From Laetmonice hystrix (taxonomy: Eukaryota): a stretch of 64,000 nucleotides of DNA. The stretch covers positions 14,138,001 to 14,202,000 of the forward strand of contig OZ249436.1 of the NCBI GenBank assembly GCA_965235115.1, read 5' to 3'. Of the stretch, positions 1 through 64,000 are shown one piece after another (positions within the stretch are counted from its first letter, which is position 1; each line of letters starts with the position of its first letter). The position numbers and the translations under genes are program-made. The notes under the pieces are model-generated. The model was given only the letters and a program-made list of their open reading frames with translations, did no database searches and was not told the DNA's origin.

Positions 1-3000
1 GGAAACAACAACTCATAAAGATCTTCTTTCACCTCAGTTGTGGGCAAGAGTAACTGCCTTTTGCCTTTTGTATGGTCAGAGTGTACTGATGTTACAGAGC
101 AAAACCGGCCCACTAATAATGTCGTTTTAAGGACCCATTAGTGTCTGAAACTACAGTGCACTGGGAATTCCCTGTGAAATCACAGTCCTCTGAAAGAGGC
201 TCCTCTCTGTGTGTTCTCCTAACTCTCGGTGGGAGCTTGGAGGAAAAATATCCAAAGCATATAATCAAGAGGTTGGGATTAATATTCGCTCTAGACTTCG
301 GTCATTATCAACACTACACAAATCGGTACCGCTGTATTGTATTACGTTTTTGACACCCGATATTCCTTATCCGTGAACTCTATTAATTGTATTTGCGATA
401 TTTCTTTAAAACCAGCGGATTGGTCCATGACTTCAAAAGCAAATTCCTCACGAACGTCCTGCTTTTGAATGGGGGGTCTTTAGGAAAGAAAGCTAGATCA
501 CAGAAAGCAGATGACGTTTCAGTTTCATAAGAATAACGACCCTTTTTTGATTGAACAGTTCAAGTACAGCATGTACAAAACCTGAAAACATCTAAAAATG
601 GGATTATTTTATAGGGATTTCCTTTGTAGAAGATTGAGTTGTGTTATTCTATACTAAAATTGCTCCAAAATATGTGCCACAGCGACATCCATGCCTCATG
701 ACGTCTGTCACCTTTGTGCCCGTTCATTGTCTGCCATTGTCTTCCTTTAAAGAGAGCGACACAAGAGTTACGGGGTAAAATATCCGTAGTAGGATTCGAT
801 GAAATATGGATTAAACCATTTTAGGATTTAAATTATTCCAAAGTGAAGTTTCTTTTTAAGTGAAGTGAATCTCAAAGCTTATATAATAATACAATTAAAA
901 AGATAAACTTTTTGGAAATGATGCTTTGTCATTATGCATAAGGGAAATTCGGCAATTATTTTCTGACGTCGAAAGTTTGTAACAGATCTATTGAATATAT
1001 AGCCAGGGTAATATGACAATAAGAGTTGACGTTGTAAGTTTTCAAAATGCTTTTGCACCACTGACTAAATGCACTATCAAGATTCAAGAGACAGCGATAT
1101 TAGTTGTCAGATCAGCTTACATAAGTAAATAGTCTGACAGGAATATTTCAACATGTTATGCATTGTTCCCTGTTACTCTAAGTACTTTCCCTCATGCCGG
1201 GCGCAGTTATCAGAGCATTGTGTTCTGTTATCCGACAGAACACATTTGCTTCCTGTATGAAAAAAAGGAGGAATTCCCTTTGCAGTTGTAAAGGGTAGGG
1301 CCAGCAAGCAATACTAAATATGTTCACTGTGAAATGAAGCTCGCTTCCTGTTGAAATGCCTACCAGAGTCACTTTTTTTTCACCAAAGGACCTCTGCTTC
1401 GAGGTTGTGTGTAGCCTTTGTGGAATGTTGGGACATTGATAAAATAAGGACTTGCTCGGAATGGGTCGCATGTAAACCCTTTGATTTGTGAAGGCCAGCA
1501 TAATTGTCAAGAGACAGCAGGAGCATCAATTAGTACTGTATAGAAATAATTTTGCTAAGGATCTTTTGAGCATAGTTTATTTGGAATATTTTTATAATTC
1601 ATGCTGACCCGATGCCTGCCTTTGTCTGACAATGACAGAAGGTTAAGAAAATTATCTTTCTAAAGAATCAGATGTAAACGAAACCGTTAGGATTTCCTGA
1701 GTTTTTAGAACATCCTCCTGTGTTTTGTTCTTCCCTCAGCTCTGCCCAGATGGGCCTTGACTATCGTCACCACAGTGGTACAAGATGTTTACGAGTAATT
1801 ATCATTTCACACCTTTTCACCAATTGCCTCAATAATGTTTATTGATTTCGCTATCAGAGTTAGGTGAACCCTCAACACTAAATGCGTCTTTCAAATTCAT
1901 TGGAAGAAAGTATAGATGTTAACCTGATAAGACACGTGGCGTTCTGCATCCTAATTTTTACCCCTCCCAGAAAAAGTGCATGCATACACTAGACAGGACG
2001 GAGCTTTAGTCACAGGAAAAGATTTTGTTAGGTTTTTATTTATTAGAGTTACATAATAATGCTTTTAGAATTTGTCTAAATAATATATCTATGGTATAAG
2101 CTCATGTAGGTTTGTGGAGTTAGAAGGGTGAGCCTCGTCCGAGATGAAACTCAGAACTCCAGGCTTTCTCAATCACCTTCATGGTCACCAGCTGTGCTTT
2201 CAAACCTGCACTTGGAGAGAAAACATCTCAAAAAATGCCTTTGAGGTTTTATTGCGAGAACCAGTAAGCGATGGACACAGATTGTCATTGAGGTCTAGCG
2301 TTCTGTGCCGTTGTCAGGTCGGCCTGTAGCAATGTGTTATATCTTGACTCTGGGATGTTTAGTTGGTGGGAAACTGGCGGGGAGAACCCCATCTCTGAGC
2401 AATATATCACACAATGCTGACCTGAACGGTTTTATGTGTCTCCAGGAGGTGTTCGAGTCTTTGCTGTGGTTCACACCAACATGTGATGGATTAACTTTAG
2501 GTGTAAACCTTGGATCTTTTAAGAAAAGGTCGAAAGCAAGCAGATTCCTAACTTTCGCGATGAATCTTCACTGCAGCTTGAGGGGCGGATCTAGAGGGGT
2601 CATTGCCGGAGGGGGGGGGGGCACCGGGTGTTGCCGGGGGGGGGGGGGGCCACCAGGCCTGGGCGAGCGCCGGAGGCCCAATTTCCGAGGAAATATGAAG
2701 GGGATTCTCAGTTTTGCCGGGGGGCACAGTTTCTGTACTAATATTCGTAAACAAACATTCGATGGACTTCTATCCAGAGTGCGGCTAGAATTTTAAATAT
2801 TTTAAGGTACCGTAACTTTACTTTATTATTGTTTAACGCAAGATTCGTGAAGGTTTCTTTGGTTTCTTTAATTGTGTTTACTGGATTTGTTTTGGAAGCG
2901 TAGAAAGATCACAACGTTTTATTGGCGTCAGACTCCGCAAGTTGGAATGTTAATTGCCAGTTCTGTGTAATTCCGCTTTTTTTCTGGTGTTGCAGGTAAT

Positions 3001-5494
3001 CATTTACAAGTAAAGGTTTTGTTTGAAAGATACTTCTGAGATCACAACAAAAAGGGCAGCCTGAAAGTGTTGAGAACGACAATGTTTACTAGAGAAGGCA
3101 TGTAAACAGCTATTATCTTGTGATATCTGGCATGTATCACCTATAGGTCCAATCTGCAGAAAGCAACACTCTACTCTGAGTATTCTTGGGCATATTCTTT
3201 AAGAATGGAAATTCAGGATGTGGCATAAACATTCCAAGTTTTAAGTTTGATTGATTTCTCTCATGCCAGTCACGCTAACCGTCCATCGCTCTTTGAAAGC
3301 TTTTTGGGGCCTTTTAGCCCATTACAGCGGGAAAGACTGAGAAGAATAAGCTAGTAATATTGTAGGATCCCATCTTCATATCTCTTTTGTACAGATACAT
3401 TTAAACGGAAGGCGTTTATAGGGTACTTTAACTGATTACCGTGACGTTTTTTGAATAAGTAGAACCCATAAGTTTGAGTTTGTCCACGAAATTAACATGA
3501 GTGCAGAGCATGAGCTTTTCCATTGTAACATTTGTTAGACCTAGGTAGAGGCATGTTCCGCTTCTATGACAGAAACCGAGAATTCCGTGACATGTTTTAA
3601 AGTAAACTTTCACTTTGCCATAGAATTATGTACAAAAGAAAAAAGGGACTAAGACAGTAAGAAAATGGAAGGAGTGTGGAATCATTCGGCGTTGACTTTG
3701 AACAAGACAATATCGAAATTTAGAATATATGAAAGTGAGTGAGATATATCACATCATTAGCCGGTGTTGTCTATTCAGACAACGAATGGTTTAGTAGGAG
3801 ACAAGGTCTGCCTGACATACCTGTCGTGTCTCCCGAGTGTGGGGATGCGGGACCATAGCATGTTAGTACCAGAGAGTATGGGCAGCACATGAACCACAGC
3901 CGTTATATTGCACAGGGTACACCCAATCTCAGGCCTAGACACCTGCAAGTTAGCAGTGCTGGCAGTCACCCAGAAGGTAGGGAGTTGCTCCATTACAGTA
4001 AATACCAGAGGCACCACCTTGGGTGTTGGAGACGGAGAGGGTGTATTATAGTGATAGAAGCCGTCTTAACTCCAGACATGCCGGCCTGTATTCAGTTTGC
4101 ACATGGCTGCCGCCAGCCAGTCAGACAGAGGCCTTCAAACACCACTTGTTCAATGTAACATTATAACATTGTTTCTGGTCCTGTAGGTGTGCTGCCAACC
4201 CTGGCAGGGACATTCTAGATACTACTGCGTAGATGAGATTGAAACATCATTTGATCAAGTGGCTGGTAATCGGATCTGCATCCAGTTGTGCGCCTGCATT
4301 TAAAAAGAAACCAATGGTCAGCCAAGAAACACTGTGGTAGACTCAGGACAATTTCGACTATCTTGGCCCGTGCCAAAATAGAGTTGCTAGGCTACATTAG
4401 CTTAACCTAAGTTGCCACGGACAGTTCATAACCATTAACTTACTTGGATTGGAAGCAGCAAGGCTGTTATTTTCCCGAGGTCACATCAAGTTTGGGTAGG
4501 ATGTGTGATATAAGCACCTCCTCCCATCTCAGCATGAGCTCCAAGTGGACCCCCCTGGCCGGCCGACTAATCTTCGCCCTTGTTCTTCTGGTAAGTAAGA
4601 AAACCTCAATGCAAGGCTCATTTACATGAAGGCATTGTTGGTTGGAGTGTTGGCATCCACTCCCAAATGTTATGTCATCTGTCTGTGGAGTGCCCGACTA
4701 CTGTGTTTATGCTCACCCATTGAGGCTGGCCCCTTTTTCCCAGTGGACTGTTGCAGGGGAACTCTAAATCTGTTTATTAGGACTAAATGCATGCCATAAC
4801 TGTTGGCAGGAAGAGTGGGGTGGAAAGAACCACTTGTTGAAGATGGAGGTCATGCTGAGCACCAACTTGCAGCCCTGCCCATACTCAGGGACACTTCAAA
4901 ACATGACAAACTAATTCCATACTTGCTTCAGATCCTGGGGCGATGTGTGTGAGCTTGCTGTCAACGCCTGCTACTCTCAGAGTGGTCCTCGAAGTGTTTC
5001 TCTGTCTTTCATAATGAAGTGCACATTTTATTCAAGGGTTGACGGTGGGCGTGGTACTTGTGGAACATACAAATGAAGAAAGGCGCTAGGGCCAGGTCTA
5101 TAAAGGCAGCATATTTCACTTATTCATGCTTCAACCTTTTTTGCGAAACTGTCGGTTCTGTTTCTGTTTAGTATTACGTCAAAATATTTCGTCACGTCGC
5201 AGAAAGATTTGAGGAAACCAGTTCACACAGATTCTGCAACTATTATTTACGCTTAATGTCATTGCAGGTTTGGCTGAGGTGGTGGTTCCTTTACTTAACA
5301 TAGACGTGTTTAACGTCCTTCATGTAGGATGTTTGAAACTTTTCCTTTTCGTAAGCATACTTTTAGTACATTATTTTTCAATAATAGGCACATAAGACAC
5401 ATTAACTCCAGTTTGGGGAAGATGTGTATAAAATGAATCTTCACAAACAGTCCTTCAAAAGATAATAATAATTCAACTATAGAAGTTAGCAATC

Positions 5495-5590
5495 AAAGGA
5501 TTTTGAAAACTCGAATATTGCTTCACGTTGAGGAGGCTGGAAGTTGATTCCAGGCAGTCTCTGGAATGAAAAGAGGATCGTGCACATTCA
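5495..5590 (-). pseudogene. CR1/L2-like LINE ORF2 C-terminal remnant
   Basis: ARSSF..ETAWNQLPASST*SNIRVFKIL resembles the WNxLP...FK end motif. Confidence 0.5.
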
Positions 5591-8500
5591 GTGTGTGTGT
5601 GTGTGTTTCCATCATTATGTTCAGTTGAACAGTCTATGAAGATTACCTTCCCCTTTCTCATCATGTATATCAGACTATGCAGAGCAGCGAGGCAATTCTG
5701 ACATCAAGTTTATTGAAATTTCCAATTATTTGTTGTTCAAACCTTCCTGTAATCGGACGTCTTATATTGGCAAGTTTTTTAAAGCTTTTTTTTTTATTTT
5801 GAAAGTTAGTATCTATTATTCTGAAGAGGAGTATAACTATCCAGAGGCTGATTACAGTATGTTGAACAACACCTAGGCAGGTATTACCCGGCGTAGGTGA
5901 GAGCGTACAGGGTTTCAACAAGGACTGAAAGAGTACCGGTATATGACTCTGGTCCTTTCATACAGAACCTTGTCCGCTCCCATGTACGGTACCTGTTGTC
6001 ACCTATTTAAAGTTAACCTATATATCCAATGGGTCGCTCCGATTAAACTGGGAAAGTTCTGTATTCTGGTCCGACAGCTAAACTTCAACGTCGCAATTTA
6101 CTTTTTGAATGTAATAGGATTGTATTGGAGTTTTAGCCTGAAGACGGAATGTTGAATGTGGGAAGTGACAGGGAGGTACAGGTGCAAATGTTACCTTCTG
6201 GGTGTTCTTACCCTAGAGTATTTAGTTTTCATGGCCTGTGAATTCAATTTTTCACGTCCCTTCGTCAGGATGAGTGGTGCGCCATTTAGGTAACGATGTA
6301 GCTTGGATACCGAACGTGATGCTCTTTGAATGTGGAGTCGGTAACTGGCGAGGTTTGAGATATAACCTCAGGCTCCATTCCTGTCAGGTCATGATCACAC
6401 GGGCAGATACTATGTGTGCACCCATTTCATAAACCTGACCATAGCGTGAAGGCTTCAGAGAAACTCATGTTCAAATTCACGATCTCACTAATAACCATTT
6501 AATATAATATCTGTCTTTATTCGCACATAATATGGCATACACATGCACACACACACACACCAGTCAGTTCATACTATATAAAAAGGAGATACTGATAATA
6601 CATAAATGATAATAAAAAGTCGATTATCAAAGACAAATGTCTTCAATTATAATTTGCACGTCATCAATGCTAAAATTATCGCATTTTTTGGTTCCAATTC
6701 TTATGTCTATCACAGTCATGTAAAACACCAATACCTTCTGAAATACTGCAACGCCAGTTGTTACTCTGTTTTACCGCAATACGAATAACACCATAGCGTA
6801 AGTTGACCTCACTACAATTGTTACTAAAAACAGAGAAAGGATTTCCCAGCGCCATTTAACAACTGACTTGATGAGCTTAGACCCATGTTTTAAATAGGAA
6901 TTGGAATGATAGATGTCCGGTTGAAATGAATGTGCCCTAAATATGGGCGACTCATTTATTGTTTTTGGTATGAGTAAATGACAAAAAATGAAAACGCGAA
7001 TCCAGTAACGATTTTTCTCTTATTCTCTTCAGTATATTTTTCTATAGATAATATAATCGGATCCTGAATGTGACACCGAGATATTTTTGTTTCCCCATTG
7101 CTAGCTGGCAGAATGTCATGCTGCATGCAGTTGCCTCTCATTTCAAACCGATATTCGTGTAATAAGATACAAAGATATTGACGAAAGGAACGTGCCCTTC
7201 GTCGAGAAATTCAAAACAAACGCAGCATGTTGGTTTTACATGATTTCTTTATTGCTACATGCAATAGGAAAACACGTGGAAACATGCCAGTATGCTGAGC
7301 ACAGCAGTTCGGGTTTGACTCACCATGGAAACTCTACATCTTCTGCTTCTGTCACAGGCATGAATAGATTCTGAAGCCTGCAATTCTTCATGGGCTTTTT
7401 CTACTATCTGACTTTTCATTGATGATCAGATTAGGGTGGCAACGAACCGATCGCCCTGCTGGATGGCAAGAAAGGTTTGATTTGCCAGGCTGAAAATGGG
7501 AATTGTAAATCATACCACCCACATTCAAACTCGGCCATTGATCGGCTTTGATCGGGCTGGGACCGGTGAAGGCCACAAAGAAACGTTACTATCGGAGAAA
7601 TCTCGGATTGTCGTTGTCAGATTGATCAGTTCTCAAACCATGAGACGCTGGCCCAGATGACAGCACAGAGATGTGCCACAGTTTGGACTTGCAGCGCTAA
7701 AGGAAGTACCTGCTCCAGTGTTAAAGATGTAATTTCTATCGGTAGAGATGGCACCTACAGTTTGTAAAAACCATAAAGAAGCTTTTTGACCCTGGATTTG
7801 GAGGAGAGCATTTGGTTTGATATTTTTCGCTCTACCTCGAGTTCCACTGGATTCCCTGAGATGTATTGAATAGCACCTTCATTCATGAAGCATCTCCCTA
7901 TCTGGTTCCCATCCACTGAGAGAGCTATAGGCGTGGGTAGCTAAGTGGTAAAAGACCTTGCTATAACTGCGAGCAGCCAAGAAATCATTCTGGTGAGGAA
8001 TGACCGAGATCCCCACCGTCTTCCTCCTGTATTGGTGTGATGGCGATGTCGGGCCAGGGGGATTAGGGCGTGTGGACAAGAGATACAATCAGAATGGTTG
8101 AGCTTAGGGGTGAATGACAGATCGGGAAGAATGCCATTGTAATGACAGCTGGAAATTGCAAAATGAAGATCACTCCCAGGATGTCCTCGTGTGATGTCAG
8201 CAGGGGGGATGGGGGAGGATGTGAAGTGCGGATACATACTACACGTATCAGTGTGCCACTTCTGCTGCTGCTGAGACGGGATGGTTGGGATGGGGGCAGG
8301 GGCATCGCTGGAGCATCTCATTCCATGACGTCGTCGCCAGGCTGGGACCGTCAGGCTGTCACAGGAGACATCCGTCATAGCATAATGGGGGATCAGCAAG
8401 GCCCGCGTGACGGGAAAGATAAGCGCATTATGACATGGGAGCTGACAGAAACATGTATTGTGAGCACAGCCATCAGGGCCAGTACATGAAAGGCACACAA

Positions 8501-8789
8501 CCTGCTGGTGCCTTCAATTGCCTCCACATGCAATCGTCTTGACGGTCAGGGCTGTCACTAGATTGACGTGACGAGAAAAGGCCTGAAACCTCATGAATGC
8601 TCATTTTCTTATCCATGAACACTCCAACACGTCACAGTGTGGGCGTTTATTGTTGTCACTTTTGCTGAGGTTTTTTAAGGGTTGGGGCAAGAACTTCCTT
8701 GATCAAGGTATTTTGTATACAGCTATTTTAGCTGTGACATATTCGTGACGTAACATTATGTTTGGACAGTGTGATACATAAAGACAATA

Positions 8790-9030
8790 AACATAGTAAT
8801 GACGTCATTATGACGTGATGTCACGGTACGTCATAAATCTTGGTGTCAATTGAAAGAGCCTGAATCACTTCCTATTCGTGTTCAATAGTAATTATAGCTC
8901 TATCTTGCATTGTTCATGACTTATCAGCCTTAGAAGATGCCAAAGATGTCATTATGACGTCTTACGTCACGCTACGTCAGAAAAGAGCATGAGTATAACA
9001 TCTATTCATGTTCAACAGTAGGCCTAACCA
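8790..9030. repeat. Degenerate TGACGTCA-rich tandem repeat of about 130-145 bp
   Basis: ga(c/t)gtcattatgacgt...gtcacg.tacgtca at about 8800 and 8946; ctattc(g/a)tgttcaa(t/c)agta at about 8872 and 9002. Confidence 0.55.
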
Positions 9031-11009
9031 TCGTTTTCGACTTGAGGCCAATAACCAAAAATGATGTCAACTTAAGAAATTTGAGATGACATCACAACGT
9101 TAAAATAGGTCAAATAAAAAAGATCTAAAATTATTAATCCTAAGCCTAGATCCATCATTATTTCTGGGCTACACCAAGGGGCTCCAGTATTCGTACCCCT
9201 TTTCCGAACTTTGTAACGTTATTATAAGGTTATAAATAACTCATATGACGCGATGAGTACGTCCTATGCCTATCAGAGACTACCAATATCTATATGTACA
9301 CCAAATAACATTAAAGATAACATGTCACGAATTTCAAATAATACGTCGTGTTTCAGCAAAAATATGTCTGCATTGCCGTTCTCCTACCTGTTTATGTAGC
9401 TTTGGCTGGTAATTTTTTTAAAAATCACCAGTTCTTAACGTGGTCACTGAAAATGACACACTTAGATTCCGAGACCCCGGGATTTGCAGCCGGCTGTGTT
9501 TTGCACCCTTTTCACACGATCGGCCGAGCACATGGCAGCATTGGCGCGTCTTTACATCTCGAGTAATCACAGTGAGAGTCACGTGATCATGGGACCCGTT
9601 CAAACGATTTGCGGCAGCCAAAGGGGGCCAAAATGGCGGATTCATCCCACTTTGCGGACACTGCAGCTAGTTTTATTCATTTTTCTACATTAGGGAGAAT
9701 TTCACAGCTGTCTACTCGTAGTAGGCCTATGTGTTAACAGAATCAATATGAAAAACAATCAGTGCCATAAAGTACGTCAGTGGTGAGCAGGTAAGCAGAA
9801 AACTGAAGATTCCGGTCGATAGGCTACCCCCCGTGACATATTTCCTTTAAGATATCTTGAAAAATGAGCGAAATACAACCATTGTCTAAGAACGACTACA
9901 ATTCCAAGATCCCATCCCCTTGAGAGGGATAGGATAGTTAGACTGAACTTGAGGTTAGCTCGATTTTCATATTTTGTTCCATACGAGTCGTGCGGAGGGT
10001 GTGTTTGGCTAAGATGATGTCAAACCATGCCCGTGTGGTAGACCATCCACTTTTGACGAAACATTCAAACTTTGAAAGGTTAAGAGACATTTTTTTCACT
10101 TTTTCAGTCAGATGCGCCATAAGATCAGACCATCTGACAGATGATGAGTTTCCCCATCATATTTTTGTGTGACAGTTACGCGAGTTTTCTTCCTTTTTTT
10201 CTTTCTTTTTCCTTAAAAAAAATTAACTATTTTATATTCGCGAGTGTCATTTTGCTGACTCCTTCAAGGCTCTTATGGTTATAGGTAAACAGTAATGTCT
10301 GCCAATGGTATTTTTATATCATGTGGTCAAGAATTTACGAGCCCCAAAAAGTGCAAGTATATTCTTTTCGTTTGATTTGCCGGGAGAGAATATGCATAGA
10401 CAGAACTGTATGTAACCTGCAGCCTGGTAGGAATGTTAAGTGGATGGTACATGATGTAATTGCACAGATACACGACACTCTAATATTTCCTTGGCTTTGA
10501 CAATTTCTTTTTTTTACCAATGATTGATTCGTTGACAAAGTGGGGTAATGTAACTTCTTTTTGCAGTGAACAAACACTGCCTCTTAACATGGGATCATAA
10601 CACATAATTTAGAATAAACATTTTATGCAATCCCAGGGTTATTGGCGCGTTTAAGTAAGAGTTCAAAATGTTGACTATACACTATATATATAGAAATATT
10701 ATTTGTACTTCAACATCAGAGCACAGACCTGAAGAGTGGGAGTTTGGCTTGGAATGCCCACTTTATCCTTGAGACATGAGGTTTTATCTGTTCTGACATA
10801 CCCGGTGGATTATTACCTTGGATATTTACTGACGCCTCGTAATCGGAAGTCTGAAATGGAAGCATTAACAATACGATCAGTGCACGGCCTGTCAGAGACG
10901 TCCGTCTGCCCTGAGACGGGTGTTGTCACGTCCGGAGGGGTGTCATTATGCCGCACATATACTCTGGGGTTTCTCCTGACAGTAGAAGTGACAAAGTCCT
11001 GTCATTATC

Positions 11010-11098
11010 CACAGCAGCCTCATCCATTCGGGTCTCGATTCATATACTAATAAAAAGATTAGCATACTATAGAGACCCAAACGGATGAGGCTGCTGTG
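11010..11098. repeat. 89-bp inverted repeat (hairpin or tiny MITE)
   Basis: cacagcagcctcatccattcgggtctc (11010-11036) pairs 25/27 with gagacccaaacggatgaggctgctgtg (11072-11098). Confidence 0.9.
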
Positions 11099-14000
11099 AA
11101 TTATCACAGGGTCTAGGCAATGAAATCCGTCTGAAACAAATGCATGGGACCGAGTTCCTCGAAGCTGGGCTATAAACTTTTAGTTATTTGATATATATTT
11201 GAGTTATTTGATATATACTACATATAATACTACATTACATACAGAGCTCGCTGGAGGGGTGTGTGTGTGTGTGTGTGTGTGGAAAGAACCGTACTCTGCC
11301 CCCTCCACTTTAATTTGAAATGTTCAGAAATGGTAGAACATACAGTAATTACACTCTATTCTGTCCCCATGAGAACTGTTTTAAAGATAACTGGATACTG
11401 CAATTCTTTGTTTACTATCATAGAAAGAACTGAAGAGATTGCCGAAAGTGTAAAGACCTCCAGACATCCAAACGCAATTACTCAAGTTCTTAATTGCCAA
11501 TTTATTCTAAAAAAGATGGATTAGTTACCACAATGTGCAATGTACCCCCTTTAGAAGCCAATTAAATAGTTTAGTATCTTTCTCTGCTATGGTAATTTTG
11601 TGTTATAGTAGTATTCAGTATTGGAAGGTCATTTTGCTGACATTGAAGCGGGCGTCAGTAGATCTTGATGGATATGATGTGTGAGCATCTGCTGTGATCC
11701 CAGGACTACTTACCCGGTAAATAAAGGGGGCGTTAATGAGCATACTATCGACTACATGGTAGGTCATTGACTGAAAACGACCTGCAGCAACAACGCTGCT
11801 ACAATACATATACCGGGGTAAAGTAGATTGATAATGGCGTTGTGCCATTACTGTGCTGCTGCGCTGATGGCAACCAAGTTTTTGCATACAAAAGGAGGAA
11901 AATGGAATGAAGACCGCAATATTTACCGGCAGCTCGATCGTTAAAGGGGCAGGTCATGGAAAATGTTAGCAATTGTACCTAATATAGAGATTACCCCCAG
12001 TGTTGATTTTATGAGTGAGAAAACGTTAGTAACAGAAACTGATCCTGAACTTTATCAAGGCTTAAATGGTTTTTGGCAAATTTAAGTTTTTTTCATTAAT
12101 TCGTGTTATCTCTGAAATATGGTGTTAATCAGTATCGACTAAACCAAGTACCTCTAACATACCTTCAATCAGCTTTGTTTTACAACAACCTGAAGTATAC
12201 GGAGCTATTAGCAGCCTAAAATATCAACTGGAGATTGCTCATGCGCATGCCGTCGGATAGCCATAACTGGTCACGTGATTTGCTGTAATTCACGTGTCGC
12301 CGCTTCTGTCAGCCAATGGAATTCCGTAATACATCTGTGCTACCATATTTACGACTACTGCACATGTGGCTTCCAAAGCATGCAGCAGATGTCATCACGG
12401 GGCTGTGATATAGTGTTCTTATGGTGTGCACTGGAGAACTCTACTCTGCAAGTCATATCTGTTGGGTTTTTTTCTACCTGCAACATAAACCGATAAACGT
12501 CAACAAATGTGATGCAACTTCAGTTTACAAAGTGGTATCTCTTATGGCGTCCGGACAAAAAAGTTCCTCCAGAGAGCGAGACATTCTGGGTAGAGCAAGG
12601 GAAACCTGTATAGGCCTACGTGTTGATAAAGAGCAAGTTCTATAGGTTTTTAATATTAGACGTACCTCTATAGCAGTAGGCATGGAATTGCATACCAGGT
12701 ATTTGGATGTGAATCGAGTATAAAAAAATTATACGGCTCGTGCTTTTGGTCCATATAAAACATTGACACCATGTGGCTCGACCGCGCAGCAATGGCCAGG
12801 ATATGTCATGGGAGCTGAATATGGCTCACACTTGCAGTATGCATTTTATCAGCATTATTGCCCAATTTCAAGCTTGAAGGAATAAACACAAAAAATGTTA
12901 TTGCAATGCTTTACCATCAGTCGTCTATATGGATTGCAGTCATTCCGGTAATTGTGGATACTTATAGGCTCAAGTCAAGGAATGGCCGTGACGTCACGCG
13001 CAAGAAAAAATATAATCGCTCGGGTGTAATCAGGTCCAGTCCACCTACGCCCGGACTATTGACTTGTGCCTACTTATATTACAGTTAGTAACTGACTCTT
13101 TACTTCCTGTTTAATCACAAGATTTCGGCCACTTCCAATCTACAATCATCATATCGATTTCATGTACGCCTTAGTGCTTCCTGCCAAATATAATCTTTTC
13201 CCTTTACGTAATACTAATTATGTTCCTGTATAAATAAGTGCAAAGTAACTTATCACAGAGATAAGATCTTAACTGTGCAGTTATCTAGATGGTCACTAGA
13301 AATTCATGGAATCTGTCAATTCCGACCTTAAAATGCGTGGAAATTATAACAGTTTTACCAGGCATACGTGGGCGAAGGGTTTACAGTAGAACTCCTGCTG
13401 GCAGATCTGGCAGATCAAGACCCCCCCCCCCCCGCCCCACCTCCTCATCTTTGAACACCGGGCGGACCAGGGGATATCCGGCCCCTTACGGTGGACCACA
13501 GCATCCGCGGAAACTATTCATCACTGGCGCGAGCCTACCATTCCAGGCACTTGCCAAATCCCTCCATTTGCAACTGTAACTGACAAGGCCTGGTCATCAT
13601 TAAGGTGAAAAGGTCAGAACAAAAGATCTGCATTAGGAGCCCAAACACGAATCTGCTCTTTAGTGTGATGTCGTAATCGTTGTAAACGCTGATAGCATTA
13701 CTTGGGGCTATGTTCCAAACAAAGGCATGGCAGAGAGTGATACGTCTTTTTAGTGAACTGCTGAAGACTTCTCTATACTCTTCGGGGCAGTAATTATGCT
13801 ATGAGAAATTGCTGACTTTAGAAGGATACCGATAAGTGCATCTATATGACATAATCGAGTAAAAGCACAGAAGTTATTTAATAGATAATAAGTGTTCTTT
13901 AAACCAAGTGTAACTGTACTGAAGTGGAGCATTCCGCAGTAGGATTCTAATTAAGTGCTTGACCGTTGTGGTCAAACTGGAGAAATGGGACTTCAAAATG

Positions 14001-17000
14001 GACAAATGCAATGTAAGGTGATCTAAGCGAAAACATTGGATTCAACCGACGCAATTAATTTGATGCATTCATTCCGGTCCATACAAACTGCATGAAAAAA
14101 CACTTAATTCCCACTAGTGGAAATACTAAAACGGTCGAGATGATACCGCTTTGGTTCATTAAGAACCGTTTGTGTGGATGTGCCCGATTTTTTCTCCATC
14201 AACGTTTTTGAGTTGTCAATTTTCCAAATTGAACATGAGCTGTTATATGAGAAGTACGAGTTGGCAGTGCAGCTCACTTGATTACCAAACAACATCGTGA
14301 TATAATAGGGCTTTTCAATTTACGATTATAATCGAAATTGATTGTTCAAAACACGTGAATAGTTCATTTATAACTGTTTAACCAATCCCTTATGTTGGTA
14401 CTTTTGGTAGATTTCTCACAAAGCTTTGTAAGAGATATCGGGCCATTGGAGTGGAAACATTTGGCACGTATTTTATGGATCGCTGATCAGAAGTACACGC
14501 AAGTTTACAGGTGTAAGTGATGTCCACTGACATGGAATCGGAACAGATTTAATAAAGATAAGCCAATCCACAGTGGTCAAACATAATGAGTAAGGAGAAA
14601 TGTTCCCACTGATATGGCAACAGTTTCAAGTTGTGAAAAGATACAAGAAATGCACGCAGCCGGTGTTAATAACGTAGAGTGACAGTCTATACACACCTGG
14701 TTGAAGGTAGCTTATAGGTAGTCATCAAGTTTCATCAGGTGTAAGGCAAAAAGTTGATAACGCAGCCTTCTTTAGCTCCGGTGTGGTTATTCCAACATGT
14801 ATTTCAAAAACACCATATACTTAACAAGCTAGATCCGTTTTTATGAAGATAGTTCCGTTTTTCAATAAGAGAAGTACAATCCGCGATTTGTCATTCTGTA
14901 AAGTTGAAAAAGTCCAGATATATGACGTGCTCATAGTATCATAGTGTTCAGACACTGGAGCACTGGAGGCCTTTGTCATCAATTGGAACACTACATTGAC
15001 TTGCTTTGAATTCTCCAAGCTTACCTAAGCAAGGTTTGTGGACATAAGAAAGATAAAAACTAGTTGTAAACTTGAAACTGTTGCCAGAGCCTTACCTGCC
15101 GGTGACCTATTGCGCGAACTTACCGTTAGGTGGCAAGGTCAGCTGAAAATGTCTGGAAGTTTCTTTGCAAGGTACGAGTGATACACTACCCACCTTTTGT
15201 TTCGAATATAATCGCCTTTTTTCGTGCTGATATGTATCAAGTGGCTTGTGGAAGAGAAATGAGGACTTTCATTTCTGGCAAGTTGTTGCCAGTGGTATTA
15301 CAGCTGCAATCATCACACTGGAAACTTTGCGTGCGTAAAGCGACAAATTACCATGCCCACATTTTACATCTTATTGTGCCCGATAAAGAATGGCTTTGAT
15401 GACATCCAATCTGTGCTACCCTCCCTGGCATTGGAAGATATTCCAGAGAATATATTTTATTATGAGGGGAAAATTACGCCTAGGACTGTTTTGCTATTGA
15501 AAGCATCAAGAATGGGATCTAGAAATTGTATGGTCACGGTATTTTTATTCTTTCTTATTTTATTGGTGTAGTTGACAGGGGGTCGTAACTCGCTCAGTTT
15601 TCCATATATGCCCATGAAACTTGCAGCGTAGACTGGGCACGAAGTGAACTGATCTTATGGTTTATGACGTGACCAGTGTTTCAGAGACGGTGTCAGTTTC
15701 TCAGTCAAGGAATGTCTTAGACAAAAAAAGAACCATAGCATCATAGAATTGACCTTTGATGACACTATCACGTTTATCATGAATTCGATCTCTGACTTAA
15801 GAGGTTTACTAGATCTAGGTCAAAGGTAAGAAAACGCTTAAATTCCTACGACTTCAGGAGAAGAGGGTCACCAAATTGATCAAGAGGGGCCCCGAATGGG
15901 AGCTCCTCAGGGCGGAGTGGGGGGGGGGTAAGTAATTTGACCTATTTTAATGAACCATGTGACCTAGAAGTCATCAATCTGTTCACTTTGCATGGAAAAG
16001 ACAGAATTCGGCCAGTTTGGCGAATATACCCCTAGTTTGAGCGAGTATTATATGGTGTTTTCACAGTGTTTACAGTGGCATTCATGGCGAAACCATGGTT
16101 AGAACAGTCCTTGAATCAATTTGTTAAATATCGGGAAATGAGATTTTATGGTTTGCAGTAGACTTTTACTTGTAGGGGCCTACTATTATATTATATTAGT
16201 CAGGAATTATAATTGTAGGGCTGGGGTTAAAAGTGATGTTACTAGATTTCCGACAATATATATTATTCTGGATCCGTCGCCTTCTCTCAGTAGATGTGGC
16301 TGTCGTACATGGACAGAGAACAACGTTTTCTGGCGGTGATTCTAAGACAAGGCGTAGGCCTACTTCCCATCTGTCCCGCTCACTGCCCACTTCTTATACG
16401 TACTACTGGAAAAATACTAGTTTTATGAACTTATCTAACTGCATACCAGATCTAATATTGTCGGTCATGAAATCCACGGGTTTCGACGAACGAGTACGCT
16501 GGCCCCTGCTGGATATGATCCCGTCAGTTAAGGCGGCAACTTGTTAATTTGGCCGGAACATTATTGTCATCACTGCCAATCACACAGATTTGACCAATCT
16601 GAAAGAGGGAGATTCTGCGACGAATGGTCGTGAAGCCCGCCTGTTATAGGTGTACTTAGATTGGCATTGTTTCACGGTGAGTTTTCGAGATATCGTGATC
16701 AGAAACATGAACTGAACCCATCTCCATTGATGACACCATTGATGAAGTGTTTTTAGTGATTCTGTCCTTGAACTGTCAGATCCTATAGATCCTATATTGA
16801 TACATCAGGTATATTGCTGGCGGACGTGGGCCGACTGGCTAGTAGCCTACCCTGGCCCTACCATGACGTCTATTCTCGCCGCTAGATGGCATGGCCATTT
16901 AGACTTAAAATGGGCCTTAAAAAATAATATTACAAAGCCATAGTATTAAACATTATATAATGACGCCAGTTATAAATAGTATTAGGGCCAACGCTCACTA

Positions 17001-17070
17001 GCTCGATGTCCATGATGTTGTAAAATTATTTGACAAAAAAGTAATTTTATACGTTAATAAAACCCCCACT

Positions 17071-17708
17071 TTGGCACGTTTAAACGGAGTTGTAAGGAGC
17101 AGCCAGGCAGGACAGAGAACACTCAATAACCATCTTATCATATACTAAAGGTGGAGCAAACGAGTTTCGATGCCATCCTATATGCTGGATACTTCAATTC
17201 TGTGTTGCTATGAGCCTATTTTATTATATTTGGTCTGACAAAGGAATGCCCCCTGGACCAAATTTGATTCTAGAAATGATTTAAAGACTTCTTAAAAGGG
17301 CCAACCAGTCTGCGAATCACCTTGAAAGGATTTATTCATCATGATGTACAGTGTAGAAGGCTTAGTGTCACTGCAAAGGAGATCCTCAAGGCTAACCCTT
17401 GTCCTCTTCACTGAAGTCTCGCGCATCACTAGACTACGAAGAAAGGAGAGTTCGGCTGCGTATTGTCTCCAAAGGAGCCACTTTGCAGTCCCCTCCGTCC
17501 ATATGAATCCTCTGTGAACAGAGCTGGGAGACAGTCACATGGAAATGTACGATATGTAATAGCCTTTAATTAACATACCTCGTCTCTTCAACCTTTTCTA
17601 CATACCCAGCATGAGGTCATGAGATGTCTTCTACAAATTCTCTTCTTGAACTTCAATGACTTGGCACGTTTAAAGGGAGTTGTAAGGCGCAGCCAGGCGG
17701 AGCAGAGA
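17071..17708. repeat. Dispersed direct repeat of about 48 bp, 590 bp apart
   Basis: ttggcacgtttaaa(c/g)ggagttgtaagg(a/c)gcagccaggc at 17071 and 17661. Confidence 0.85.
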
Positions 17709-19523
17709 CCAAATCTTAAGGAGAAAGACACTGTGCTTGCCCCAGAGACATTATTGATCATCTAATGCAAAGATCCAGTCTTGTCGCTACACTGTGACCC
17801 TTGCCCATTTACAGAGATTCTATCAGAAATTTCCAGAATCACAGGCGCATTTTTTAATTTTAAACTGCATCCAAAGATATATGTCACGAATTTGGCATTG
17901 CCTCATAGCGAGAAAGAGGAATTTTACGAGATGATTTAGATTCCATTGTTTCATTAGACTTTCACAAACGAAAACAGTGTAGGAGGAAGGAAATAAACGT
18001 TGTTTAGGAAAAGGATGACGCACACTTTTAAAACATGCTTAACTGACTGAGGAATTAATTATGGTCACAGGGACAAGCGTAATCAAATTTTAACATGGAA
18101 GTGAAAAAGGTCCCCCAACCCGTTTTCTTGCCAAACCCCCTACTCAGAATCTGTCAAATGGAGTCGGGTTGAGTTGAGTCGGATCGGTACGCATAGATTG
18201 ACTGACTGTTTAGTCGGCTGGTTGTCGAGAGCTGTTTACGACCGGCATATACCGACTGTTTAGTTTGTAAAAGTTGATCGACTAAACTTTCGGCCCTTCT
18301 ATGACGGTCGTTAAACTCTATATACCTTCGTATTCAATAAAATGAGGACAGGAAGTCAGATATCCTTCACCTGCTCTGTAACGTTATATACCACTTAATA
18401 CATAGACGTGTGTGTGTGAGTAGGGATGTTTGTCCATGGTCGTATACACAATTATCGTCACTGAATACACATGGAAATCACAGGTATTGCATACAATAAG
18501 GAATTTTTATGTGGTTTGTCCGTTTCATTCAGTCTAACTTTTAAAACTGACATGGTCAAGTTCTTGATTTTTCCTAAGGTTTTTACATTTGATCCCAACA
18601 TAGATTTGTGCCTGGTAAAGGCAGCTTGCATAGAGATACCTCACGGTATTAGGTTTTCCTGAAAGTGGATCTTCAAGCATTAAATACTTTTGTAAGTAAA
18701 CAGTATTTGTCAGGCTGAGAAGAGATACATCCCTGTCACACACTGAAAGGTCTAAGCCGGAACTTCATTATTAGCGGAGGATTACATTTTTTTCTGTAAG
18801 CACGGTACAATGCTATGCCTTTAAGTGGTTGGAGAATCAGTCACATTCAGGAGTAACGTTGCAATTATTAAAGGTAGATCTATGTATCAAATTAATAGAC
18901 ATCAGGAAATGTAAGACGGCAGTTTTCATATTTATTATAACTATTTTTATTATCTTGACTTTTTGATTATTTAATATTGTGATGTAACAGGATAAGGTCC
19001 CCACCATTGGTTTTCTATGCATGAACCAGTCTCCGCCCTGTCACAGGCACCCTTACTCCCTCTGCTGAGAGAACATATAACTTCCTTTTCTCCGAATTAG
19101 ATTTGTTATTCGTTGTATCTTAGGGGTTCGGTATAATTTCTACAATTCGATGTAGGCCAGTAAGTGAACTAGACAGACGGCGAGAGAAGGTACATATCCT
19201 TTCTGCATGCTTGTATTTATTGCAAAGATGATGTTACATACTGGACACTGTACTGGCGGCTGGTTACAACTTGTAATTCTGGTAACGGTGCCTCATTAAC
19301 GACCATATACTAACTCAATGATACAAACTAACTTACTCAGTTAAGCACAGTGTATCCCCATTCATTATAATCGAAGGGTTAATTAAACGGAGTCCTCTTG
19401 ACCTGGCATTGTAAATAAGGTAAGTTTATGTGCTGCAAAGTGATGTAGCCAAGGAAACGCCGGGGAGAAACTCTGTGGGGATCTAGGACGAAATTTACTT
19501 GAACAGACCGACAGGTGGGGGCT

Positions 19524-19590
19524 TCCTTGCCAGAAGTCAATGGGGTTTCCTACGATGTCCTTGCCAGAGGTCTATGGGGTTTCCTACGAT
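19524..19590. repeat. 34-bp tandem duplication
   Basis: tccttgccaga(a/g)gtc(a/t)atggggtttcctacgat occurs twice. Confidence 0.85.
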
Positions 19591-20174
19591 ATCACATTGC
19601 CAAGATCACAGTAGAGACAGCACTTATGTAAACCTTTACAAAAGGCAACTGGGGATCAAGAGGTTGTAAATGAAAACCTGCCTATATATGATGTCCTTAT
19701 TGTCATGTTCATGTTCATGCAGTGCCTAGAAATTAAATGTGAAGATTTGACCGTCCAAGGTCGCAACCTGCTAACAATATTAACTCAAACTTTTTGTGTG
19801 GGGTTTTAATTAATACCGACAGCGCTGACACAAAATGTCACTTAAATAAAATAAAATAAAATGATAACACTAGGAGGGTAGTTTAATACACTTAAATTAC
19901 ATTAGCAACACCAGCCATTATGACCGTTTACTGACAACCATTGTAGACCCCGTTATTGGGCGTTTTCTATAGTTATACTGAAGTAGTGAACTTACAGCAC
20001 AATTGCATCTTTTCATCCTCCTCCAGTTATAAATGATTTAGTAATTTGCACGAATGTTCTCCATGTACGGATAAGTAAGGTAAACTGAGCAGACTATTGA
20101 AACTTCCGGTCCAAAGTGCAAACATGGGAGCGCCACCTCACGACATCCGGCGGAATCATAAGTCAGATTCCGTT

Positions 20175-20610
20175 AGAATGTTGGCAATTTCCCCCGGTAA
20201 ACGTATAGCAAAGAGACCGGTCTTACTAACATCGGGGACCTCACCAGGTCTCTGCATGTAGCGGTACAATACTTGCTACCTTCCAACTATTTGGGAACGT
20301 ATTTTTGTTAAAAGAAAGATTGAACTTCAACATATAAGTCAACTGTGGAATTATAGCGACAAAAGCATCGTTCAGACCGGTGTAGGTTAATGGCACTGGC
20401 GGATCCAGGGGGGCTAAAGAGGCTCCAGCCACCCTAAATTCTGGACGTTGTTATTATTATCATCCAATTATGATTATATATTTTAGGCCTAGGCCTAATA
20501 ATATGTTCTTGCCCGATGGTTAGCCCCCCCCCCCTAAAAAAATCCCATGTAAGCTCCCTGCATAATTTACCTATACCTCCACTGCATCCGTCGCGATATT
20601 ATTCATTTTC
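20175..20610 (-). pseudogene. CR1/L2-clade LINE ORF2 (RT N-terminal) fragment
   Basis: LNDAFVAIIPQLTY..FNLSFNKNTFPNSWKVASIVPLH, then frameshifted GEVPDVS/RPVSLL/LPGKL. NIATDAVEV lies on the far side of the MITE. Confidence 0.75.
20394..20560. mobile_element. Degenerate MITE of the CAGGGGCGGATCCAGG type, inserted in a LINE fragment
   Basis: cactggcggatccagggggg ... aaatcccatgtaagctccctg. The terminus resembles those at 2581, 26365 and 30854. Confidence 0.5.
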
Positions 20611-21398
20611 TTTCAAATTGGGTTATGTTCTAGCTTCTCAGTCTGTGAAGTATATGTTGCGATGATTCATACATAATATGCCCACATTTCCTATCTGGGA
20701 GACACAATACACCTGCACAGGTTATCAACGAACAAGGCCCAGGTTTGTAACCCTAAATAATGACAGCCGAGTCGCATGGAGAACTTGACAACTACCGCCG
20801 GATTTTCCGGAAAGCTTTTCATGGCAAAATGTTTCCTTCTTGCTAATAAGTAATTGAGAGTTTTCCCGGTCTATGGAATGTTGGGAAACTGTAGATATGA
20901 AGACGAAGACTGCGCACACCATGCTGAACGTAATGATACCTTTGCATGTTGCCTTTACGTTTCAGACTTCAAGATACAAAGTGAGATACATATACGTGTT
21001 AACAGTGTTATTGACAGCTGCAGTACGAGCATGACCAATAATATGAATCTAATATTGTTCTTGCACGCATGCTCCCTTTACAAAGAGATATTATCATGGA
21101 AAATAATAGGTACATTTTAAAAAATGGATTTGCTTGCCCCCTCCTCCCGACCGATCTTACTCTGCCCAAAAATGTGCGGAAACCGAACTTCCAATTAAGT
21201 ATGGCCTAATGGCGCGATTCAATAATTGGGCTATGATGGCCGGGATGCCCCGTGATTTGGGTATATTAAATGTAAGAAAAATATATCAGCGGCGGAAAAT
21301 TATTGAGTGGGATGTGAGGGAGTGAGTGGATGGGTTGGAATGGCATGTGTGGGTGTTGGACTGACTACATAACTATAATACTGTACAGGCATTTAGGG

Positions 21399-21494
21399 CG
21401 TGGTTGAAGAGTGGACACGCCCCCCCCCCCGCCACACACACACGTGGTTGAAGAGTGGACACGCCCCCCCCCCCCCCGCCACACACACACACAC
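21399..21494. repeat. Tandem duplication of about 44-52 bp with poly-C and (CA)n
   Basis: cgtggttgaagagtggacacg(c)n-gcc(ac)n starts at 21399 and 21443. Confidence 0.9.
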
Positions 21495-24400
21495 ATTGTT
21501 GCCGGTGGCATAAAAAGGTCAAAGGCTCCTGGAAATTAGGCCTACCTCGATCTGGTTGAAAAGGTCAAACACGCCTGGGTTGCCCCCTCCCCTCACTTTG
21601 CAGAAGACAACGGCGCCCCTGCGCCCCCTTAACTATTGTTTGTGGTATTTCGGCGTTAAAGTTCAACTGGAATATGTGTTTGTCCCATGTCATGAGAGAG
21701 ACATCGTACACCATTCCAGAAATATTGAACAGACTTCTTGTAAAACTTACGGACAACTTAATGTATGCTGTATAAGGAACTGTATTGATGTAAAGTATAG
21801 CTCTATGCTAATTTCTGCCAAAGTGTTCACGTCGCGACTAAACAGTAGTTGATAGCAGCCAGATTGAGAGATTAAGACGTAAAGAATTATAGGATAAATT
21901 TGTATTGAACGGTCCTCACAGTCTTTCCGTAAACATCCCATTCTTTTGGAAGTTTATGTTCTTATAAATAGACATTGAAATTGCGACATGCGGCAATAAA
22001 TGACATTTGTGACAGTATATTTATTTATTTTAATATATTAGTGTGGTCGGAATTAAACTTCACATTTCATAAATGATCTGATTTATCACTTTTGCTTTCA
22101 TTTAAAGAAAGTAATTTGAGCTATCCTCCTGTGGCCAGACATCATCCCACACGTTCACTACGTGTGCCTTTTGAAAGCCTGATAATCTAGCTTACCGAAT
22201 ACAACGTTCGGAATTGAAAGGAAATTCCAGTGGGACTGAAAGGGAAAGGCTAGGTGGCGTACCCCAACTCACATTAAAAATTCAAGACATCCAGGAAAGA
22301 AGAATTTTCATCTGCTAACAATGAATCACCTCGTTTCTCAAATACTGTATTCAGTCATCATTCGTGTCTGTTGCTATCAATCATAGAAGAGATGAAATAA
22401 GCACAGCGCGGCACATATACACACAAAGCCCAACAACGGAATGAACAGATCAATGAGAGAATTTCATTTCCTCTCCACCATTCAGTAAACGACGTGTGAA
22501 CGCTCCACCTATTTATTCATCTACATTTCATCACAGTCCGCGTTTCAGCTCAAGATAGAGCAGTTGCTTCGGTTCAGACCCAGCGTGGGACGAGAGATAC
22601 GGGGCCATGAGAACTTAAACAGAAATATCCACGCTGAGACCATTTTACATCCATTGTTTATAATATTCGTAGAGCAATACTGTTGATAGCTATCCGTTTG
22701 GGGTCCATATACCTGCAACACACAGATACGAGCGCTAAACGTTTTTCTGGTCTTTAGTTCAAACGATAACCACAACATTAACAACTTCACAGCAGGCTGG
22801 TCATATATGCACTACATCAGCAGTTTTGCACGTTCGCAGTGAAAAGATTATTGAGACAGCAAATGCCCATTCTGAGCAGTTTTGATCGTTGGCTATATAG
22901 TGAAAGGCAGCCTATCTGTGGAAAGCTCAAGCACTAATGCACTGTTATTGTGGTGTATTGTGATATTACAGTGCATTGCTGCCAGTGATCATATACGCAT
23001 ATCAGTGAGAACACATTGCGGAAAACTGATAGGTTTGATGCCTTGATGGATTTTCAATCAGCTAGAAAATATTGCTCTTAATAGTAGTAAGGTCTGTGCT
23101 ACCATCAGCTTTTCTGATTAAAGGAAATCTGTCCGAAAATTGAAATAAACGCAGTTAATTCAACAAAAGTTGAGTAAAAACAATTATTTTAAGGGGGTTC
23201 TAGCAGTCTGGCACCATGGCACGTCCATATCGACAATATTTTTAATTAATTAAGCGTTTACCTATTTGGCTAGAGACGAGAGCACGCGAATCAAATCATG
23301 CCCTTATTTGGATTATGGGGGGGGGGGCGGGCGAGCAGTGCAAGACAGCGCATGCGTGCTGTGCCCGTTGCTTAGTAACGACCGCCAGGACCGTTAGGAA
23401 GGGAATGCGGCAGTTCTCAGTCCATTGCGATGAAAAATATGGGATGTATCGCCTCATTATGGCTCATAATCAACAACAGACCTAGCACAACAATGTTAGG
23501 ATTACGACAGAATGTTTTATCAGTCCAGTGGAATAGATTCAAGATCAGGTAAGCTTGAAATACGCGGATTCGTAGGAGATGGGGACACCGCTCCGACAAA
23601 ACTTGGCGGCTCTAGGGTGATCGATTACCTTTAATTCTCTAGAGCAACTGTCTTAATACAGGGACTGTAATTACCTGCGTAACAGCCGCGACCCCCACTG
23701 ACCCAAAGATAAATAATTACTGGGATATATACCAAGTTTCGCGCATTGTTTAGTCACTGAAGAATCGTAACTTTCGTTAGGCCTATTATATAACAATGAG
23801 AAATTAGTAAATATTGAAGTTTGGTATTGAAGTTGCTGTAGGATCATATAGGTGTAAGAATGCCCATTTCCCATGAAGAAGGGCCTTCGTCGCAACATCG
23901 CAGGGTTACCAAATTATGAACCAAAGTCTACCAAAGTGCCAATGAAATTCATCGGGCGATGAACCGATGAATTTCATAGGCTGTTCAAGTCAATGCCTGG
24001 TCAACAACCACCCATGAGACGTTCGCTTCATGGCGACAACAGGCAACTGGAATATATTGAATTTCGTTAGATTTTCCCATTTCTGTGGGTAAACATTTAT
24101 TGGTTTATGTAGTCCAAGGCCTTATCTAACCTAACAGTCCATATGGGGGCCGTCTTACTAAGGTCTGGTTATTAACGATATCGTTTATTTACATAGGTTG
24201 ACTCAAATGAGAGATACTGGTTTAAGGACTCCAAGTATTATACAAATGTGGTTTCAGAATACGGAGATTTACCTTCAGTTTAACTGGAGAAACAGCTAAA
24301 CTAATTGGAACGCGCGCAGGTGTTACATCACGTGGCTAAGTTGTGTAAACAAAATATTGAAGTCAGGTAAAATTGACATTAGGGAAAGACATGGGAATCG

Positions 24401-26364
24401 TCATTGCAATTAGGTGTTGGTGCTTCTTGTCAGTCATTGAAAATAATGCACGCAACTTCAGAAATTGAAATAAATTGTCCCTAGACGACAATAAGATTAA
24501 GAAGTTTTAAATGTAGAAGGATAATGTCAAAAAGATTAAGTTTGTTATGACTGAAAGATGATTATATTGATTGTCTCTCCAATTTATCAATCACCATGGC
24601 ATTATCAGGGTCATGGAAGAATCCATGACCAATCTATTACATTTTCTTTAGCTCACGCTGCTTTTCAATCCAGAATTTCCAGCCATGTTCCTTGCCTTTT
24701 AGGCCATCGTTTCCGCCTGTATCCAAATGGGAAATCTTTGTTTCACAACAAAATGTCATAGAGGCATGCTTTGAGGGCAGACGGTGAAATATGAGCCTAA
24801 GATGGTGCCTTGTAGGCTGCAGGCATCGTATGGAAATCGATTGCTTCCTTATAACCTACTACACCCTGGAGTATTATGCCTTTATCTGTCAGCAGTGGGG
24901 TGGGGAGCTATACCTCCATCACAACACAATGCTGTAGTGCTAATGAAGACAGAGCTACTGCTGATGTAAGATTAGCAGTGCGACATGACCTTGGCGATTG
25001 CCATTTGAGCCGACCTTACATTTCTCATCAGAAGCAGCGGAGAGAGTGTTAAATATCAACAAAGCAATTTATGTGATATGGAGTTAGGCGTTTTATAGAG
25101 TTATAGAGATTCGATTTTTTCTGTTCTTGAGATAATACATCGAATCAGTCAACAAATGTAGCTATTAAGTAGGCAGGCACCAGCCCGCAAAACACAATAT
25201 AGAGTGGTCTTAATTCGCTCACACATCGCCTGCATAGCACCTTCAAGGATAAGTGAATAACAGACTGTGCTACCGTACAAACTAAACTCACTAAGAAATG
25301 ACTGGGTTTTCTTTCTGTCTCTCATTGTCCTTCTTGTAAAAAAAAAATAGGAATGAATTACCACCGAGAGAGTGTTAAATTTATTAGGTCAGGTTGTTTG
25401 CTATGTGAGAACGTGTCGTATAGGATAATAGAGTGTATCTCACTCCAACCATGATGGCATGATCCACAGGGACGCCATACGTGTACATAGTGGGTCGTTG
25501 ACAAGGCCCTCCAGAGGGCGCAAGTGGTATTACTTACTTGCAATATTTTTTAGTGCTGTCACATTCGTCAAATGGCAGCTGTCTTAACCGTCGTTGCGTA
25601 CGACTTGGGCTACTCAATTCTTGGATAGGGCCATAGTAAAATGAAGATAAATGTGGGAACAGTGTAGCCGTCAGAACTGGTCACCGTTTCCACACAGTTA
25701 TATACACATTTCTCTGTGAAATGGATTCCCCAGACTGCACTTGCTGTGAAAGATGATCATAACAGTCAATGTCTGTGATCACATATAATAACAGATACTT
25801 GAGGTAATCTTGAAGACTGTCACTGAAATAATACATGCAACAATAACAGGTACTTGTTCCTGATAAATAATGTAATCTAGGAGGCTGTCACGGAAAGATT
25901 GCTCACGTAGCCGAATAACGTGTCAGGATACGGTCACGTCGGAGAACTTCAGTTGACATGTATATTTCCGGTACCTCATGTTATTAATTGTCTAGTCAGA
26001 CTTCACGGAGGAATTGGGAGGGTTAAGACCACAGTGTATTGGCTTGTCTAGGAAGTGACATTGATGTTGTCGGTGTACACAGGTGGGCAACCCTTCACTC
26101 CTTCAGTATCCCTACATCAATAAACATGCCAACACCAGGGTGCGCACCATGCAACCCACGAGCGCACTCGGAGACACGGGTTGCTTAAATCATGAGGGCC
26201 AAACGCCCCTGTTAGAATTCAGCATTGTGGCCGCCTCCAGATATAGGTCTATATTCTCGGCAGTGATGAGTACAGTCTTATGGACTAGATTATTCAGTGC
26301 TAGGGTTATTGATATCTTACTGATGTACCTTCAACATCTTAAGACCATGACTAACGGCAATCAC

Positions 26365-26492
26365 CAGGGGTGGAGCCAGAAAATTTTGGAAAAGGTGCGG
26401 GAAACGTTTAAACATGTATCAGTAAGCGTTTAGTTTGTATACGGAGAAATAAGGCGCCTCAGCTTGGATCCCACCCCCCGAACTCGCCTCTG
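26365..26492. mobile_element. Degenerate MITE of the same terminal type
   Basis: caggggtggagccag ... ctcgcctctg imperfect inverted termini. Confidence 0.35.
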
Positions 26493-29221
26493 TTCAACAT
26501 GATCGATGAGCCCTATACTTGTTCCTTAATGAATAGGTAGTTACGTCAGGGAAGACGTAGTGGACTTTGGTAAACATGAGTTATTACTGTGTACGGGTAA
26601 TACCAGTCAGACTGTTCTCAAAACTGATATTATGTCAGAAAACATACAAATTGGCACTCACTACATGATTACGTTTATTCAGAGACATCATGGCCGATCC
26701 AGTGTCTGCAGTACAATAAGGATTCGTTTACAAATCGGACCGCCGATAACTCAGTCTGCAGGATTGCCCACTGCCCGGAGCTGTACTCTGGTGCACCAAG
26801 TTGACGGACCCGCATCTCATGACGTATTAATATTACCCCATATCAGATTCAGCAAATAAACAACGTTGTTTTCATCATCAACCTACACCGCGTCATGCCA
26901 CTCTGGCGAATAGTGCCAACATTATGTCTCAAGAGTGGGATTAGGAATGAAGAGGAGCAGAAAGCTTCCTTGTTTTTGTTCCTGGTTGGATCCAGCACCT
27001 GATCCTGTGCAACTAAATAAGATTCTGGGTAAATAAGCAGAATCCTACAATGGAACTGTGCTCATGTTCTCTTCGTGGCCGAGTAGCATTTTGGCCAGGT
27101 CGTTTGCAGTAAACACCATGGGATGTTTTTCGACATCACAGATCAGTAGACCTTGACCCTACATCCTTCCATACTTTAAAACATACTAGCTACTCTTATC
27201 AAAATAAGCTTGGGTACCCTCAAGGTATCTTCTTCGTGTATCGGTCGAAAGAATGTAGCGGTGCAACAAATAACCTCCGAGGCAGTTGTCTTCTTGCTAG
27301 GCTATCTTTCCCTCCCAGGTACTTGGGAAAACGATCCTGCTGGAAACAAATAGGATGAAGGATACAAGGGGAACTGCACGATCTTATAGATACAAATTAT
27401 GAGAAATTTCAGTTACATCATCATCAGCGGCTCGGATATAAATAGTACGTCGATCCAGAATTCGATACTGAAAAATATGCCCAGACAGAGAACTGTTCAA
27501 GTGACAAGAACTGTCAATAACTGACTGAGTCAAGATAAATTCTAATTCTTGGTATGAATTCCAAAATGCCAAAGAACAAAAGCATTGAAAAACGTAGACT
27601 AAGTTGTGTTCTAAAATGCACCAGATGGCAGATCAGAGCCCAGATCGTAAAAATTTGAGAAGTTGCTTGATCAGAAGCAAGATCTTTAAGTTTCTACGAA
27701 TTGGGCCCAGATGACACCAAAATAACCTGAAATTTCACAATTTTCCCGGGAGATCATGCCCCCTGACCATAGCTATGCTTCGCGCCTTTAGCGCTCTTGA
27801 ATCTTGATGCCGTCGCCAATATTGTGCAATGACCCTATGACATATGCGAAGTATGCAGTTTTTGAGCTAGTCGCCACTAGAATTAATATTCTGAAATGTA
27901 GGAAAAATCCCCATTCTACAAAGGGCTGGCTCTCTGGCTCTGTCTGTCTCTATCTCTCTCTTTATCTCCACCACTTTCTCGCTCTCTCGCTCACTCGCTC
28001 TTGCTCTCTTAATTTTTTACTTAGTTATTTTTAGTATAGGCTTTTAAATGAAAGTGAAACTCGGGAAAATGCCCCATCTGGCCAAGTCCCAGACTCTACA
28101 CGTAACAGTGTGTCTGAGATGAATTGGTGGTAGTGCCCCTGTCAATGCACAATGAGCAGTCGACATTGCAAGATGAAATATGTTCTAATTCGTTTAAAGT
28201 ACTCTTCATAATCACTGTAAAGTCGGTTACTGGATTCAGTTCATAAGGCCTACGTTAAACCATCTATCATCAAAACGATTGACTGACTAATAGTCCTGTC
28301 TAGTACACTTTTCACACACTGACAAGCCCTCAAAGCTTGCATTTGTCAAATTCCTTTGTATATGGAAAATCGTAGCCACCTCACGCTTCAAACCTACCTT
28401 ATCTTGTTAGTCATAAAGCGTTATTTCAGTGATACACTGGGCTGTATGTTTCATTAACTCTTATAATGAATAGGATACGTGATTTAAGCCCACACATCTA
28501 CATCTAGATTTAAAAATTGGGTCTCAGATTCTGCAAGATTACTGGTCGGACGGTGAGCTGTGATGTATTAATTTTGTGTTTGTATTTCCATGAATAGGGA
28601 AATAAATCAGAAGTAGATCTTTTGAAATAGTGTTAAATGATGTTAAATAATATAACATTGCTGCAAGGTTTGAATAATGACTGATGTTACTATCGCAGCA
28701 TGAAGAGTACATAAACGAGACCTAGAATGTCGAAATATTTGATATGCATGTATACGGGGTAGGTAACACGGAAGAACCCCCTGCTTTGTCCTGTCCTAAT
28801 TGCATTGAGAAAGAGAACTACTTCAGAATTCGACTGTCAGAGGTTGCGTCTCATCTGTCAGAAGTGATTGATTAATTTGACCTTATGTGGTTCCGTTCAC
28901 TAACCAGACATGCCATGCAATATTGAGAAACAGCTGCGAGGATCCTTGCATATATAATCTCTCCCGGGTACACGGCCGATTCGACTGTACGGGGGGAAAC
29001 GTGATTCCGAACGCGCTCTCAGTGTCCGACCATCTATTTTTTTTACCCTCATAATTATGATGCAGACAGTGCGAAATGTTCGTCTTCAAGTAATATTTGT
29101 CATATACATGGATACAGAGTACATCGCTCGACATACAGAATGCATATATCCTACCCGGCATGGAAGGGTCCGACGTCACAAAATATGTCGTGCCGGACAT
29201 AGTATACCGGACCGGATCCGC

Positions 29222-30824
29222 ACCCAGTGTGGCCAGCACTGGTTGTCACTGGGATTGATACATTGACGTGTCGGACCCAGTGTGGTCAGCACTGGTAATT
29301 GTCACTGGGATTGATACATTGACGTGTCGGACCCAGTGTGGCCAGCACTGGTTGTCACTGGGATTGATACATTGACGTGTCGGACCAAGTGTGGCCAGCA
29401 CTGGTTGTCACTGGGATTGATACATTGACGTGTCGGACCCAGTGTGGCCAGCACTGGTTGTCACTGGGATTGATACATTGACGTGTCGGACCCAGTGTGG
29501 CCAGCACTGGTAATTGTCACTGGGATTGATACATTGACGTGTCGGACCCAGTGTGGCCAGCACTGGTTGTCACTGGGATTGATACATTGACGTGTCGGAC
29601 CCAGTGTGGCCAGCACTGGTTGTCACTGGGATTGATACATTGACGTGTCGGACCCAGTGTGGTCAGCACTGGTAATTGTCACTGGGATTGATACATTGAC
29701 GTGTCGGACCCAGTGTGGCCAGCACTGGTTGTCACTGGGATTGATACATTGACGTGTCGGACCCAGTGTGGCCAGCACTGGTTGTCACTGGGATTGATAC
29801 ATTGACGTGTCGGACCCAGTGTGGCCAGCACTGGTTGTCACTGGGATTGATACATTGACGTGTCGGACCCAGTGTGGCCAGCACTGGTTGTCACTGGGAT
29901 TGATACATTGACGTGTCGGACCCAGTGTGGCCAGCACTGGTTGTCACTGGGATTGATACATTGACGTGTCGGACCCAGTGTGGTCAGCACTGGTTGTCAC
30001 TGTGATTGATACATTGACGTGTCGGACCCAGTGTGGTCAGCACTGGTAATTGTCACTGGGATTGATACATTGACGTGTCGGACCCAGTGTGGCCAGCACT
30101 GGTTGTCACTGGGATTGATACATTGACGTGTCGGACCCAGTGTGGCCAGCACTGGTTGTCACTGGGATTGATACATTGACGTGTCGGACCCAGTGTGGCC
30201 AGCACTGGTTGTCACTGGGATTGATACATTGACGTGTCGGACCCAGTGTGGCCAGCACTGGTTGTCACTGGGATTGATACATTGACGTGTCGGACCCAGT
30301 GTGGCCAGCACTGGTTGTCACTGGGATTGATACATTGACGTGTCGGACCCAGTGTGGCCAGCACTGGTTGTCACTGGGATTGATACATTGACGTGTCGGA
30401 CCCAGTGTGGCCAGCACTGGTTGTCACTGGGATTGATACATTGACGTGTCGAACCCAGTGTGGCCAGCACTGGTTGTCACTGGGATTGATACATTGACGT
30501 GTCGGACCCAGTGTGGCCAGCACTGGTTGTCACTGGGATTGATACATTGACGTGTCGGACCCAGTGTGGTCAGCACTGGTTGTCACTGGGATTGATACAT
30601 TGACGTGTCGGAACCAGTGTGGCCAGCACTGGTTGTCACTGGGATTGATACATTGACGTGTCGGACCCAGTGTGGCCAGCACTGGTTGTCACTGGGATTG
30701 ATACATTGACGTGTCGGAACCAGTGTGGCCAGCACTGGTTGTCACTGGGATTGATACATTGACGTGTCGGACCCAGTGTGGCCAGCACTGGTTGTCACTG
30801 GGATTGATACATTGACGTGTCGGA
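29222..30824. repeat. 53-bp tandem satellite, about 30 nearly identical copies
   Basis: Unit gtgtcggacccagtgtggccagcactggttgtcactgggattgatacattgac. Four units are 56 bp (extra TAA). No unique spacers. Confidence 0.97.
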
Positions 30825-30853
30825 TCCGTGACGTGTCGGAACGGATACAAATT

Positions 30854-31017
30854 CAGTGGGGAATCCAGGGGGCCATAGGAGCTCGCCCCCCTTAGATTTT
30901 CCTTTTATTATTATCAAGGTGCATTAGTACAGTAAAAAATCAAATCATGCAAAGCGTAGCGAGGGTAAATGTTTTCAGGTCCCCCTCCTGCTTATCAAAA
31001 TCCTTGATCCCCCACTG
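30854..31017. mobile_element. Short MITE with CAGTGG-type TIRs (hAT-like)
   Basis: cagtggggaatccagg ... ccttgatcccccactg inverted termini. No clean 8-bp TSD. Confidence 0.6.
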
Positions 31018-34000
31018 ACATTCTGTGTGGCCCGGTCTTCTTCTACTGTTGTCGACAACCTCTTGGCGGTGATGGATTTAATCAAGCTTAGACGGTTGAA
31101 GTATAGTAGCCTACCAATTCGCACCCCGCTGACTGCCACCAGTGCAGCAAAAACCTGCAAAATACCAGAACACGTTGAGTCGCGTGGGTATGAAATAAAA
31201 ACATACCTGGGCATTTCAAGAGATGACTTTATGGGACTTCAAAGTAAATACAGACTCACACAGATTAGTAGGCAATTCATAAGGGGTTCCTACCTTTGAT
31301 GTCGGTTTTCGTCAAACTTAGTATCGTCAGCATGAAACAAAAACACTATCCAAGTGGAAGTCTAGATGATGCATGAGTGCGCCCCAGTATGAACCCATGG
31401 ATCGTATTTTTTGAAAGAAACAATGAAATATAACCCTGGCACGAATATTGGAAACACTCGTTTGGCATGTTGGAAATTAGTCCTGAATGTCAAAGAGTTG
31501 AGAGTGAAATGGCAAGTAATGTATCAAAACACTAAAAGAACATAATTTGGAATTTTCCAACTCGCGACCGACAACCACCTTCTTATGAGAGTATAAAGTA
31601 AGACTGTGCCTCTACTGTCATCTTGACAAAAAGCTATTTTGTTGTTCCATTACGTGAAGGTCAGGATCCTCCTTCCTTATTCCAATACGGTATACGTAGA
31701 CGTTGAGATGGTCTGATAGTAGGTGTGGCTGTCCCTTGTTTCCTGAGGGTACATATGGAAGTGATAAAGTCCCAGTTTTGTCCATAGCTCGGTGCAGGAA
31801 TCATTCACGTGCACCATTGTCGTATGAGCAAACACATCTGTGAACAATCATGTCAGAACTATAACTCAGTGATGTTTTGTCTGTTGCAGGTGAGTGGTTT
31901 GTACTTGAGTGGTGCTGGCGACCTCGGAGACACTACAGCAGATAAGTGCCGAAAGCTTCCCATTCTCTTTTTGAACATCCTGTTGCTGAACAAGAACTTG
32001 TTCTTCATTACTCCCATTCACCCGTACTATTTATCAAAGTGTAGCCCTCCAGGCAGCGTGGGATGTTAAAATATCAGCCATAGCTTAGGATCATATTGAA
32101 TAAAACAATTCTAGAAGGGAAATTGACTGGCTGTTGTCTGGCCGTCACTGAACTCTCCGAAAAGAATTACCCCGTCCTTTTCAAAGTGGTTATCTCACGA
32201 ATTTCAAGACATACGTAGTGTTTCACAAAAGAATGTCTGCATTGGGGGTCTCCAATATGATCTCCCATACCTTCGATGTGAACTTTGCGGGTATTATGTA
32301 AAATACATTCAAAAAGTCGCCAAATCATATTTCAGTCACTTAAAATGCTTACTTGGCTTCCGAGACCTCTGTAGTTTTTTTTATATCCCTTTGTACACTG
32401 CTATGCAAATTATTTGTACTAGCGAAAATAGATTTCGAATCTACACCACAACAACACAACGTAAAACGATTCGGCGACACGCCAAAACGGCGGATGATCC
32501 CTTTAATTGGACAGATCAGATATATTCCATCCCATTTGACCAATAGAAAAATGTAATGTTTTCGACTCACCATTTTTAAACCCAACTCTTGAAGGTAACA
32601 ATTGGGTAATAATAATAATGATGACAAGAGAAACCACGTGTTAAGTTCAAGGTGTGCAGCGTGGAATTGAACGATACACGCTGAAAAGGGAACCGGAAAA
32701 GGATGGAGTTACCGAAAAGAGAGGGGACTCACCATGTGCCATTACGTATAATCCCCATATGGATTTAACTTTGATCTGCCTATTTAAAGTGTTTCCTGTC
32801 TCAACGTTGTTTTTCTGATGAGTTAGCTAGCATAGATATTGTAATATACAAAGTAAGTAGTATATATAACCTTGGTCCGGCACTCTATCCAGATGTTGGG
32901 ATTCTCAAGGGATTATATAGTCAATTCGTCAAGAATGACGACTTGGACGCGAAATCAAGGTACATGTATTACATTGTATCTCAATGTATACACAAGGATC
33001 GAACCCCCGGTATTACCCCAGGCATGTTTTTATTTGTTTACCCCCTCTCCAGTATTTTACGGCCCTCTCCCAAACTTCAGAACATGTCTCTCAGTATAAA
33101 CAATTACACGGTGATTGAGAGATGATTTAATCCAGACACTAGCGTCTTGGAAACTTCGAAATTCAGGGTAAAAACAAACTTTCACGTCTTTATGACTGGC
33201 TGTAATGGTTGTTCCTGTGAGGTCGGCCCGCTAAAAGAATGGCCATATTAAATGACAAGCAGCAATTCGAACATTGTGACCTTCACAATCCTGCCGATAG
33301 GGGCGGCCTAGCTGGAAATACTTTGTACCACGCAATATGGGAGAGGAAACAAGCGTCTCCGTTTGCATGCGTGCAGTGACCGGGTGGACCGATGTAGACG
33401 AGGCGGGGGCACAGCGAGTTGACCCTTTTATAGATACATGCATTTTCCTTGTTCCTATATCCGATTCTCGGAAAGATTGTTGCTCTGCGGGTCAGCTAGG
33501 GGAAGTTTGGGTAATTGCTTGTGTTTTATTGGTATTAGTCACTATAAACACGTGGTCTGGCTCATGTAAGCAAGTACTAAAAACAAAACTTTTCTTGCAC
33601 TTAGAGGTGTGCGGAGCAAGCAAGTCAGATATTTATTTAATAGTTAGTGTGTAGTACGAATTAAGAGTGCATTTAAAATCCGAACCGCCTCTGTCAATAA
33701 AATTAGTGCCACCCCAGTATGCTGTTGATTAGTATTGTCTACTAATCAGACTCGGTAGACGTATCGTGTTAGAAACTTGTTTTTTCCAAACAGTATCTGC
33801 CGTTGCGCGACTGAAAAAGAGTTGATTGCATGCTACCACCATCAGCACTGTCAAACGTTACATCTCATTCTGCTGAATGATGAGAGGAAAGGAAGAAATA
33901 TTGCTCGGGTCAAGGAAATGTATCCGTAGCCCAGGGTTATATTTACCCTCAGTATAAGACCATTCTGACATGTTGTCATGCAAACGACGTATACTTCAAT

Positions 34001-36999
34001 CTTGACCAAAGAAACGGTGGGCTAACCTTTAATCACTACTGGCAGACAGTCTATTGTAGTAGGCTAGTCTGGATAGCTGCAGCTATCATGTTTTTAAGAA
34101 GCCTGAACATTTTGTATTTTTTAAGAGCATAACTGACATGAAAAATGGTAGAAATGAGCAAAATGGAAAGGAATAATTGGAAAAGGAAATTGCTGACAAT
34201 TTTTTGCTAGAATGAAAACATATAATTTATACATATTATCCCGTATTAAGCAGTAAAATTAGGTTACTTCTCTATTATAAAACCATAAGTGATGTGTAAA
34301 ACATTTTGAGTAGTGTATGACAGCTACCAAAGTTTACAATCAGCAGCAAATGGACACAGAAGCCTCGATTGTTATTTAAAAAGAACCCGACAAGAAGAGA
34401 AAACTGTTATAGCATTTACCGTAAAAAACTTAATTTTAATATAGGGACGGCTCTGTCCATTACATGAATTGTAACCGTATACCTAATACTTAATATTCAT
34501 ATAACCCTTACTTTCTAATGTTCGTGTACAGAGTACTCCGTATAGACTGTGTGAGGGTTGGCCAATCAGGGCCAGAGTTGTCACCGCAGTGGCAGGGAGA
34601 GTTTGGCAGTGAGAACGGGGGCCTGTCAGTTTGTGGGAATGTAACAGACTGGACAATAATAATATAACACAATGCAGTTGTTCATGTTTTGAAACCTGTC
34701 TACCAGATTGAACCAAATACCATGCGGGTTTTAGTTTCGCGGTGGTTCACTGTATTATTATGATATGTCAGGTTGGAACCTTGCTTTATTGGAATGAAGG
34801 AAATTGAAAACATTGACATCCGATCTGGTTTCGTCTTTGTAACAATAAGCCTACGTGACCTGATGTGTTCAGTATTTTACCTCAGATTATTAGCATGAAT
34901 TGTGTCCGCCGATACACATTTAATATAAATATAGACAGTTAACCCATAAATGCTACAGTAGCGTTTCATGAATAAGGAATCTAGTTATCAGAAGAATAAA
35001 AGTATGCTATTTTGAGGACCTAAAGTCAAGTCAAGTAGTGTCTGACGTTCCTAATACAACGGTTATGAAGTAAGACTTACTGCAGTTAGCCTGTCGGATC
35101 AATTGCAGCTGACAAAGTACGAGATTGCATGACTTGAAACAGCTGACAGTGATGAGCAAGCCACTTTGAAATATTTTGACTTGGGGCTTCACATGCATGG
35201 CTTCACAAAGTGACTTCTAGTGGTTTTCATTTCGCCGTTCTTATGATCCCGAGGTTTCGGTTGATGGTGAGTTTAGAGATATGGCAACTCCGGCGAGTTT
35301 TCTCTTAATTCTAGAAAAACGTTCATTTATTTGTTATCCTCGAAAGGATGTCTAGGTTTCATCAATATTTCACTTGTTTGGCTGAAGCCGTTAAAAGTTA
35401 GAGGCTATTTATGCCACAGTTTCCCTTGAAGAATCTGTGGAAGCATGACGTTAGTTGTGGTTCGAAGTATCCGAGGAACTAATGTAAACGGTGAGTTAGA
35501 TGTTTAATTATCCGGAGGCTATCTGGTGATACGTTTCCAGCAAGGATTTCTTGTAATTGGTCCATTAGATGCCGCCAGGATGTAGCTTATTAGGACTGTT
35601 ATAATCAGGCTCCATTGATTGGAACCGAAGACTGATAGTCGGATGTGGTGTACCTAGCTGATGCATTGATGAGTTACTAGAAAGGCAACAACTCATGAAT
35701 ATCGCCCACAGATACGATTTTAGGAGTATTAACATGGTTTTATTTTACTTTCCTTCCTTCTTAATGGGTAGATCATGAAAATTTGGTGTGGCCGGGGGCC
35801 GGGATTGCTTTCAGTATCATCTAATGTAACGTTTCATCCTCACCCCTCCTCATCCGCCAAAGGAGAATAAAGTGTATTGAAAGTTTTATATCTTCAACAT
35901 TATAAGTTTATGGGTAGAAGCTTTATATGCCCCAACGGTAAAAGGAAAACACAGGACGACACAAACGATGTTTTTTTTCCTATTCAGTAATCCAGGTCTG
36001 CTAATGTGTTTTACTGAACAGGCTGTAAGAGTAGCAGTAACTGTACGGATATTACTGGAGATATTGTCAGCAGAGATTCTAGTTTTATAGGCGAGAAAGA
36101 GGACTGGTACAGGGCTGAAAATGTACAGCATTAGCCTAGTATAAAGTATAGAATAATTTGTAGAATAGTGTCAGGTACTGTAGGTGCTTACTAAAAAAGG
36201 AACAGGATGTCTAAAATAACTGTGCCATTAATCGTTGCTGACAACAGGATCCTTTGGGACTATACATTCTACTGCATGGCTCATGCAATTATGTAATAAA
36301 AGCCACTTCACAAAATGGGTTGGGAGGCATGCATGTCCATTTTTATCTGCATTTTACACCTTTACGTAAAGACAGGTCAACATGATGATTCGCTAATGCC
36401 ACTTAGTGGTAAGTTATTATCGTAAATACTCTCGTGGGTAGAATATGTTCACCACTCTTGATAAAAACATAATGCAATATTGAATAGACCTTTCCCGCAA
36501 TTTGGCCGTACTGGTCTCGTCGAACAGATATTTGTAACAGTACAGAATGTCGTAAAAACGATAATTGGATATTAAAGTAATAGAATGGGTTTTAAGTTTG
36601 ATTTCAAAATATTTCCATCCCCTTCAAAAGGGAATTCAATCCCTTTTCGCTGCCAATATTAAAAACCTCTAGTTATAGATACAGCTTCAGTTTTCAATTT
36701 AGGTGAATCCACTTTTTTAGAGGTCAGGAACGAAATAAGTTGTCAGAGTAAGTGAAGCTGACAGGCCCAACTGGCAGCTGTATCACGTGGGTGGGAGAAC
36801 CGGAGGGTAGGAGTTGGGGCAGTGTATCACGGCTGCCTCCTAGCACGATGAAGATAACAGAATCAGGTGGGGCGGAAAGTGTTGGGGCGATTGGCCCTGA
36901 CGGGGGAAGCAGGCGAACAAGGATGAGATGGACCCAAGGCAACTATCCTGGGACTTCAAAGCAATCCTGGGTCAATTGACATGGAGTGACACTTGTTAG

Positions 37000-37210
37000 C
37001 TCAAATACGAATCGTAGTTTGCGGACCTAAAGCCTTCGATAACCAGCCTTTTAGTGTTGTTAGATGGTAGATCTAACTGTCCAAGTGACCACCCTAATGC
37101 AGTGTGTTCAGTTAAAACAGGGAGCAGCATAAATGTATCAGCTTTTCATGGAGCGGAAATCCAACAATTTGAGTTGCTAATAAAGGCGAGGAAAAAAGTG
37201 CTAATGTTGT
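37000..37210 (-). pseudogene. Possible Ty3/Gypsy gag-like remnant
   Basis: STFFLAFISNSNCWISAP*KADTFMLLPVLTEHTALGW..L..LVIEGFRSANY loosely follows a capsid-like F..N.W..KA..L..L..A..W pattern. Confidence 0.25.
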
Positions 37211-40200
37211 GGGAGATTTATATCGAGCATCAGAGCGAGCCCAGGGCCATTTCCTGTAAGGACAAAGCCTGGGATGCTGAAGTATGGAAGGCAGGCTCAG
37301 TGTAAAGGCCAGGGTTAGATGCGGGGGCCCTAGTTTTACCAACTACAGAAGGTTGTAATTGAGATTAACGAGCTGAGATCCTCAAAGTCCCCTGATAGAT
37401 GTCGACGAGCAGAATCTGCTGTTTCCTGCGCAGAAGCTGTCTGAAATATCGAATCCATCACCCATTATGTGTGATATTGCATACAACCTCTGTGCACGGC
37501 ATTAAGTCTGGCGAATAGATGATCAAGACTGGTTAGTACCAGGTACTTACCATGCTTTCTCTTGGAATCGCAGTTCAAAAGATCCGCCCACAGGTAAAAA
37601 AAGGCCATTACTGGTGATCATTCTCTAGTCCTTAATAGGGTCTGTCCTATATTGGTATACAAACTGTTAAGCTCCATTAGAAATTTATACCGAATGAAGG
37701 CAAACCTTATCTCAACGATTGGGCATCATTTTCACCGTTTTCATCATTTCATCATTTATACATGATGAAAATGGTAAAAGTGATGAAGTAAAAGTAAAGT
37801 AGTTTCCTAACTATATGAAGTATTAGAGTAGTACGTACTATTCACTGGCCTTAAAAAAATGTGAACCCATATAAAATTGATGCCCTGGTCATGATTGTAG
37901 CCGCTAATTGCGAGTTCTTCAAGATAGTTTCCACACTACTTTGAGAGAAAAAAGGGAAATGTACTTTTCTTTTAGATCTCCTTCAGTTTGGATAGTGTAC
38001 CCGTCCATCAGCCTGTCTGGGTTGTCTAATCTCAACTGTGAGCTCGTTCTTCTGTTCACATCTGACGTCACAATTTGCAACATTTAGCAGTCCCAAAGGC
38101 ACTTTTTAGATCCATTGTATATTCTAAGAAAGCGCCTCGACACTCCGTCAATCATGATTGAAGGTTACCACACACGAGTTGCGTCATTGATTTCAATTAA
38201 CAGTACTATCTGTCACTGGTACGTTAAACAACGGACGCTTGATGTAAAGAAGCAGTTTTTCAGATCCTACTTCCGTGGACGTGGGGGAGAGGCAGCCATG
38301 GGAGCATGCTGACCTCGGGTAGGGCCTACATCTTAGTGAAACCCAAGGTTGTAGCAGATGTATTGGATGATGTTCAAGATCAATTCCCACATTTGTCAGC
38401 TGAAAGGATGGGCTATGTTACGGGCTTGAACAGCGTTTCTGTCATATCCATCTGTACGAGACGGAAATCCTAGTAGACAGGTGAGATTGAGGTGCCAGTA
38501 CCACCTGTGACTGCCCATCTGTAACAAGGATAGCCATCTTCTGGCTGAGATACCATGACAAACATATACGTAATCAAGCGCTGCAGCATTGCTGAAGGTT
38601 TAAATATATGGATTGCTGGTTTTGGTACATAATGACTACATATGAAAGGGCTGCCCATGGTCATGTTTAAACTATAAACTGTGTACAATGTACGAACGGA
38701 TACAAACTCAGGACTGAGATGGTACTGGAGGATGGTACAGGGTATCAGAGGATCGTTTCCAAATGTTTCAATTATTCAGACTCCGATAACATCGGAATAC
38801 ATGCCACTTCATCTTGATGGTACGGAACTTTTCCATGATATTTTGTGAATATGTATCAAATGTCGCTTACATTGCACGAATTTTTTCGGTACAATATCGG
38901 CTCCAGCTGCGCTGTGATGAAGCCATGAGTGTCAGGTTGTTAACATGCAAGACATCCAGATGAAAATAGATCACCCCGATCTCTCGTTGCTCATGGTGCA
39001 TTGTGTTTCTCGGTGAAGATGAATAGATAGCAATACTTGCAGAAAATGGCCTTGTTCTTATAAAGAGTTATTTTTGCGTCTGACATAAGTAGATACAGTC
39101 AGACGAATTAGCATGGTGGCTGTTAGGTAGGTCAATGAGACACAGATCCTTTATGTGGCGAGGGCGCCACTCATTTATCTAGTGGGCATGGTCAGGAGTT
39201 AATGAAATATGCATGCTGACCCGGTGTCCTCCGCCTCCAGCAGGCTGGAGGAGGGGGCGGCGTCTATACACGCCTCCACCACGCTATCAGGTGTCGATAC
39301 ACGGTAGCTTTGTGCATGAAGTACTCGTGAACGGTCCTTCACAGAAATAACTCGGGTCAGATTGATTGAGGCTGTTGAATAACAAGAAGTATTAGGAGGA
39401 ACAGCACCAGCTGTGTCGGATGGCTGTGATGCCGCTTTGCTGAACACAATCACAGATGAGGAGGCGGAGGCCACCGGAGTCAAAAGGCAGGAATTTATTC
39501 CATCAGTGGCACTCCGTTTGATTTTCTGTCATTGCCAATCAATGGAATTGAATCATAGGTGGACTGGTGGGTGGCAATAGAGAGGGACTATTTGATTGAG
39601 TGTCTCATGACTGTGATTCGCCCATTGTGGCTGTGGGGGCTGCTCCAGTTTATGACTGGCCAATGCCTACTCAGCCGGCCTCTCTCCCCGTGCCCTTGCA
39701 TGTCATACAGGGTAGGGTTATTCATATATTTTGCTTGAAAAGAATGTAGTCGCGTGGTGATGACAGAAATTAATGTGCAGGATGTTTCACAAACTGCCCA
39801 TTTCATGGACAAGTGGCACTAATCGAGTGGCCATGATTCATGGTTCTATCAGGTGAGCTGCCACGTTTTGCACGTTTTGCGTTAAAGTCCTGAAAGCCAT
39901 TGCTCCGATTTGGCAGCTTTATTTGTTTCTTACGATTGCTGGTTTTCTTTTGTACAACCGTTCTCATTTCAATCTGGTCCGAAATGAATCATTAAATAAA
40001 GGAATGAAAATGGAATTGCAGGATAAGTTAGTTTATGTTTTAGCAGAATTAATCGTTTATAAAAATGTGATCTGAGGTAATTCGGTCGTGATGACAATTC
40101 CTGAGATAGTTGAAAACGGAAGTAACATGCGACCAGATTACAATAGTTGAGGGTGACTCATTTAAACGGTTCTCATTTCAGGTTCCTCTTCATCCGGGCT

Positions 40201-40706
40201 ACCATTATTGTAAGGTTTTGTGAGAAATGGACGGGAAGCAGTTGCAAATGAGTTTACATTTCATGAATATTATCGCCTATATGATTTACATGTCTCGTAC
40301 TATCAGTATTTTCATCTTATGTAAATGGAGATGTAATGAAATTACATTCAAATTTCCTCGGGGATATATAATCTGAATATATAACTCGAAAAACAACGTT
40401 ATCTACTTAAAAAGCTATCAGCTTGCCTGCCATGACAACGTTGTTTACATCGTCGTGGGGACAGTCGTCAGTACGTTACAGTCGACTCAGAAAACTATCA
40501 GTATCTTCGAGGAAGGACAGCTTTGGCTGCTGTGTGACTAATTTAGAGACATTCAGAGACTATATTATATATATCGAAGATAGATATAAGATTGTAGGAA
40601 CATCGACGTATGGTAATTTTTGGGAGTTATTTATGGAAATTAATATACAGCGAGGAACTTTTGAATGATCTAATTTGTCCTAGCAAACGAACATTCCCGC
40701 CCTTTA

Positions 40707-40998
40707 GGGGCATACCATATGATACGTGGGGGGGGGGGGGGGGTTATGGTTGTTTTTAACCAAAATAATCTGTTCACCAAACACAGGGGGGGGGAATAGT
40801 TTGTTCATCAAACTACATAAAAGAATGTTTGTTCCTTATGTAATAAAAATATCTAGTATAGTCGAAATGGAGAGAAAAAAGTTTGATTAATGGTCAAGCG
40901 AAAAAAAAGATAGCTTTGGCCTAGGGGCAAAAATAAGTTTGCTCATGAAGAGAAACCATAGCCCCCCCCCCCTCCCCCGGTATCAAATGGTCCGTCCC
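40707..40998. mobile_element. MITE with TIRs and TTA target duplication (PIF/Harbinger, Tourist-like)
   Basis: Left end ggggcataccatatgatacg-(G)n-ttatggtt matches the reverse complement of the right end gggacggaccatttgatacc-(G)n-ctatggtt. TTA at 40704-40706 and 40999-41001. Confidence 0.75.
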
Positions 40999-41130
40999 TT
41001 ACGTAATATGATATGACGACTTAAGTTCTGAATCTAGGACTGCTTTATGATGTACTAATTAATCCCTCGACTTGAGGCATCAAGTTACTCTTTAGATCCT
41101 TTCTGACAGAGTGCTTTTGTACGGTTTGAC

Positions 41131-41234
41131 CGTGGGTAGTATTGTATGTCAGGGGATCGCTGCGGGTAGTACATGATGCCAGGGGACAGCCGCGGGTAGT
41201 ACTTGATGCCAGGGGACAGCCGCGGGTAGTATTC
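41131..41234. repeat. 30-bp tandem repeat, about 3.4 copies
   Basis: Unit cgcgggtagtacttgatgccaggggacagc. Confidence 0.9.
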
Positions 41235-41299
41235 TCTGCCGTGGCTGCAGTCTGTGTTTTCAGGTGAACGCGGTATGCCGACTGCCACTGTCTCAACAA

Positions 41300-44120
41300 T
41301 TCCCAGCGGTATTGCCTTTCCTCCTGCTTATTAGCAGCTGATCTCTAAGTCCGTCACGCCAAAGACATCGCCATTCGATATTAAAGAGGGGAGGTTGATG
41401 TGATTCGAGTTCCATGCGCCACAGGCTTTATACTACTTTATATCATTGAGTAAAATTAAGAGTCTGATGTTCCACATACTGCTGTCTGTCTAAAAGCCAT
41501 AGTACTGAATATTGAGAGACAGTGACGATTATTCGACAAGGCTCTTTAATAGACCCATTGATCGAGACTTTGTAAGGGTGAATGGCGATGCACACATCAA
41601 AGACCTTTCTTTCTGCCCAGTCTGGCAGGGTATTTGACACAGACGTAGAACGTATGTGGAGGTTAATCCAACAGAAGCCTACAAGTCGCTCGAGTGTAGT
41701 AGGTCTAAGAGAAGTGGACCACATCTGAGGGAATCCCTTTAAAGTCAGTGTCTGTGGGTTACAGGGAAGGATGTCCATCCATTGATGATGCCAGGGGCAG
41801 GGATCGTAGTCGGACTACTAGGATATCTAACAGTTATTGATAAAGAGCTTTGAAAAGGATCAAGATATAACTGAAAAGGCATCGGTTTTTTTCCAATAAA
41901 AATACATCTTAAATTAAACTTTCCCAATGCAGACGTCAGTCGGCCTCAACGCCGACTGCGCAGCCATGTTGACAGTCGGTGACTAGATTGTAATGGATAT
42001 TTCGTGTAAAGTACTGTTTTACGTACATAAACGACCCAGGTATCCCTATGGTGGCCTATCATTGGTGAATATGTTACCTGAAAACTGTTTCTCTGTCATG
42101 TATTGTCATAATCCTAGTAACAATGATGAAGTTCATTGTGAGTGACGTAAGCGACGTGTCAGAAATATATAGAAAGCAAGAAAAGGGGAATTACAAAATA
42201 TAAGAAGATATTGTCAGCGAATATAGACCGGGTATTTAGATTTCCATTTAAGAAATTCGATGAGATGTGCTAGCAGAAACATGTGCGGACCCGCTAGTAG
42301 TGTTCTCGAGACCGGTGGCCAAGCTGTGCTGTAGAATGCAGCAGTCGGTTTCAGTCCTGCATCAGCTCTTATTAAGGTTATGAATGGAGCAGGGAATGCT
42401 GCTACATAATGCAAGTACAAGACTTCCAAGGGATGGGAACAAAGCCTGAAGAACTGCCCCCGGGTTATTAGGGCGATTGGTCCAGACACAGACACAGACA
42501 CAAAGAATATCATCAGGATAACTGCACTAGAGCAAGTGCTGGTCTCATTGGTGCATCTGATGTGTTGAATGCCCGGCAGGGTTAAGCTCTGCACGACAAT
42601 AAATTATTGGTCTGTGACGTTTGTGTGCATTGGATAGAGCGTCCGGCACTACTAAATTAGAGATGCAGTAAGAACAATATGCTGAAATGACATTAGATAG
42701 GAGCCAGCGAAGCATTCAAATCCAGGCAGGGTGTAACTTTGGAATTTTTCACAAATAGTGATTAGTTGATACTTTAAGGAGGATGAGAACTTTAAAACGA
42801 TAACTTCGATCTTAAAGCACTGACATTTCATCCATTTTATCCCCGAAATAAATTGCCAATGGCTTTCCATGTTGTTTATCTGACCGACATGAAAAAGGGT
42901 GAAGCAAAGAAAGTACACTTCTATGATTGGCGTGAGTATTGATCATGCCAACTTTAAGGCACATCACATTATTTTGACTGCATGTGATCTGCATGTAGTC
43001 TATGTCCCCTATTAGTTCTAGCAAAGAGAGAGGTTGCACTGATAAGAGAGCATATGATTGGTGCACAGTTCATTCTGAAAGATAAGGAGAGTGGAATATT
43101 GCGTGATTGCACAAACCTTCCATAAAAGTATGCGACAGCCTACGCATGACAGATTCTGTCACAAATGGCAACCACCAATCAGTCTACTTTATGCAGCAGG
43201 ACCACTCTGTACCAGAAGTAACTCTTGATTGGTTGAGCAATGGGTCATGTGACCTCAGACAAAGTTATAGTCAGAGTGGGATGTCGCCTAGGGAATTTCG
43301 ACATTAAAGAATTAGTTTCCCAGAATTTATAGATGAAGGGTCTAATATTATTGCTGCTAAGTCGTACCCAGAGTGCTTCCCTTGTTACCAGTAGATTGCT
43401 TTTATCAGCAAGAGAAAAAGGACCCAATGCAAAAATGTTCTCTCAATGGGATAGCTGCAATCTGATTCGACAGAACTAGTCCAACGGAAATACGATGACT
43501 TGCAGACTTGTTGCCACCATGAATGTCAGCATAGTACCAGATCTCCGGAGAATTCCTCAGATAAATCGAAGAAAGGAAGTTGAAGCAAATCAGGTCTTCC
43601 ATGAGATGAAGAGGGATTTCCTTTTCTGTGGAACGCCTCTGACAGAGATAGATTTGAGTTGATTCCATTCATTGTATGGGTTGAAAGGTCAGAAAGAATT
43701 GCTTCCATATGCTTTTAGCCTTTTGAACCTAGAGAATTGAGTATGTACTATCATGCAGTACATCACACATTCTTGGGAGTGATCGATTGTCGCTCATATC
43801 AGCAGATCTGAAGTAGCTCTGAGTGATCATCCAAATGATCTCGAGCAGGATATTTAACTCAAAACTGGATTAGTATACGTGAGCATCAAAGGTGGAACGG
43901 GAAAGGACATTATATGGTAATTACTGTTTGTTGTGTTTTCCCATTTCTGACTTCATGAATAACTCATAAATACCATGAAGAATATCAAATGCAAGCACGT
44001 TCCAAGGCAGCCCTAATCGCTCTACGTCTTGTATATATTGTAACCCAATAACAAAGGTAATATATAGACAAAACAAGTCGAAATTCAGAATGAAATTTGT
44101 TACCTTCATAAAATTAGACA
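41300..44120 (-). pseudogene. Possible decayed long coding sequence (NACHT-LRR/NLR-like?)
   Basis: A chain of protein-like minus-strand ORF pieces: VLAFDILHGIYEL (Walker-B-like), LHLMEDLICFNFLSSIYL, repeated QSYTLPG/QSLTLPG, and LEVLYLHY (LRR-like). No Walker A seen. Confidence 0.2.
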
Positions 44121-45226
44121 AAGGATGCGAAAGTCTATCATTGAATTAAACTGTGAACAAGAAATCGAATGATCAAATGTCGGTATGGCAACCAGCCACA
44201 GATTAGCAGATATCAGCCTATATAATTCTATGCTAAAATGTCTCCTCCTGAACCGCTTGCACAGTGCTGCCGCCATGCGGAAAAGGCGGCGACAAGGTGC
44301 CTCCATTCGGAAAACCTCGGCCCAACTTCCGGTCAGTCCCGAGGTGGGCCGAATGAAGGTACCTCATTACATTTAGGTCAATTCTATGACATTGTCGGTC
44401 TGGCTCAAGACGTTGTTTCATTTTTATATTCGTGATATTGCATTGTATAATGACGCACTGCAGGTGACCCAACCGAATTACATCATACTTTTGGGATTTC
44501 GCTTTTCCTATTTGTGTGACCACGGCCATTATAGGTACACTGCCACAATATTTTAAAGGCCCCCAGAAGTTTCATGCTTACTTAATTGAATGCATGCCTT
44601 GATGCATTTGCTCAAATCCCACTCTACAATCTGTTTTACATTTTTAACAGTTGCATCCTCAATTGTTAAAGGCAAAATATTAAACGACGCGCATGTTATT
44701 TCAACTTAGATAATATAGAAAATATAGTTCCAACATAAGAGATATAGTATAAGTGGTATAAGCCATGAACGAAACAATTCGACGGACCTTCAATTATCCT
44801 ATATTATTTCCAATTTTCAGAAGGTAGGTGGTATTTTTCATTGTCGCCTGCCTGCCAGCTCATTTCCCAAGGCGTAAAAAAACATTATGTATAGAGGACT
44901 ATGTGATTACAGATGTGTTACAGCACTCACATTTGCTGATTATGAAACGATCTTACCGTGAGGATGTATCCCAAAGCCGTGGGCGGTAGTCTCACACGGG
45001 CGAATTTTTATTCACACTATAGCATAACGTATCAGTGCCGATAAAACGCGATTTATTCGCTCTTTTTTGAAATATTGATTTGCAAAGATTGTAGCAGCAT
45101 TTCAGTCTCACCACTTGCTAATGAAGTTAGATAGAAAATTCCTCCGAGGGTGCTGTCAGGCTCACGGCGATTATCATTATTACGTTACACGAAAATCCTT
45201 CCAGCAAGCGACAGGCGAAGTCTTTA

Positions 45227-45558
45227 TTTCAGCACAATAACTCGCACTCCCAATTTGTAGAAGTTTTATTCCACTAAACATTGCAGTTTCTCGCTGTTGA
45301 ATATTAATCCATGTTACACATTGTCTTGTCCCCCCCGAAACTTCGGGAAAGGGTAAACCGATGCGGGAAATCTGCTCAAGTGATTTAATGTCAATGTCCT
45401 TCTCGCCCTCCCGTGGCTACGGGAAAGGGCCAGGATATAACTTTCTTGTCCATAACGTAAGTCTTCTTAGTTCTAGTTCCCCGTGGCTACGGGCAGAACC
45501 GAGAACCATCATTATTTGTTGGGCCCTACGGCCAAACAGGTGACCAAAGGAACCTGGG
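45227..45558 (-). repeat. Split direct repeat B2 (332 bp, 3' terminal)
   Basis: Identical by eye to 45768-46099 (offset 541). The ORF track gives the same 60-aa translation at 45361 and 45902. Confidence 0.97.
45265..45270 (-). promoter_or_regulatory. Candidate AATAAA polyadenylation signal near the element 3' end (also at 45806-45811 in B1)
   Basis: Plus-strand tttatt reads AATAAA on the coding strand, about 40 nt before the end of repeat B. Confidence 0.4.
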
Positions 45559-45580
45559 AGGCGCCGGGGATGGAGGCGGG

Positions 45581-45770
45581 CAGCAACCTGTTCACGTGCC
45601 TTCTCAACTCACACTGGCTTTCAAACTTTGCCCCTTAGCAACATCCCGCGCCAGTCTGCGCACGCACCTTATCCAGACTGGCGCACCTTATCCAGTTCCG
45701 GCTAAGACACACTCAACTTCGCGCTCCTTGTTGTGCTGAAAATCTATTTCGTGTCACGAAATTCCTCTTT
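45581..45770 (-). repeat. Split direct repeat A2 (190 bp)
   Basis: cagcaacctgttcacgtgcc...cacgaaattcctcttt is identical by eye to 52332-52521. Confidence 0.97.
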
Positions 45771-46099
45771 CAGCACAATAACTCGCACTCCCAATTTGTA
45801 GAAGTTTTATTCCACTAAACATTGCAGTTTCTCGCTGTTGAATATTAATCCATGTTACACATTGTCTTGTCCCCCCCGAAACTTCGGGAAAGGGTAAACC
45901 GATGCGGGAAATCTGCTCAAGTGATTTAATGTCAATGTCCTTCTCGCCCTCCCGTGGCTACGGGAAAGGGCCAGGATATAACTTTCTTGTCCATAACGTA
46001 AGTCTTCTTAGTTCTAGTTCCCCGTGGCTACGGGCAGAACCGAGAACCATCATTATTTGTTGGGCCCTACGGCCAAACAGGTGACCAAAGGAACCTGGG
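45768..46099 (-). repeat. Split direct repeat B1 (332 bp, just downstream of the YR stop)
   Basis: Copy of 45227-45558. Overlaps A2 by TTT (45768-45770). Confidence 0.97.
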
Positions 46100-46112
46100 C
46101 CCAACATAACCC

Positions 46113-47000
46113 CTAAAACAGAAGGCGAATGTATTTACGAAAAGCGTCTGACCGCCATCTACCCAACAGACTGATCTGAGCATCTGAGTACCCCGCCCTG
46201 GCCGGTTCAGAGGCGGCTCCTATCCTGAAACTATGGCCCTTGAAATGAGTGGTGTCCATCCCACATGCCATAAAAGGCTTAAGTAAGGCAACAACCCGGA
46301 AGTATGTATACCGCACCCCTGACACTCAAAAAACTCAGTCAACAATCTAACAGGACACATCACGTGATATGAACCCAAGGCCAACTGAATCCGCCGGGGA
46401 ACCGACGAGGTACCCATGGACACCAACCCTAAACTGTATCACTGGAACACCAAACCGTATACTCGGATACCAACCCCAACTGCATCACTGGAACACTAAC
46501 CCGTAAACTGGGACACCAACCCCAACCTGTATCACATATATTAGGGTTGTTAACCGCCAACATTATACTTTATCCAATCCACCAGAGCTACCTTACAGTA
46601 CGTTACAATCCATATTGACGCTCATCACCTGCTCTCCACGTCCCGCGACGGACCAACGGTAGAATTAACATAAACTTCACCTAGCAAGTTCATTTAATTG
46701 AAAATTATCATCAGCTCAAAACATCCGTTCTAGGACGACGAACTTAGACCCTTATAGCTGTCACCTGGCTCTTAATAGCCCGAAACGTCAACCCCCCGCA
46801 CTAAAAACCAGGGATAAAACCCACTTTTAGGAAAAAAACCCTGGAAAAGCGTAAAGGTGACTACGATGATATTCTAAGGGTACCCATCAACTCGGCTATA
46901 CACAACCCATATACACACACCCAACTACCGTGGCATCCATACCCTGACCAAATCAAACAGGGATTCAGCAGTAAAACACCGCGTATACACACTGTACGTT
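46113..47000 (-). pseudogene. DIRS/Ngaro-type tyrosine recombinase, frameshifted; 5' boundary approximate
   Basis: C-terminal motifs FKGHSFRIGAAS...LLGRWRSDAFRKYIR (HxxR, W and catalytic Y) at 46113-46325. MCPVRLL lies in an adjacent frame. A weak N-terminal GLTFRAIKSQVTAI segment lies near 46750-46810. Confidence 0.9.
46418..46535. repeat. About 46-bp tandem repeat (2.5 copies) inside the YR remnant
   Basis: Unit ggacaccaaccc(t/c)aactgtatcactggaacac(c/t)aa(a/c)ccgta..., starting at 46418, about 46465 and 46511. Confidence 0.8.
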
Positions 47001-47574
47001 GGTATATCTCATTGGTATATCTCTAAATCATAGTCAATCGTTCTTTCACATTAACTAGCAACATAATGTCCCCTAGTCACTAGCTGGGATGTCCGATGCA
47101 CGCGACTCCCATCCGCAGGAGTCAGCCTTGTCCGGCAGGATCGTGTCATGGTTTTCTATCCAGATTTTTCTACCTAGGGAGACACCCGCTCACTCTCACC
47201 AACTTGTCGCAGGTCTTGATTTCACCCCCTTGGGGGGCGGAATGGCCATCTGCAGCCACCCCAAGCATTCCGTGTTCCCTCCAATCGCATTGACCTCACC
47301 AGGGGCTGGGAGTCAACCCTTTCACACCGACGCCCAGACTCCTTGATCCACCAGGCGACACCTCCGTGGCACCAATCGTATTCTGTCGTCGACGACCCCG
47401 TTATCTTCCTGAAGACTATAACGAATCCAAGACCAAGCTCCATCGTTTCAGCTCATCCAATGGTCGACATGGCAATGAAAATTTAAAACAACAATATAAT
47501 ATCAATATTACCAATCATAAGGATCATTCCTTTGCCAACCCATCTGGACCCCTATTGCACCAATCTGATGACAC

Positions 47575-48160
47575 CATGGATACGCACATGTAAGAAGCCG
47601 CCCTCATTGGGATAGTATTTGCGTAATAGAACTTAGAGTCCCATTTTTACCCCAGTAATTAGTAATCCTTTGTGTGTATGGGGATAATTTTAAAGGCGGA
47701 CCTTCAGTTTTCAGTTTTTGGCATAAAGGTTCCATTGCCTATTCGTTTTATAATAGCTACAGCATCACCCAACGTAGCATATTACACAGTCTTCTCTTCA
47801 AAAGGTATGTGCTAATTCACTCTCACTGACTCCCCAAACGGATGGGACAATTTATGGATAAAGCAATACTCCCTCTGGAACTTTCTTCGGATCGAGACGA
47901 ACAAGAGAAACATGGAATTTAGGTAACTGTGGATGAGAAAATGGGCCCGCAACACGGGACACTGCCAATTCCTTTTCCCCACTTTCAGGGTCATCACCGT
48001 CATCTGCTGTTGATCCATTTCAGGGTTGGAACTTCTATATCGCAACCAAAACCCTAGGCTAAATCCCAGTTTAAGATACAAAACTTTATCGGGGCAATAA
48101 CCCGCTCTTAATAATGACTCCTTGAGTCTAGAACCTACAACTGGAGTCGGAAGTGCCAAG
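47575..48160 (-). pseudogene. N-terminal half of a DIRS/Ngaro-type reverse transcriptase; frameshifted and truncated
   Basis: Across frames: LPTPVVGSRL..YCPDKVLYLKLGFSLGFWLRY, RVAGPFSHP, DPKK, IHKLSHPFGESV, YATLGDAVAIIKRIGNG, SAFKIIPIHTKDY*LLG, KWDSKFYYANTIPM. No YxDD or RNase H motif seen afterwards. Confidence 0.85.
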
Positions 48161-48303
48161 CACACCGGAGCAATTTCTTTCTGAGCCTGCAACTGCAGGG
48201 ACTCAGTTGGCGCCACCACATGCATCTCCCCTGGACTTCCCGGTATCACCAAGGGCACTTCATGTGCCACCACTGGACAGCCTTTGGAGACCAATTGATG
48301 TCT

Positions 48304-48365
48304 GCTGCCGTCGCTGCCGTCGCTGCCGTCGCTGCCGTCGCTGCCGTCGCTGCCGTCGCTGCCGT
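48304..48365. repeat. (GCTGCCGTC)x~7 minisatellite at the gag C-terminus
   Basis: Perfect 9-bp units, reading (GSD)n in the gag frame. Confidence 0.95.
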
Positions 48366-49330
48366 TCCAACGATGGAATTGAAGACAGTGGCCTATTGGG
48401 ATCCTGGAGGTCGGTCTTGGCCGTTGCACTCGCGGATGACCTGATTCCCCCGTCTGGACCGCCCCCCTACACATGACATATAAACTGGCATCCAAGGATA
48501 ATTCAACATTCAACTGGCCCCACATTATTGAACCATCTGTCACACCCCTTCTGAAGCTTTCATCGCACATTAACCAGTCGCCACCAGACGCTGCCACCTT
48601 TTTGACATACTGAGCATGGGAGATCAGAGATCATGACAAGTGTAGGTGGACCTTAATCAACATGGCATGGAATCGAGCAAACGCTTGGTCCCACTCCCCC
48701 ACATTCATAGCCAGTCTGGGAGCGTCTTCACCAGCCTCAACGTTGGACGAACCCGTCGCCTACGACCTTGACAACAACGAGGATAATTCCACATATTGAT
48801 TCTCCTAAATCTTATTTTTTAAGGAGGCTGAGACACTGGAAACCAGGGACGTTGATATTGTATTTCACTCACTACGGATTGAGCTCCCCCCATGTACCAG
48901 CAAACCAGTCAGCGTTGACGCTGATGATGGACCTTGAGGTGGAATCGTCGCAGCAGCCGACGCTGGCCCCGATGCTGAAGCTGAAGCTGCCTGTAGCCGA
49001 TGGATGAGTCGATGGCAACAGCACTTGCTGGGCGTGAAGATTCTGCGGCCCTAAAACCTGAACCGGATGTCTACCCCCCTGTACGCCTGTAGCTGCAGGA
49101 ACAACAAGGGGATCTGGCGTATTGCGTTCCAACACCGGCCTCAGCTGGTGCCTAAAGGCCAACACTGCCTCAGTCACGTCCTTCTCGACCGCCTGAAACA
49201 GCAGAATGGTTTCCAGCGAATTGTCATGACGGCCTGCCTGACGCGAAGCCCCGGGCGATGCTGGTGGAGCTTCGAGGAGGTCGCTTCTTCTAGTCTGTGC
49301 CGGCCGAACCCTTAACAAAATCAAGAACAT
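48366..49330 (-). pseudogene. Gag-like ORF1 of the YR retrotransposon, with stops and frameshifts
   Basis: VSASLKNKI*ENQYVELSSLL, MNVGEWDQAFARFHAML, VAASGGDWLMCDESFRR...WGQLNVEL and IGHCLQFH resemble conserved DIRS/Ngaro ORF1 blocks. Confidence 0.75.
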
Positions 49331-49423
49331 TCATTAACCATTGCATTAATCCTTTATATATATCACACACCGCATGAGTAACAACACCTCGGCCTACACC
49401 ACAACCTCAAGCACATCACCAAC

Positions 49424-50322
49424 TCAATTCGCCCTGCTCAAGGCTTTCACCGATCTAATCAATACAGATCTAATACTGGTGAACAACTTAGCGTTCGCCA
49501 TGCGATTGTGATGTCAAAAATTTCCCCATAGGATTAGCATTGACAGGACCGACAGGTTTACAAAAACCAGCCTGTAGGCTGTATACTCACAATCCAACTT
49601 TCTAAACTATAAACCAAACATTATCCCAGAGTAACCATGCCAGCTATCATGTATTGTAACGTTGAATTATTAACAGCGACTTCACTGCAGAATGAAAATA
49701 TCTTAAAGTTGACTGTCACTCTTCCTCAGATGGCCATCGCAAACCAGCGAGGCTATCTGCTCCTTGTCCCGACAACGCGAATTCTCTTGAATTCTCGTGA
49801 CATACTTAGGCGCCCTATAGGCCTACTGGTGAACAACTTAGCGTTCCCATGGCTATTTAAATGCACCATCACGGAACATAAAGCCACCTGCCCCTATCGT
49901 ACGAGGACGACGCCAACACCTTCCTTCACCCGGGCATTAAAATGGTCTATCCTCGCTGAGTAGCTAATCAGGGACGGACCTCGGGTAGGTCCTCCGTCAA
50001 AAGCGGTACACACACAACCCTGCACACACCAAATTCCCCCGTGGCTCTTCTCACCACCATTATTAACCTCTCCCCCAATGGTCGCGGATGCACCTCGCTG
50101 TTGTTCGCCCCCATCATCAGGATGAGTATGTGGGGTTGATAGTCGTCCAGACAGTCCCACAGGGTTGGCGATCTTCTAAGTGGGCCTCTGTCCCTCCTTG
50201 GAAAGTCACGTCCACCTCCGCCACCCAAAGTTCTGTGAACGATGTGACTCGTCGATTTAGGTAGCTAACCGGCGAACATACGAATCGCCCATCATCAGCG
50301 CCTGTAACTTGAACTCCGCCAT
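49424..50322 (-). pseudogene. SGNH/GDSL-family hydrolase (esterase/lipase-like) ORF of the retroelement; frameshifted and interrupted
   Basis: ATG at 50322. Block I MAEFKLQALMMGDSYVRRL; block II VTFQGG; block III YQPHILILMMGANN; block V RDG[fs]HLNSHGNAKLFTS. After the insert the frame continues IRSVLIRSVKALSRAN* (stop at 49424-49426). Confidence 0.8.
49503..49823. other. 321-bp insertion into the SGNH ORF, flanked by a 23-28-bp direct duplication
   Basis: tactggtgaacaacttagcgttc(g)ccatg occurs at 49474-49502 and 49824-49851. Removing the insert and one copy restores a continuous C-terminal reading. Confidence 0.8.
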
Positions 50323-50406
50323 GACGAAACTGGCCCACTATCGCAAGGAATAATATTATAATCACCTAACATCAATTACAGTCATACATGTTAACGAATT
50401 AACCGG

Positions 50407-50510
50407 AGGGCGGGCAGGGGAGGGCAGGACAGGACAGGGCAGGGCAGGGCAGGGCAGGGCAGGGCAGGGCAGGGCAGGGCAGGGCAGGGCAGGGCAGGGC
50501 AGGGCAGGGC
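50407..50510. repeat. (AGGGC)n microsatellite
   Basis: About 15 perfect AGGGC units plus degenerate units. Confidence 0.95.
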
Positions 50511-50527
50511 AAAGCCAGGGAGGAAAT

Positions 50528-51608
50528 CCAAGTGCTGTCACCAACCATCACCATTGACAAGCACTGGCAACCAACAAGTACAAGTGGAACGCCATCTCAT
50601 GCACGTAGGCCATCTTGATGAGCGCAGAAACGGGAGGCGTCAACTCAAGCACATTGCCATCATTGCTAACACAATTACATCCGAGTGCTGTCACCAACCA
50701 TCGCCAACTTGACAAGCACCGGTGACGACCAATAAGGACAAGTGGAACGCCATCTCATGCACGTGGGCCGTATTGATGAGCGCGATTAAGGAAACGGGAG
50801 GCGTCACCTCAAGCACATTGCCATCGTTGATGAACGCAATTACATCCGAGTGCTGTCACCAACCATAGCCAACTTGACAAGCACCGGTGACGACCAATAA
50901 GGACAAGTGGAACGCCATCTCATGCACGTAGGCCGTATTGATCAGCGCGATTAAGGAAACGGGAGGCGTCACCTCAAGCACATTGCCATCGTTGATGAAC
51001 GCAATTACATCCGAGTGCTGTCACCAACCATAGCCAACTTGACAAGCACCGGTGACGACCAATAAGGACAAGTGGAACGCCATCTCATGCACGTAGGCCG
51101 TATTGATGAGCGCGATTAAGGAAACGGGAGGCGTCACCTCAAGCACATTGCCATCGTTGATGAACGCAATTACATCCGAGTGCTGTCACCAACCATAGCC
51201 AACTTGACAAGCACCGGTGACGACCAATAAGGACAAGTGGAACGCCATCTCATGCACGTGGGCCGTATTGATGAGCGGGAATAAGGAAACGGGAGGCGTC
51301 ACCTCAAGCACACTGCCATCGTTGATGAACGCAATTACATCCGAGTGCTGTCACCAACCATCGCCAACTTGACAAGCACCGGTGACGACCAATAAGGACA
51401 AGTGGAACGCCATCTCATGCACGTGGGCCGTATTGATGAGCGCGAATAAGGAAACGGGAGGCGTCACCTCAAGCACATTGCCGTCATTGATGAACGCAAT
51501 TACATCCGAGTGCTGTCACCAACCATAGCCAACTTGACAAGCACCGGTGACGACCAATAAGGACAAGTGGAACGCCATCTCATCCACGTAGGCCATTTTG
51601 ATGAGCGC
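50528..51608. repeat. 165-bp tandem array (about 6.5 copies) in the element 5' leader
   Basis: ccgagtgctgtcaccaacca starts at 50681, 50846, 51011, 51176, 51341 and 51506 (period 165). A divergent first unit starts near 50528. The unit has stops in all six frames. Confidence 0.95.
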
Positions 51609-52331
51609 GGGCAGGAACTGGCGGACCATAATACACAACATACACATACATTAAGCCTCAAAATATGCAGGCAACAGGCCTGCTAACATATATTCAATCA
51701 TATCACGGGCATCATTAAATTCATGAAGATCAACTGTCCGCACCAACCTCAACAATTTACCACGTTAATAACTAATTAATAACATAAGTGACAGGCACAA
51801 AGAACAGAATCAGTTATTTCCCTTTATAAATCACACACAAAGGGCTAGCACTGGCCGACCTTCATCGAGGTCACCCCTTCCCATGAAACGACTAAGTATA
51901 AAGACCACCCGGGAGCTCACTACCATACTCGACTCAAACGAAAACCTCCCGCACAGTACACCGTCATAACATACGCAAAAGTGTGGGTTGAAGAACCCGA
52001 CTCTCAGTAACCTGTCTTCACTACACAGGCCTTTCCGACCAATACCATACGCTATTGTGAGGGGTTAGCACACGCCACACAACGTGGCAGCCGCACCCAC
52101 TGAGTCGAGCAGGTCGTTGAGCGTCCTTGGCAACCAGTACAACAAAGAGCTAACTCTCGCTGCAATATTTCACCACAGACCGGGAGCTTACTAGGCCTAT
52201 GACCGAATTAATTGGGAAATAAAATACTTATCCGCATTTGTTCGTTGAGCAGATCCTATGAAGGCCACCGCAAATTCACTCCAATTAAAACGGCTTGGAC
52301 TACCACTGCAACTTGGCTCCCGCTCCACTCA

Positions 52332-52521
52332 CAGCAACCTGTTCACGTGCCTTCTCAACTCACACTGGCTTTCAAACTTTGCCCCTTAGCAACATCCCGC
52401 GCCAGTCTGCGCACGCACCTTATCCAGACTGGCGCACCTTATCCAGTTCCGGCTAAGACACACTCAACTTCGCGCTCCTTGTTGTGCTGAAAATCTATTT
52501 CGTGTCACGAAATTCCTCTTT
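52332..52521 (-). repeat. Split direct repeat A1 (190 bp, 5' terminal)
   Basis: Copy of 45581-45770. Similarity ends sharply at ...attcctcttt|agtgttacc. Confidence 0.97.
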
Positions 52522-55500
52522 AGTGTTACCCTGGGGCCCTTGTATCTCAACCTGGTCATGCGGTGATGCCTTGGAGAATGGTCACGATCCTTTATAGGTG
52601 TGGTCAACAGAGCTTTCATTTATGTTTGTGACATTTTACGGAAGCAGTTCGGGAAAGGCCGCAAAAGGGCACAGGGAAATGGAATATCCTTGGCTGGGAG
52701 AGTGGCCGGGTTGTATGACGGCGGTGTGCGGAGGGACCGTGGTAGCGCCGAGTGCCCCGAGTATGTCTTGGAGGTAATGACGACATCAAACTAATTGAGG
52801 CGTGCTGTGGGGAGGCCGTCCGGGGTGTTCGCGGGGAGGTTTGGGGAGTCCACCGGCTCACATAGAACCGGGACCAGCATGAGGTGACTGAGGCTGAGCC
52901 GATGGGGCTCCCCCCACCACCCACCCACCCACCTCTAACCTCCTCCCCCTCATTGTGGGCTGCTCTAGTCTGTGGGATCCAGAGATCGAGAGGTCAGCAG
53001 CATGGCGGCGCCATAAGTCTCCATCAGGTCCCTAATCCTCACTGATGAATCGTTTTCACGGTCAACGCAAAGAAACCATCTTGTTTGCTTTGACGTTATT
53101 GAACCATTTTGAACACCATGTATTTTCTGTCTGAGATATATTGTTCGTAAATTGGAGAAGATTGCCACAAATTTTTATTCTTCTGCTCTGCACCTCTGCC
53201 ACTCGAAAGTCCAAGAGCATTGTGAAATTGAATTCGTTTCGATGAAAGCTCACAAAGTAATTTACGGAACTACCAAAAGGTGAATTCAAAGGTATTTAAT
53301 TCATGCTGTTACGTTGTAAAAGTAATATCTTGGGACGGAAGAAGATCCATGATAAAAAAAACCGGGACGCAATCAGTCTGCACGAGCTCCACCAAGGCGA
53401 CAGGCATAGACTGCATTCATTCCGTGATTTGGGATTTCATGGCCTACGTACTAATTAACTGCAGTAAATGAATCAGAAGATGAAAACGAACAGCTGGGGT
53501 ACGATTGAGTACCTGGTATGCCGTTTCAAAGTGATTTCACTAGAGTAACGTAATAAAAAGAAAAGGGCATATTAGCATTTATTACCATAGCAGCTTATCT
53601 ATTACGCATAGCTTTAATCCATAGATCAATATTGAGTGTTTATCTTTCTGCCATCGTTCAGTGGTGATAAAATGCGGCAGCGTGATTTTGAACCGACAGA
53701 GTGGTGCCTTCAGTGATAAATGAGAAAGCAGCTTTGTGAACGGTAGCATCGTGTTTAAAGTTGTAACCGTCCAGGGTGGCGCTCGTCGACCTGCTACCAG
53801 ATAACGGCGCCATTTCACTCCCCACGGATTCAGTGCTATTAATTCTACCCCCTGTATCTGCCGACCTCAACCTTCATTCCGGTCATCTCGCCTTTTTGGG
53901 TCTTCCTGGCAGGATCGTGGTGGAGATCAGTGAATTAGGTACTTTATCTCTGATCACTGCCGGGAGATCAAAGACTTCCAGTCACAATTTCATCAGTTTT
54001 CGCTCCCTCCTTTCCCTTTGATTCATTTAACATTGTCGGTGTGACGGAGGACAACCCAAGTCAGTTATTATGTTTCCGTTTCTTTGATCACCTTGGCCGA
54101 GGAGAACTTCTTATTTTTCCAAGTGATGAGGAGAAATCAACATGTGTGGCATCCTTACCAATCGGTTTTGGTGACTTGAAAGATGTGATTCACAGTGCAT
54201 GGGCGCACCAAGTGGGAAAAGATGGAGTTCCTGTCAAGAATATGACTGGGAGCCTGGATAATCTTAACTCTCCCATTCCACAGTTGACGCATAGTGGCAT
54301 CCTTTGTAGTTCATTTACATCACAACATTTAAAGTACTGGCATTATAAGGAGCCTTTGCTCGGAAACCATAGAAACTAGGTCCGCCATTAATTTTTTTTT
54401 TACTTATTTGTTTATCATGACTGATTCGAATAGATGCGATTGGGTATTAAATAGAAAAAACATTAATGATAAAAGCCAACTAAAAAAGTCCATACGGATA
54501 TTCGATATGACTAACACTTTCATTTACTCTTAAAATGAATGATTACAATTACTGTATGTTTTAAGGTGGATAATTGTAGACTCATATTTGTAACAGATAA
54601 AGAAAAAATTATCTTAAATAACAAGAATCGGAACAATAATGATGCAGAGTGAACGAATGAATATTACATTAGGACATAGAACATCGACTTTTTACGGCCT
54701 CGAAAAAGCACCTCAATTTTGTCGGGTAGAAAACGTTAGTATGGCAAGATCGTCAGTGTGACAAGGATGTTCTATGTGTGGTTTATTTATGGTGATGATG
54801 TCTGACCCGCAAAGCGACCCATCAAATAACATGAGCGCGAGAGGCCACACATCCCTGAAACACCTCGTCACATGTTGATGATGTATGGCTTCAACGCTGG
54901 TGACAGGGTCAGACAAGCTTGGTGAATACCCCGGTCTCAAGGGGCTTCATATTGGAGCGCCTGAACATGTAAGGATCAGGTGTAATTAGACCCCAGAGTG
55001 AGTAGGATTAAACCCTTTACATTAGTAACTCCTACTCTAAGCCTGACACCTGGTGGCCAGTAAATCCATCAATCGGTGACAGGGCTTCCGTTCTTTCAGG
55101 GTCGTTCAATATATGAGTTGCTTCAGTTATGCAGTGTTGTATCATCAGGAGCGGCTATACCCCACCCCCGACCGAACGTAGCCATTATTTGCTCAGTGTT
55201 AGGGGACTCGGGACATATCACTTTCAACACCTTTACTTAGCTTTATTACGAATCGTGCAAATATATGTGCAGCATTGCTACTCTGAACGAACAATTTCAC
55301 ACAGATAACAATAAGCCAAGAATGCAGACACATTTCAGAGGCACTTGTTTTTCTTCTTATGTCTAGGTAAATAAGGTATACATTGCGTAAAGGAATTTGT
55401 TGGGCAAAATCATTTAAATAACTTACAAGGGATAAGAAAGGCCAATCGACCTGACATGGAAGCAATATTAGCTTGCTCGCCAGTCTTCCCCTCGGGAGCC

Positions 55501-58500
55501 TGTTGTTTTGCGGGCTAAGTCAGCACAGAGTAGGCAGTGTTGATCCCTTTTATGTTTTGTCTTGTCGTCACATTCCCCTCACATTAACCAAATATTTGTC
55601 AATGCTAAAATCAACATAACCTTGATTTCAAGTGATCAAAGACATGGTCAGTACTTGCCCACTTCCAAGAAACTTGTTTTCTTACTAGACATAAAGACCG
55701 TGTTTTATCATGGGTTTTATGTCTGTATTTTTAGCTAGTGTACCAGCGTCACCCATGCTATTGTTGTTCTGTTGTCGTTTTTTCACACATTCTATGATAC
55801 ACTGTTTAAATATTAGGTTTTATATATATGACGTGTTTGGCATCATTTTATAGATGTTACACCCCTGAATGGCATCATCACAAACATGTTGTGCATTCAA
55901 TGCTGGCATGATATTTTGAATAGGAATAAGGATTTCGAATATTGACCACTGCTAGACTGTTGACACTTGTTTTTGTACTATAAAGAAATCCAAGTTAACA
56001 GCTTGTCGTACCAACCATGAAGACTGTTTAAATCATGTACATAGCCAGACTGCCTACTGCTATACGAGACAGAATCAACACGTATTGCGCCTGTCGTGAA
56101 AGCTCAAAATCAATCAAAAAGAGGCGTGTAAAAAAATGATGACACATCCAGAGCAATCCGACGTTTGAAATCGCGAAATGCAAGATGAAACTGGAAAAGC
56201 CACACAATGTTCGAATTCTTCTTCAATCTTGTTCATTATCAATGCGATAAAATCATTATTGTCTTATGTATTTAGCAGACAGCAATATAAGTTTCAAAAC
56301 GTTTGCGAAGGTAAATTACGCATGTATACATAGTGTCTGTCGTATGTCAAAAAGGGGGAAAACGGGCATTCGGCCGTCACATCTTTCTATTTCTTTCTTA
56401 GATAAAGCCTTCATACTGTATCGCCATCCCAAGGGGCCGGTGGGTGTGGCCCAGATCTGTACAGGCGGCTAGGGTAGTACATGAAAAAACGATTTAACCA
56501 TGGTCCTCTGTGTGCTCCTTGACCGCCGCATGAACTCCAAGCTAATGAATGCGGCGAATTAATTAATAAATGTCTAATCCCCGGTACATGGTCCCTGGTA
56601 GCTCAGTACCAAGTGAAGCATGGCTCGGGTCGTGTGGTCGACGGGTAATTTACACGCTCAAGCCAGAAGTCCTTGAGGTAAAATTATTATTGATTTTTCA
56701 GGGGATCACAAGTCAGGTGGAGATGAGGAGGCTTATGGTCACAAGAGAAGGTCACATGATGGTCGGCAATTGTTTGCATAGCGTGTGTGGTGATTCATTA
56801 CCTAAAGATATCCAGACATGCATGCAGGGTTTTCTGGCTCACAGGGTCTGACACCGTCGGCAAGCACCTGCCATCTATGTTTTGGTATCACTCTGTAATA
56901 TGTGAGTTCCCCTCAGGCACATACAGTGAGAATTCTAAGCTACTCCCTGCTCTTCTAAATATTGCTTAAAGCTTTGAAGGGTATTTTCTTGGACAAACTT
57001 CAGATAGGCGACAGCAACATTTCAGACTCGGCGATGATGGTTGTATGTTCTAAAATATATTACAACTAAAAGCAAAGAGTCTTTCGAAATTCATTGGGAA
57101 GTGAACCAATGACAGAGGCACGTCCGGCTCTTTGGCACGTCATCCCTGTAACCGATGAACGGCCCTGAAGTGTGCTGTAACAAGATGAATGTTTACATTG
57201 AGGACATTGACAGTCGCCTTGACCACTCAATCCTAGCGGTCATCTGGCCGCAGGGCCCTCTGACTCAGTCAGTCAACCCTGCTGATCGGCTGACCGGAGG
57301 ATCTATCTGGACGGATGGATCACTTAGTCAGCCCCTGGTAACCCGCCCTGCCACCCACCCACCGACCCACCACCACCACCACCACCACCACCGCCCGCCC
57401 GGCTCCCAGCCTCTCCTCGGCTCGGAGTTTACGCCAATCCCTGGAGTTCTTTGTTAACTGTCCTCAACAAGACAGCTGTCATTAGAGCAGAGATCAAAGG
57501 AATCATTCACACTTCATTGTTCGTGATTACACTAAAGGGAGTATAAAGACATCACACTAACGTTTCGAAGTATTTTGAATTGCGATGTGAAACTGATATA
57601 TTTTTCCCCATCCTCTGCTTCAAAGGATCAATCTTGACCGTGTAATTCGACGGTAAAAACGAAGACATGAGGAAGGAGGTTTTGAACGTATTCATGGTAC
57701 AGCCGGGTAGAATTCCCTGTTCCAAGTGCCCTACAACCAAGCACAAGAGGATATGGTGTTGTTTGAGACTTTTTTCCCGGCAGCGTTGCACGTTCCATTA
57801 TTGGCGGGGCCGATGGCATCCGAGAAATCAATGGCAGTGGGACCCGATGGCTTTCAGCAGATGGCTCGCAGACAGGGTCCCGCGCCTAGGTCATTCCCAC
57901 TGCCCACCTTAATCTGATGAAATACCAAATTTCCTTTTTACAGGCAATAGATTGAGTAGGTCTGTAGGTCACAGTGCCCAGGGGATCTCCGTGAAGATTA
58001 CGCCAGCAACAATCGCCATAGTCCCTCGCAGCATCCTCCCTGCAGAGGGTGCTGAGATCGGTATACCGCTACAATCATATATCATACCCTCACATACTTC
58101 GCGCTGAAATTCTTTCATATCGTGAGAGCCAAAAGAGACTACTAGCCGCCTCCGGTCGACACATAGCAGATAGTTTCCAGGCTTAATCACCTGAGTGTGT
58201 GCCATCCATTCTCTATGAACAATTCCACGCTCTTCCCTTCGTCTTTCTACGTCGATTCGTGTCAAATATCGTAACAAATGCCTGATCCGATAAATGCATT
58301 TGTAATGTCACCTCAGACAGAGGCGTTACGCATAGAAATGTGGGTAAAAATGGCTGCACAATACCATGGCCTCTGTGCCGTTTTGTCGCTGGCTTCATCC
58401 TTCCTATTCATCCCTAGGTAATTCCTGACCAAGAGGAGATAGTCAACAGAGAACCAATCCATCTCAGGAACTGCCATCCACGAGCCGCAGTTTCCGCCAA

Positions 58501-59704
58501 TCGTTCTTCCATGCATTGCATTAGCTCTTTTCTACGACCAAAGTGGAATTTCAAATATTTCTATTTATTTTTTATAGACATACCATGTACATAAATGAAT
58601 GCATTATTACACACATGCAGAGTCTTTCTATACACCATTGTTATAAATATACATTAATAGGGAGATTTTGGAGTTCGTTTGGATGATACGTTATGCTATA
58701 GGGGGATGGGTGCAGTAATCTTAGGGCCAGGGCTCGATTCCACTGGGATGTTATACTCATTAAATTTCTCTATTGGAACATTGTAAAAAGGTTAACTGGG
58801 TTAAGCCTTTACATAGTGTATAGGTAGAGCCCTTCACTGTGTCCGTAATAAAAACATAGATAATTTCTTGCATGAAGGGGAGGGGAGTACATCACTTAAA
58901 AAGCTGCACTGCTGGAGTAATTGGTTTGGTTTTCTCCTTTTTGCCTTTTTAAAGTAGCAAGACTGATGTCTAAGTCCCCAAGCCTGACCCATCACAATGG
59001 ATGAGAGGGGGCACCCTTTAATATACAGAACACCATTGCTCAGGGTGAAATTCTGTCGGTGATATCACTAGTAGACACAGCACGGCCTCTCTACAACCGA
59101 CACTGTTTACTTCATCCACATATTCCATACTAGATCCTTATTTAGATCCGTCAGGTTGAATTGGTATGGACAACTTTTTTTTATGTAAATATCCATAGAT
59201 AAGGAAAGCCGTTGTTTCTCTGTCGTTCATAATAGTCACTGTCCCCTTCTGAAAATTTCATTTCGTCCTGATAATTTGAAATAGTAGACCAAGTGTAAAC
59301 AAATCATTCACTTTGTTTTAAGTGTAATAATATGACTAGAGTCATTGTATACTATTAAATGAAATTATTCAACTACGACATAGAATGAGAATTATGTATT
59401 ATGATATGCCGCCATACCAGTATATTTATACAGTTACAGTTATTATGCCAACTGCATTTGAATATTATTATGCATTTTTGACACTCCAGTCTATTCCGGC
59501 TACACATTTTTGCCAAATATTTATAATGATCTCTGGAAATTGCAGCTTTCGAAACCTTTCCAGAAATCGCCTTTTCTATTGGGTATTGGTTATTCCAAAA
59601 GAAACTCCTGTAATTAAATATTATGTGTTTTAACCACTTTTACCTCTGTGATTAAAATATTTTAATTTCAAACTCTATATTCAGCCTTCATGGCATGAAA
59701 TAGC

Positions 59705-59900
59705 ATGGAAGACTGTTCTTCATATTTCAGACGTTTCCTTCCATCCACTGAGGGTTCTATTACATTTCAATGCTGTCTCTAAGAGGGTCTTAAGAACCGT
59801 TGATCCACAGATCCGATGTTCAAGATTCATTTGGCTCCACCATACTTGTGCTGCAGGTCTGGTAAAAGAGAACTTCAGCTACAGGCTGTAGTGATCATTA
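59705..59900 (-). pseudogene. Possible RTE-like LINE C-terminal remnant
   Basis: LKTLLETALKC.. and SVDGRKRLKYEEQ resemble the RTE ...GRPxLRYKD region. Highly decayed. Confidence 0.3.
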
Positions 59901-62900
59901 ATGACGGTAGTTGAATGAGCGGGAGCTAATGATATCAAAACTCCATCCTTTATCACTCCACTGCCGCTGGTTTTATGACAGTCGATGTGACTCACCCTCA
60001 TCCATCCTCGTTTTTTAAAAAAAACCTGCTTCTCACTTAATAAGATGAAAGTCCCGTTGCTCTCCCAACTGTGTTTCGGAGGTGTCCTCGGCCTCCAATG
60101 TATTACACTGCCTGGACAAGCTGTCAGCTCCTGTAGTATGTATCTTTTAACCACCTAATTATATACAACGATCAAACTGATTAGATTTTAAGAGATATAA
60201 TTTGAAAACGAAGGAGTTTCCAGGTATTAAAATTAATGACCTGCCTGTTTATTACATGGTAATGTACACCGATTTGCTGGATAGCAGGAACTTATTAATG
60301 TTCTTACCATTGAGTATGCATGGAGTAATGGTCGCTACCAGTAATTAGACGTACGGAAACAAGTTTGGCCACGTGGGACTAAGGAAATGTATGTATATTT
60401 CCTAGCCTTGGGTACGGTTCAAAGACCCATTGATGTTCTGTGACTGGAGGAGAGAGATGGATCGATTTCTGAGGCCGTTCTGAACTATCAGAAGATGTTA
60501 AAACATTGGCGCTAATGTCCTGTTGGTTTAGCGGCGTTACTGTTGTGGTTTGGTAGGGAGAGAGGGGCAAAGAGACACACACACAGACACTGAGAGAGAA
60601 AGAGAGGCATGCAGACATGTAAACCCATTGATTGACTAGCAGAAGATAAAGATACCAGTGTTGACACCCTCAAGATGTACGAATGGCGTTATTAGTACCA
60701 GCACGAACCACCTAATTGAATTTTCTGGAGAACAAAAAAATACTAATTCTGCTCGCAGACTACATTTAATTTTGTTCTTTAAGCTCTGTTTTTAATGCAG
60801 TAATCATGAGGCGAATTTCCCAGTGGGACTTGACAGAGCTCATTAACTGATCTCAAACTTTGATGAATCAATCATTGTTGGAATAATTCTTATTATTTTC
60901 ATGCAGGACTTTTATGAACATGAAACTTTTATTAATTATATTTATTTAAAACATGTATAACAATTGTTTAGTATCAGAGAGTAAAGCCAAATCAGCCTAT
61001 ATGTCAGTGAGTGCATTAAGAATTGTACAACCTGTCGGCAGTACATCAGCCATCTTCAAGGCTAGAAAGAACCTGTTTAAACTTCTTCGATCATTGGACC
61101 TCGCTATCCGATCAGCCTATATGTAAGTGATTTGATAAAGGAATGCTAATCGAGAAATGGATCATTCTTGGTGGTAGAGGTAGTATGATCAACTGGCCGT
61201 AAACTCAGCTTAGGCGTATTTAACACAAGGAAAGGTACAGAGTGTCAGTACATGTATACGTAGAGTGAATACAGACAGAAAGCCATGGGAATCGTCTATA
61301 ATATAGGTGGTCGGTATGATGATTGGACGCATGATGATGGTCCAGCAATGCTGTAATCATGTATGATACTGCGTGTGGACCCATGGCCAGGCCCAGTTCC
61401 CATCAGCCAGCGCCATCGGAGGCAATTATTCTTGTGCTTGTGATCAACCATAATATAGTCACAGTGTCCTCCTTCTCACATCAAACCTAGGATGTTATTC
61501 AGTTTTGTAGAATGGGCAGGTTTTCGAGATTGGCAAATCTCACTCTCCCATTGGTTTGGCAGATAATTTATGAGTTTTAGATCCGGAGGTATAGGTTTTC
61601 GTATTTCTCATTGGTTTCTACCCATAGCGGTGTGTATACCGGTAAGACATAAAAGGCCCGATTTTTCATCTTGTCAATTTGCGGAGCCCATTCGGTAACC
61701 CATGGACCTCATAACCGTGAGCCCATGTTTCCGCCCCGTTCTCAATCAAATTTGTAATATGACCCTTGCCTTAGCTTAGCGAGGGGACAGAGATGGTTAG
61801 AAGGACTCTCACAGTACATTGACTCAGGACAGCAACATAAAAGAAGGGCATAGATTAGAAAGGTAGTTGAGGAAATCACTGACCCCTTTTTATACTGGCA
61901 TTTATTTCCGCCAATAAAATGTCGAGATGCAGGTGAACCTGCAGCTTCTTTTTATATTTTTGTAGTTCCCCTCATTATCCTGTTGCTATCTAGGACGTGA
62001 ACCTTGCAAAACTCGGGCTCTGTGTCACATAGGTCTGTGGTAAATGTAGATCAAAAGTTAACACTAAGTACAATGTTAGCTAGAAAAATTAATGTGTGTC
62101 GTTTGTAATATCTCTACTTGGGAGGAATGAAAAATGACAATATCTATCTTTGTAAATGAAGCGGTAGAAAATGTTGAAAATGGTTTTGACAGTTCAGTAT
62201 CGATAGAGACTTATTTGTCTCAGCTGATTTGTACCCATATCATAAGATTGGAGATAGCGGACATGTTTATCTCTCATTTACATCGGTCGTCCCACTCACC
62301 ATATTTTTCTGATTTTGTTTCGCTCGCACTATTACTTGCGCACCTTTTTACTCACGCCTCACGCCTCTGCGCCATGTTGTTTAGGTTTCAGATTACAACA
62401 TAAATTTACATTGGTGATTATAGTCTAAGTAAAAGGTGCATATTTAAAATATATATGCCGCTAGGTTATAGTCAGATTAATATTGTCAAGGCTATTTCAA
62501 ATTGACATGGATATATCGAAGACCGGACATTTTGCTGTAGGCATTTCAAATAAGAATTCCTCATTAAATATAGTCTTGATGGGAACTTTCTTGTTTATTA
62601 AAGAGTTCTTTTTAAATTCAGTAACACTGAAACTGCCAAACAGATATGCACGGACAGATACACACATGCCTGCTCTCATATACCGATCCCCGCCTCCAAC
62701 AAAAACACACACTTATCCGATATTTTATGTTTGTTCGACACGAGTCGGCGATCTTTGCATTAATCACATGTGATGATATATAATACAGCATATTATTACA
62801 GCACTTATTACAGCCGATGTTTTTACGGCTGAGTATATAGCGAGAGAATGAAAGAAAGACGGGAGATAAGGGGGTAGATTATAACAGTACATGTTGCATA

Positions 62901-64000
62901 CCAGTATACTGGAAAGGTACCTGCTTACCTTCTTTATACCAAAAGATATGTCCTCAAATTCCAGGAGAAAAACATTAACCTGAAGGAAATCACGTTTAAA
63001 CCACTCACATTTTACAAAGAACATATTTGTAAGCATTTGATTACATTGTTTCATTTATTTTTTATTAAGTGAGGTGGTTTGGTTGCTGGATAAATGATGG
63101 TAATTGGCAAAATGCATGACAGTGTTTGACAAATGACACAGAGATACCATGCACATGAGAGGCACGGAGGCGTTGTAAATCCAGAAATCGATCGAGTAGA
63201 TTTATTTATGCATGCTGTCTTCCTAATCACATGAAAGCTAACTTGCACAGTGTTTCTTTATCGCCATGAACATTTACTGTTGTTTGAAACTGAAAAGTAC
63301 AAACGTTTATGTTTGTGTTGAATTATAACGTGATGTCTGATTATTTCATAACGTGACTGAGTTCTTGCCATGTTTGTTTGAACATCAGAAAACCATTGGA
63401 TGAGTCAGCATTCAAGGGCAAGCTTTTTCTTAACAGTCGCTACCTCCGACAACTGCCAATCTCTGATGGTCTACCACAAATTGAAATCACGATGTACTCC
63501 CATATATAAATCTGGCCGTAGTCCGGTAACAGCTACCCCGGTAATAATTTGGCAAATATATATTATGACCATGTTGGAGCAATATGATTGACTGTGTTTA
63601 TGGTCTCTTTGAAGTCTAAATGGTGTAAACGAACATTTGTATTTTCCATTCTGCATCAAGATACTATGTTGCAGTGATAAAAAAGAACGTACTCAATCAT
63701 AATAAATATTCAGATGGGAACCGAAGCACTTAGTGAACATGGTATTGGTGTGTCGCGGAAATGAGAATTTTTCCGGCTTAAAGGTTACCTATTAACCCAG
63801 ATCGTACGACATACAAGATATGCATATTCATGATGCCAGTAATCCAAAGCATTACAAACTCACACAGCAGCTTTTCTAGACGGCTGGACTCGTGTATCAA
63901 GTAGGCCCTATACCAAGACCTTTATTTAAGCCAGCAGCACATATAATTTGGTGTAATGTCATTTTTAGACAGCTTTTTTATTGACCACAAGTCTGAACTT

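Follow-up and report, generated by a model that had tools for sequence, protein, structure and literature searches.

Within the 64,000-nucleotide stretch of Laetmonice hystrix DNA that we analysed (contig OZ249436.1, positions 14,138,001 to 14,202,000; the window), positions 45227..52521 hold a Ngaro-like split-repeat tyrosine recombinase (YR) retroelement, which is a non-autonomous derivative and not an autonomous member. It measures 7.3 kb in total, and every gene remnant lies on the minus strand and is broken (Table 1). The repeats and genes stand in the order A1-ORFs-B1-A2-B2 with identical repeat pairs, which is the definition of Ngaro-like elements (PMC9210276). The remnants are collinear on one strand (gag-like, then RT, then YR), and intact relatives have the same order. 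The first-pass annotation had seen no differences by eye within A1/A2 and B1/B2. Exact comparison confirmed this, giving 190/190 identical positions for A1 and A2 (offset 6,751) and 332/332 for B1 and B2; in each pair the identity ends abruptly on both sides.

Table 1. Features of the element (window coordinates; a point marks features given without a strand)
Feature	Position	Strand	Remark
Repeat A1, 190 bp, element 5' end	52332..52521	-	outer TTT core 52519-52521
5' non-coding stretch	51610..52331	-	no similarity to other parts of the window
Tandem array, 165 bp x 6.6	50526..51609	.	five full units, 1-6 base differences
(AGGGC)21 microsatellite	50407..50511	.	
SGNH/GDSL hydrolase remnant, broken	49433..50323	-	GDS motif near 50285
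gag-like remnant	48364..49330	-	conserved part 48364-48882, 4 stops
(GCTGCCGTC)7 expansion	48304..48365	.	splits gag Cys/His region
RT remnant, N-terminal part only	47583..48156	-	profile 9-197 of 535
Non-coding block of ~1.15 kb replacing the core	46427..47582	.	lower boundary approximate
Tyrosine recombinase remnant, C-terminal part	46116..46426	-	profile 157-271 of 273
Repeat B1, 332 bp	45768..46099	-	
Repeat A2, 190 bp	45581..45770	-	TTT core 45768-45770 common to B1
Inverted-repeat arms at B1/A2 junction, candidate recombinase site	45728..45781	.	14 bp, 13 Watson-Crick pairs
Spacer A2/B2, 22 bp	45559..45580	-	
Repeat B2, 332 bp, element 3' end	45227..45558	-	outer TTT core 45227-45229

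TTT is present at both ends and at the internal junction, without a longer target duplication. Such trinucleotide ends are what integration by a YR is predicted to leave behind (PMC7192593), and the internal core, where B1 and A2 overlap, is the predicted circle junction. The inverted repeat at this junction, whose arms were identified without a shuffle control, contains an inner 7-bp hairpin. An AATAAA motif is located within B2 (minus strand, 45270-45265).

All the coding remnants are decayed. In the gag-like remnant, 4 of 173 codons are stops and the (GCTGCCGTC)7 expansion splits the C-terminal Cys/His region; the match of this remnant scored 365, as against 37-48 with a shuffled query. Over ~185 codons the RT remnant shows 5 stops and 2 frameshifts (near 47975 and 47870), and it stops short of the catalytic DD motif. 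Together, gag and RT carry 9 stops in 353 codons. The YR remnant has one frameshift (near 46320) and one stop, and keeps the HSFR motif and the terminal Tyr region. The SGNH remnant consists of four weak collinear pieces, which are the four best matches of a relative-built profile across the whole window (2-8 bits each; Pfam Lipase_GDSL_2 E 0.041; Atlas 0.92). Its C-terminal piece is duplicated (49825-49866 and 49433-49513). A 98-aa SGNH piece compared with longer proteins found no homologue among 123 candidates, and a Pfam scan of 22 short frames gave nothing above the curated cut-off.

Across the whole window, nothing matched RT profile positions 198-535 (of 535) or YR profile positions 1-156 (of 273). 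The element therefore lacks the catalytic core of RT, RNase H and the N-terminal half of the recombinase, which makes it a replacement derivative, more than a point-mutated copy. A complete RT/RNase H and a complete YR, which characterize an autonomous Ngaro-like element, are missing here. The first-pass annotation was right that gag, RT, YR and SGNH are all broken, but it overlooked the replaced core, and the damage is larger than it described.

For the following comparisons we used short-read contigs from four runs (X1-X4), all from one sample that is possibly the source of the assembly. They cover the part of the element below 48296, and 32 of 2,113 matches were listed. The ~1.15 kb block standing in place of ~1.55 kb of RT core, RNase H and YR N-terminal half was likely taken from another repeat; among the matches listed, an X4 contig matches 47263-47583 and continues from 47583 with 1,845 letters of different sequence. 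The replaced part measures 1,167 here, compared to a median of 1,553 in 27 intact loci. A reading of the block as RT/RNase H merely decayed beyond recognition was rejected, since the homology signal of 120 bits vanishes at 47583, the block falls ~390 bp short, and the contig of the other repeat leaves at that same position. A 46-bp tandem unit occurs in this region (46418-46535).

The relative loci were also short-read contigs, many of them redundant copies of the same families. The hydrolase lies upstream of gag in this copy, and SGNH was found upstream of RT in 32/34 relative loci of at least 5.8 kb; the upstream placement is thus shared, and we rejected it as a peculiarity of this copy. The upstream ORFs of the relatives matched Lipase_GDSL_2 in 9/9 cases scanned, 6 of them above the Pfam cut-off, and the optional SGNH hydrolase ORF of Ngaro-like elements is present here as a weak remnant. 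None of 11 relative RT ORFs scanned had a methyltransferase family match, which argues against a PAT element; the corresponding region is deleted in this copy. The last RNase H motif was matched in 26/82 relative proteins, and in these only 27-42 residues come after it (RT proteins were limited to at most 616 aa, the loci were without that limit). Of the short-read loci, 5/34 have an exact repeat of 30 bases or more at a contig end. RT alignment against viral contigs yielded no relative (0/32 candidate stretches).

The repeats and the interior of the element are very unequally decayed. With 0 differences in 522 repeat bases, repeat divergence is at most 0.57% (95%). A divergence of 0.6% would predict 0.19 stops, and 9 were seen (P ~1e-12, simulation); 9 stops in 353 codons imply ~0.1-0.4 substitutions per site. 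The contrast between repeat identity and stop density is therefore far beyond chance. Identity between terminal repeats indicates when an element last jumped; it does not tell how old the interior is or what it can still encode.

Several lesions are shared by a family of copies. Among the matches listed, contigs bridging the RT truncation at 47583 were at 11.5x (X2) and 13.9x (X3) the flank depth, which is a rough proxy only and not a copy number. An X2 contig at 9.7x spans both RT frameshifts with 0 gaps, and an X1 contig, reaching only 28 letters past 47583, was not counted as bridging. The first units of (GCTGCCGTC)7 are also in a high-depth X2 family contig, with a loose end at 48293. Not every lesion is shared: the stop at 47647-47649 is missing from the majority contigs, which have 7 gap letters relative to this copy within 47555-47760. 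In the high-depth contigs listed, 12/451, 8/315, 13/481, 2/245 and 4/286 letters differ from this copy, and its interior distance from the family majority is ~2.7%. The suggestion that relatives would share the inactivating mutations is thus borne out by the ~10-15x contigs carrying the 47583 junction and both frameshifts. As the truncation and the frameshifts are common to them, the lineage was apparently already dead when amplified, and the family would have been amplified after these lesions arose. The element is likely one of ~10 or more similar copies and landed recently.

Had the 2.7% difference arisen in place, 0/522 repeat differences would have P <=6e-7. Gene conversion between repeats is a general phenomenon, and an old insertion could have decayed in place while recent conversion with its own or family repeats equalised both pairs. 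Donors of A and B are abundant, the summed depth at 45612 being 49-92x that of the flank among the matches listed. We nevertheless consider this highly improbable. Two independent pairs, one of them 6.75 kb apart, would have to convert completely, and the lesions shared by the ~10-15x family would be left unexplained. At 45612, moreover, A1 and A2 here have one letter in common and every X1-X3 contig listed has a different one; the pair therefore varies jointly, with a letter that the majority contigs lack.

The site of insertion also bears on the age of the copy. The flank next to the element is at single-copy depth (59-66 at 44810-45043). Among the matches listed, single-copy flank contigs in 3/4 runs (X1, X2 and X3) match 44728-45229 with 0 differences; their match ends at 45229, exactly where the TTT core ends, and they run on for 394, 2,677 and 394 non-element letters. 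When these lengths are laid on the right flank, 394 ends at 52915 in a C-rich repeat and 2,677 at 55198, at no obvious feature. Judged by match position rather than by the run-on letters, these contigs likely represent the empty allele, and the copy is likely young and heterozygous. The recent insertion of an already-dead copy, as first proposed, agrees with this likely empty site. Conversion in an old insertion would not explain contigs that exit exactly at the TTT and match the 502 bases next to it without a difference. Pfam analysis of 50 stop-free frames (chosen by length, mostly among the 127 of at least 75 aa) recognised neither a host gene nor a family at E 0.01, and an Rfam scan of 43000-54000 gave no hit.

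A DNA-level spread that bypassed reverse transcription, either by recombinase-mediated circle excision and re-integration or by segmental duplication, appears quite improbable. In principle YR reactions can run backwards, and an element flanked by TTT could be removed precisely, but DNA-level copying would keep differences within A1/A2 and B1/B2; there are none, despite the ~2.7% interior distance from the family majority. Against segmental duplication, the flank at this locus is at single-copy depth right to the boundary.

That the repeat identity or the insertion itself is an assembly or polishing artefact is very improbable, even though no contig among the 32 of 2,113 matches listed joins the flank to B2 across the filled left junction. 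The short-read contigs reproduce B2 (0/290 letters different) and the B2-spacer-A2-B1 joint (1/273), and in X3 a loose end at 45581 has the sequence of A1's inner flank. The same assembly separates 165-bp units differing by 1-6 bases, and it retained the copy's own variant in both A repeats instead of the majority letter. An artefact would hardly respect the TTT core at both ends.

These data together make it probable that the element belongs to a multi-copy non-autonomous Ngaro-like family, as a young and heterozygous member copied by the enzymes of an intact relative. Under the DIRS model, a transcript of the defective copy would be reverse-transcribed by a putative helper RT, and its ends would be rebuilt from the internal B1-A2 junction, re-equalising A1/A2 and B1/B2. 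A putative helper recombinase would then integrate the product at a genomic TTT/AAA. Along the chain of source copies the interior would drift neutrally while the repeats are reset. DIRS-1 RT works in trans (PMC7192593); regeneration of the split repeat is carried over from DIRS-1 by analogy and may operate here. A 40-base pattern from repeat A had 0 matches in metagenome contigs.

A further version, which we regard as unlikely, is a chimeric full-length parasite which, while being copied, exchanged its catalytic core for part of another repeat. It would have outlived its parent family and been cross-mobilised round after round by a distant recombinase element recognising only the palindromic B-A junction. 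If so, its copies record successive replication rounds and show how much of the split repeat is rewritten per jump. As for trans-mobilisation by an intact relative, its principle is already known for defective YR elements. A set of such copies could test split-repeat regeneration at each jump and delimit the smallest set of cis signals (A, B and the junction).

TOC1 of Chlamydomonas reinhardtii has a split-repeat layout and no ORFs. It is a mobile non-autonomous YR retrotransposon, a version of TOC3, and its copy number varies between strains (PMC9940879; PMC5613634). TOC1 has a named partner, whereas the partner here is only putative. Several copies sharing a defect, as in a TOC1-like family, are indicated here by the ~10-15x contigs, with depth as a rough proxy. 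It is well supported that the present element is a new member within already described non-autonomous split-repeat elements. PAT-N1_Ec32, Ngaro-N1_Ec32 and Ngaro-6_Ec32 of Ectocarpus have an A-internal-B-A-B layout of 7.8-9.5 kb (PMC12477816, supplementary file 1). Two of the three are listed as nonautonomous with internal tandem repeats; PAT-N1_Ec32 carries a pol fragment, and the ORFs of Ngaro-6_Ec32 'may be pseudogenised', its termini being ~90% like those of an autonomous family (PMC12477816). These are from a brown alga and the present one from an animal, and the likeness is by description, without sequence comparison. In the present element, unlike those, all four ancestral ORFs leave readable remnants, one specific truncation is shared between copies, and an empty allele is likely. 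As an animal case it is a clean one: the decayed coding remnants and the reset end repeats form two clocks, with the likely empty allele adjoining.

DIRS and Ngaro are not mentioned in PMC5408684 and PMC4021074. Among Ngaro-like elements, Xenopus DIRS-53_XT has the A1-ORFs-B1-A2-B2 order with 100% identical pairs and encodes gag, RT, YR and an SGNH hydrolase (PMC9210276), and Cafeteria Ngaro types 1-4 include dispersed deletion variants without ORF1 (type 2b; PMC8547959). In contrast to these, the present copy cannot make RT, RNase H or recombinase. The SGNH hydrolase follows YR in the amphibian element, whereas here it lies upstream of gag.

The first-pass annotation had read the element, an Ngaro-like split-repeat YR retroelement, as having repeat pairs without differences and broken genes. 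Exact extension confirmed the former: A1 and A2 were identical at 190/190 positions and B1 and B2 at 332/332. In the direction of the element the order is A1, interior, B1, A2, a 22-bp spacer and B2. TTT (plus strand) was observed at each outer element end, and one TTT is also common to B1 and A2. The B1/A2 joint lies inside 14-bp inverted arms with an inner hairpin (no shuffle control).

Coordinates of the element, its parts and neighboring features
Feature	Position	Strand	Basis or remark
Element	45227-52521	minus	exact repeat extension
Repeat A1	52332-52521
Repeat A2	45581-45770
Repeat B1	45768-46099
Repeat B2	45227-45558
Middle block	46427-47582		non-coding; lower boundary approximate
gag remnant	48882-48364
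SGNH remnant	49433-50323
SGNH C-terminal piece, two copies	49474-49507; 49824-49857		350 bp apart
Right flank	52522-53030
Tandem array	29222-30824		53 bp x 30, 97% matches
High-copy repeat	44174-44360		short

The remnants occur in the order SGNH, gag, RT and YR. Breaks in the last three were located by frameshift-aware alignment to the closest intact proteins, with X placed at the breaks, and the genes are indeed broken. The gag remnant has four stops (alignment score 365, compared to 37-48 for shuffled queries), and (GCTGCCGTC)7 interrupts its Cys/His tail. The RT remnant has five stops, frameshifts near 47975 and 47870 and a possible third at its very end; its homology ends at 47583. Only the C-terminal part of YR is left. 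Profiles built from 81 RT and 23 YR relatives matched at RT positions 9-197 of 535 and YR positions 157-271 of 273; no other stretch of the window exceeded noise in any of the six frames. The gap from RT end to YR start is 1,167 bp, compared to a median of 1,553 in 27 intact loci. From these profile gaps and this spacing we conclude that other sequence has taken the place of the catalytic RT core, RNase H and the N-terminal half of the recombinase. The SGNH assignment is weak for this copy taken alone (Pfam E 0.041; Atlas 0.92 with 136 shared features); however, the four best matches of a relative-built SGNH profile over the whole window all fall in 50310-49433, in order. A C-terminal SGNH piece is duplicated inside the element.

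Scanning metagenome contigs with the RT alignment identified 218 relatives, and 80 of them were retained. Among the 34 relative loci of at least 5.8 kb, an SGNH match lies upstream of RT in 32 (in one of these also downstream), and two lack such a match; the profile had been seeded with 12 loci, and the set includes many redundant ones. Judged by these loci, the normal layout in this lineage places the SGNH/GDSL hydrolase ORF upstream of gag, whereas a downstream position is reported for amphibian Ngaros. We found no description of an upstream SGNH in the literature covered, most subscription papers and Repbase being outside it. By the definitions in PMC9210276 and PMC7192593, the lineage would fit Ngaro rather than PAT or DIRS, because none of the 11 scanned RT ORFs of relatives matches a methyltransferase. 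Two homologous proteins are named, one from a limpet and one from a coral. Three database proteins (P0001, P0031 and P0097) join the N-terminal part of RT to the C-terminal end of YR, which suggests that RT-YR fusing internal deletions, or gene models, recur in relatives, including a limpet. At two relative loci (L049:1176-4538 and L058:6091-8688) another retroelement interrupts the locus or lies next to it, these being a Gypsy-type gag-pol and a LINE-type RT.

The absence of differences in 522 repeat bases puts repeat divergence below 0.57%. To accumulate nine stops in 353 codons under a simple simulated neutral process takes ∼0.1-0.4 substitutions per site, a rough range because the simulation drew on the codons of the remnant itself and kept the transition share fixed; at 0.6% divergence only 0.19 stops are expected, compared to the nine seen.

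We compared 41300-48295, at 80% likeness, with contigs of four runs (X1-X4; one sample, one study); the figures come from 40 of 268 letter differences, 24 of 334 loose ends and 32 of 2,113 pieces listed. Contig depth on the left flank was 51 (X1), 70 (X2), 37 (X3) and 0 (X4). Over the RT remnant it was 511-808, ∼10-15-fold the flank, although depth does not equal copy number. The RT truncation at 47583 is bridged by X2 record 12 (47516-47760) and X3 record 20 (47489-47774), each of which extends beyond it by more than 31 letters in both directions; X1 record 5 runs only 28 letters past it and was not counted. X2 record 14 (47813-48293) has 13 other letters and no gaps, so both RT frameshifts are common to it, and its loose end holds the first units of the 9-bp expansion. 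The same truncation and frameshifts in high-depth contigs argue that the family had lost function before it multiplied. Some damage is private to this copy: the majority contigs lack the stop at 47647-47649 and differ from the element by seven gap letters in 47555-47760. The repeat pairs are identical, yet the interior differs by ∼2.7% from the family majority. A1 and A2 have a common letter at the position matching 45612, where all listed X1-X3 contigs differ and an X4 contig carries the element's own letter. Depth of repeat A at 45612 is 49-92-fold the flank, more than twice that of the RT remnant; therefore other A-bearing sequences (solo repeats, other derivatives or a helper) are likely to exist. 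X4 record 27 is ∼90% like 47263-47583 and then has 1,845 other letters from the base where RT homology ends, a departure that points to another repeat as the putative donor of the middle block.

The left flank 44728-45229 was matched without differences by X1 record 3, X2 record 10 and X3 record 17, which run on past 45229 for 394, 2,677 and 394 letters, none of them on the element. Position 45229 is the last TTT base, the exact parting point expected of an empty allele. Further left, two haplotypes were observed, with 17 (X1) and 16 (X3) other letters in ∼2,900 and none in X2. No contig across the filled left junction was present among the 32 of 2,113 pieces listed. The insertion is likely to be heterozygous, with the other allele empty.

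In the DIRS model (PMC7192593), the termini are restored from a template inside the element, where a copy of the two ends stands joined; integration by the recombinase takes place at a trinucleotide, which afterwards borders the element. In Dictyostelium this internal region has proved necessary, and RT acts in trans. B1-A2 with its TTT would correspond to the internal junction of this model. A defective transcript would be copied by the proteins of a putative helper, and in each round such copying would rewrite and so reset the repeats while the interior drifted. The identical pairs beside the ∼2.7% interior distance, and the co-variation of A1 and A2, are consistent with such copying. The recent trans-mobilised jump of an already dead, defective lineage, as first proposed, is supported by independent evidence from the shared lesions, the likely empty allele and the co-varying repeats.

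The observation is real; as a kind, non-autonomous split-repeat elements are already known. TOC1, a non-autonomous DIRS retrotransposon, is described as the non-autonomous counterpart of TOC3 (PMC9940879, PMC5613634); for Ectocarpus, the split-repeat families Ngaro-N1 and PAT-N1 are listed as nonautonomous and contain internal tandem repeats, PAT-N1 carries a piece of pol as well, and the ORFs of Ngaro-6 may be pseudogenised (PMC12477816); Cafeteria has dispersed Ngaros with ORF1 deleted (PMC8547959); and SIRE has been considered a potential non-autonomous form of VIPER (PMC6681497). No account of an animal non-autonomous Ngaro family was found in the literature covered, to which most subscription papers and Repbase do not belong.

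The middle block and the RT remnant also have older relatives in the same sample, which stand at single-copy depth and are ∼89% identical, at 47095-47571 and 47681-48031 (X1 records 4 and 6, X2 records 11 and 13, X3 records 19 and 21). X4 covers none of the flank, and its depth profile over 45265-47617 departs from that of X1-X3 (220-1,070 on the middle block, 3-23 on RT). The X4 contigs of B, A and YR fit the element's letters (0/290, 1/273 and 0/288 different) where the dominant X1-X3 contigs differ; despite this, the RT contig of X4 is another copy. The right flank has a higher G+C than the left flank and may itself derive from a repeat that has decayed; Pfam gave no match for its two longest frames. 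The repeat at 44174-44360 is of very high copy, with many contig loose ends and a summed contig depth of up to ∼150,000 at 44222, compared to ∼50 on the flank.

Follow-up and report, generated by a model that had tools for sequence, protein, structure and literature searches.

A conserved folded junction in Ngaro-type retrotransposons, a candidate attC-like substrate for their tyrosine recombinase

Ngaro elements are tyrosine recombinase (YR) retrotransposons with the arrangement A1-ORFs-B1A2B2, in which gag, reverse transcriptase (RT) and YR follow one another in that order and target duplication is absent (PMC8547959, PMC9210276; sources given by PMC number are cited throughout from parts of their text). 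The standing integration model for the DIRS order has a double-stranded circle recombining at an identical trinucleotide (PMC7192593, PMC3266345). One experimental study of DIRS-1 describes cDNA that is mostly linear and single-stranded and is able to seed retrotransposition, and a circle junction that could not be amplified (PMC7192593); the single-stranded DIRS-1 cDNA on record in the portion consulted is antisense. Simple YR sites have a spacer of 6–8 bp between their arms (PMC3212892), and YRs leave a 3'-phosphotyrosine on the arm that they bind (PMC5871717). The bottom strand of an integron attC site folds into two stems and a variable tip; between the stems, five to six bases of each arm stay unpaired, and the outer stem is cut on its 5' arm (PMC5027507, PMC2727003). 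These bottom strands also have a folding-energy skew of 2.12 kcal/mol, a purine excess and a GAA loop, and the same 2016 paper names IntI and XerC/XerD as the only YRs known to act on single-stranded substrates (PMC5027507).

The window analysed here is a stretch of 64,000 nt from Laetmonice hystrix, in which a first-pass annotation, made from the letters alone, had pointed to a dyad-symmetric sequence that would reproduce, inside a mobile element, the joining of its two ends and that might be its YR recombination site. The dyad is the B1/A2 junction of a minus-strand, multicopy Ngaro YR retrotransposon with a decayed interior, which confirms the first of these proposals, and the second is very probably right as well. 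The parts of the element are as follows (window coordinates, here and below).

45227..52521, minus strand: Ngaro-type YR retrotransposon, A1-[gag, RT, YR remnants]-B1-A2-B2, a non-autonomous copy, identified by repeat layout, tblastn and multicopy depth
52332..52521, minus strand: A1 repeat (5' end), 190/190 identical to A2, its last 3 bases common to the flank
52479..52518, minus strand: 5' half-site at the element 5' end, with 5-nt spacer, inner stem-loop, 4-nt spacer and returning outer arm
49894..50365, minus strand: weak SGNH/GDSL hydrolase-like fragments upstream of gag (Pfam PF13472, E=0.041, below cut-off)
48300..49330, minus strand: putative broken gag-like region, limits approximate, recognised by position and translation by eye, with no Pfam match
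47593..48147, minus strand: broken reverse-transcriptase remnant (tblastn P0001 E=4.5e-31, P0031 E=5e-13)
46116..46322, minus strand: tyrosine recombinase C-terminal remnant with HSFR and GRW..Y motifs (33 homologues, at most 81% identity; tblastn E=1e-23)
45768..46099, minus strand: B1 repeat, 332/332 identical to B2
45581..45770, minus strand: A2 repeat, 190/190 identical to A1
45559..45580, minus strand: 22-nt unique spacer from A2 to B2, from self-comparison
45227..45558, minus strand: B2 repeat, 332/332 identical to B1; contigs of other copies start at 45227
45227..45240, minus strand: outer arm left at the element 3' end, within B2

The window element shares with Ngaro the split direct repeats (A1 ... 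B1 A2 B2, with A1 identical to A2 and B1 to B2), the gag/RT/YR order and the absence of a target duplication, and its RT and YR coding regions are both present and both broken. It differs in its decayed interior and in its weak hydrolase-like fragments, which lie before gag, whereas the Ngaro hydrolase follows YR (PMC8547959, PMC9210276). No methyltransferase domain, the trait that separates PAT elements, was found among seven scanned frames of this decayed interior. Viral contigs gave eight pattern matches, none of which was confirmed as a relative of the element. The interior also contains a 5-nt microsatellite and six 165-nt tandem units of ~98% identity (50402–51610), and a run of a 9-nt repeat lies within the gag-like region (48304–48366); elsewhere in the window, an array of 53/56-nt tandem units occupies 29137–30985.

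The state of this locus in the source sample was read from contigs of three runs (one sample, one study) matched to 44300–45800. Because individual repeat contigs reach a depth of ~3,600 against ~59 for the flank, contig depth being a rough guide, the element appears to be present in tens of copies. All three runs contain a contig of flank depth that matches the window to exactly 45229 with no differences and then departs from the element, and in two of the three it continues for 394 nt past 45229 and would end at the start of the CCCA microsatellite of the right flank. These contigs are very likely the empty allele, and they agree with the empty site, lacking a target duplication, that had been predicted from the letters. 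The window copy has the same 4-mer on both sides, as does the copy at locus L068, and a 4-bp target duplication was considered; it is excluded for the window copy because the match extends through 45229 and a duplication would end it at 45226. Unlike 4-mers stand on the two sides of 11 of the 13 full copies compared, with no sign of a target-site duplication. The variants listed among the contigs all fall outside the dyad; seven of them lie in the remainder of A, at six sites. We note that the left flank is itself polymorphic among the run contigs at 44568–44727, with substitutions and an 8-base deletion.

The junction is 54 nt long (45728–45781), and its letters are as first described: outer arms at 45728–45741 and 45768–45781 that are complementary at 13 of 14 positions, and inner arms at 45746–45753 and 45755–45762 that form a perfect 8 bp around a single base, with spacers of 4 nt (45742–45745) and 5 nt (45763–45767) between outer and inner arms. 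On the sense strand the order is an outer arm ending in AAA, the putative cut, five unpaired bases, the inner stem-loop, four unpaired bases and the returning outer arm, as listed here.

45768..45781, minus strand: outer arm on the B side with terminal AAA, the 5' arm of the sense strand, with the probable cut between 45768 and 45767
45763..45767, minus strand: 5-nt side of the unpaired bubble at the start of A, from folding and family comparison
45746..45762, minus strand: inner stem-loop, an 8-bp palindrome around one base, which folds as 7 bp with a 3-nt loop
45742..45745, minus strand: 4-nt side of the unpaired bubble, from folding and family comparison
45728..45741, minus strand: outer arm returning within A2, pairing with the B end at 13/14 positions

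For a 71-nt piece carrying the junction the two strands fold with equal energy (-15.9 kcal/mol; z -6.6 and -5.6), which none of 200 shuffles equalled, and the element ends taken singly have no fold (z -0.9 to +0.4). The half-site at 52479–52518 is a copy of 45728–45767 at an offset of 6751, and only its inner stem folds. Repeats of the outer type (arms of 14 with at most one mismatch, within 40 nt) occur at three places in the window; the outer repeat by itself is uncommon and not unique, and what goes beyond chance is its position at the junction and its recurrence in relatives. An Rfam search of 45100–46300 returned no match at E≤1. Short repeats at 9322, 17912 and 32192 were tried as junction copies and rejected; the stretches 9322–9360, 17880–17942 and 32192–32230 are short, related to one another and of a different repeat family. 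Two further short inverted repeats, both near-perfect, lie at 23938–23981 and 37734–37775.

An alignment of 24 YR homologues was used to fetch metagenome loci, of which the 80 best among 560 confirmed ones formed the discovery set, with junction boundaries taken from split repeats, from contig breaks within a family or from repeated contig ends. Boundary-backed junctions number 17 among the 80 loci; six more have the fold by scan or eye only, and 57 are too short, collapsed or unbounded. A nested fold is present in all 11 discovery families with boundary backing, the window included, so that the dyad recurs in related elements, as a recombination site had been expected to do. Its outer stem ends in AA at the cut and is followed by an unpaired bubble and by an inner stem that a short loop closes; the bubble is 5x4 in nine families, 5x5 in one and 4x4 in one. 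Outer positions 3–8 are paired in 59 of 66 cases with their own partner versus 45% across families (0/100,000 permutations), and inner positions in 66 of 66 versus 67%; registers in this set were chosen by eye, L019, L058 and L074 were first spotted by hairpin scan, and L019 is only bracketed by repeats. Loose hairpin-scan matches lacking boundary evidence were discarded as false matches (that of L009/L060 falls inside B), and the split-end scan matches in long loci, mostly due to chance, were likewise left uncounted. For the family of L003, L004, L009 and L060 the B end is seen and no returning arm was found in the contigs, from which A is probably absent.

A rule for the fold, loose enough to admit the discovery set, was fixed before the held-out loci; it is satisfied at 232 of 391,734 positions, or in 0.4% of windows of ±3 nt. 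The held-out loci came from a second scan, which yielded 47 new ones on contigs that are filed in symbiont genomes and resemble host DNA: nine full elements, four with B only, six collapsed (three with a rule match inside the repeats and three without) and 28 without usable repeats. On the sense strand, seven of the nine full A1..B1A2B2 elements satisfy the rule, each with a 5x4 bubble, and on the antisense strand none of the nine does; the misses, L097 and L100, are each off by one inner mismatch. Two of the four B-only loci pass, L091 has a 5x3 bubble, and the repeat end of L095 is without such a fold. Outer positions 5–8 of the held-out junctions are paired in 40 of 48 cases versus 47% across loci (0/50,000 permutations). 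We note that L081–L127 include complete Ngaro elements on contigs in bacterial or archaeal bins from animal-associated samples, and that these contigs resemble host DNA.

In a MAFFT alignment of 20 junctions, trimmed to the limits of the structure, 90.3% of 300 cells are paired, compared with 24–46% in slid registers, and double changes number 68 against 22.4 after shuffling (0/500) and are present in 12 of the 15 pairs; the families are related by descent, which makes these p-values, and those of the permutations above, optimistic. RNAalifold found the same structure in this alignment unprompted. The invariant letters are the AA before the cut, the TT opposite and one inner T, and the YR proteins of these loci have a median identity of 35% and form two well-supported clades. 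In one clade (L068, L074, L078, L093–L125) the bubble almost always ends in G next to the returning arm, opposite the first base after the cut.

The ends of insertions were compared with the cut position fixed after AA. A1 begins as A2 does for 20 nt in all 13 full-length copies. The TTT that the first-pass annotation had placed at both element ends and at the internal junction is there (left end 45227–45229, internal junction 45768–45770, right end 52519–52521); its reading as a shared core fares worse, the triplet before the cut being identical to the element's at only 5 of 20 5' ends; in 4 of 13 full-length copies, element and target have no base in common on either side of the cut. Nor is TTT constant within the window's own family, of which another copy matches A only to 45769, that is, through two of the three T. 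The spacer, taken as the six bases after the cut, agrees with the element at 46 of 162 positions (28% identity). The crossover is moreover off-centre, on the inner border of an outer arm, and because the outer arms are 26 nt apart, against a spacer of 6–8 bp, they do not form a simple YR site; the loxP-like exchange of inverted arms over a TTT core that had been proposed does not suit this geometry. The element spacer is kept at 20 of 22 5' ends, the exceptions being the decayed L108 and the odd L066, and for the seven of these 22 that come from collapsed contigs the test is one of agreement among copies only. None of 27 3' ends carries the element spacer in full, the best (L094) having five of the six bases. 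To judge from these sequences, Cre-type homology is absent at Ngaro insertion ends, and mixed products of a Tn916-type heteroduplex were not seen among the ends compared. A target consensus of T eight bases after the cut was present in 13 of 15 discovery cases and 5 of 12 held-out ones, and was rejected as general. At L066 (5673–5768 and 12508–12603) the 3' junction is normal, the 5' end is without the hairpin interior and 96 bp of flank are duplicated; this locus may be a one-ended join completed by repair.

The two strands of the junction are not equivalent. Of the odd-length stems, 4 of 8 in the discovery set and 5 of 9 in the held-out set read GNA at the loop centre on the sense strand, with ~7% expected, and none of the 17 does so on the antisense strand; the GNA label needs eight changes on the YR tree, so these loops do not reflect one single inheritance. 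GNA triloops are typical of stable DNA hairpins rather than RNA hairpins. Purines make up 135 of 206 bubble bases (66%, versus 53% locally), and in DNA folding the sense strand is the more stable in 18 of 20 junctions, by a mean of 1.65 kcal/mol. RNA energies also favour the sense strand, in 15 of 20, and there the window's own site favours the antisense strand. The window site lacks a GNA loop, its one mismatch favours antisense and its two strands fold alike. A sense-strand excess of G.T over A.C in the discovery set (14:2, p=0.012 versus composition) was 1:1 in the held-out set and did not replicate.

We consider it probable that the Ngaro junction serves as an attC-like folded single-strand substrate of its YR and is integrated via one strand exchange, a model that we prefer because the fold, the strand skew, the cut position, the lack of homology and the one-sided products are all expected from it. 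We infer that the fold would form in vivo as DNA, either as a free strand or as a cruciform arm, to be bound and cut by the YR and resolved by replication. The sense strand would fold where the B end meets the start of A, giving the outer stem, 5x4 bubble, inner stem and short loop, and two YR subunits would each occupy one stem, with the outer-stem subunit cutting after the conserved AA. The mapped cut lies on the 5' side of the hairpin of the sense strand and 3' of its outer arm, which is where a 3'-phosphotyrosine is expected and where attC sites are cut, and because the 3'-phosphotyrosine of YRs sits on the bound arm, a cut after AA would be a sense-strand cut by the outer-stem subunit. 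The cut strand would be exchanged singly with an A/T-rich chromosomal target, for which homology would be unnecessary, and replication or repair would complete the insertion, which would have A as its 5' end and B as its 3' end and would lack a target duplication, the internal B1/A2 copy being a putative template for rebuilding both ends. Because the recorded DIRS-1 cDNA is antisense and the bias here is sense, the model needs an additional step, by way of a plus strand or a cruciform. Two further points weigh against the attC-like reading: the B1/A2 copy inside the element does not appear as a crossover, and one-sided products would also be expected from one exchange on double-stranded DNA.

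More tentatively, and with a little less than an even chance in our estimation, Ngaro may represent a eukaryotic Cre-like YR that has converged on the integron strategy, with an attC-like sense hairpin, one exchange and no homology, and with the B1/A2 seam copied to the front of the plus strand. Speculatively, plus-strand DNA across B1/A2 might be transferred to the element front through A, which would leave only that seam free to fold. If this were true, seam copying, as in LTR second-strand transfer, would explain both the identical repeats and the sole use of the B1/A2 seam, and the same logic might cover PAT, VIPER and DIRS1 elements.

The one-sided products lead to the first alternative, which we think unlikely: in a double-stranded circle, the outer arm, a 6-bp spacer and the inner arm would be a simple YR core and the returning half an inverted accessory site, with homology-free recombination as in Tn916/Tn1549, by one exchange or with strand-biased heteroduplex repair. 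The AA and TT do flank a 6-base spacer at the cut, the YR is Cre-like, and the Tn1549 integrase melts its crossover region and recombines without spacer homology (PMC5871717); cut position and missing homology fit such a site equally well, and protein-binding dyads, too, can co-vary between families. The outer and inner arms, however, which ought to be mirrors of each other, pair at only 1–5 of 7 positions, far fewer than the outer arm and its distant partner, and the sense-specific GNA loops, purine bubbles and energy skew are left unexplained; plain heteroduplex segregation in particular predicts both end types, whereas the full element spacer is found at 0 of 27 3' ends.

The strand bias bears on a second alternative, to which we give somewhat less credence, in which the element ends are set by the hairpin acting in RNA or nascent cDNA, be it in priming, pausing, template switching or packaging, with recombination using another form of the junction. 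The favoured strand is the RNA-like one, the preference of RNA energies for it (15/20) agrees with this, and a 3' hairpin has been proposed as the DIRS-1 reverse-transcription primer (cited in PMC7192593), but priming does not call for a constant 5x4 bubble, as large as a YR spacer, with AA and TT unvarying exactly at the cut, and RNA energies favour the antisense strand at the window's own site. The GNA triloops, as noted above, likewise point to DNA rather than RNA. The textbook model, which the first-pass annotation shared and in which a double-stranded circle recombines with an identical genomic trinucleotide and the outer arms are loxP-like, is stated for DIRS1-like elements (PMC3266345, PMC7192593) and suits the three bases that the window copy has in common with its target, but it is very improbable here and appears largely refuted for the Ngaro sequences sampled, given the off-centre cut, arms 26 nt apart, triplet identity at 5/20 ends, 4/13 full copies without a shared base and spacer identity of 28%.

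That the element is a Ngaro-type retrotransposon is known ground; the conserved folded junction is apparently new, as far as the literature searched goes. No description of such a junction was found in the parts consulted of PMC7192593, PMC8547959, PMC9210276, PMC6681497 and PMC3783388, nor in those of PMC13465315, PMC3266345, PMC3212892 and PMC4157794, which are mainly open-access main texts, and an earlier mention elsewhere is possible. The fold specifies an exact candidate substrate, strand and cut position for a simple oligonucleotide assay, suggests a testable insertion route for poorly understood elements and marks Ngaro ends by their structure. A eukaryotic recombinase that is guided by structure and needs no homology would also make an interesting tool.

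Among known systems, DIRS1-like elements with an ICR are similar to Ngaro in carrying an internal copy of the end-to-end junction; DIRS1 has NTT/AAN ends and single-stranded cDNA (PMC7192593, PMC3266345). They have inverted termini and an inverted internal copy, in contrast to the split direct repeats of Ngaro. The closest solved relative of the Ngaro YR among the matches listed is Cre, both by sequence (E ~1e-11) and by fold, but Cre/loxP requires full spacer homology and two exchanges, both of which are absent in Ngaro, and in place of loxP-type arms centred on a homologous 6–8 bp spacer the Ngaro junction has an off-centre cut and a 46/162 match. Tn916/Tn1549 resemble Ngaro in a homology-free crossover region of 5–7 bases between A/T-rich arm ends (PMC5871717); they differ in having a double-stranded circle, a dyad centred on the crossover, a need for one bp of homology and a heteroduplex (PMC5871717), where the Ngaro dyad is off-centre and its products are one-sided. 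A Tn916-type coupling sequence would place the donor spacer at either end, and in Ngaro it is at 20 of 22 5' ends and 0 of 27 3' ends. In the XerCD/CTX phage system, folded single-stranded DNA is joined to a duplex by a single exchange that is resolved by replication (PMC3442271), as proposed here for Ngaro; CTX phage uses the host XerC/XerD at a fixed dif site, whereas Ngaro encodes its own YR and enters diverse sites.

The integron attC site is the nearest in form. Its parts are the R box, unpaired central spacer, L box and terminal loop, and the Ngaro fold has a matching layout: a folded strand, predicted and covarying, with two stems, an unpaired spacer between them, a variable tip and a putative cut after AA-type bases on the 5' outer arm (PMC5027507, PMC2727003). 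In both, structure is kept with little sequence, purine content and energy are skewed to the cut strand, and small GAA-type loops occur (PMC5027507, PMC2727003). The Ngaro junction is unlike attC in belonging to a eukaryotic retroelement, in its length (~45–60 nt versus 57–141), in apparently needing not one base of homology and in being split between B and A, so that the site is whole only at B/A seams. The AAC/GTT triplet of attC is not found, only AA and TT being invariant, with T or A most often as the preceding base. Extrahelical bases are not evident in the inner stems, which pair without gaps across the 20 aligned junctions. The 26 sequence matches and 31 fold matches listed for the Ngaro YR include no integron integrase, and the best of those listed are Cre variants rather than IntI-type enzymes. 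Because its YR is Cre-like and it has neither AAC nor evident extrahelical bases, the Ngaro site is not an integron: it is attC-like in layout only, and is served by a Cre-like enzyme.

What the first reader, a model, noticed from the sequence alone, without database searches (positions are those of the whole stretch)
49424..50322. SGNH/GDSL hydrolase placed upstream of gag in a YR retrotransposon
Seen: all four SGNH-type blocks (GDS, G, GxNN, DxxH) can be reconstructed, and the ORF is the first in the element, 5' of gag. Established: SGNH esterase domains occur in some LINE ORF1 proteins and some Ngaro elements. From memory, the Ngaro hydrolase ORF is described downstream of YR; this needs verifying. 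Inference: the order hydrolase-gag-RT-YR may mark an undescribed subgroup, with the enzyme possibly acting on lipids or membranes during particle formation.
Basis: partly seen in the sequence, partly recalled or inferred. Interest (0 to 1): 0.75.

Follow-up and report, generated by a model that had tools for sequence, protein, structure and literature searches.

The report
Esterase-first Ngaro retrotransposon lineage
This broken jumping gene belongs to a whole lineage of tyrosine-recombinase retrotransposons that carry a small esterase gene at the front, whereas the described forms carry one at the back; the enzyme is conserved in intact relatives, but what it does for the element is untested.

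Summary
Confirmed. Window 45227-52518 (minus strand) is a Ngaro-type element with perfect split direct repeats (A1-ORFs-B1-A2-B2), an empty-site allele and a 3-base core. It is non-autonomous: RT stops before its catalytic motif and YR lacks its first half. The ORF at 50322-49424 is a broken SGNH/GDSL gene between A1 and gag. It is the top hit of the window for a profile built from relatives (43.7 bits; shuffles at most 20.7). In 127 related loci, gene position follows RT phylogeny. In the window's clade, 11 of 11 loci with enough upstream DNA carry an intact or nearly intact SGNH gene 5' of gag. In the sister clade, 12 of 12 carry a different SGNH subfamily right after YR, the order published for Xenopus. 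A third clade has none. The 5' gene has its own ATG, keeps the catalytic residues (66 of 75) and shows dN/dS of about 0.2. I found no description of this order, but two key papers and Repbase/Dfam were unavailable. The lipid role is analogy only. Earlier scan notes showed no such finding.

The parts
45227..52518 (-). Whole Ngaro-type element, 7292 bp, non-autonomous; TTT (AAA on the element strand) at both junctions, no longer target duplication
   Evidence: Empty-site joint 45226 to 52519 in contigs of runs X1-X3, 3 letters ambiguous; junction letters
52332..52521 (-). Split direct repeat A1 (190 bp)
   Evidence: 100% identical to A2
50526..51609 (.). 165-bp tandem array, 6.6 copies, in the 2.2-kb leader (63 ATGs in the leader)
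50407..50511 (.). 5-bp microsatellite, 21 copies, just upstream of the SGNH ATG
49424..50322 (-). Broken SGNH/GDSL esterase gene of the 5'-type subfamily; own ATG 11 codons before block I
50281..50289 (-). Block I GDS (catalytic Ser)
50100..50111 (-). Block III GANN (oxyanion Asn; family consensus G-x-N-D)
49855..49879 (-). Block V D-x-x-H, split over two frames
49503..49823 (.). Insertion of a high-copy repeat inside the last part of the SGNH gene, flanked by a 29-34 bp duplication (49474-49502 and 49824-49851)
   Evidence: summed contig depth 33,000-82,000 against about 60 in the flank, and one contig joins across it
48370..49330 (-). gag-like ORF, broken; conserved C-terminal part 48861-48370
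   Evidence: 78.8 bits against a gag profile from 5'-clade relatives; next best on that strand 23.3
47593..48156 (-). N-terminal third of RT (pol profile positions 3-192 of 530); ends before the catalytic LDD at position 221; no RNase H
46436..47592 (.). 1.15 kb of unexplained DNA in place of the RT C-terminus, RNase H and the YR N-terminus
   Evidence: No pol or YR match; no match in any fetched locus; covered at family-like depth
46113..46435 (-). C-terminal part of the tyrosine recombinase (profile positions 163-281): H-x-x-R, W and Y present, first catalytic Arg region absent
45768..46099 (-). Split direct repeat B1 (332 bp)
   Evidence: 100% identical to B2
45581..45770 (-). Split direct repeat A2
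45227..45558 (-). Split direct repeat B2

Best explanation
The window holds a recently inserted but non-autonomous copy of a lineage of Ngaro retrotransposons whose standard layout is A1-SGNH-gag-RT/RH-YR-B1-A2-B2 (layout shown in relatives). In intact members the first ORF is a free-standing, single-domain SGNH esterase of about 190-200 residues. It is basic, starts from its own ATG and has no room for a signal peptide before block I (shown from sequence). Most likely mechanism (inferred, about 0.4 on its own): it is made as a separate cytosolic protein, binds acidic membranes through its positive surface, and hydrolyses a short or single acyl ester. This would help the Gag/RT ribonucleoprotein assemble on, or be released from, membranes, as proposed for the ZfL2-1 ORF1p esterase. 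It is an accessory, not a core, function. The window's copy is dead. It was copied and integrated by proteins of an autonomous partner, through a circular intermediate and YR recombination at a 3-base core (inferred from the identical repeats, the junction letters and the published model).
For: Layout: L012, L019 and L084 have four open ORFs in this order. L093, on a 228-kb contig, has A1-SGNH-gag-YR-B1-A2-B2 with the gene inside the repeats. Clade tally: 11 of 11 5'-clade loci with at least 2.5 kb upstream of RT have it there, and 0 of 19 with at least 0.8 kb after YR have one right after YR. 12 of 12 sister-clade loci have the other subfamily right after YR. In the third clade, 0 of 23 have one upstream and 0 of 29 downstream. 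The window falls in the 5' clade (SH-aLRT 92-93; top identities 44% to L012, L019, L021), and its ORF fits the 5' profile, not the 3' one (35.7 bits over 177 positions against 22.7 bits over 13). Enzyme: Pfam Lipase_GDSL_2 hits all 13 intact relatives tested, 10 of them at or above the cut-off. An AlphaFold model of the relative L014 (pLDDT 86.5) matches GDSL/SGNH structures, top TM-score about 0.7. The family profile hits PAF-AH (E 1e-10) and the ZfL2-1 esterase 4c1b (E 7e-6). S, N, D and H are all intact in 66 of 75. dN/dS is 0.16-0.22 in the 4 of 12 pairs that are between families and have a measurable dS; 7 pairs were saturated. Net charge is positive in 92% of 75. An ATG lies 8-15 codons before block I in 11 of 11. 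Mobility: 100% identical repeats, empty site; RT acting in trans and trinucleotide-core integration are described for DIRS-1 (PMC7192593, passages).
Against: There is no biochemical or expression evidence. The one near-identical pair (L073/L026) has dN equal to dS (0.028/0.029). L015, a 5'-clade contig that appears to loop over a whole element, has no SGNH gene, and the whole third clade does without one. Unlike the ZfL2-1 domain, this protein is not fused to a coiled coil or RNA-binding part, so how it would reach the particle is unclear. Structure hits include carbohydrate and acetyl esterases as well as lipid enzymes. Most 5' loci are short-read contigs with collapsed repeats. The RT trees are 'quick' trees with SH-aLRT only and a midpoint root; the careful search did not finish. 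The window has a long branch (1.16) and sits in no starred small group.
Confidence: 0.6

Rival explanations
1. Origin rival A, relocation by circular permutation: the hydrolase was captured once. On the circular intermediate both forms have the same cyclic order gag-RT-YR-SGNH and differ only in the side of the gene on which the B|A junction lies. Re-creating the split repeats on the other side of the gene would turn one form into the other.
For: The two forms are sister clades in RT/RH and RT+YR trees (100). The repeats follow the gene in 3' elements (L089, L161, L063, L059) and precede it in 5' elements (window, L093, L084, L086, L014). The profiles align end to end (hhalign 99.4%, E 5e-22). 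One clade of both subfamilies is not rejected (p-AU 0.42).
Against: The free SGNH tree does not join the two subfamilies; their relation is unresolved and the bootstrap had not fully settled. Profile identity is only 21%. The expression signals differ (own ATG against a splice-acceptor-like site). No intermediate element was seen: the apparent double or far-3' copies in L084, L014 and L027 are best explained by looped assembly.
Confidence: 0.35
2. Origin rival B, two independent captures: two sister Ngaro lineages each took an SGNH gene from the pool shared among retroelements and put it in a different place.
For: Each subfamily is a separate well-supported clade (98/98 and 98/95) and no support links them. 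The same host DNA holds SGNH domains in LINE ORF1s and fused to the RT ORF of ALOG-YR elements. Independent captures of GDSL ORFs are reported for LTR, Penelope-like and LINE elements (PMC5408684, passages).
Against: It needs two captures in exactly the two sister lineages and none in the third clade; a single origin is not rejected.
Confidence: 0.4
3. Function rival: the enzyme is a deacetylase or deacylase of a non-lipid substrate (a host defence protein, Gag itself, a sugar or an RNA-linked ester) and acts in trans as a counter-defence or processing factor.
For: It is a free-standing protein with its own ATG. The best sequence hits are acetylhydrolases, and fold hits include acetyl-xylan, sialate and peptidoglycan O-acetyl enzymes. 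PMC3905857 lists such substrates as possible (passages).
Against: No substrate evidence. The positive net charge fits membrane binding equally well.
Confidence: 0.3
4. Passenger: a host gene fragment picked up by chance, with no role in mobility.
For: The window's copy is a pseudogene in an element that still moved; L015 and the third clade lack it.
Against: It is kept in 11 of 11 informative loci of a deep clade, shows dN/dS of about 0.2 between families and intact catalytic residues in 66 of 75. The window's gag, RT and YR are equally dead, so its decay says nothing specific.
Confidence: 0.07

Closest known systems
Amphibian Ngaro-like elements with Hydro-SGNH (Xenopus DIRS-53_XT, DIRS-54_XT; PMC9210276, passages)
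   Same: Split direct repeats A1-B1-A2-B2, gag, RT/RH, YR and a fourth ORF with an SGNH domain.
   Different: There the hydrolase follows YR. Here it precedes gag. In my loci the two positions go with different SGNH subfamilies and sister RT clades, and the 5' gene has its own ATG while the 3' gene mostly starts at a splice-acceptor-like site. I had no Xenopus sequence, so equating my 3' clade with these families rests on gene order.
Three-ORF Ngaro elements (for example Cafeteria types, PMC8547959, and the amphioxus element, PMC2632668; passages)
   Same: Repeat layout and gag-RT/RH-YR core.
   Different: No hydrolase is mentioned in the passages seen; my third clade resembles these.
ZfL2-1 ORF1p esterase and other LINE ORF1 esterases (PDB 4c1b; PMC3905857, passages)
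   Same: SGNH fold, upstream of the RT gene, basic; profile match E 7e-6.
   Different: It is a domain inside a multi-domain ORF1p with a coiled coil, in elements without Gag. Here it is a free-standing gene beside a separate gag. LINE esterases from the same host DNA form a separate group.
GDSL ORF3 of bdelloid Vesta LTR retrotransposons and Athena elements (PMC5408684, passages)
   Same: Accessory GDSL/SGNH ORF with intact catalytic residues in a Gag-bearing retroelement.
   Different: Downstream ORF3 in integrase-type LTR elements; not compared by sequence here.
Cytosolic PAF acetylhydrolase Ib subunits (PDB 1fxw, 1wab)
   Same: Best sequence match among solved structures (E 1e-10), similar size, no signal peptide.
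   Different: Host enzyme, about 16-21% identity in structure alignments; substrate cannot be inferred.

Membership tests
Ngaro-like YR retrotransposons | Split direct repeats A1-[ORFs]-B1-A2-B2 | tested here: met
   A1=A2 190 bp and B1=B2 332 bp, both 100%
Ngaro-like YR retrotransposons | gag-like ORF, RT/RH and tyrosine recombinase in this order on one strand | tested here: met
   Remnants in the window; open ORFs in L012, L019, L084
Ngaro-like YR retrotransposons | No methyltransferase domain after RT/RH | tested here: inconclusive
   The region is deleted in the window. In relatives pol runs about 520-580 residues from the RT start in 54 of 59, which leaves little room, but no MT profile was run on them
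Ngaro-like YR retrotransposons | RT/RH groups with reference Ngaro sequences rather than PAT or DIRS1 | not tested
   No named reference Ngaro or PAT sequence was available; trees hold only fetched loci
Ngaro-like YR retrotransposons | Integration at a short shared core without a long target duplication | tested here: met
   Empty site with 3 ambiguous letters; TTT at both junctions
Hydrolase-bearing Ngaro as published (amphibian type) | SGNH ORF downstream of YR | tested here: not met
   Upstream of gag in the window and in 11 of 11 informative clade members; 0 of 19 directly after YR
SGNH/GDSL hydrolases | Blocks I, II, III and V with Ser, Gly, Asn and Asp-x-x-His | tested here: met
   Readable across breaks in the window; S, N, D, H intact in 66 of 75 relatives
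SGNH/GDSL hydrolases | Alpha/beta/alpha fold with a five-stranded parallel sheet | tested here: met
   For the intact relative L014: pLDDT 86.5, Foldseek probability 1.00 to GDSL structures; the window's broken copy was not folded
SGNH/GDSL hydrolases | Esterase activity | not testable with these tools
   Needs an assay
LINE ORF1p esterases | Esterase is a domain of a multi-domain ORF1p in an APE/RT element | tested here: not met
   Free-standing ORF of 176-251 residues beside gag; separate group from 9 LINE domains

The most novel reading that the evidence does not exclude
Hydrolase-bearing Ngaro elements captured one esterase gene and then split into two sister lineages by circular permutation: the terminal repeats were rebuilt on the other side of the gene on the circular intermediate. 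This turned a spliced-in last exon into a free first gene with its own start codon (or the reverse). It would be a case of gene-order evolution driven by the circular intermediate, and the repeated retention of catalytically intact esterases in three positions of YR retroelements would point to a common acyl-ester step in retroelement replication.
Probability: 0.3. Interest if true: 0.7.

Novelty: new variant of a known kind. Interest (0 to 1): 0.52.

Why it matters
Retroelements of several unrelated kinds keep picking up SGNH esterases, and nobody has shown why. This lineage offers a small, free-standing, single-domain version with many naturally intact members, which is easier to express and mutate than a domain inside ORF1p. 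Position of the gene also turns out to be a clean marker that divides animal Ngaro-type elements into 5'-hydrolase, 3'-hydrolase and hydrolase-free clades, which bears on their classification. The statement that the hydrolase is an amphibian, post-YR feature is too narrow: both forms occur in marine invertebrate-associated DNA.

Tried and rejected
No whole genome is held for the window. Searches with single broken pieces failed: none of 43 candidates for the SGNH piece, and one unrelated repeat protein for the RT piece. Viral contigs gave one false phage hit and nothing with the YR alignment. Pfam hits KDM6_C-hel, Collagen and MAX_effector on window pieces are below cut-off and treated as chance. 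Plain hmmsearch of the six frames gave only weak, though collinear, pieces (E 0.14-0.56). No RNA holder was listed, which says nothing about expression. Rfam found nothing in 45000-53000. The first splice-phase test against one third was biased, because 5' genes also scored 7 of 7; it was replaced by an in-ORF control. In that control 5' genes still show a phase excess (p 0.01) but no pyrimidine tract (4 of 11 strong sites against 17 of 73), so no acceptor is claimed for them. L084 (second copy), L014, L027 and L160 show a 5'-type gene far behind YR. I read these as looped assembly through the repeats (shown by repeats for L084 and L014; not shown for L027 and L160), not as intermediates. Whether other copies in this genome have an intact SGNH gene could not be told: most indel rows were not shown. 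Two of the eight outgroup rows labelled bacterial (L184, L186) may be host genes. The host range of the protein clusters could not be looked up, so it rests on a few names. Literature: searches found no description of a hydrolase upstream of gag in a YR element. Goodwin and Poulter 2004 and Poulter and Butler 2015 are not held, Repbase and Dfam were not available, and no supplements were read; any of these may already show the order.

Full report
1. The element. The finding lies on the minus strand inside a 7292-bp element at 45227-52518. Self-comparison shows two pairs of 100% identical repeats: A1 52332-52521 with A2 45581-45770, and B1 45768-46099 with B2 45227-45558. On the element strand this reads A1-ORFs-B1-A2-B2, the layout given for Ngaro elements (PMC9210276 and PMC8547959, passages). 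Contigs of three runs from one sample join 45226 to 52519 directly, with three ambiguous letters, and TTT stands at both junctions. So an empty allele exists and there is no long target duplication, as expected for YR integration at a trinucleotide core (PMC7192593, passages). Summed contig depth over the element is mostly 400-5000 against about 60 in the flank, which suggests a multi-copy family but is not a copy number.

2. The copy is non-autonomous. Against profiles built from relatives, RT covers only positions 3-192 of 530 and stops at 47593, before the catalytic LDD at 221. YR covers only 163-281 (46435-46116). The 1.15 kb between them matches neither nor any fetched locus. The gag-like region is recognisable but broken (78.8 bits). 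Perfect repeats around dead genes point to mobilisation in trans (inference).

3. The observation. GDS, the block II glycine and GANN can be read directly; D-x-x-H is split over two frames. Stops, at least three frameshifts and a roughly 320-bp high-copy insertion with a 29-34 bp duplication break the gene. One contig joins across the insertion, so at least one copy lacks it. Single pieces were too weak for Pfam (E 0.041) or for homologue searches. A frameshift-aware scan with a profile of their 5' SGNH genes plus database relatives (75 sequences, window not included) ranks the region first in the whole window: 43.7 bits, against 24.3 for the best place outside the gene and a shuffle maximum of 20.7.

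4. Gene order in relatives. Domain maps of the 127 loci show SGNH genes either 1.5-2.2 kb upstream of the RT start, with gag between, or within about 500 bp after YR. An RT/RH tree of 56 full-length pol rows and an RT+YR tree of 77 loci plus the window split them into three groups. Both are quick trees with SH-aLRT support and a midpoint root. In the clade that holds the window (support 92-96), 11 of 11 loci with at least 2.5 kb upstream of RT have the 5' gene, and 0 of 19 with at least 0.8 kb downstream have one directly after YR. In the sister clade (95-99), 12 of 12 have the gene directly after YR; none of its 13 loci has 2.5 kb upstream, so an extra 5' gene there is not excluded by this count. 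In the remaining 36 loci there is none in 23 upstream and 29 downstream stretches. The 50 loci without a usable RT start were left out of this tally. L012, L019 and L084 carry all four ORFs open. L093, on a 228-kb contig, has A1-SGNH-gag-YR-B1-A2-B2 and lacks RT, which independently places the gene inside the repeats. One exception: L015 belongs to the 5' clade, appears to loop over a whole element and has no SGNH gene.

5. Two subfamilies. In an SGNH tree of 54 rows, 16 5'-type and 16 3'-type proteins each form one group (98/98 and 98/95), apart from LINE ORF1 domains, ALOG-element domains and cellular enzymes. Six of the 5'-type rows were chosen by similarity and have no genomic context. The relation between the two groups is unresolved; forcing them together costs 2.5 log-likelihood units (p-AU 0.42), so a single origin is neither rejected nor shown. 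The window's ORF fits the 5' profile over its length and the 3' profile only over 13 residues. Start signals differ: 11 of 11 5' genes have an in-frame ATG 8-15 codons before block I, against 7 of 17 3' genes within 5-16 codons. 15 of 17 3' genes have a pyrimidine-rich YAG in one fixed phase just before block I, against 21 of 126 control positions inside the same ORFs; 5' genes show no such excess (4 of 11 against 17 of 73). I infer that the 3' gene is usually spliced onto an upstream exon and that the 5' gene is translated on its own. No RNA data test this. The lead to look for acceptors came from earlier scan notes.

6. What the protein is. All 13 intact relatives tested hit Pfam Lipase_GDSL_2, 10 at or above the cut-off. 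The family profile matches PAF acetylhydrolase subunits best and also the ZfL2-1 ORF1p esterase. A model of L014 (pLDDT 86.5) has the SGNH fold. Ser, Asn, Asp and His are all present in 66 of 75, and 92% have a positive net charge. Of 12 pairs, four between-family pairs gave dN/dS 0.16-0.22, seven were saturated at silent sites, and one near-identical pair was neutral. The gene is therefore kept as an enzyme by the element lineage.

7. Mechanism. Shown: layout, clade pattern, fold, conserved active site, selection. Inferred: a free cytosolic esterase that binds acidic membranes and hydrolyses an acyl ester to help assembly or release of the Gag/RT particle, by analogy with the ZfL2-1 esterase, which is active and binds negatively charged liposomes (PMC3905857, passages). 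A non-lipid deacetylase role is nearly as likely. For origin, both forms have the same cyclic order on the circular intermediate and differ in the side on which the B|A junction lies: repeats follow the gene in L089, L161, L063 and L059 and precede it in the window, L093, L084, L086 and L014. Relocation by circular permutation is thus possible, but two independent captures fit the data about as well.

8. What is known. PMC9210276 states that amphibian Ngaro elements have the hydrolase after YR, with no proven function (passages). PMC6681497 and PMC7192593 mention a hydrolase without giving a 5' position in the passages seen. PMC4157794 gave no passage on a Ngaro hydrolase among those shown, and PMC3783388 has no occurrence of 'hydro' or 'SGNH'. 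Searches found no 5' order. The two founding papers are not held, and Repbase, Dfam and supplements were not seen, so consensus sequences with this order may well be deposited. The only named animal hosts seen are an oyster for a 5'-type SGNH protein (P0092) and a limpet for an RT/YR protein (P0032). Earlier scan notes held no such finding.

9. Verdict. It is a new variant of a known kind, with an untested function: interest 0.52.

Noticed in passing
L170:4022-6880 and L171:3282-6134: YR retroelements in which an SGNH-like domain is fused to the C-terminus of the RT ORF, upstream of YR (L170 has an ALOG-YR gene): a third position for the esterase. The Pfam hit is below cut-off (E 0.00036). The ALOG paper PMC3537659 has no occurrence of SGNH, GDSL, lipase, hydrolase or esterase in its main text.
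   Followed up: partly
3'-type SGNH genes, for example L077, L088, L089, L011: Pyrimidine-rich YAG in a fixed phase just before block I in 15 of 17 (control 21 of 126), often without an ATG: probably a spliced-in last exon.
   Followed up: partly
L163:2-1147: SGNH domain fused to an RNA 2'-phosphotransferase (Tpt1/KptA) domain on a short contig; context unknown.
   Followed up: no
window 45227-52518: The insertion is polymorphic: an empty allele is present in the sequenced sample. At 45612 and 52363 the window differs from all laid contigs in both A repeats alike, as expected if the repeats are recopied from one template.
   Followed up: partly
window 49503-49823: Unidentified very high-copy repeat (depth several hundred times the flank) inserted in the SGNH gene with a 29-34 bp duplication; no Rfam match.
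   Followed up: partly
window 46436-47592: 1.15 kb of unknown DNA replaces the RT C-terminus, RNase H and the YR N-terminus; includes a short 46-bp tandem at 46418-46535.
   Followed up: partly
P0002 and L093: Other internally deleted relatives: P0002 runs from the RT N-terminal half into the YR C-terminus, and L093 lacks RT but keeps near-identical repeats.
   Followed up: no
window 50526-51609; L004, L014, L084, L093: Tandem arrays recur in the non-coding DNA next to the 5' SGNH gene: upstream of it in the window, between it and gag in the relatives.
   Followed up: no
L015: 5'-clade element on a looped contig with no SGNH gene: probable loss.
   Followed up: partly
G005 (L083-L089, L129-L155); P0035, P0037: A bacterial genome assembly holds many animal-type retrotransposons (25 SGNH matches), and two element proteins are labelled as bacterial GDSL hydrolases in NCBI: host contamination.
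   Followed up: no
L173:1640-2188: A divergent SGNH gene directly after YR that groups with neither subfamily and nearer to LINE domains, without support.
   Followed up: partly
L092, L096, L100, L112: Head-to-head inverted duplicates of RT/YR within single contigs, possibly assembly artefacts.
   Followed up: no
window 40706-40999: 46-nt inverted repeat arms 202 nt apart, possibly a small non-autonomous DNA element.
   Followed up: no
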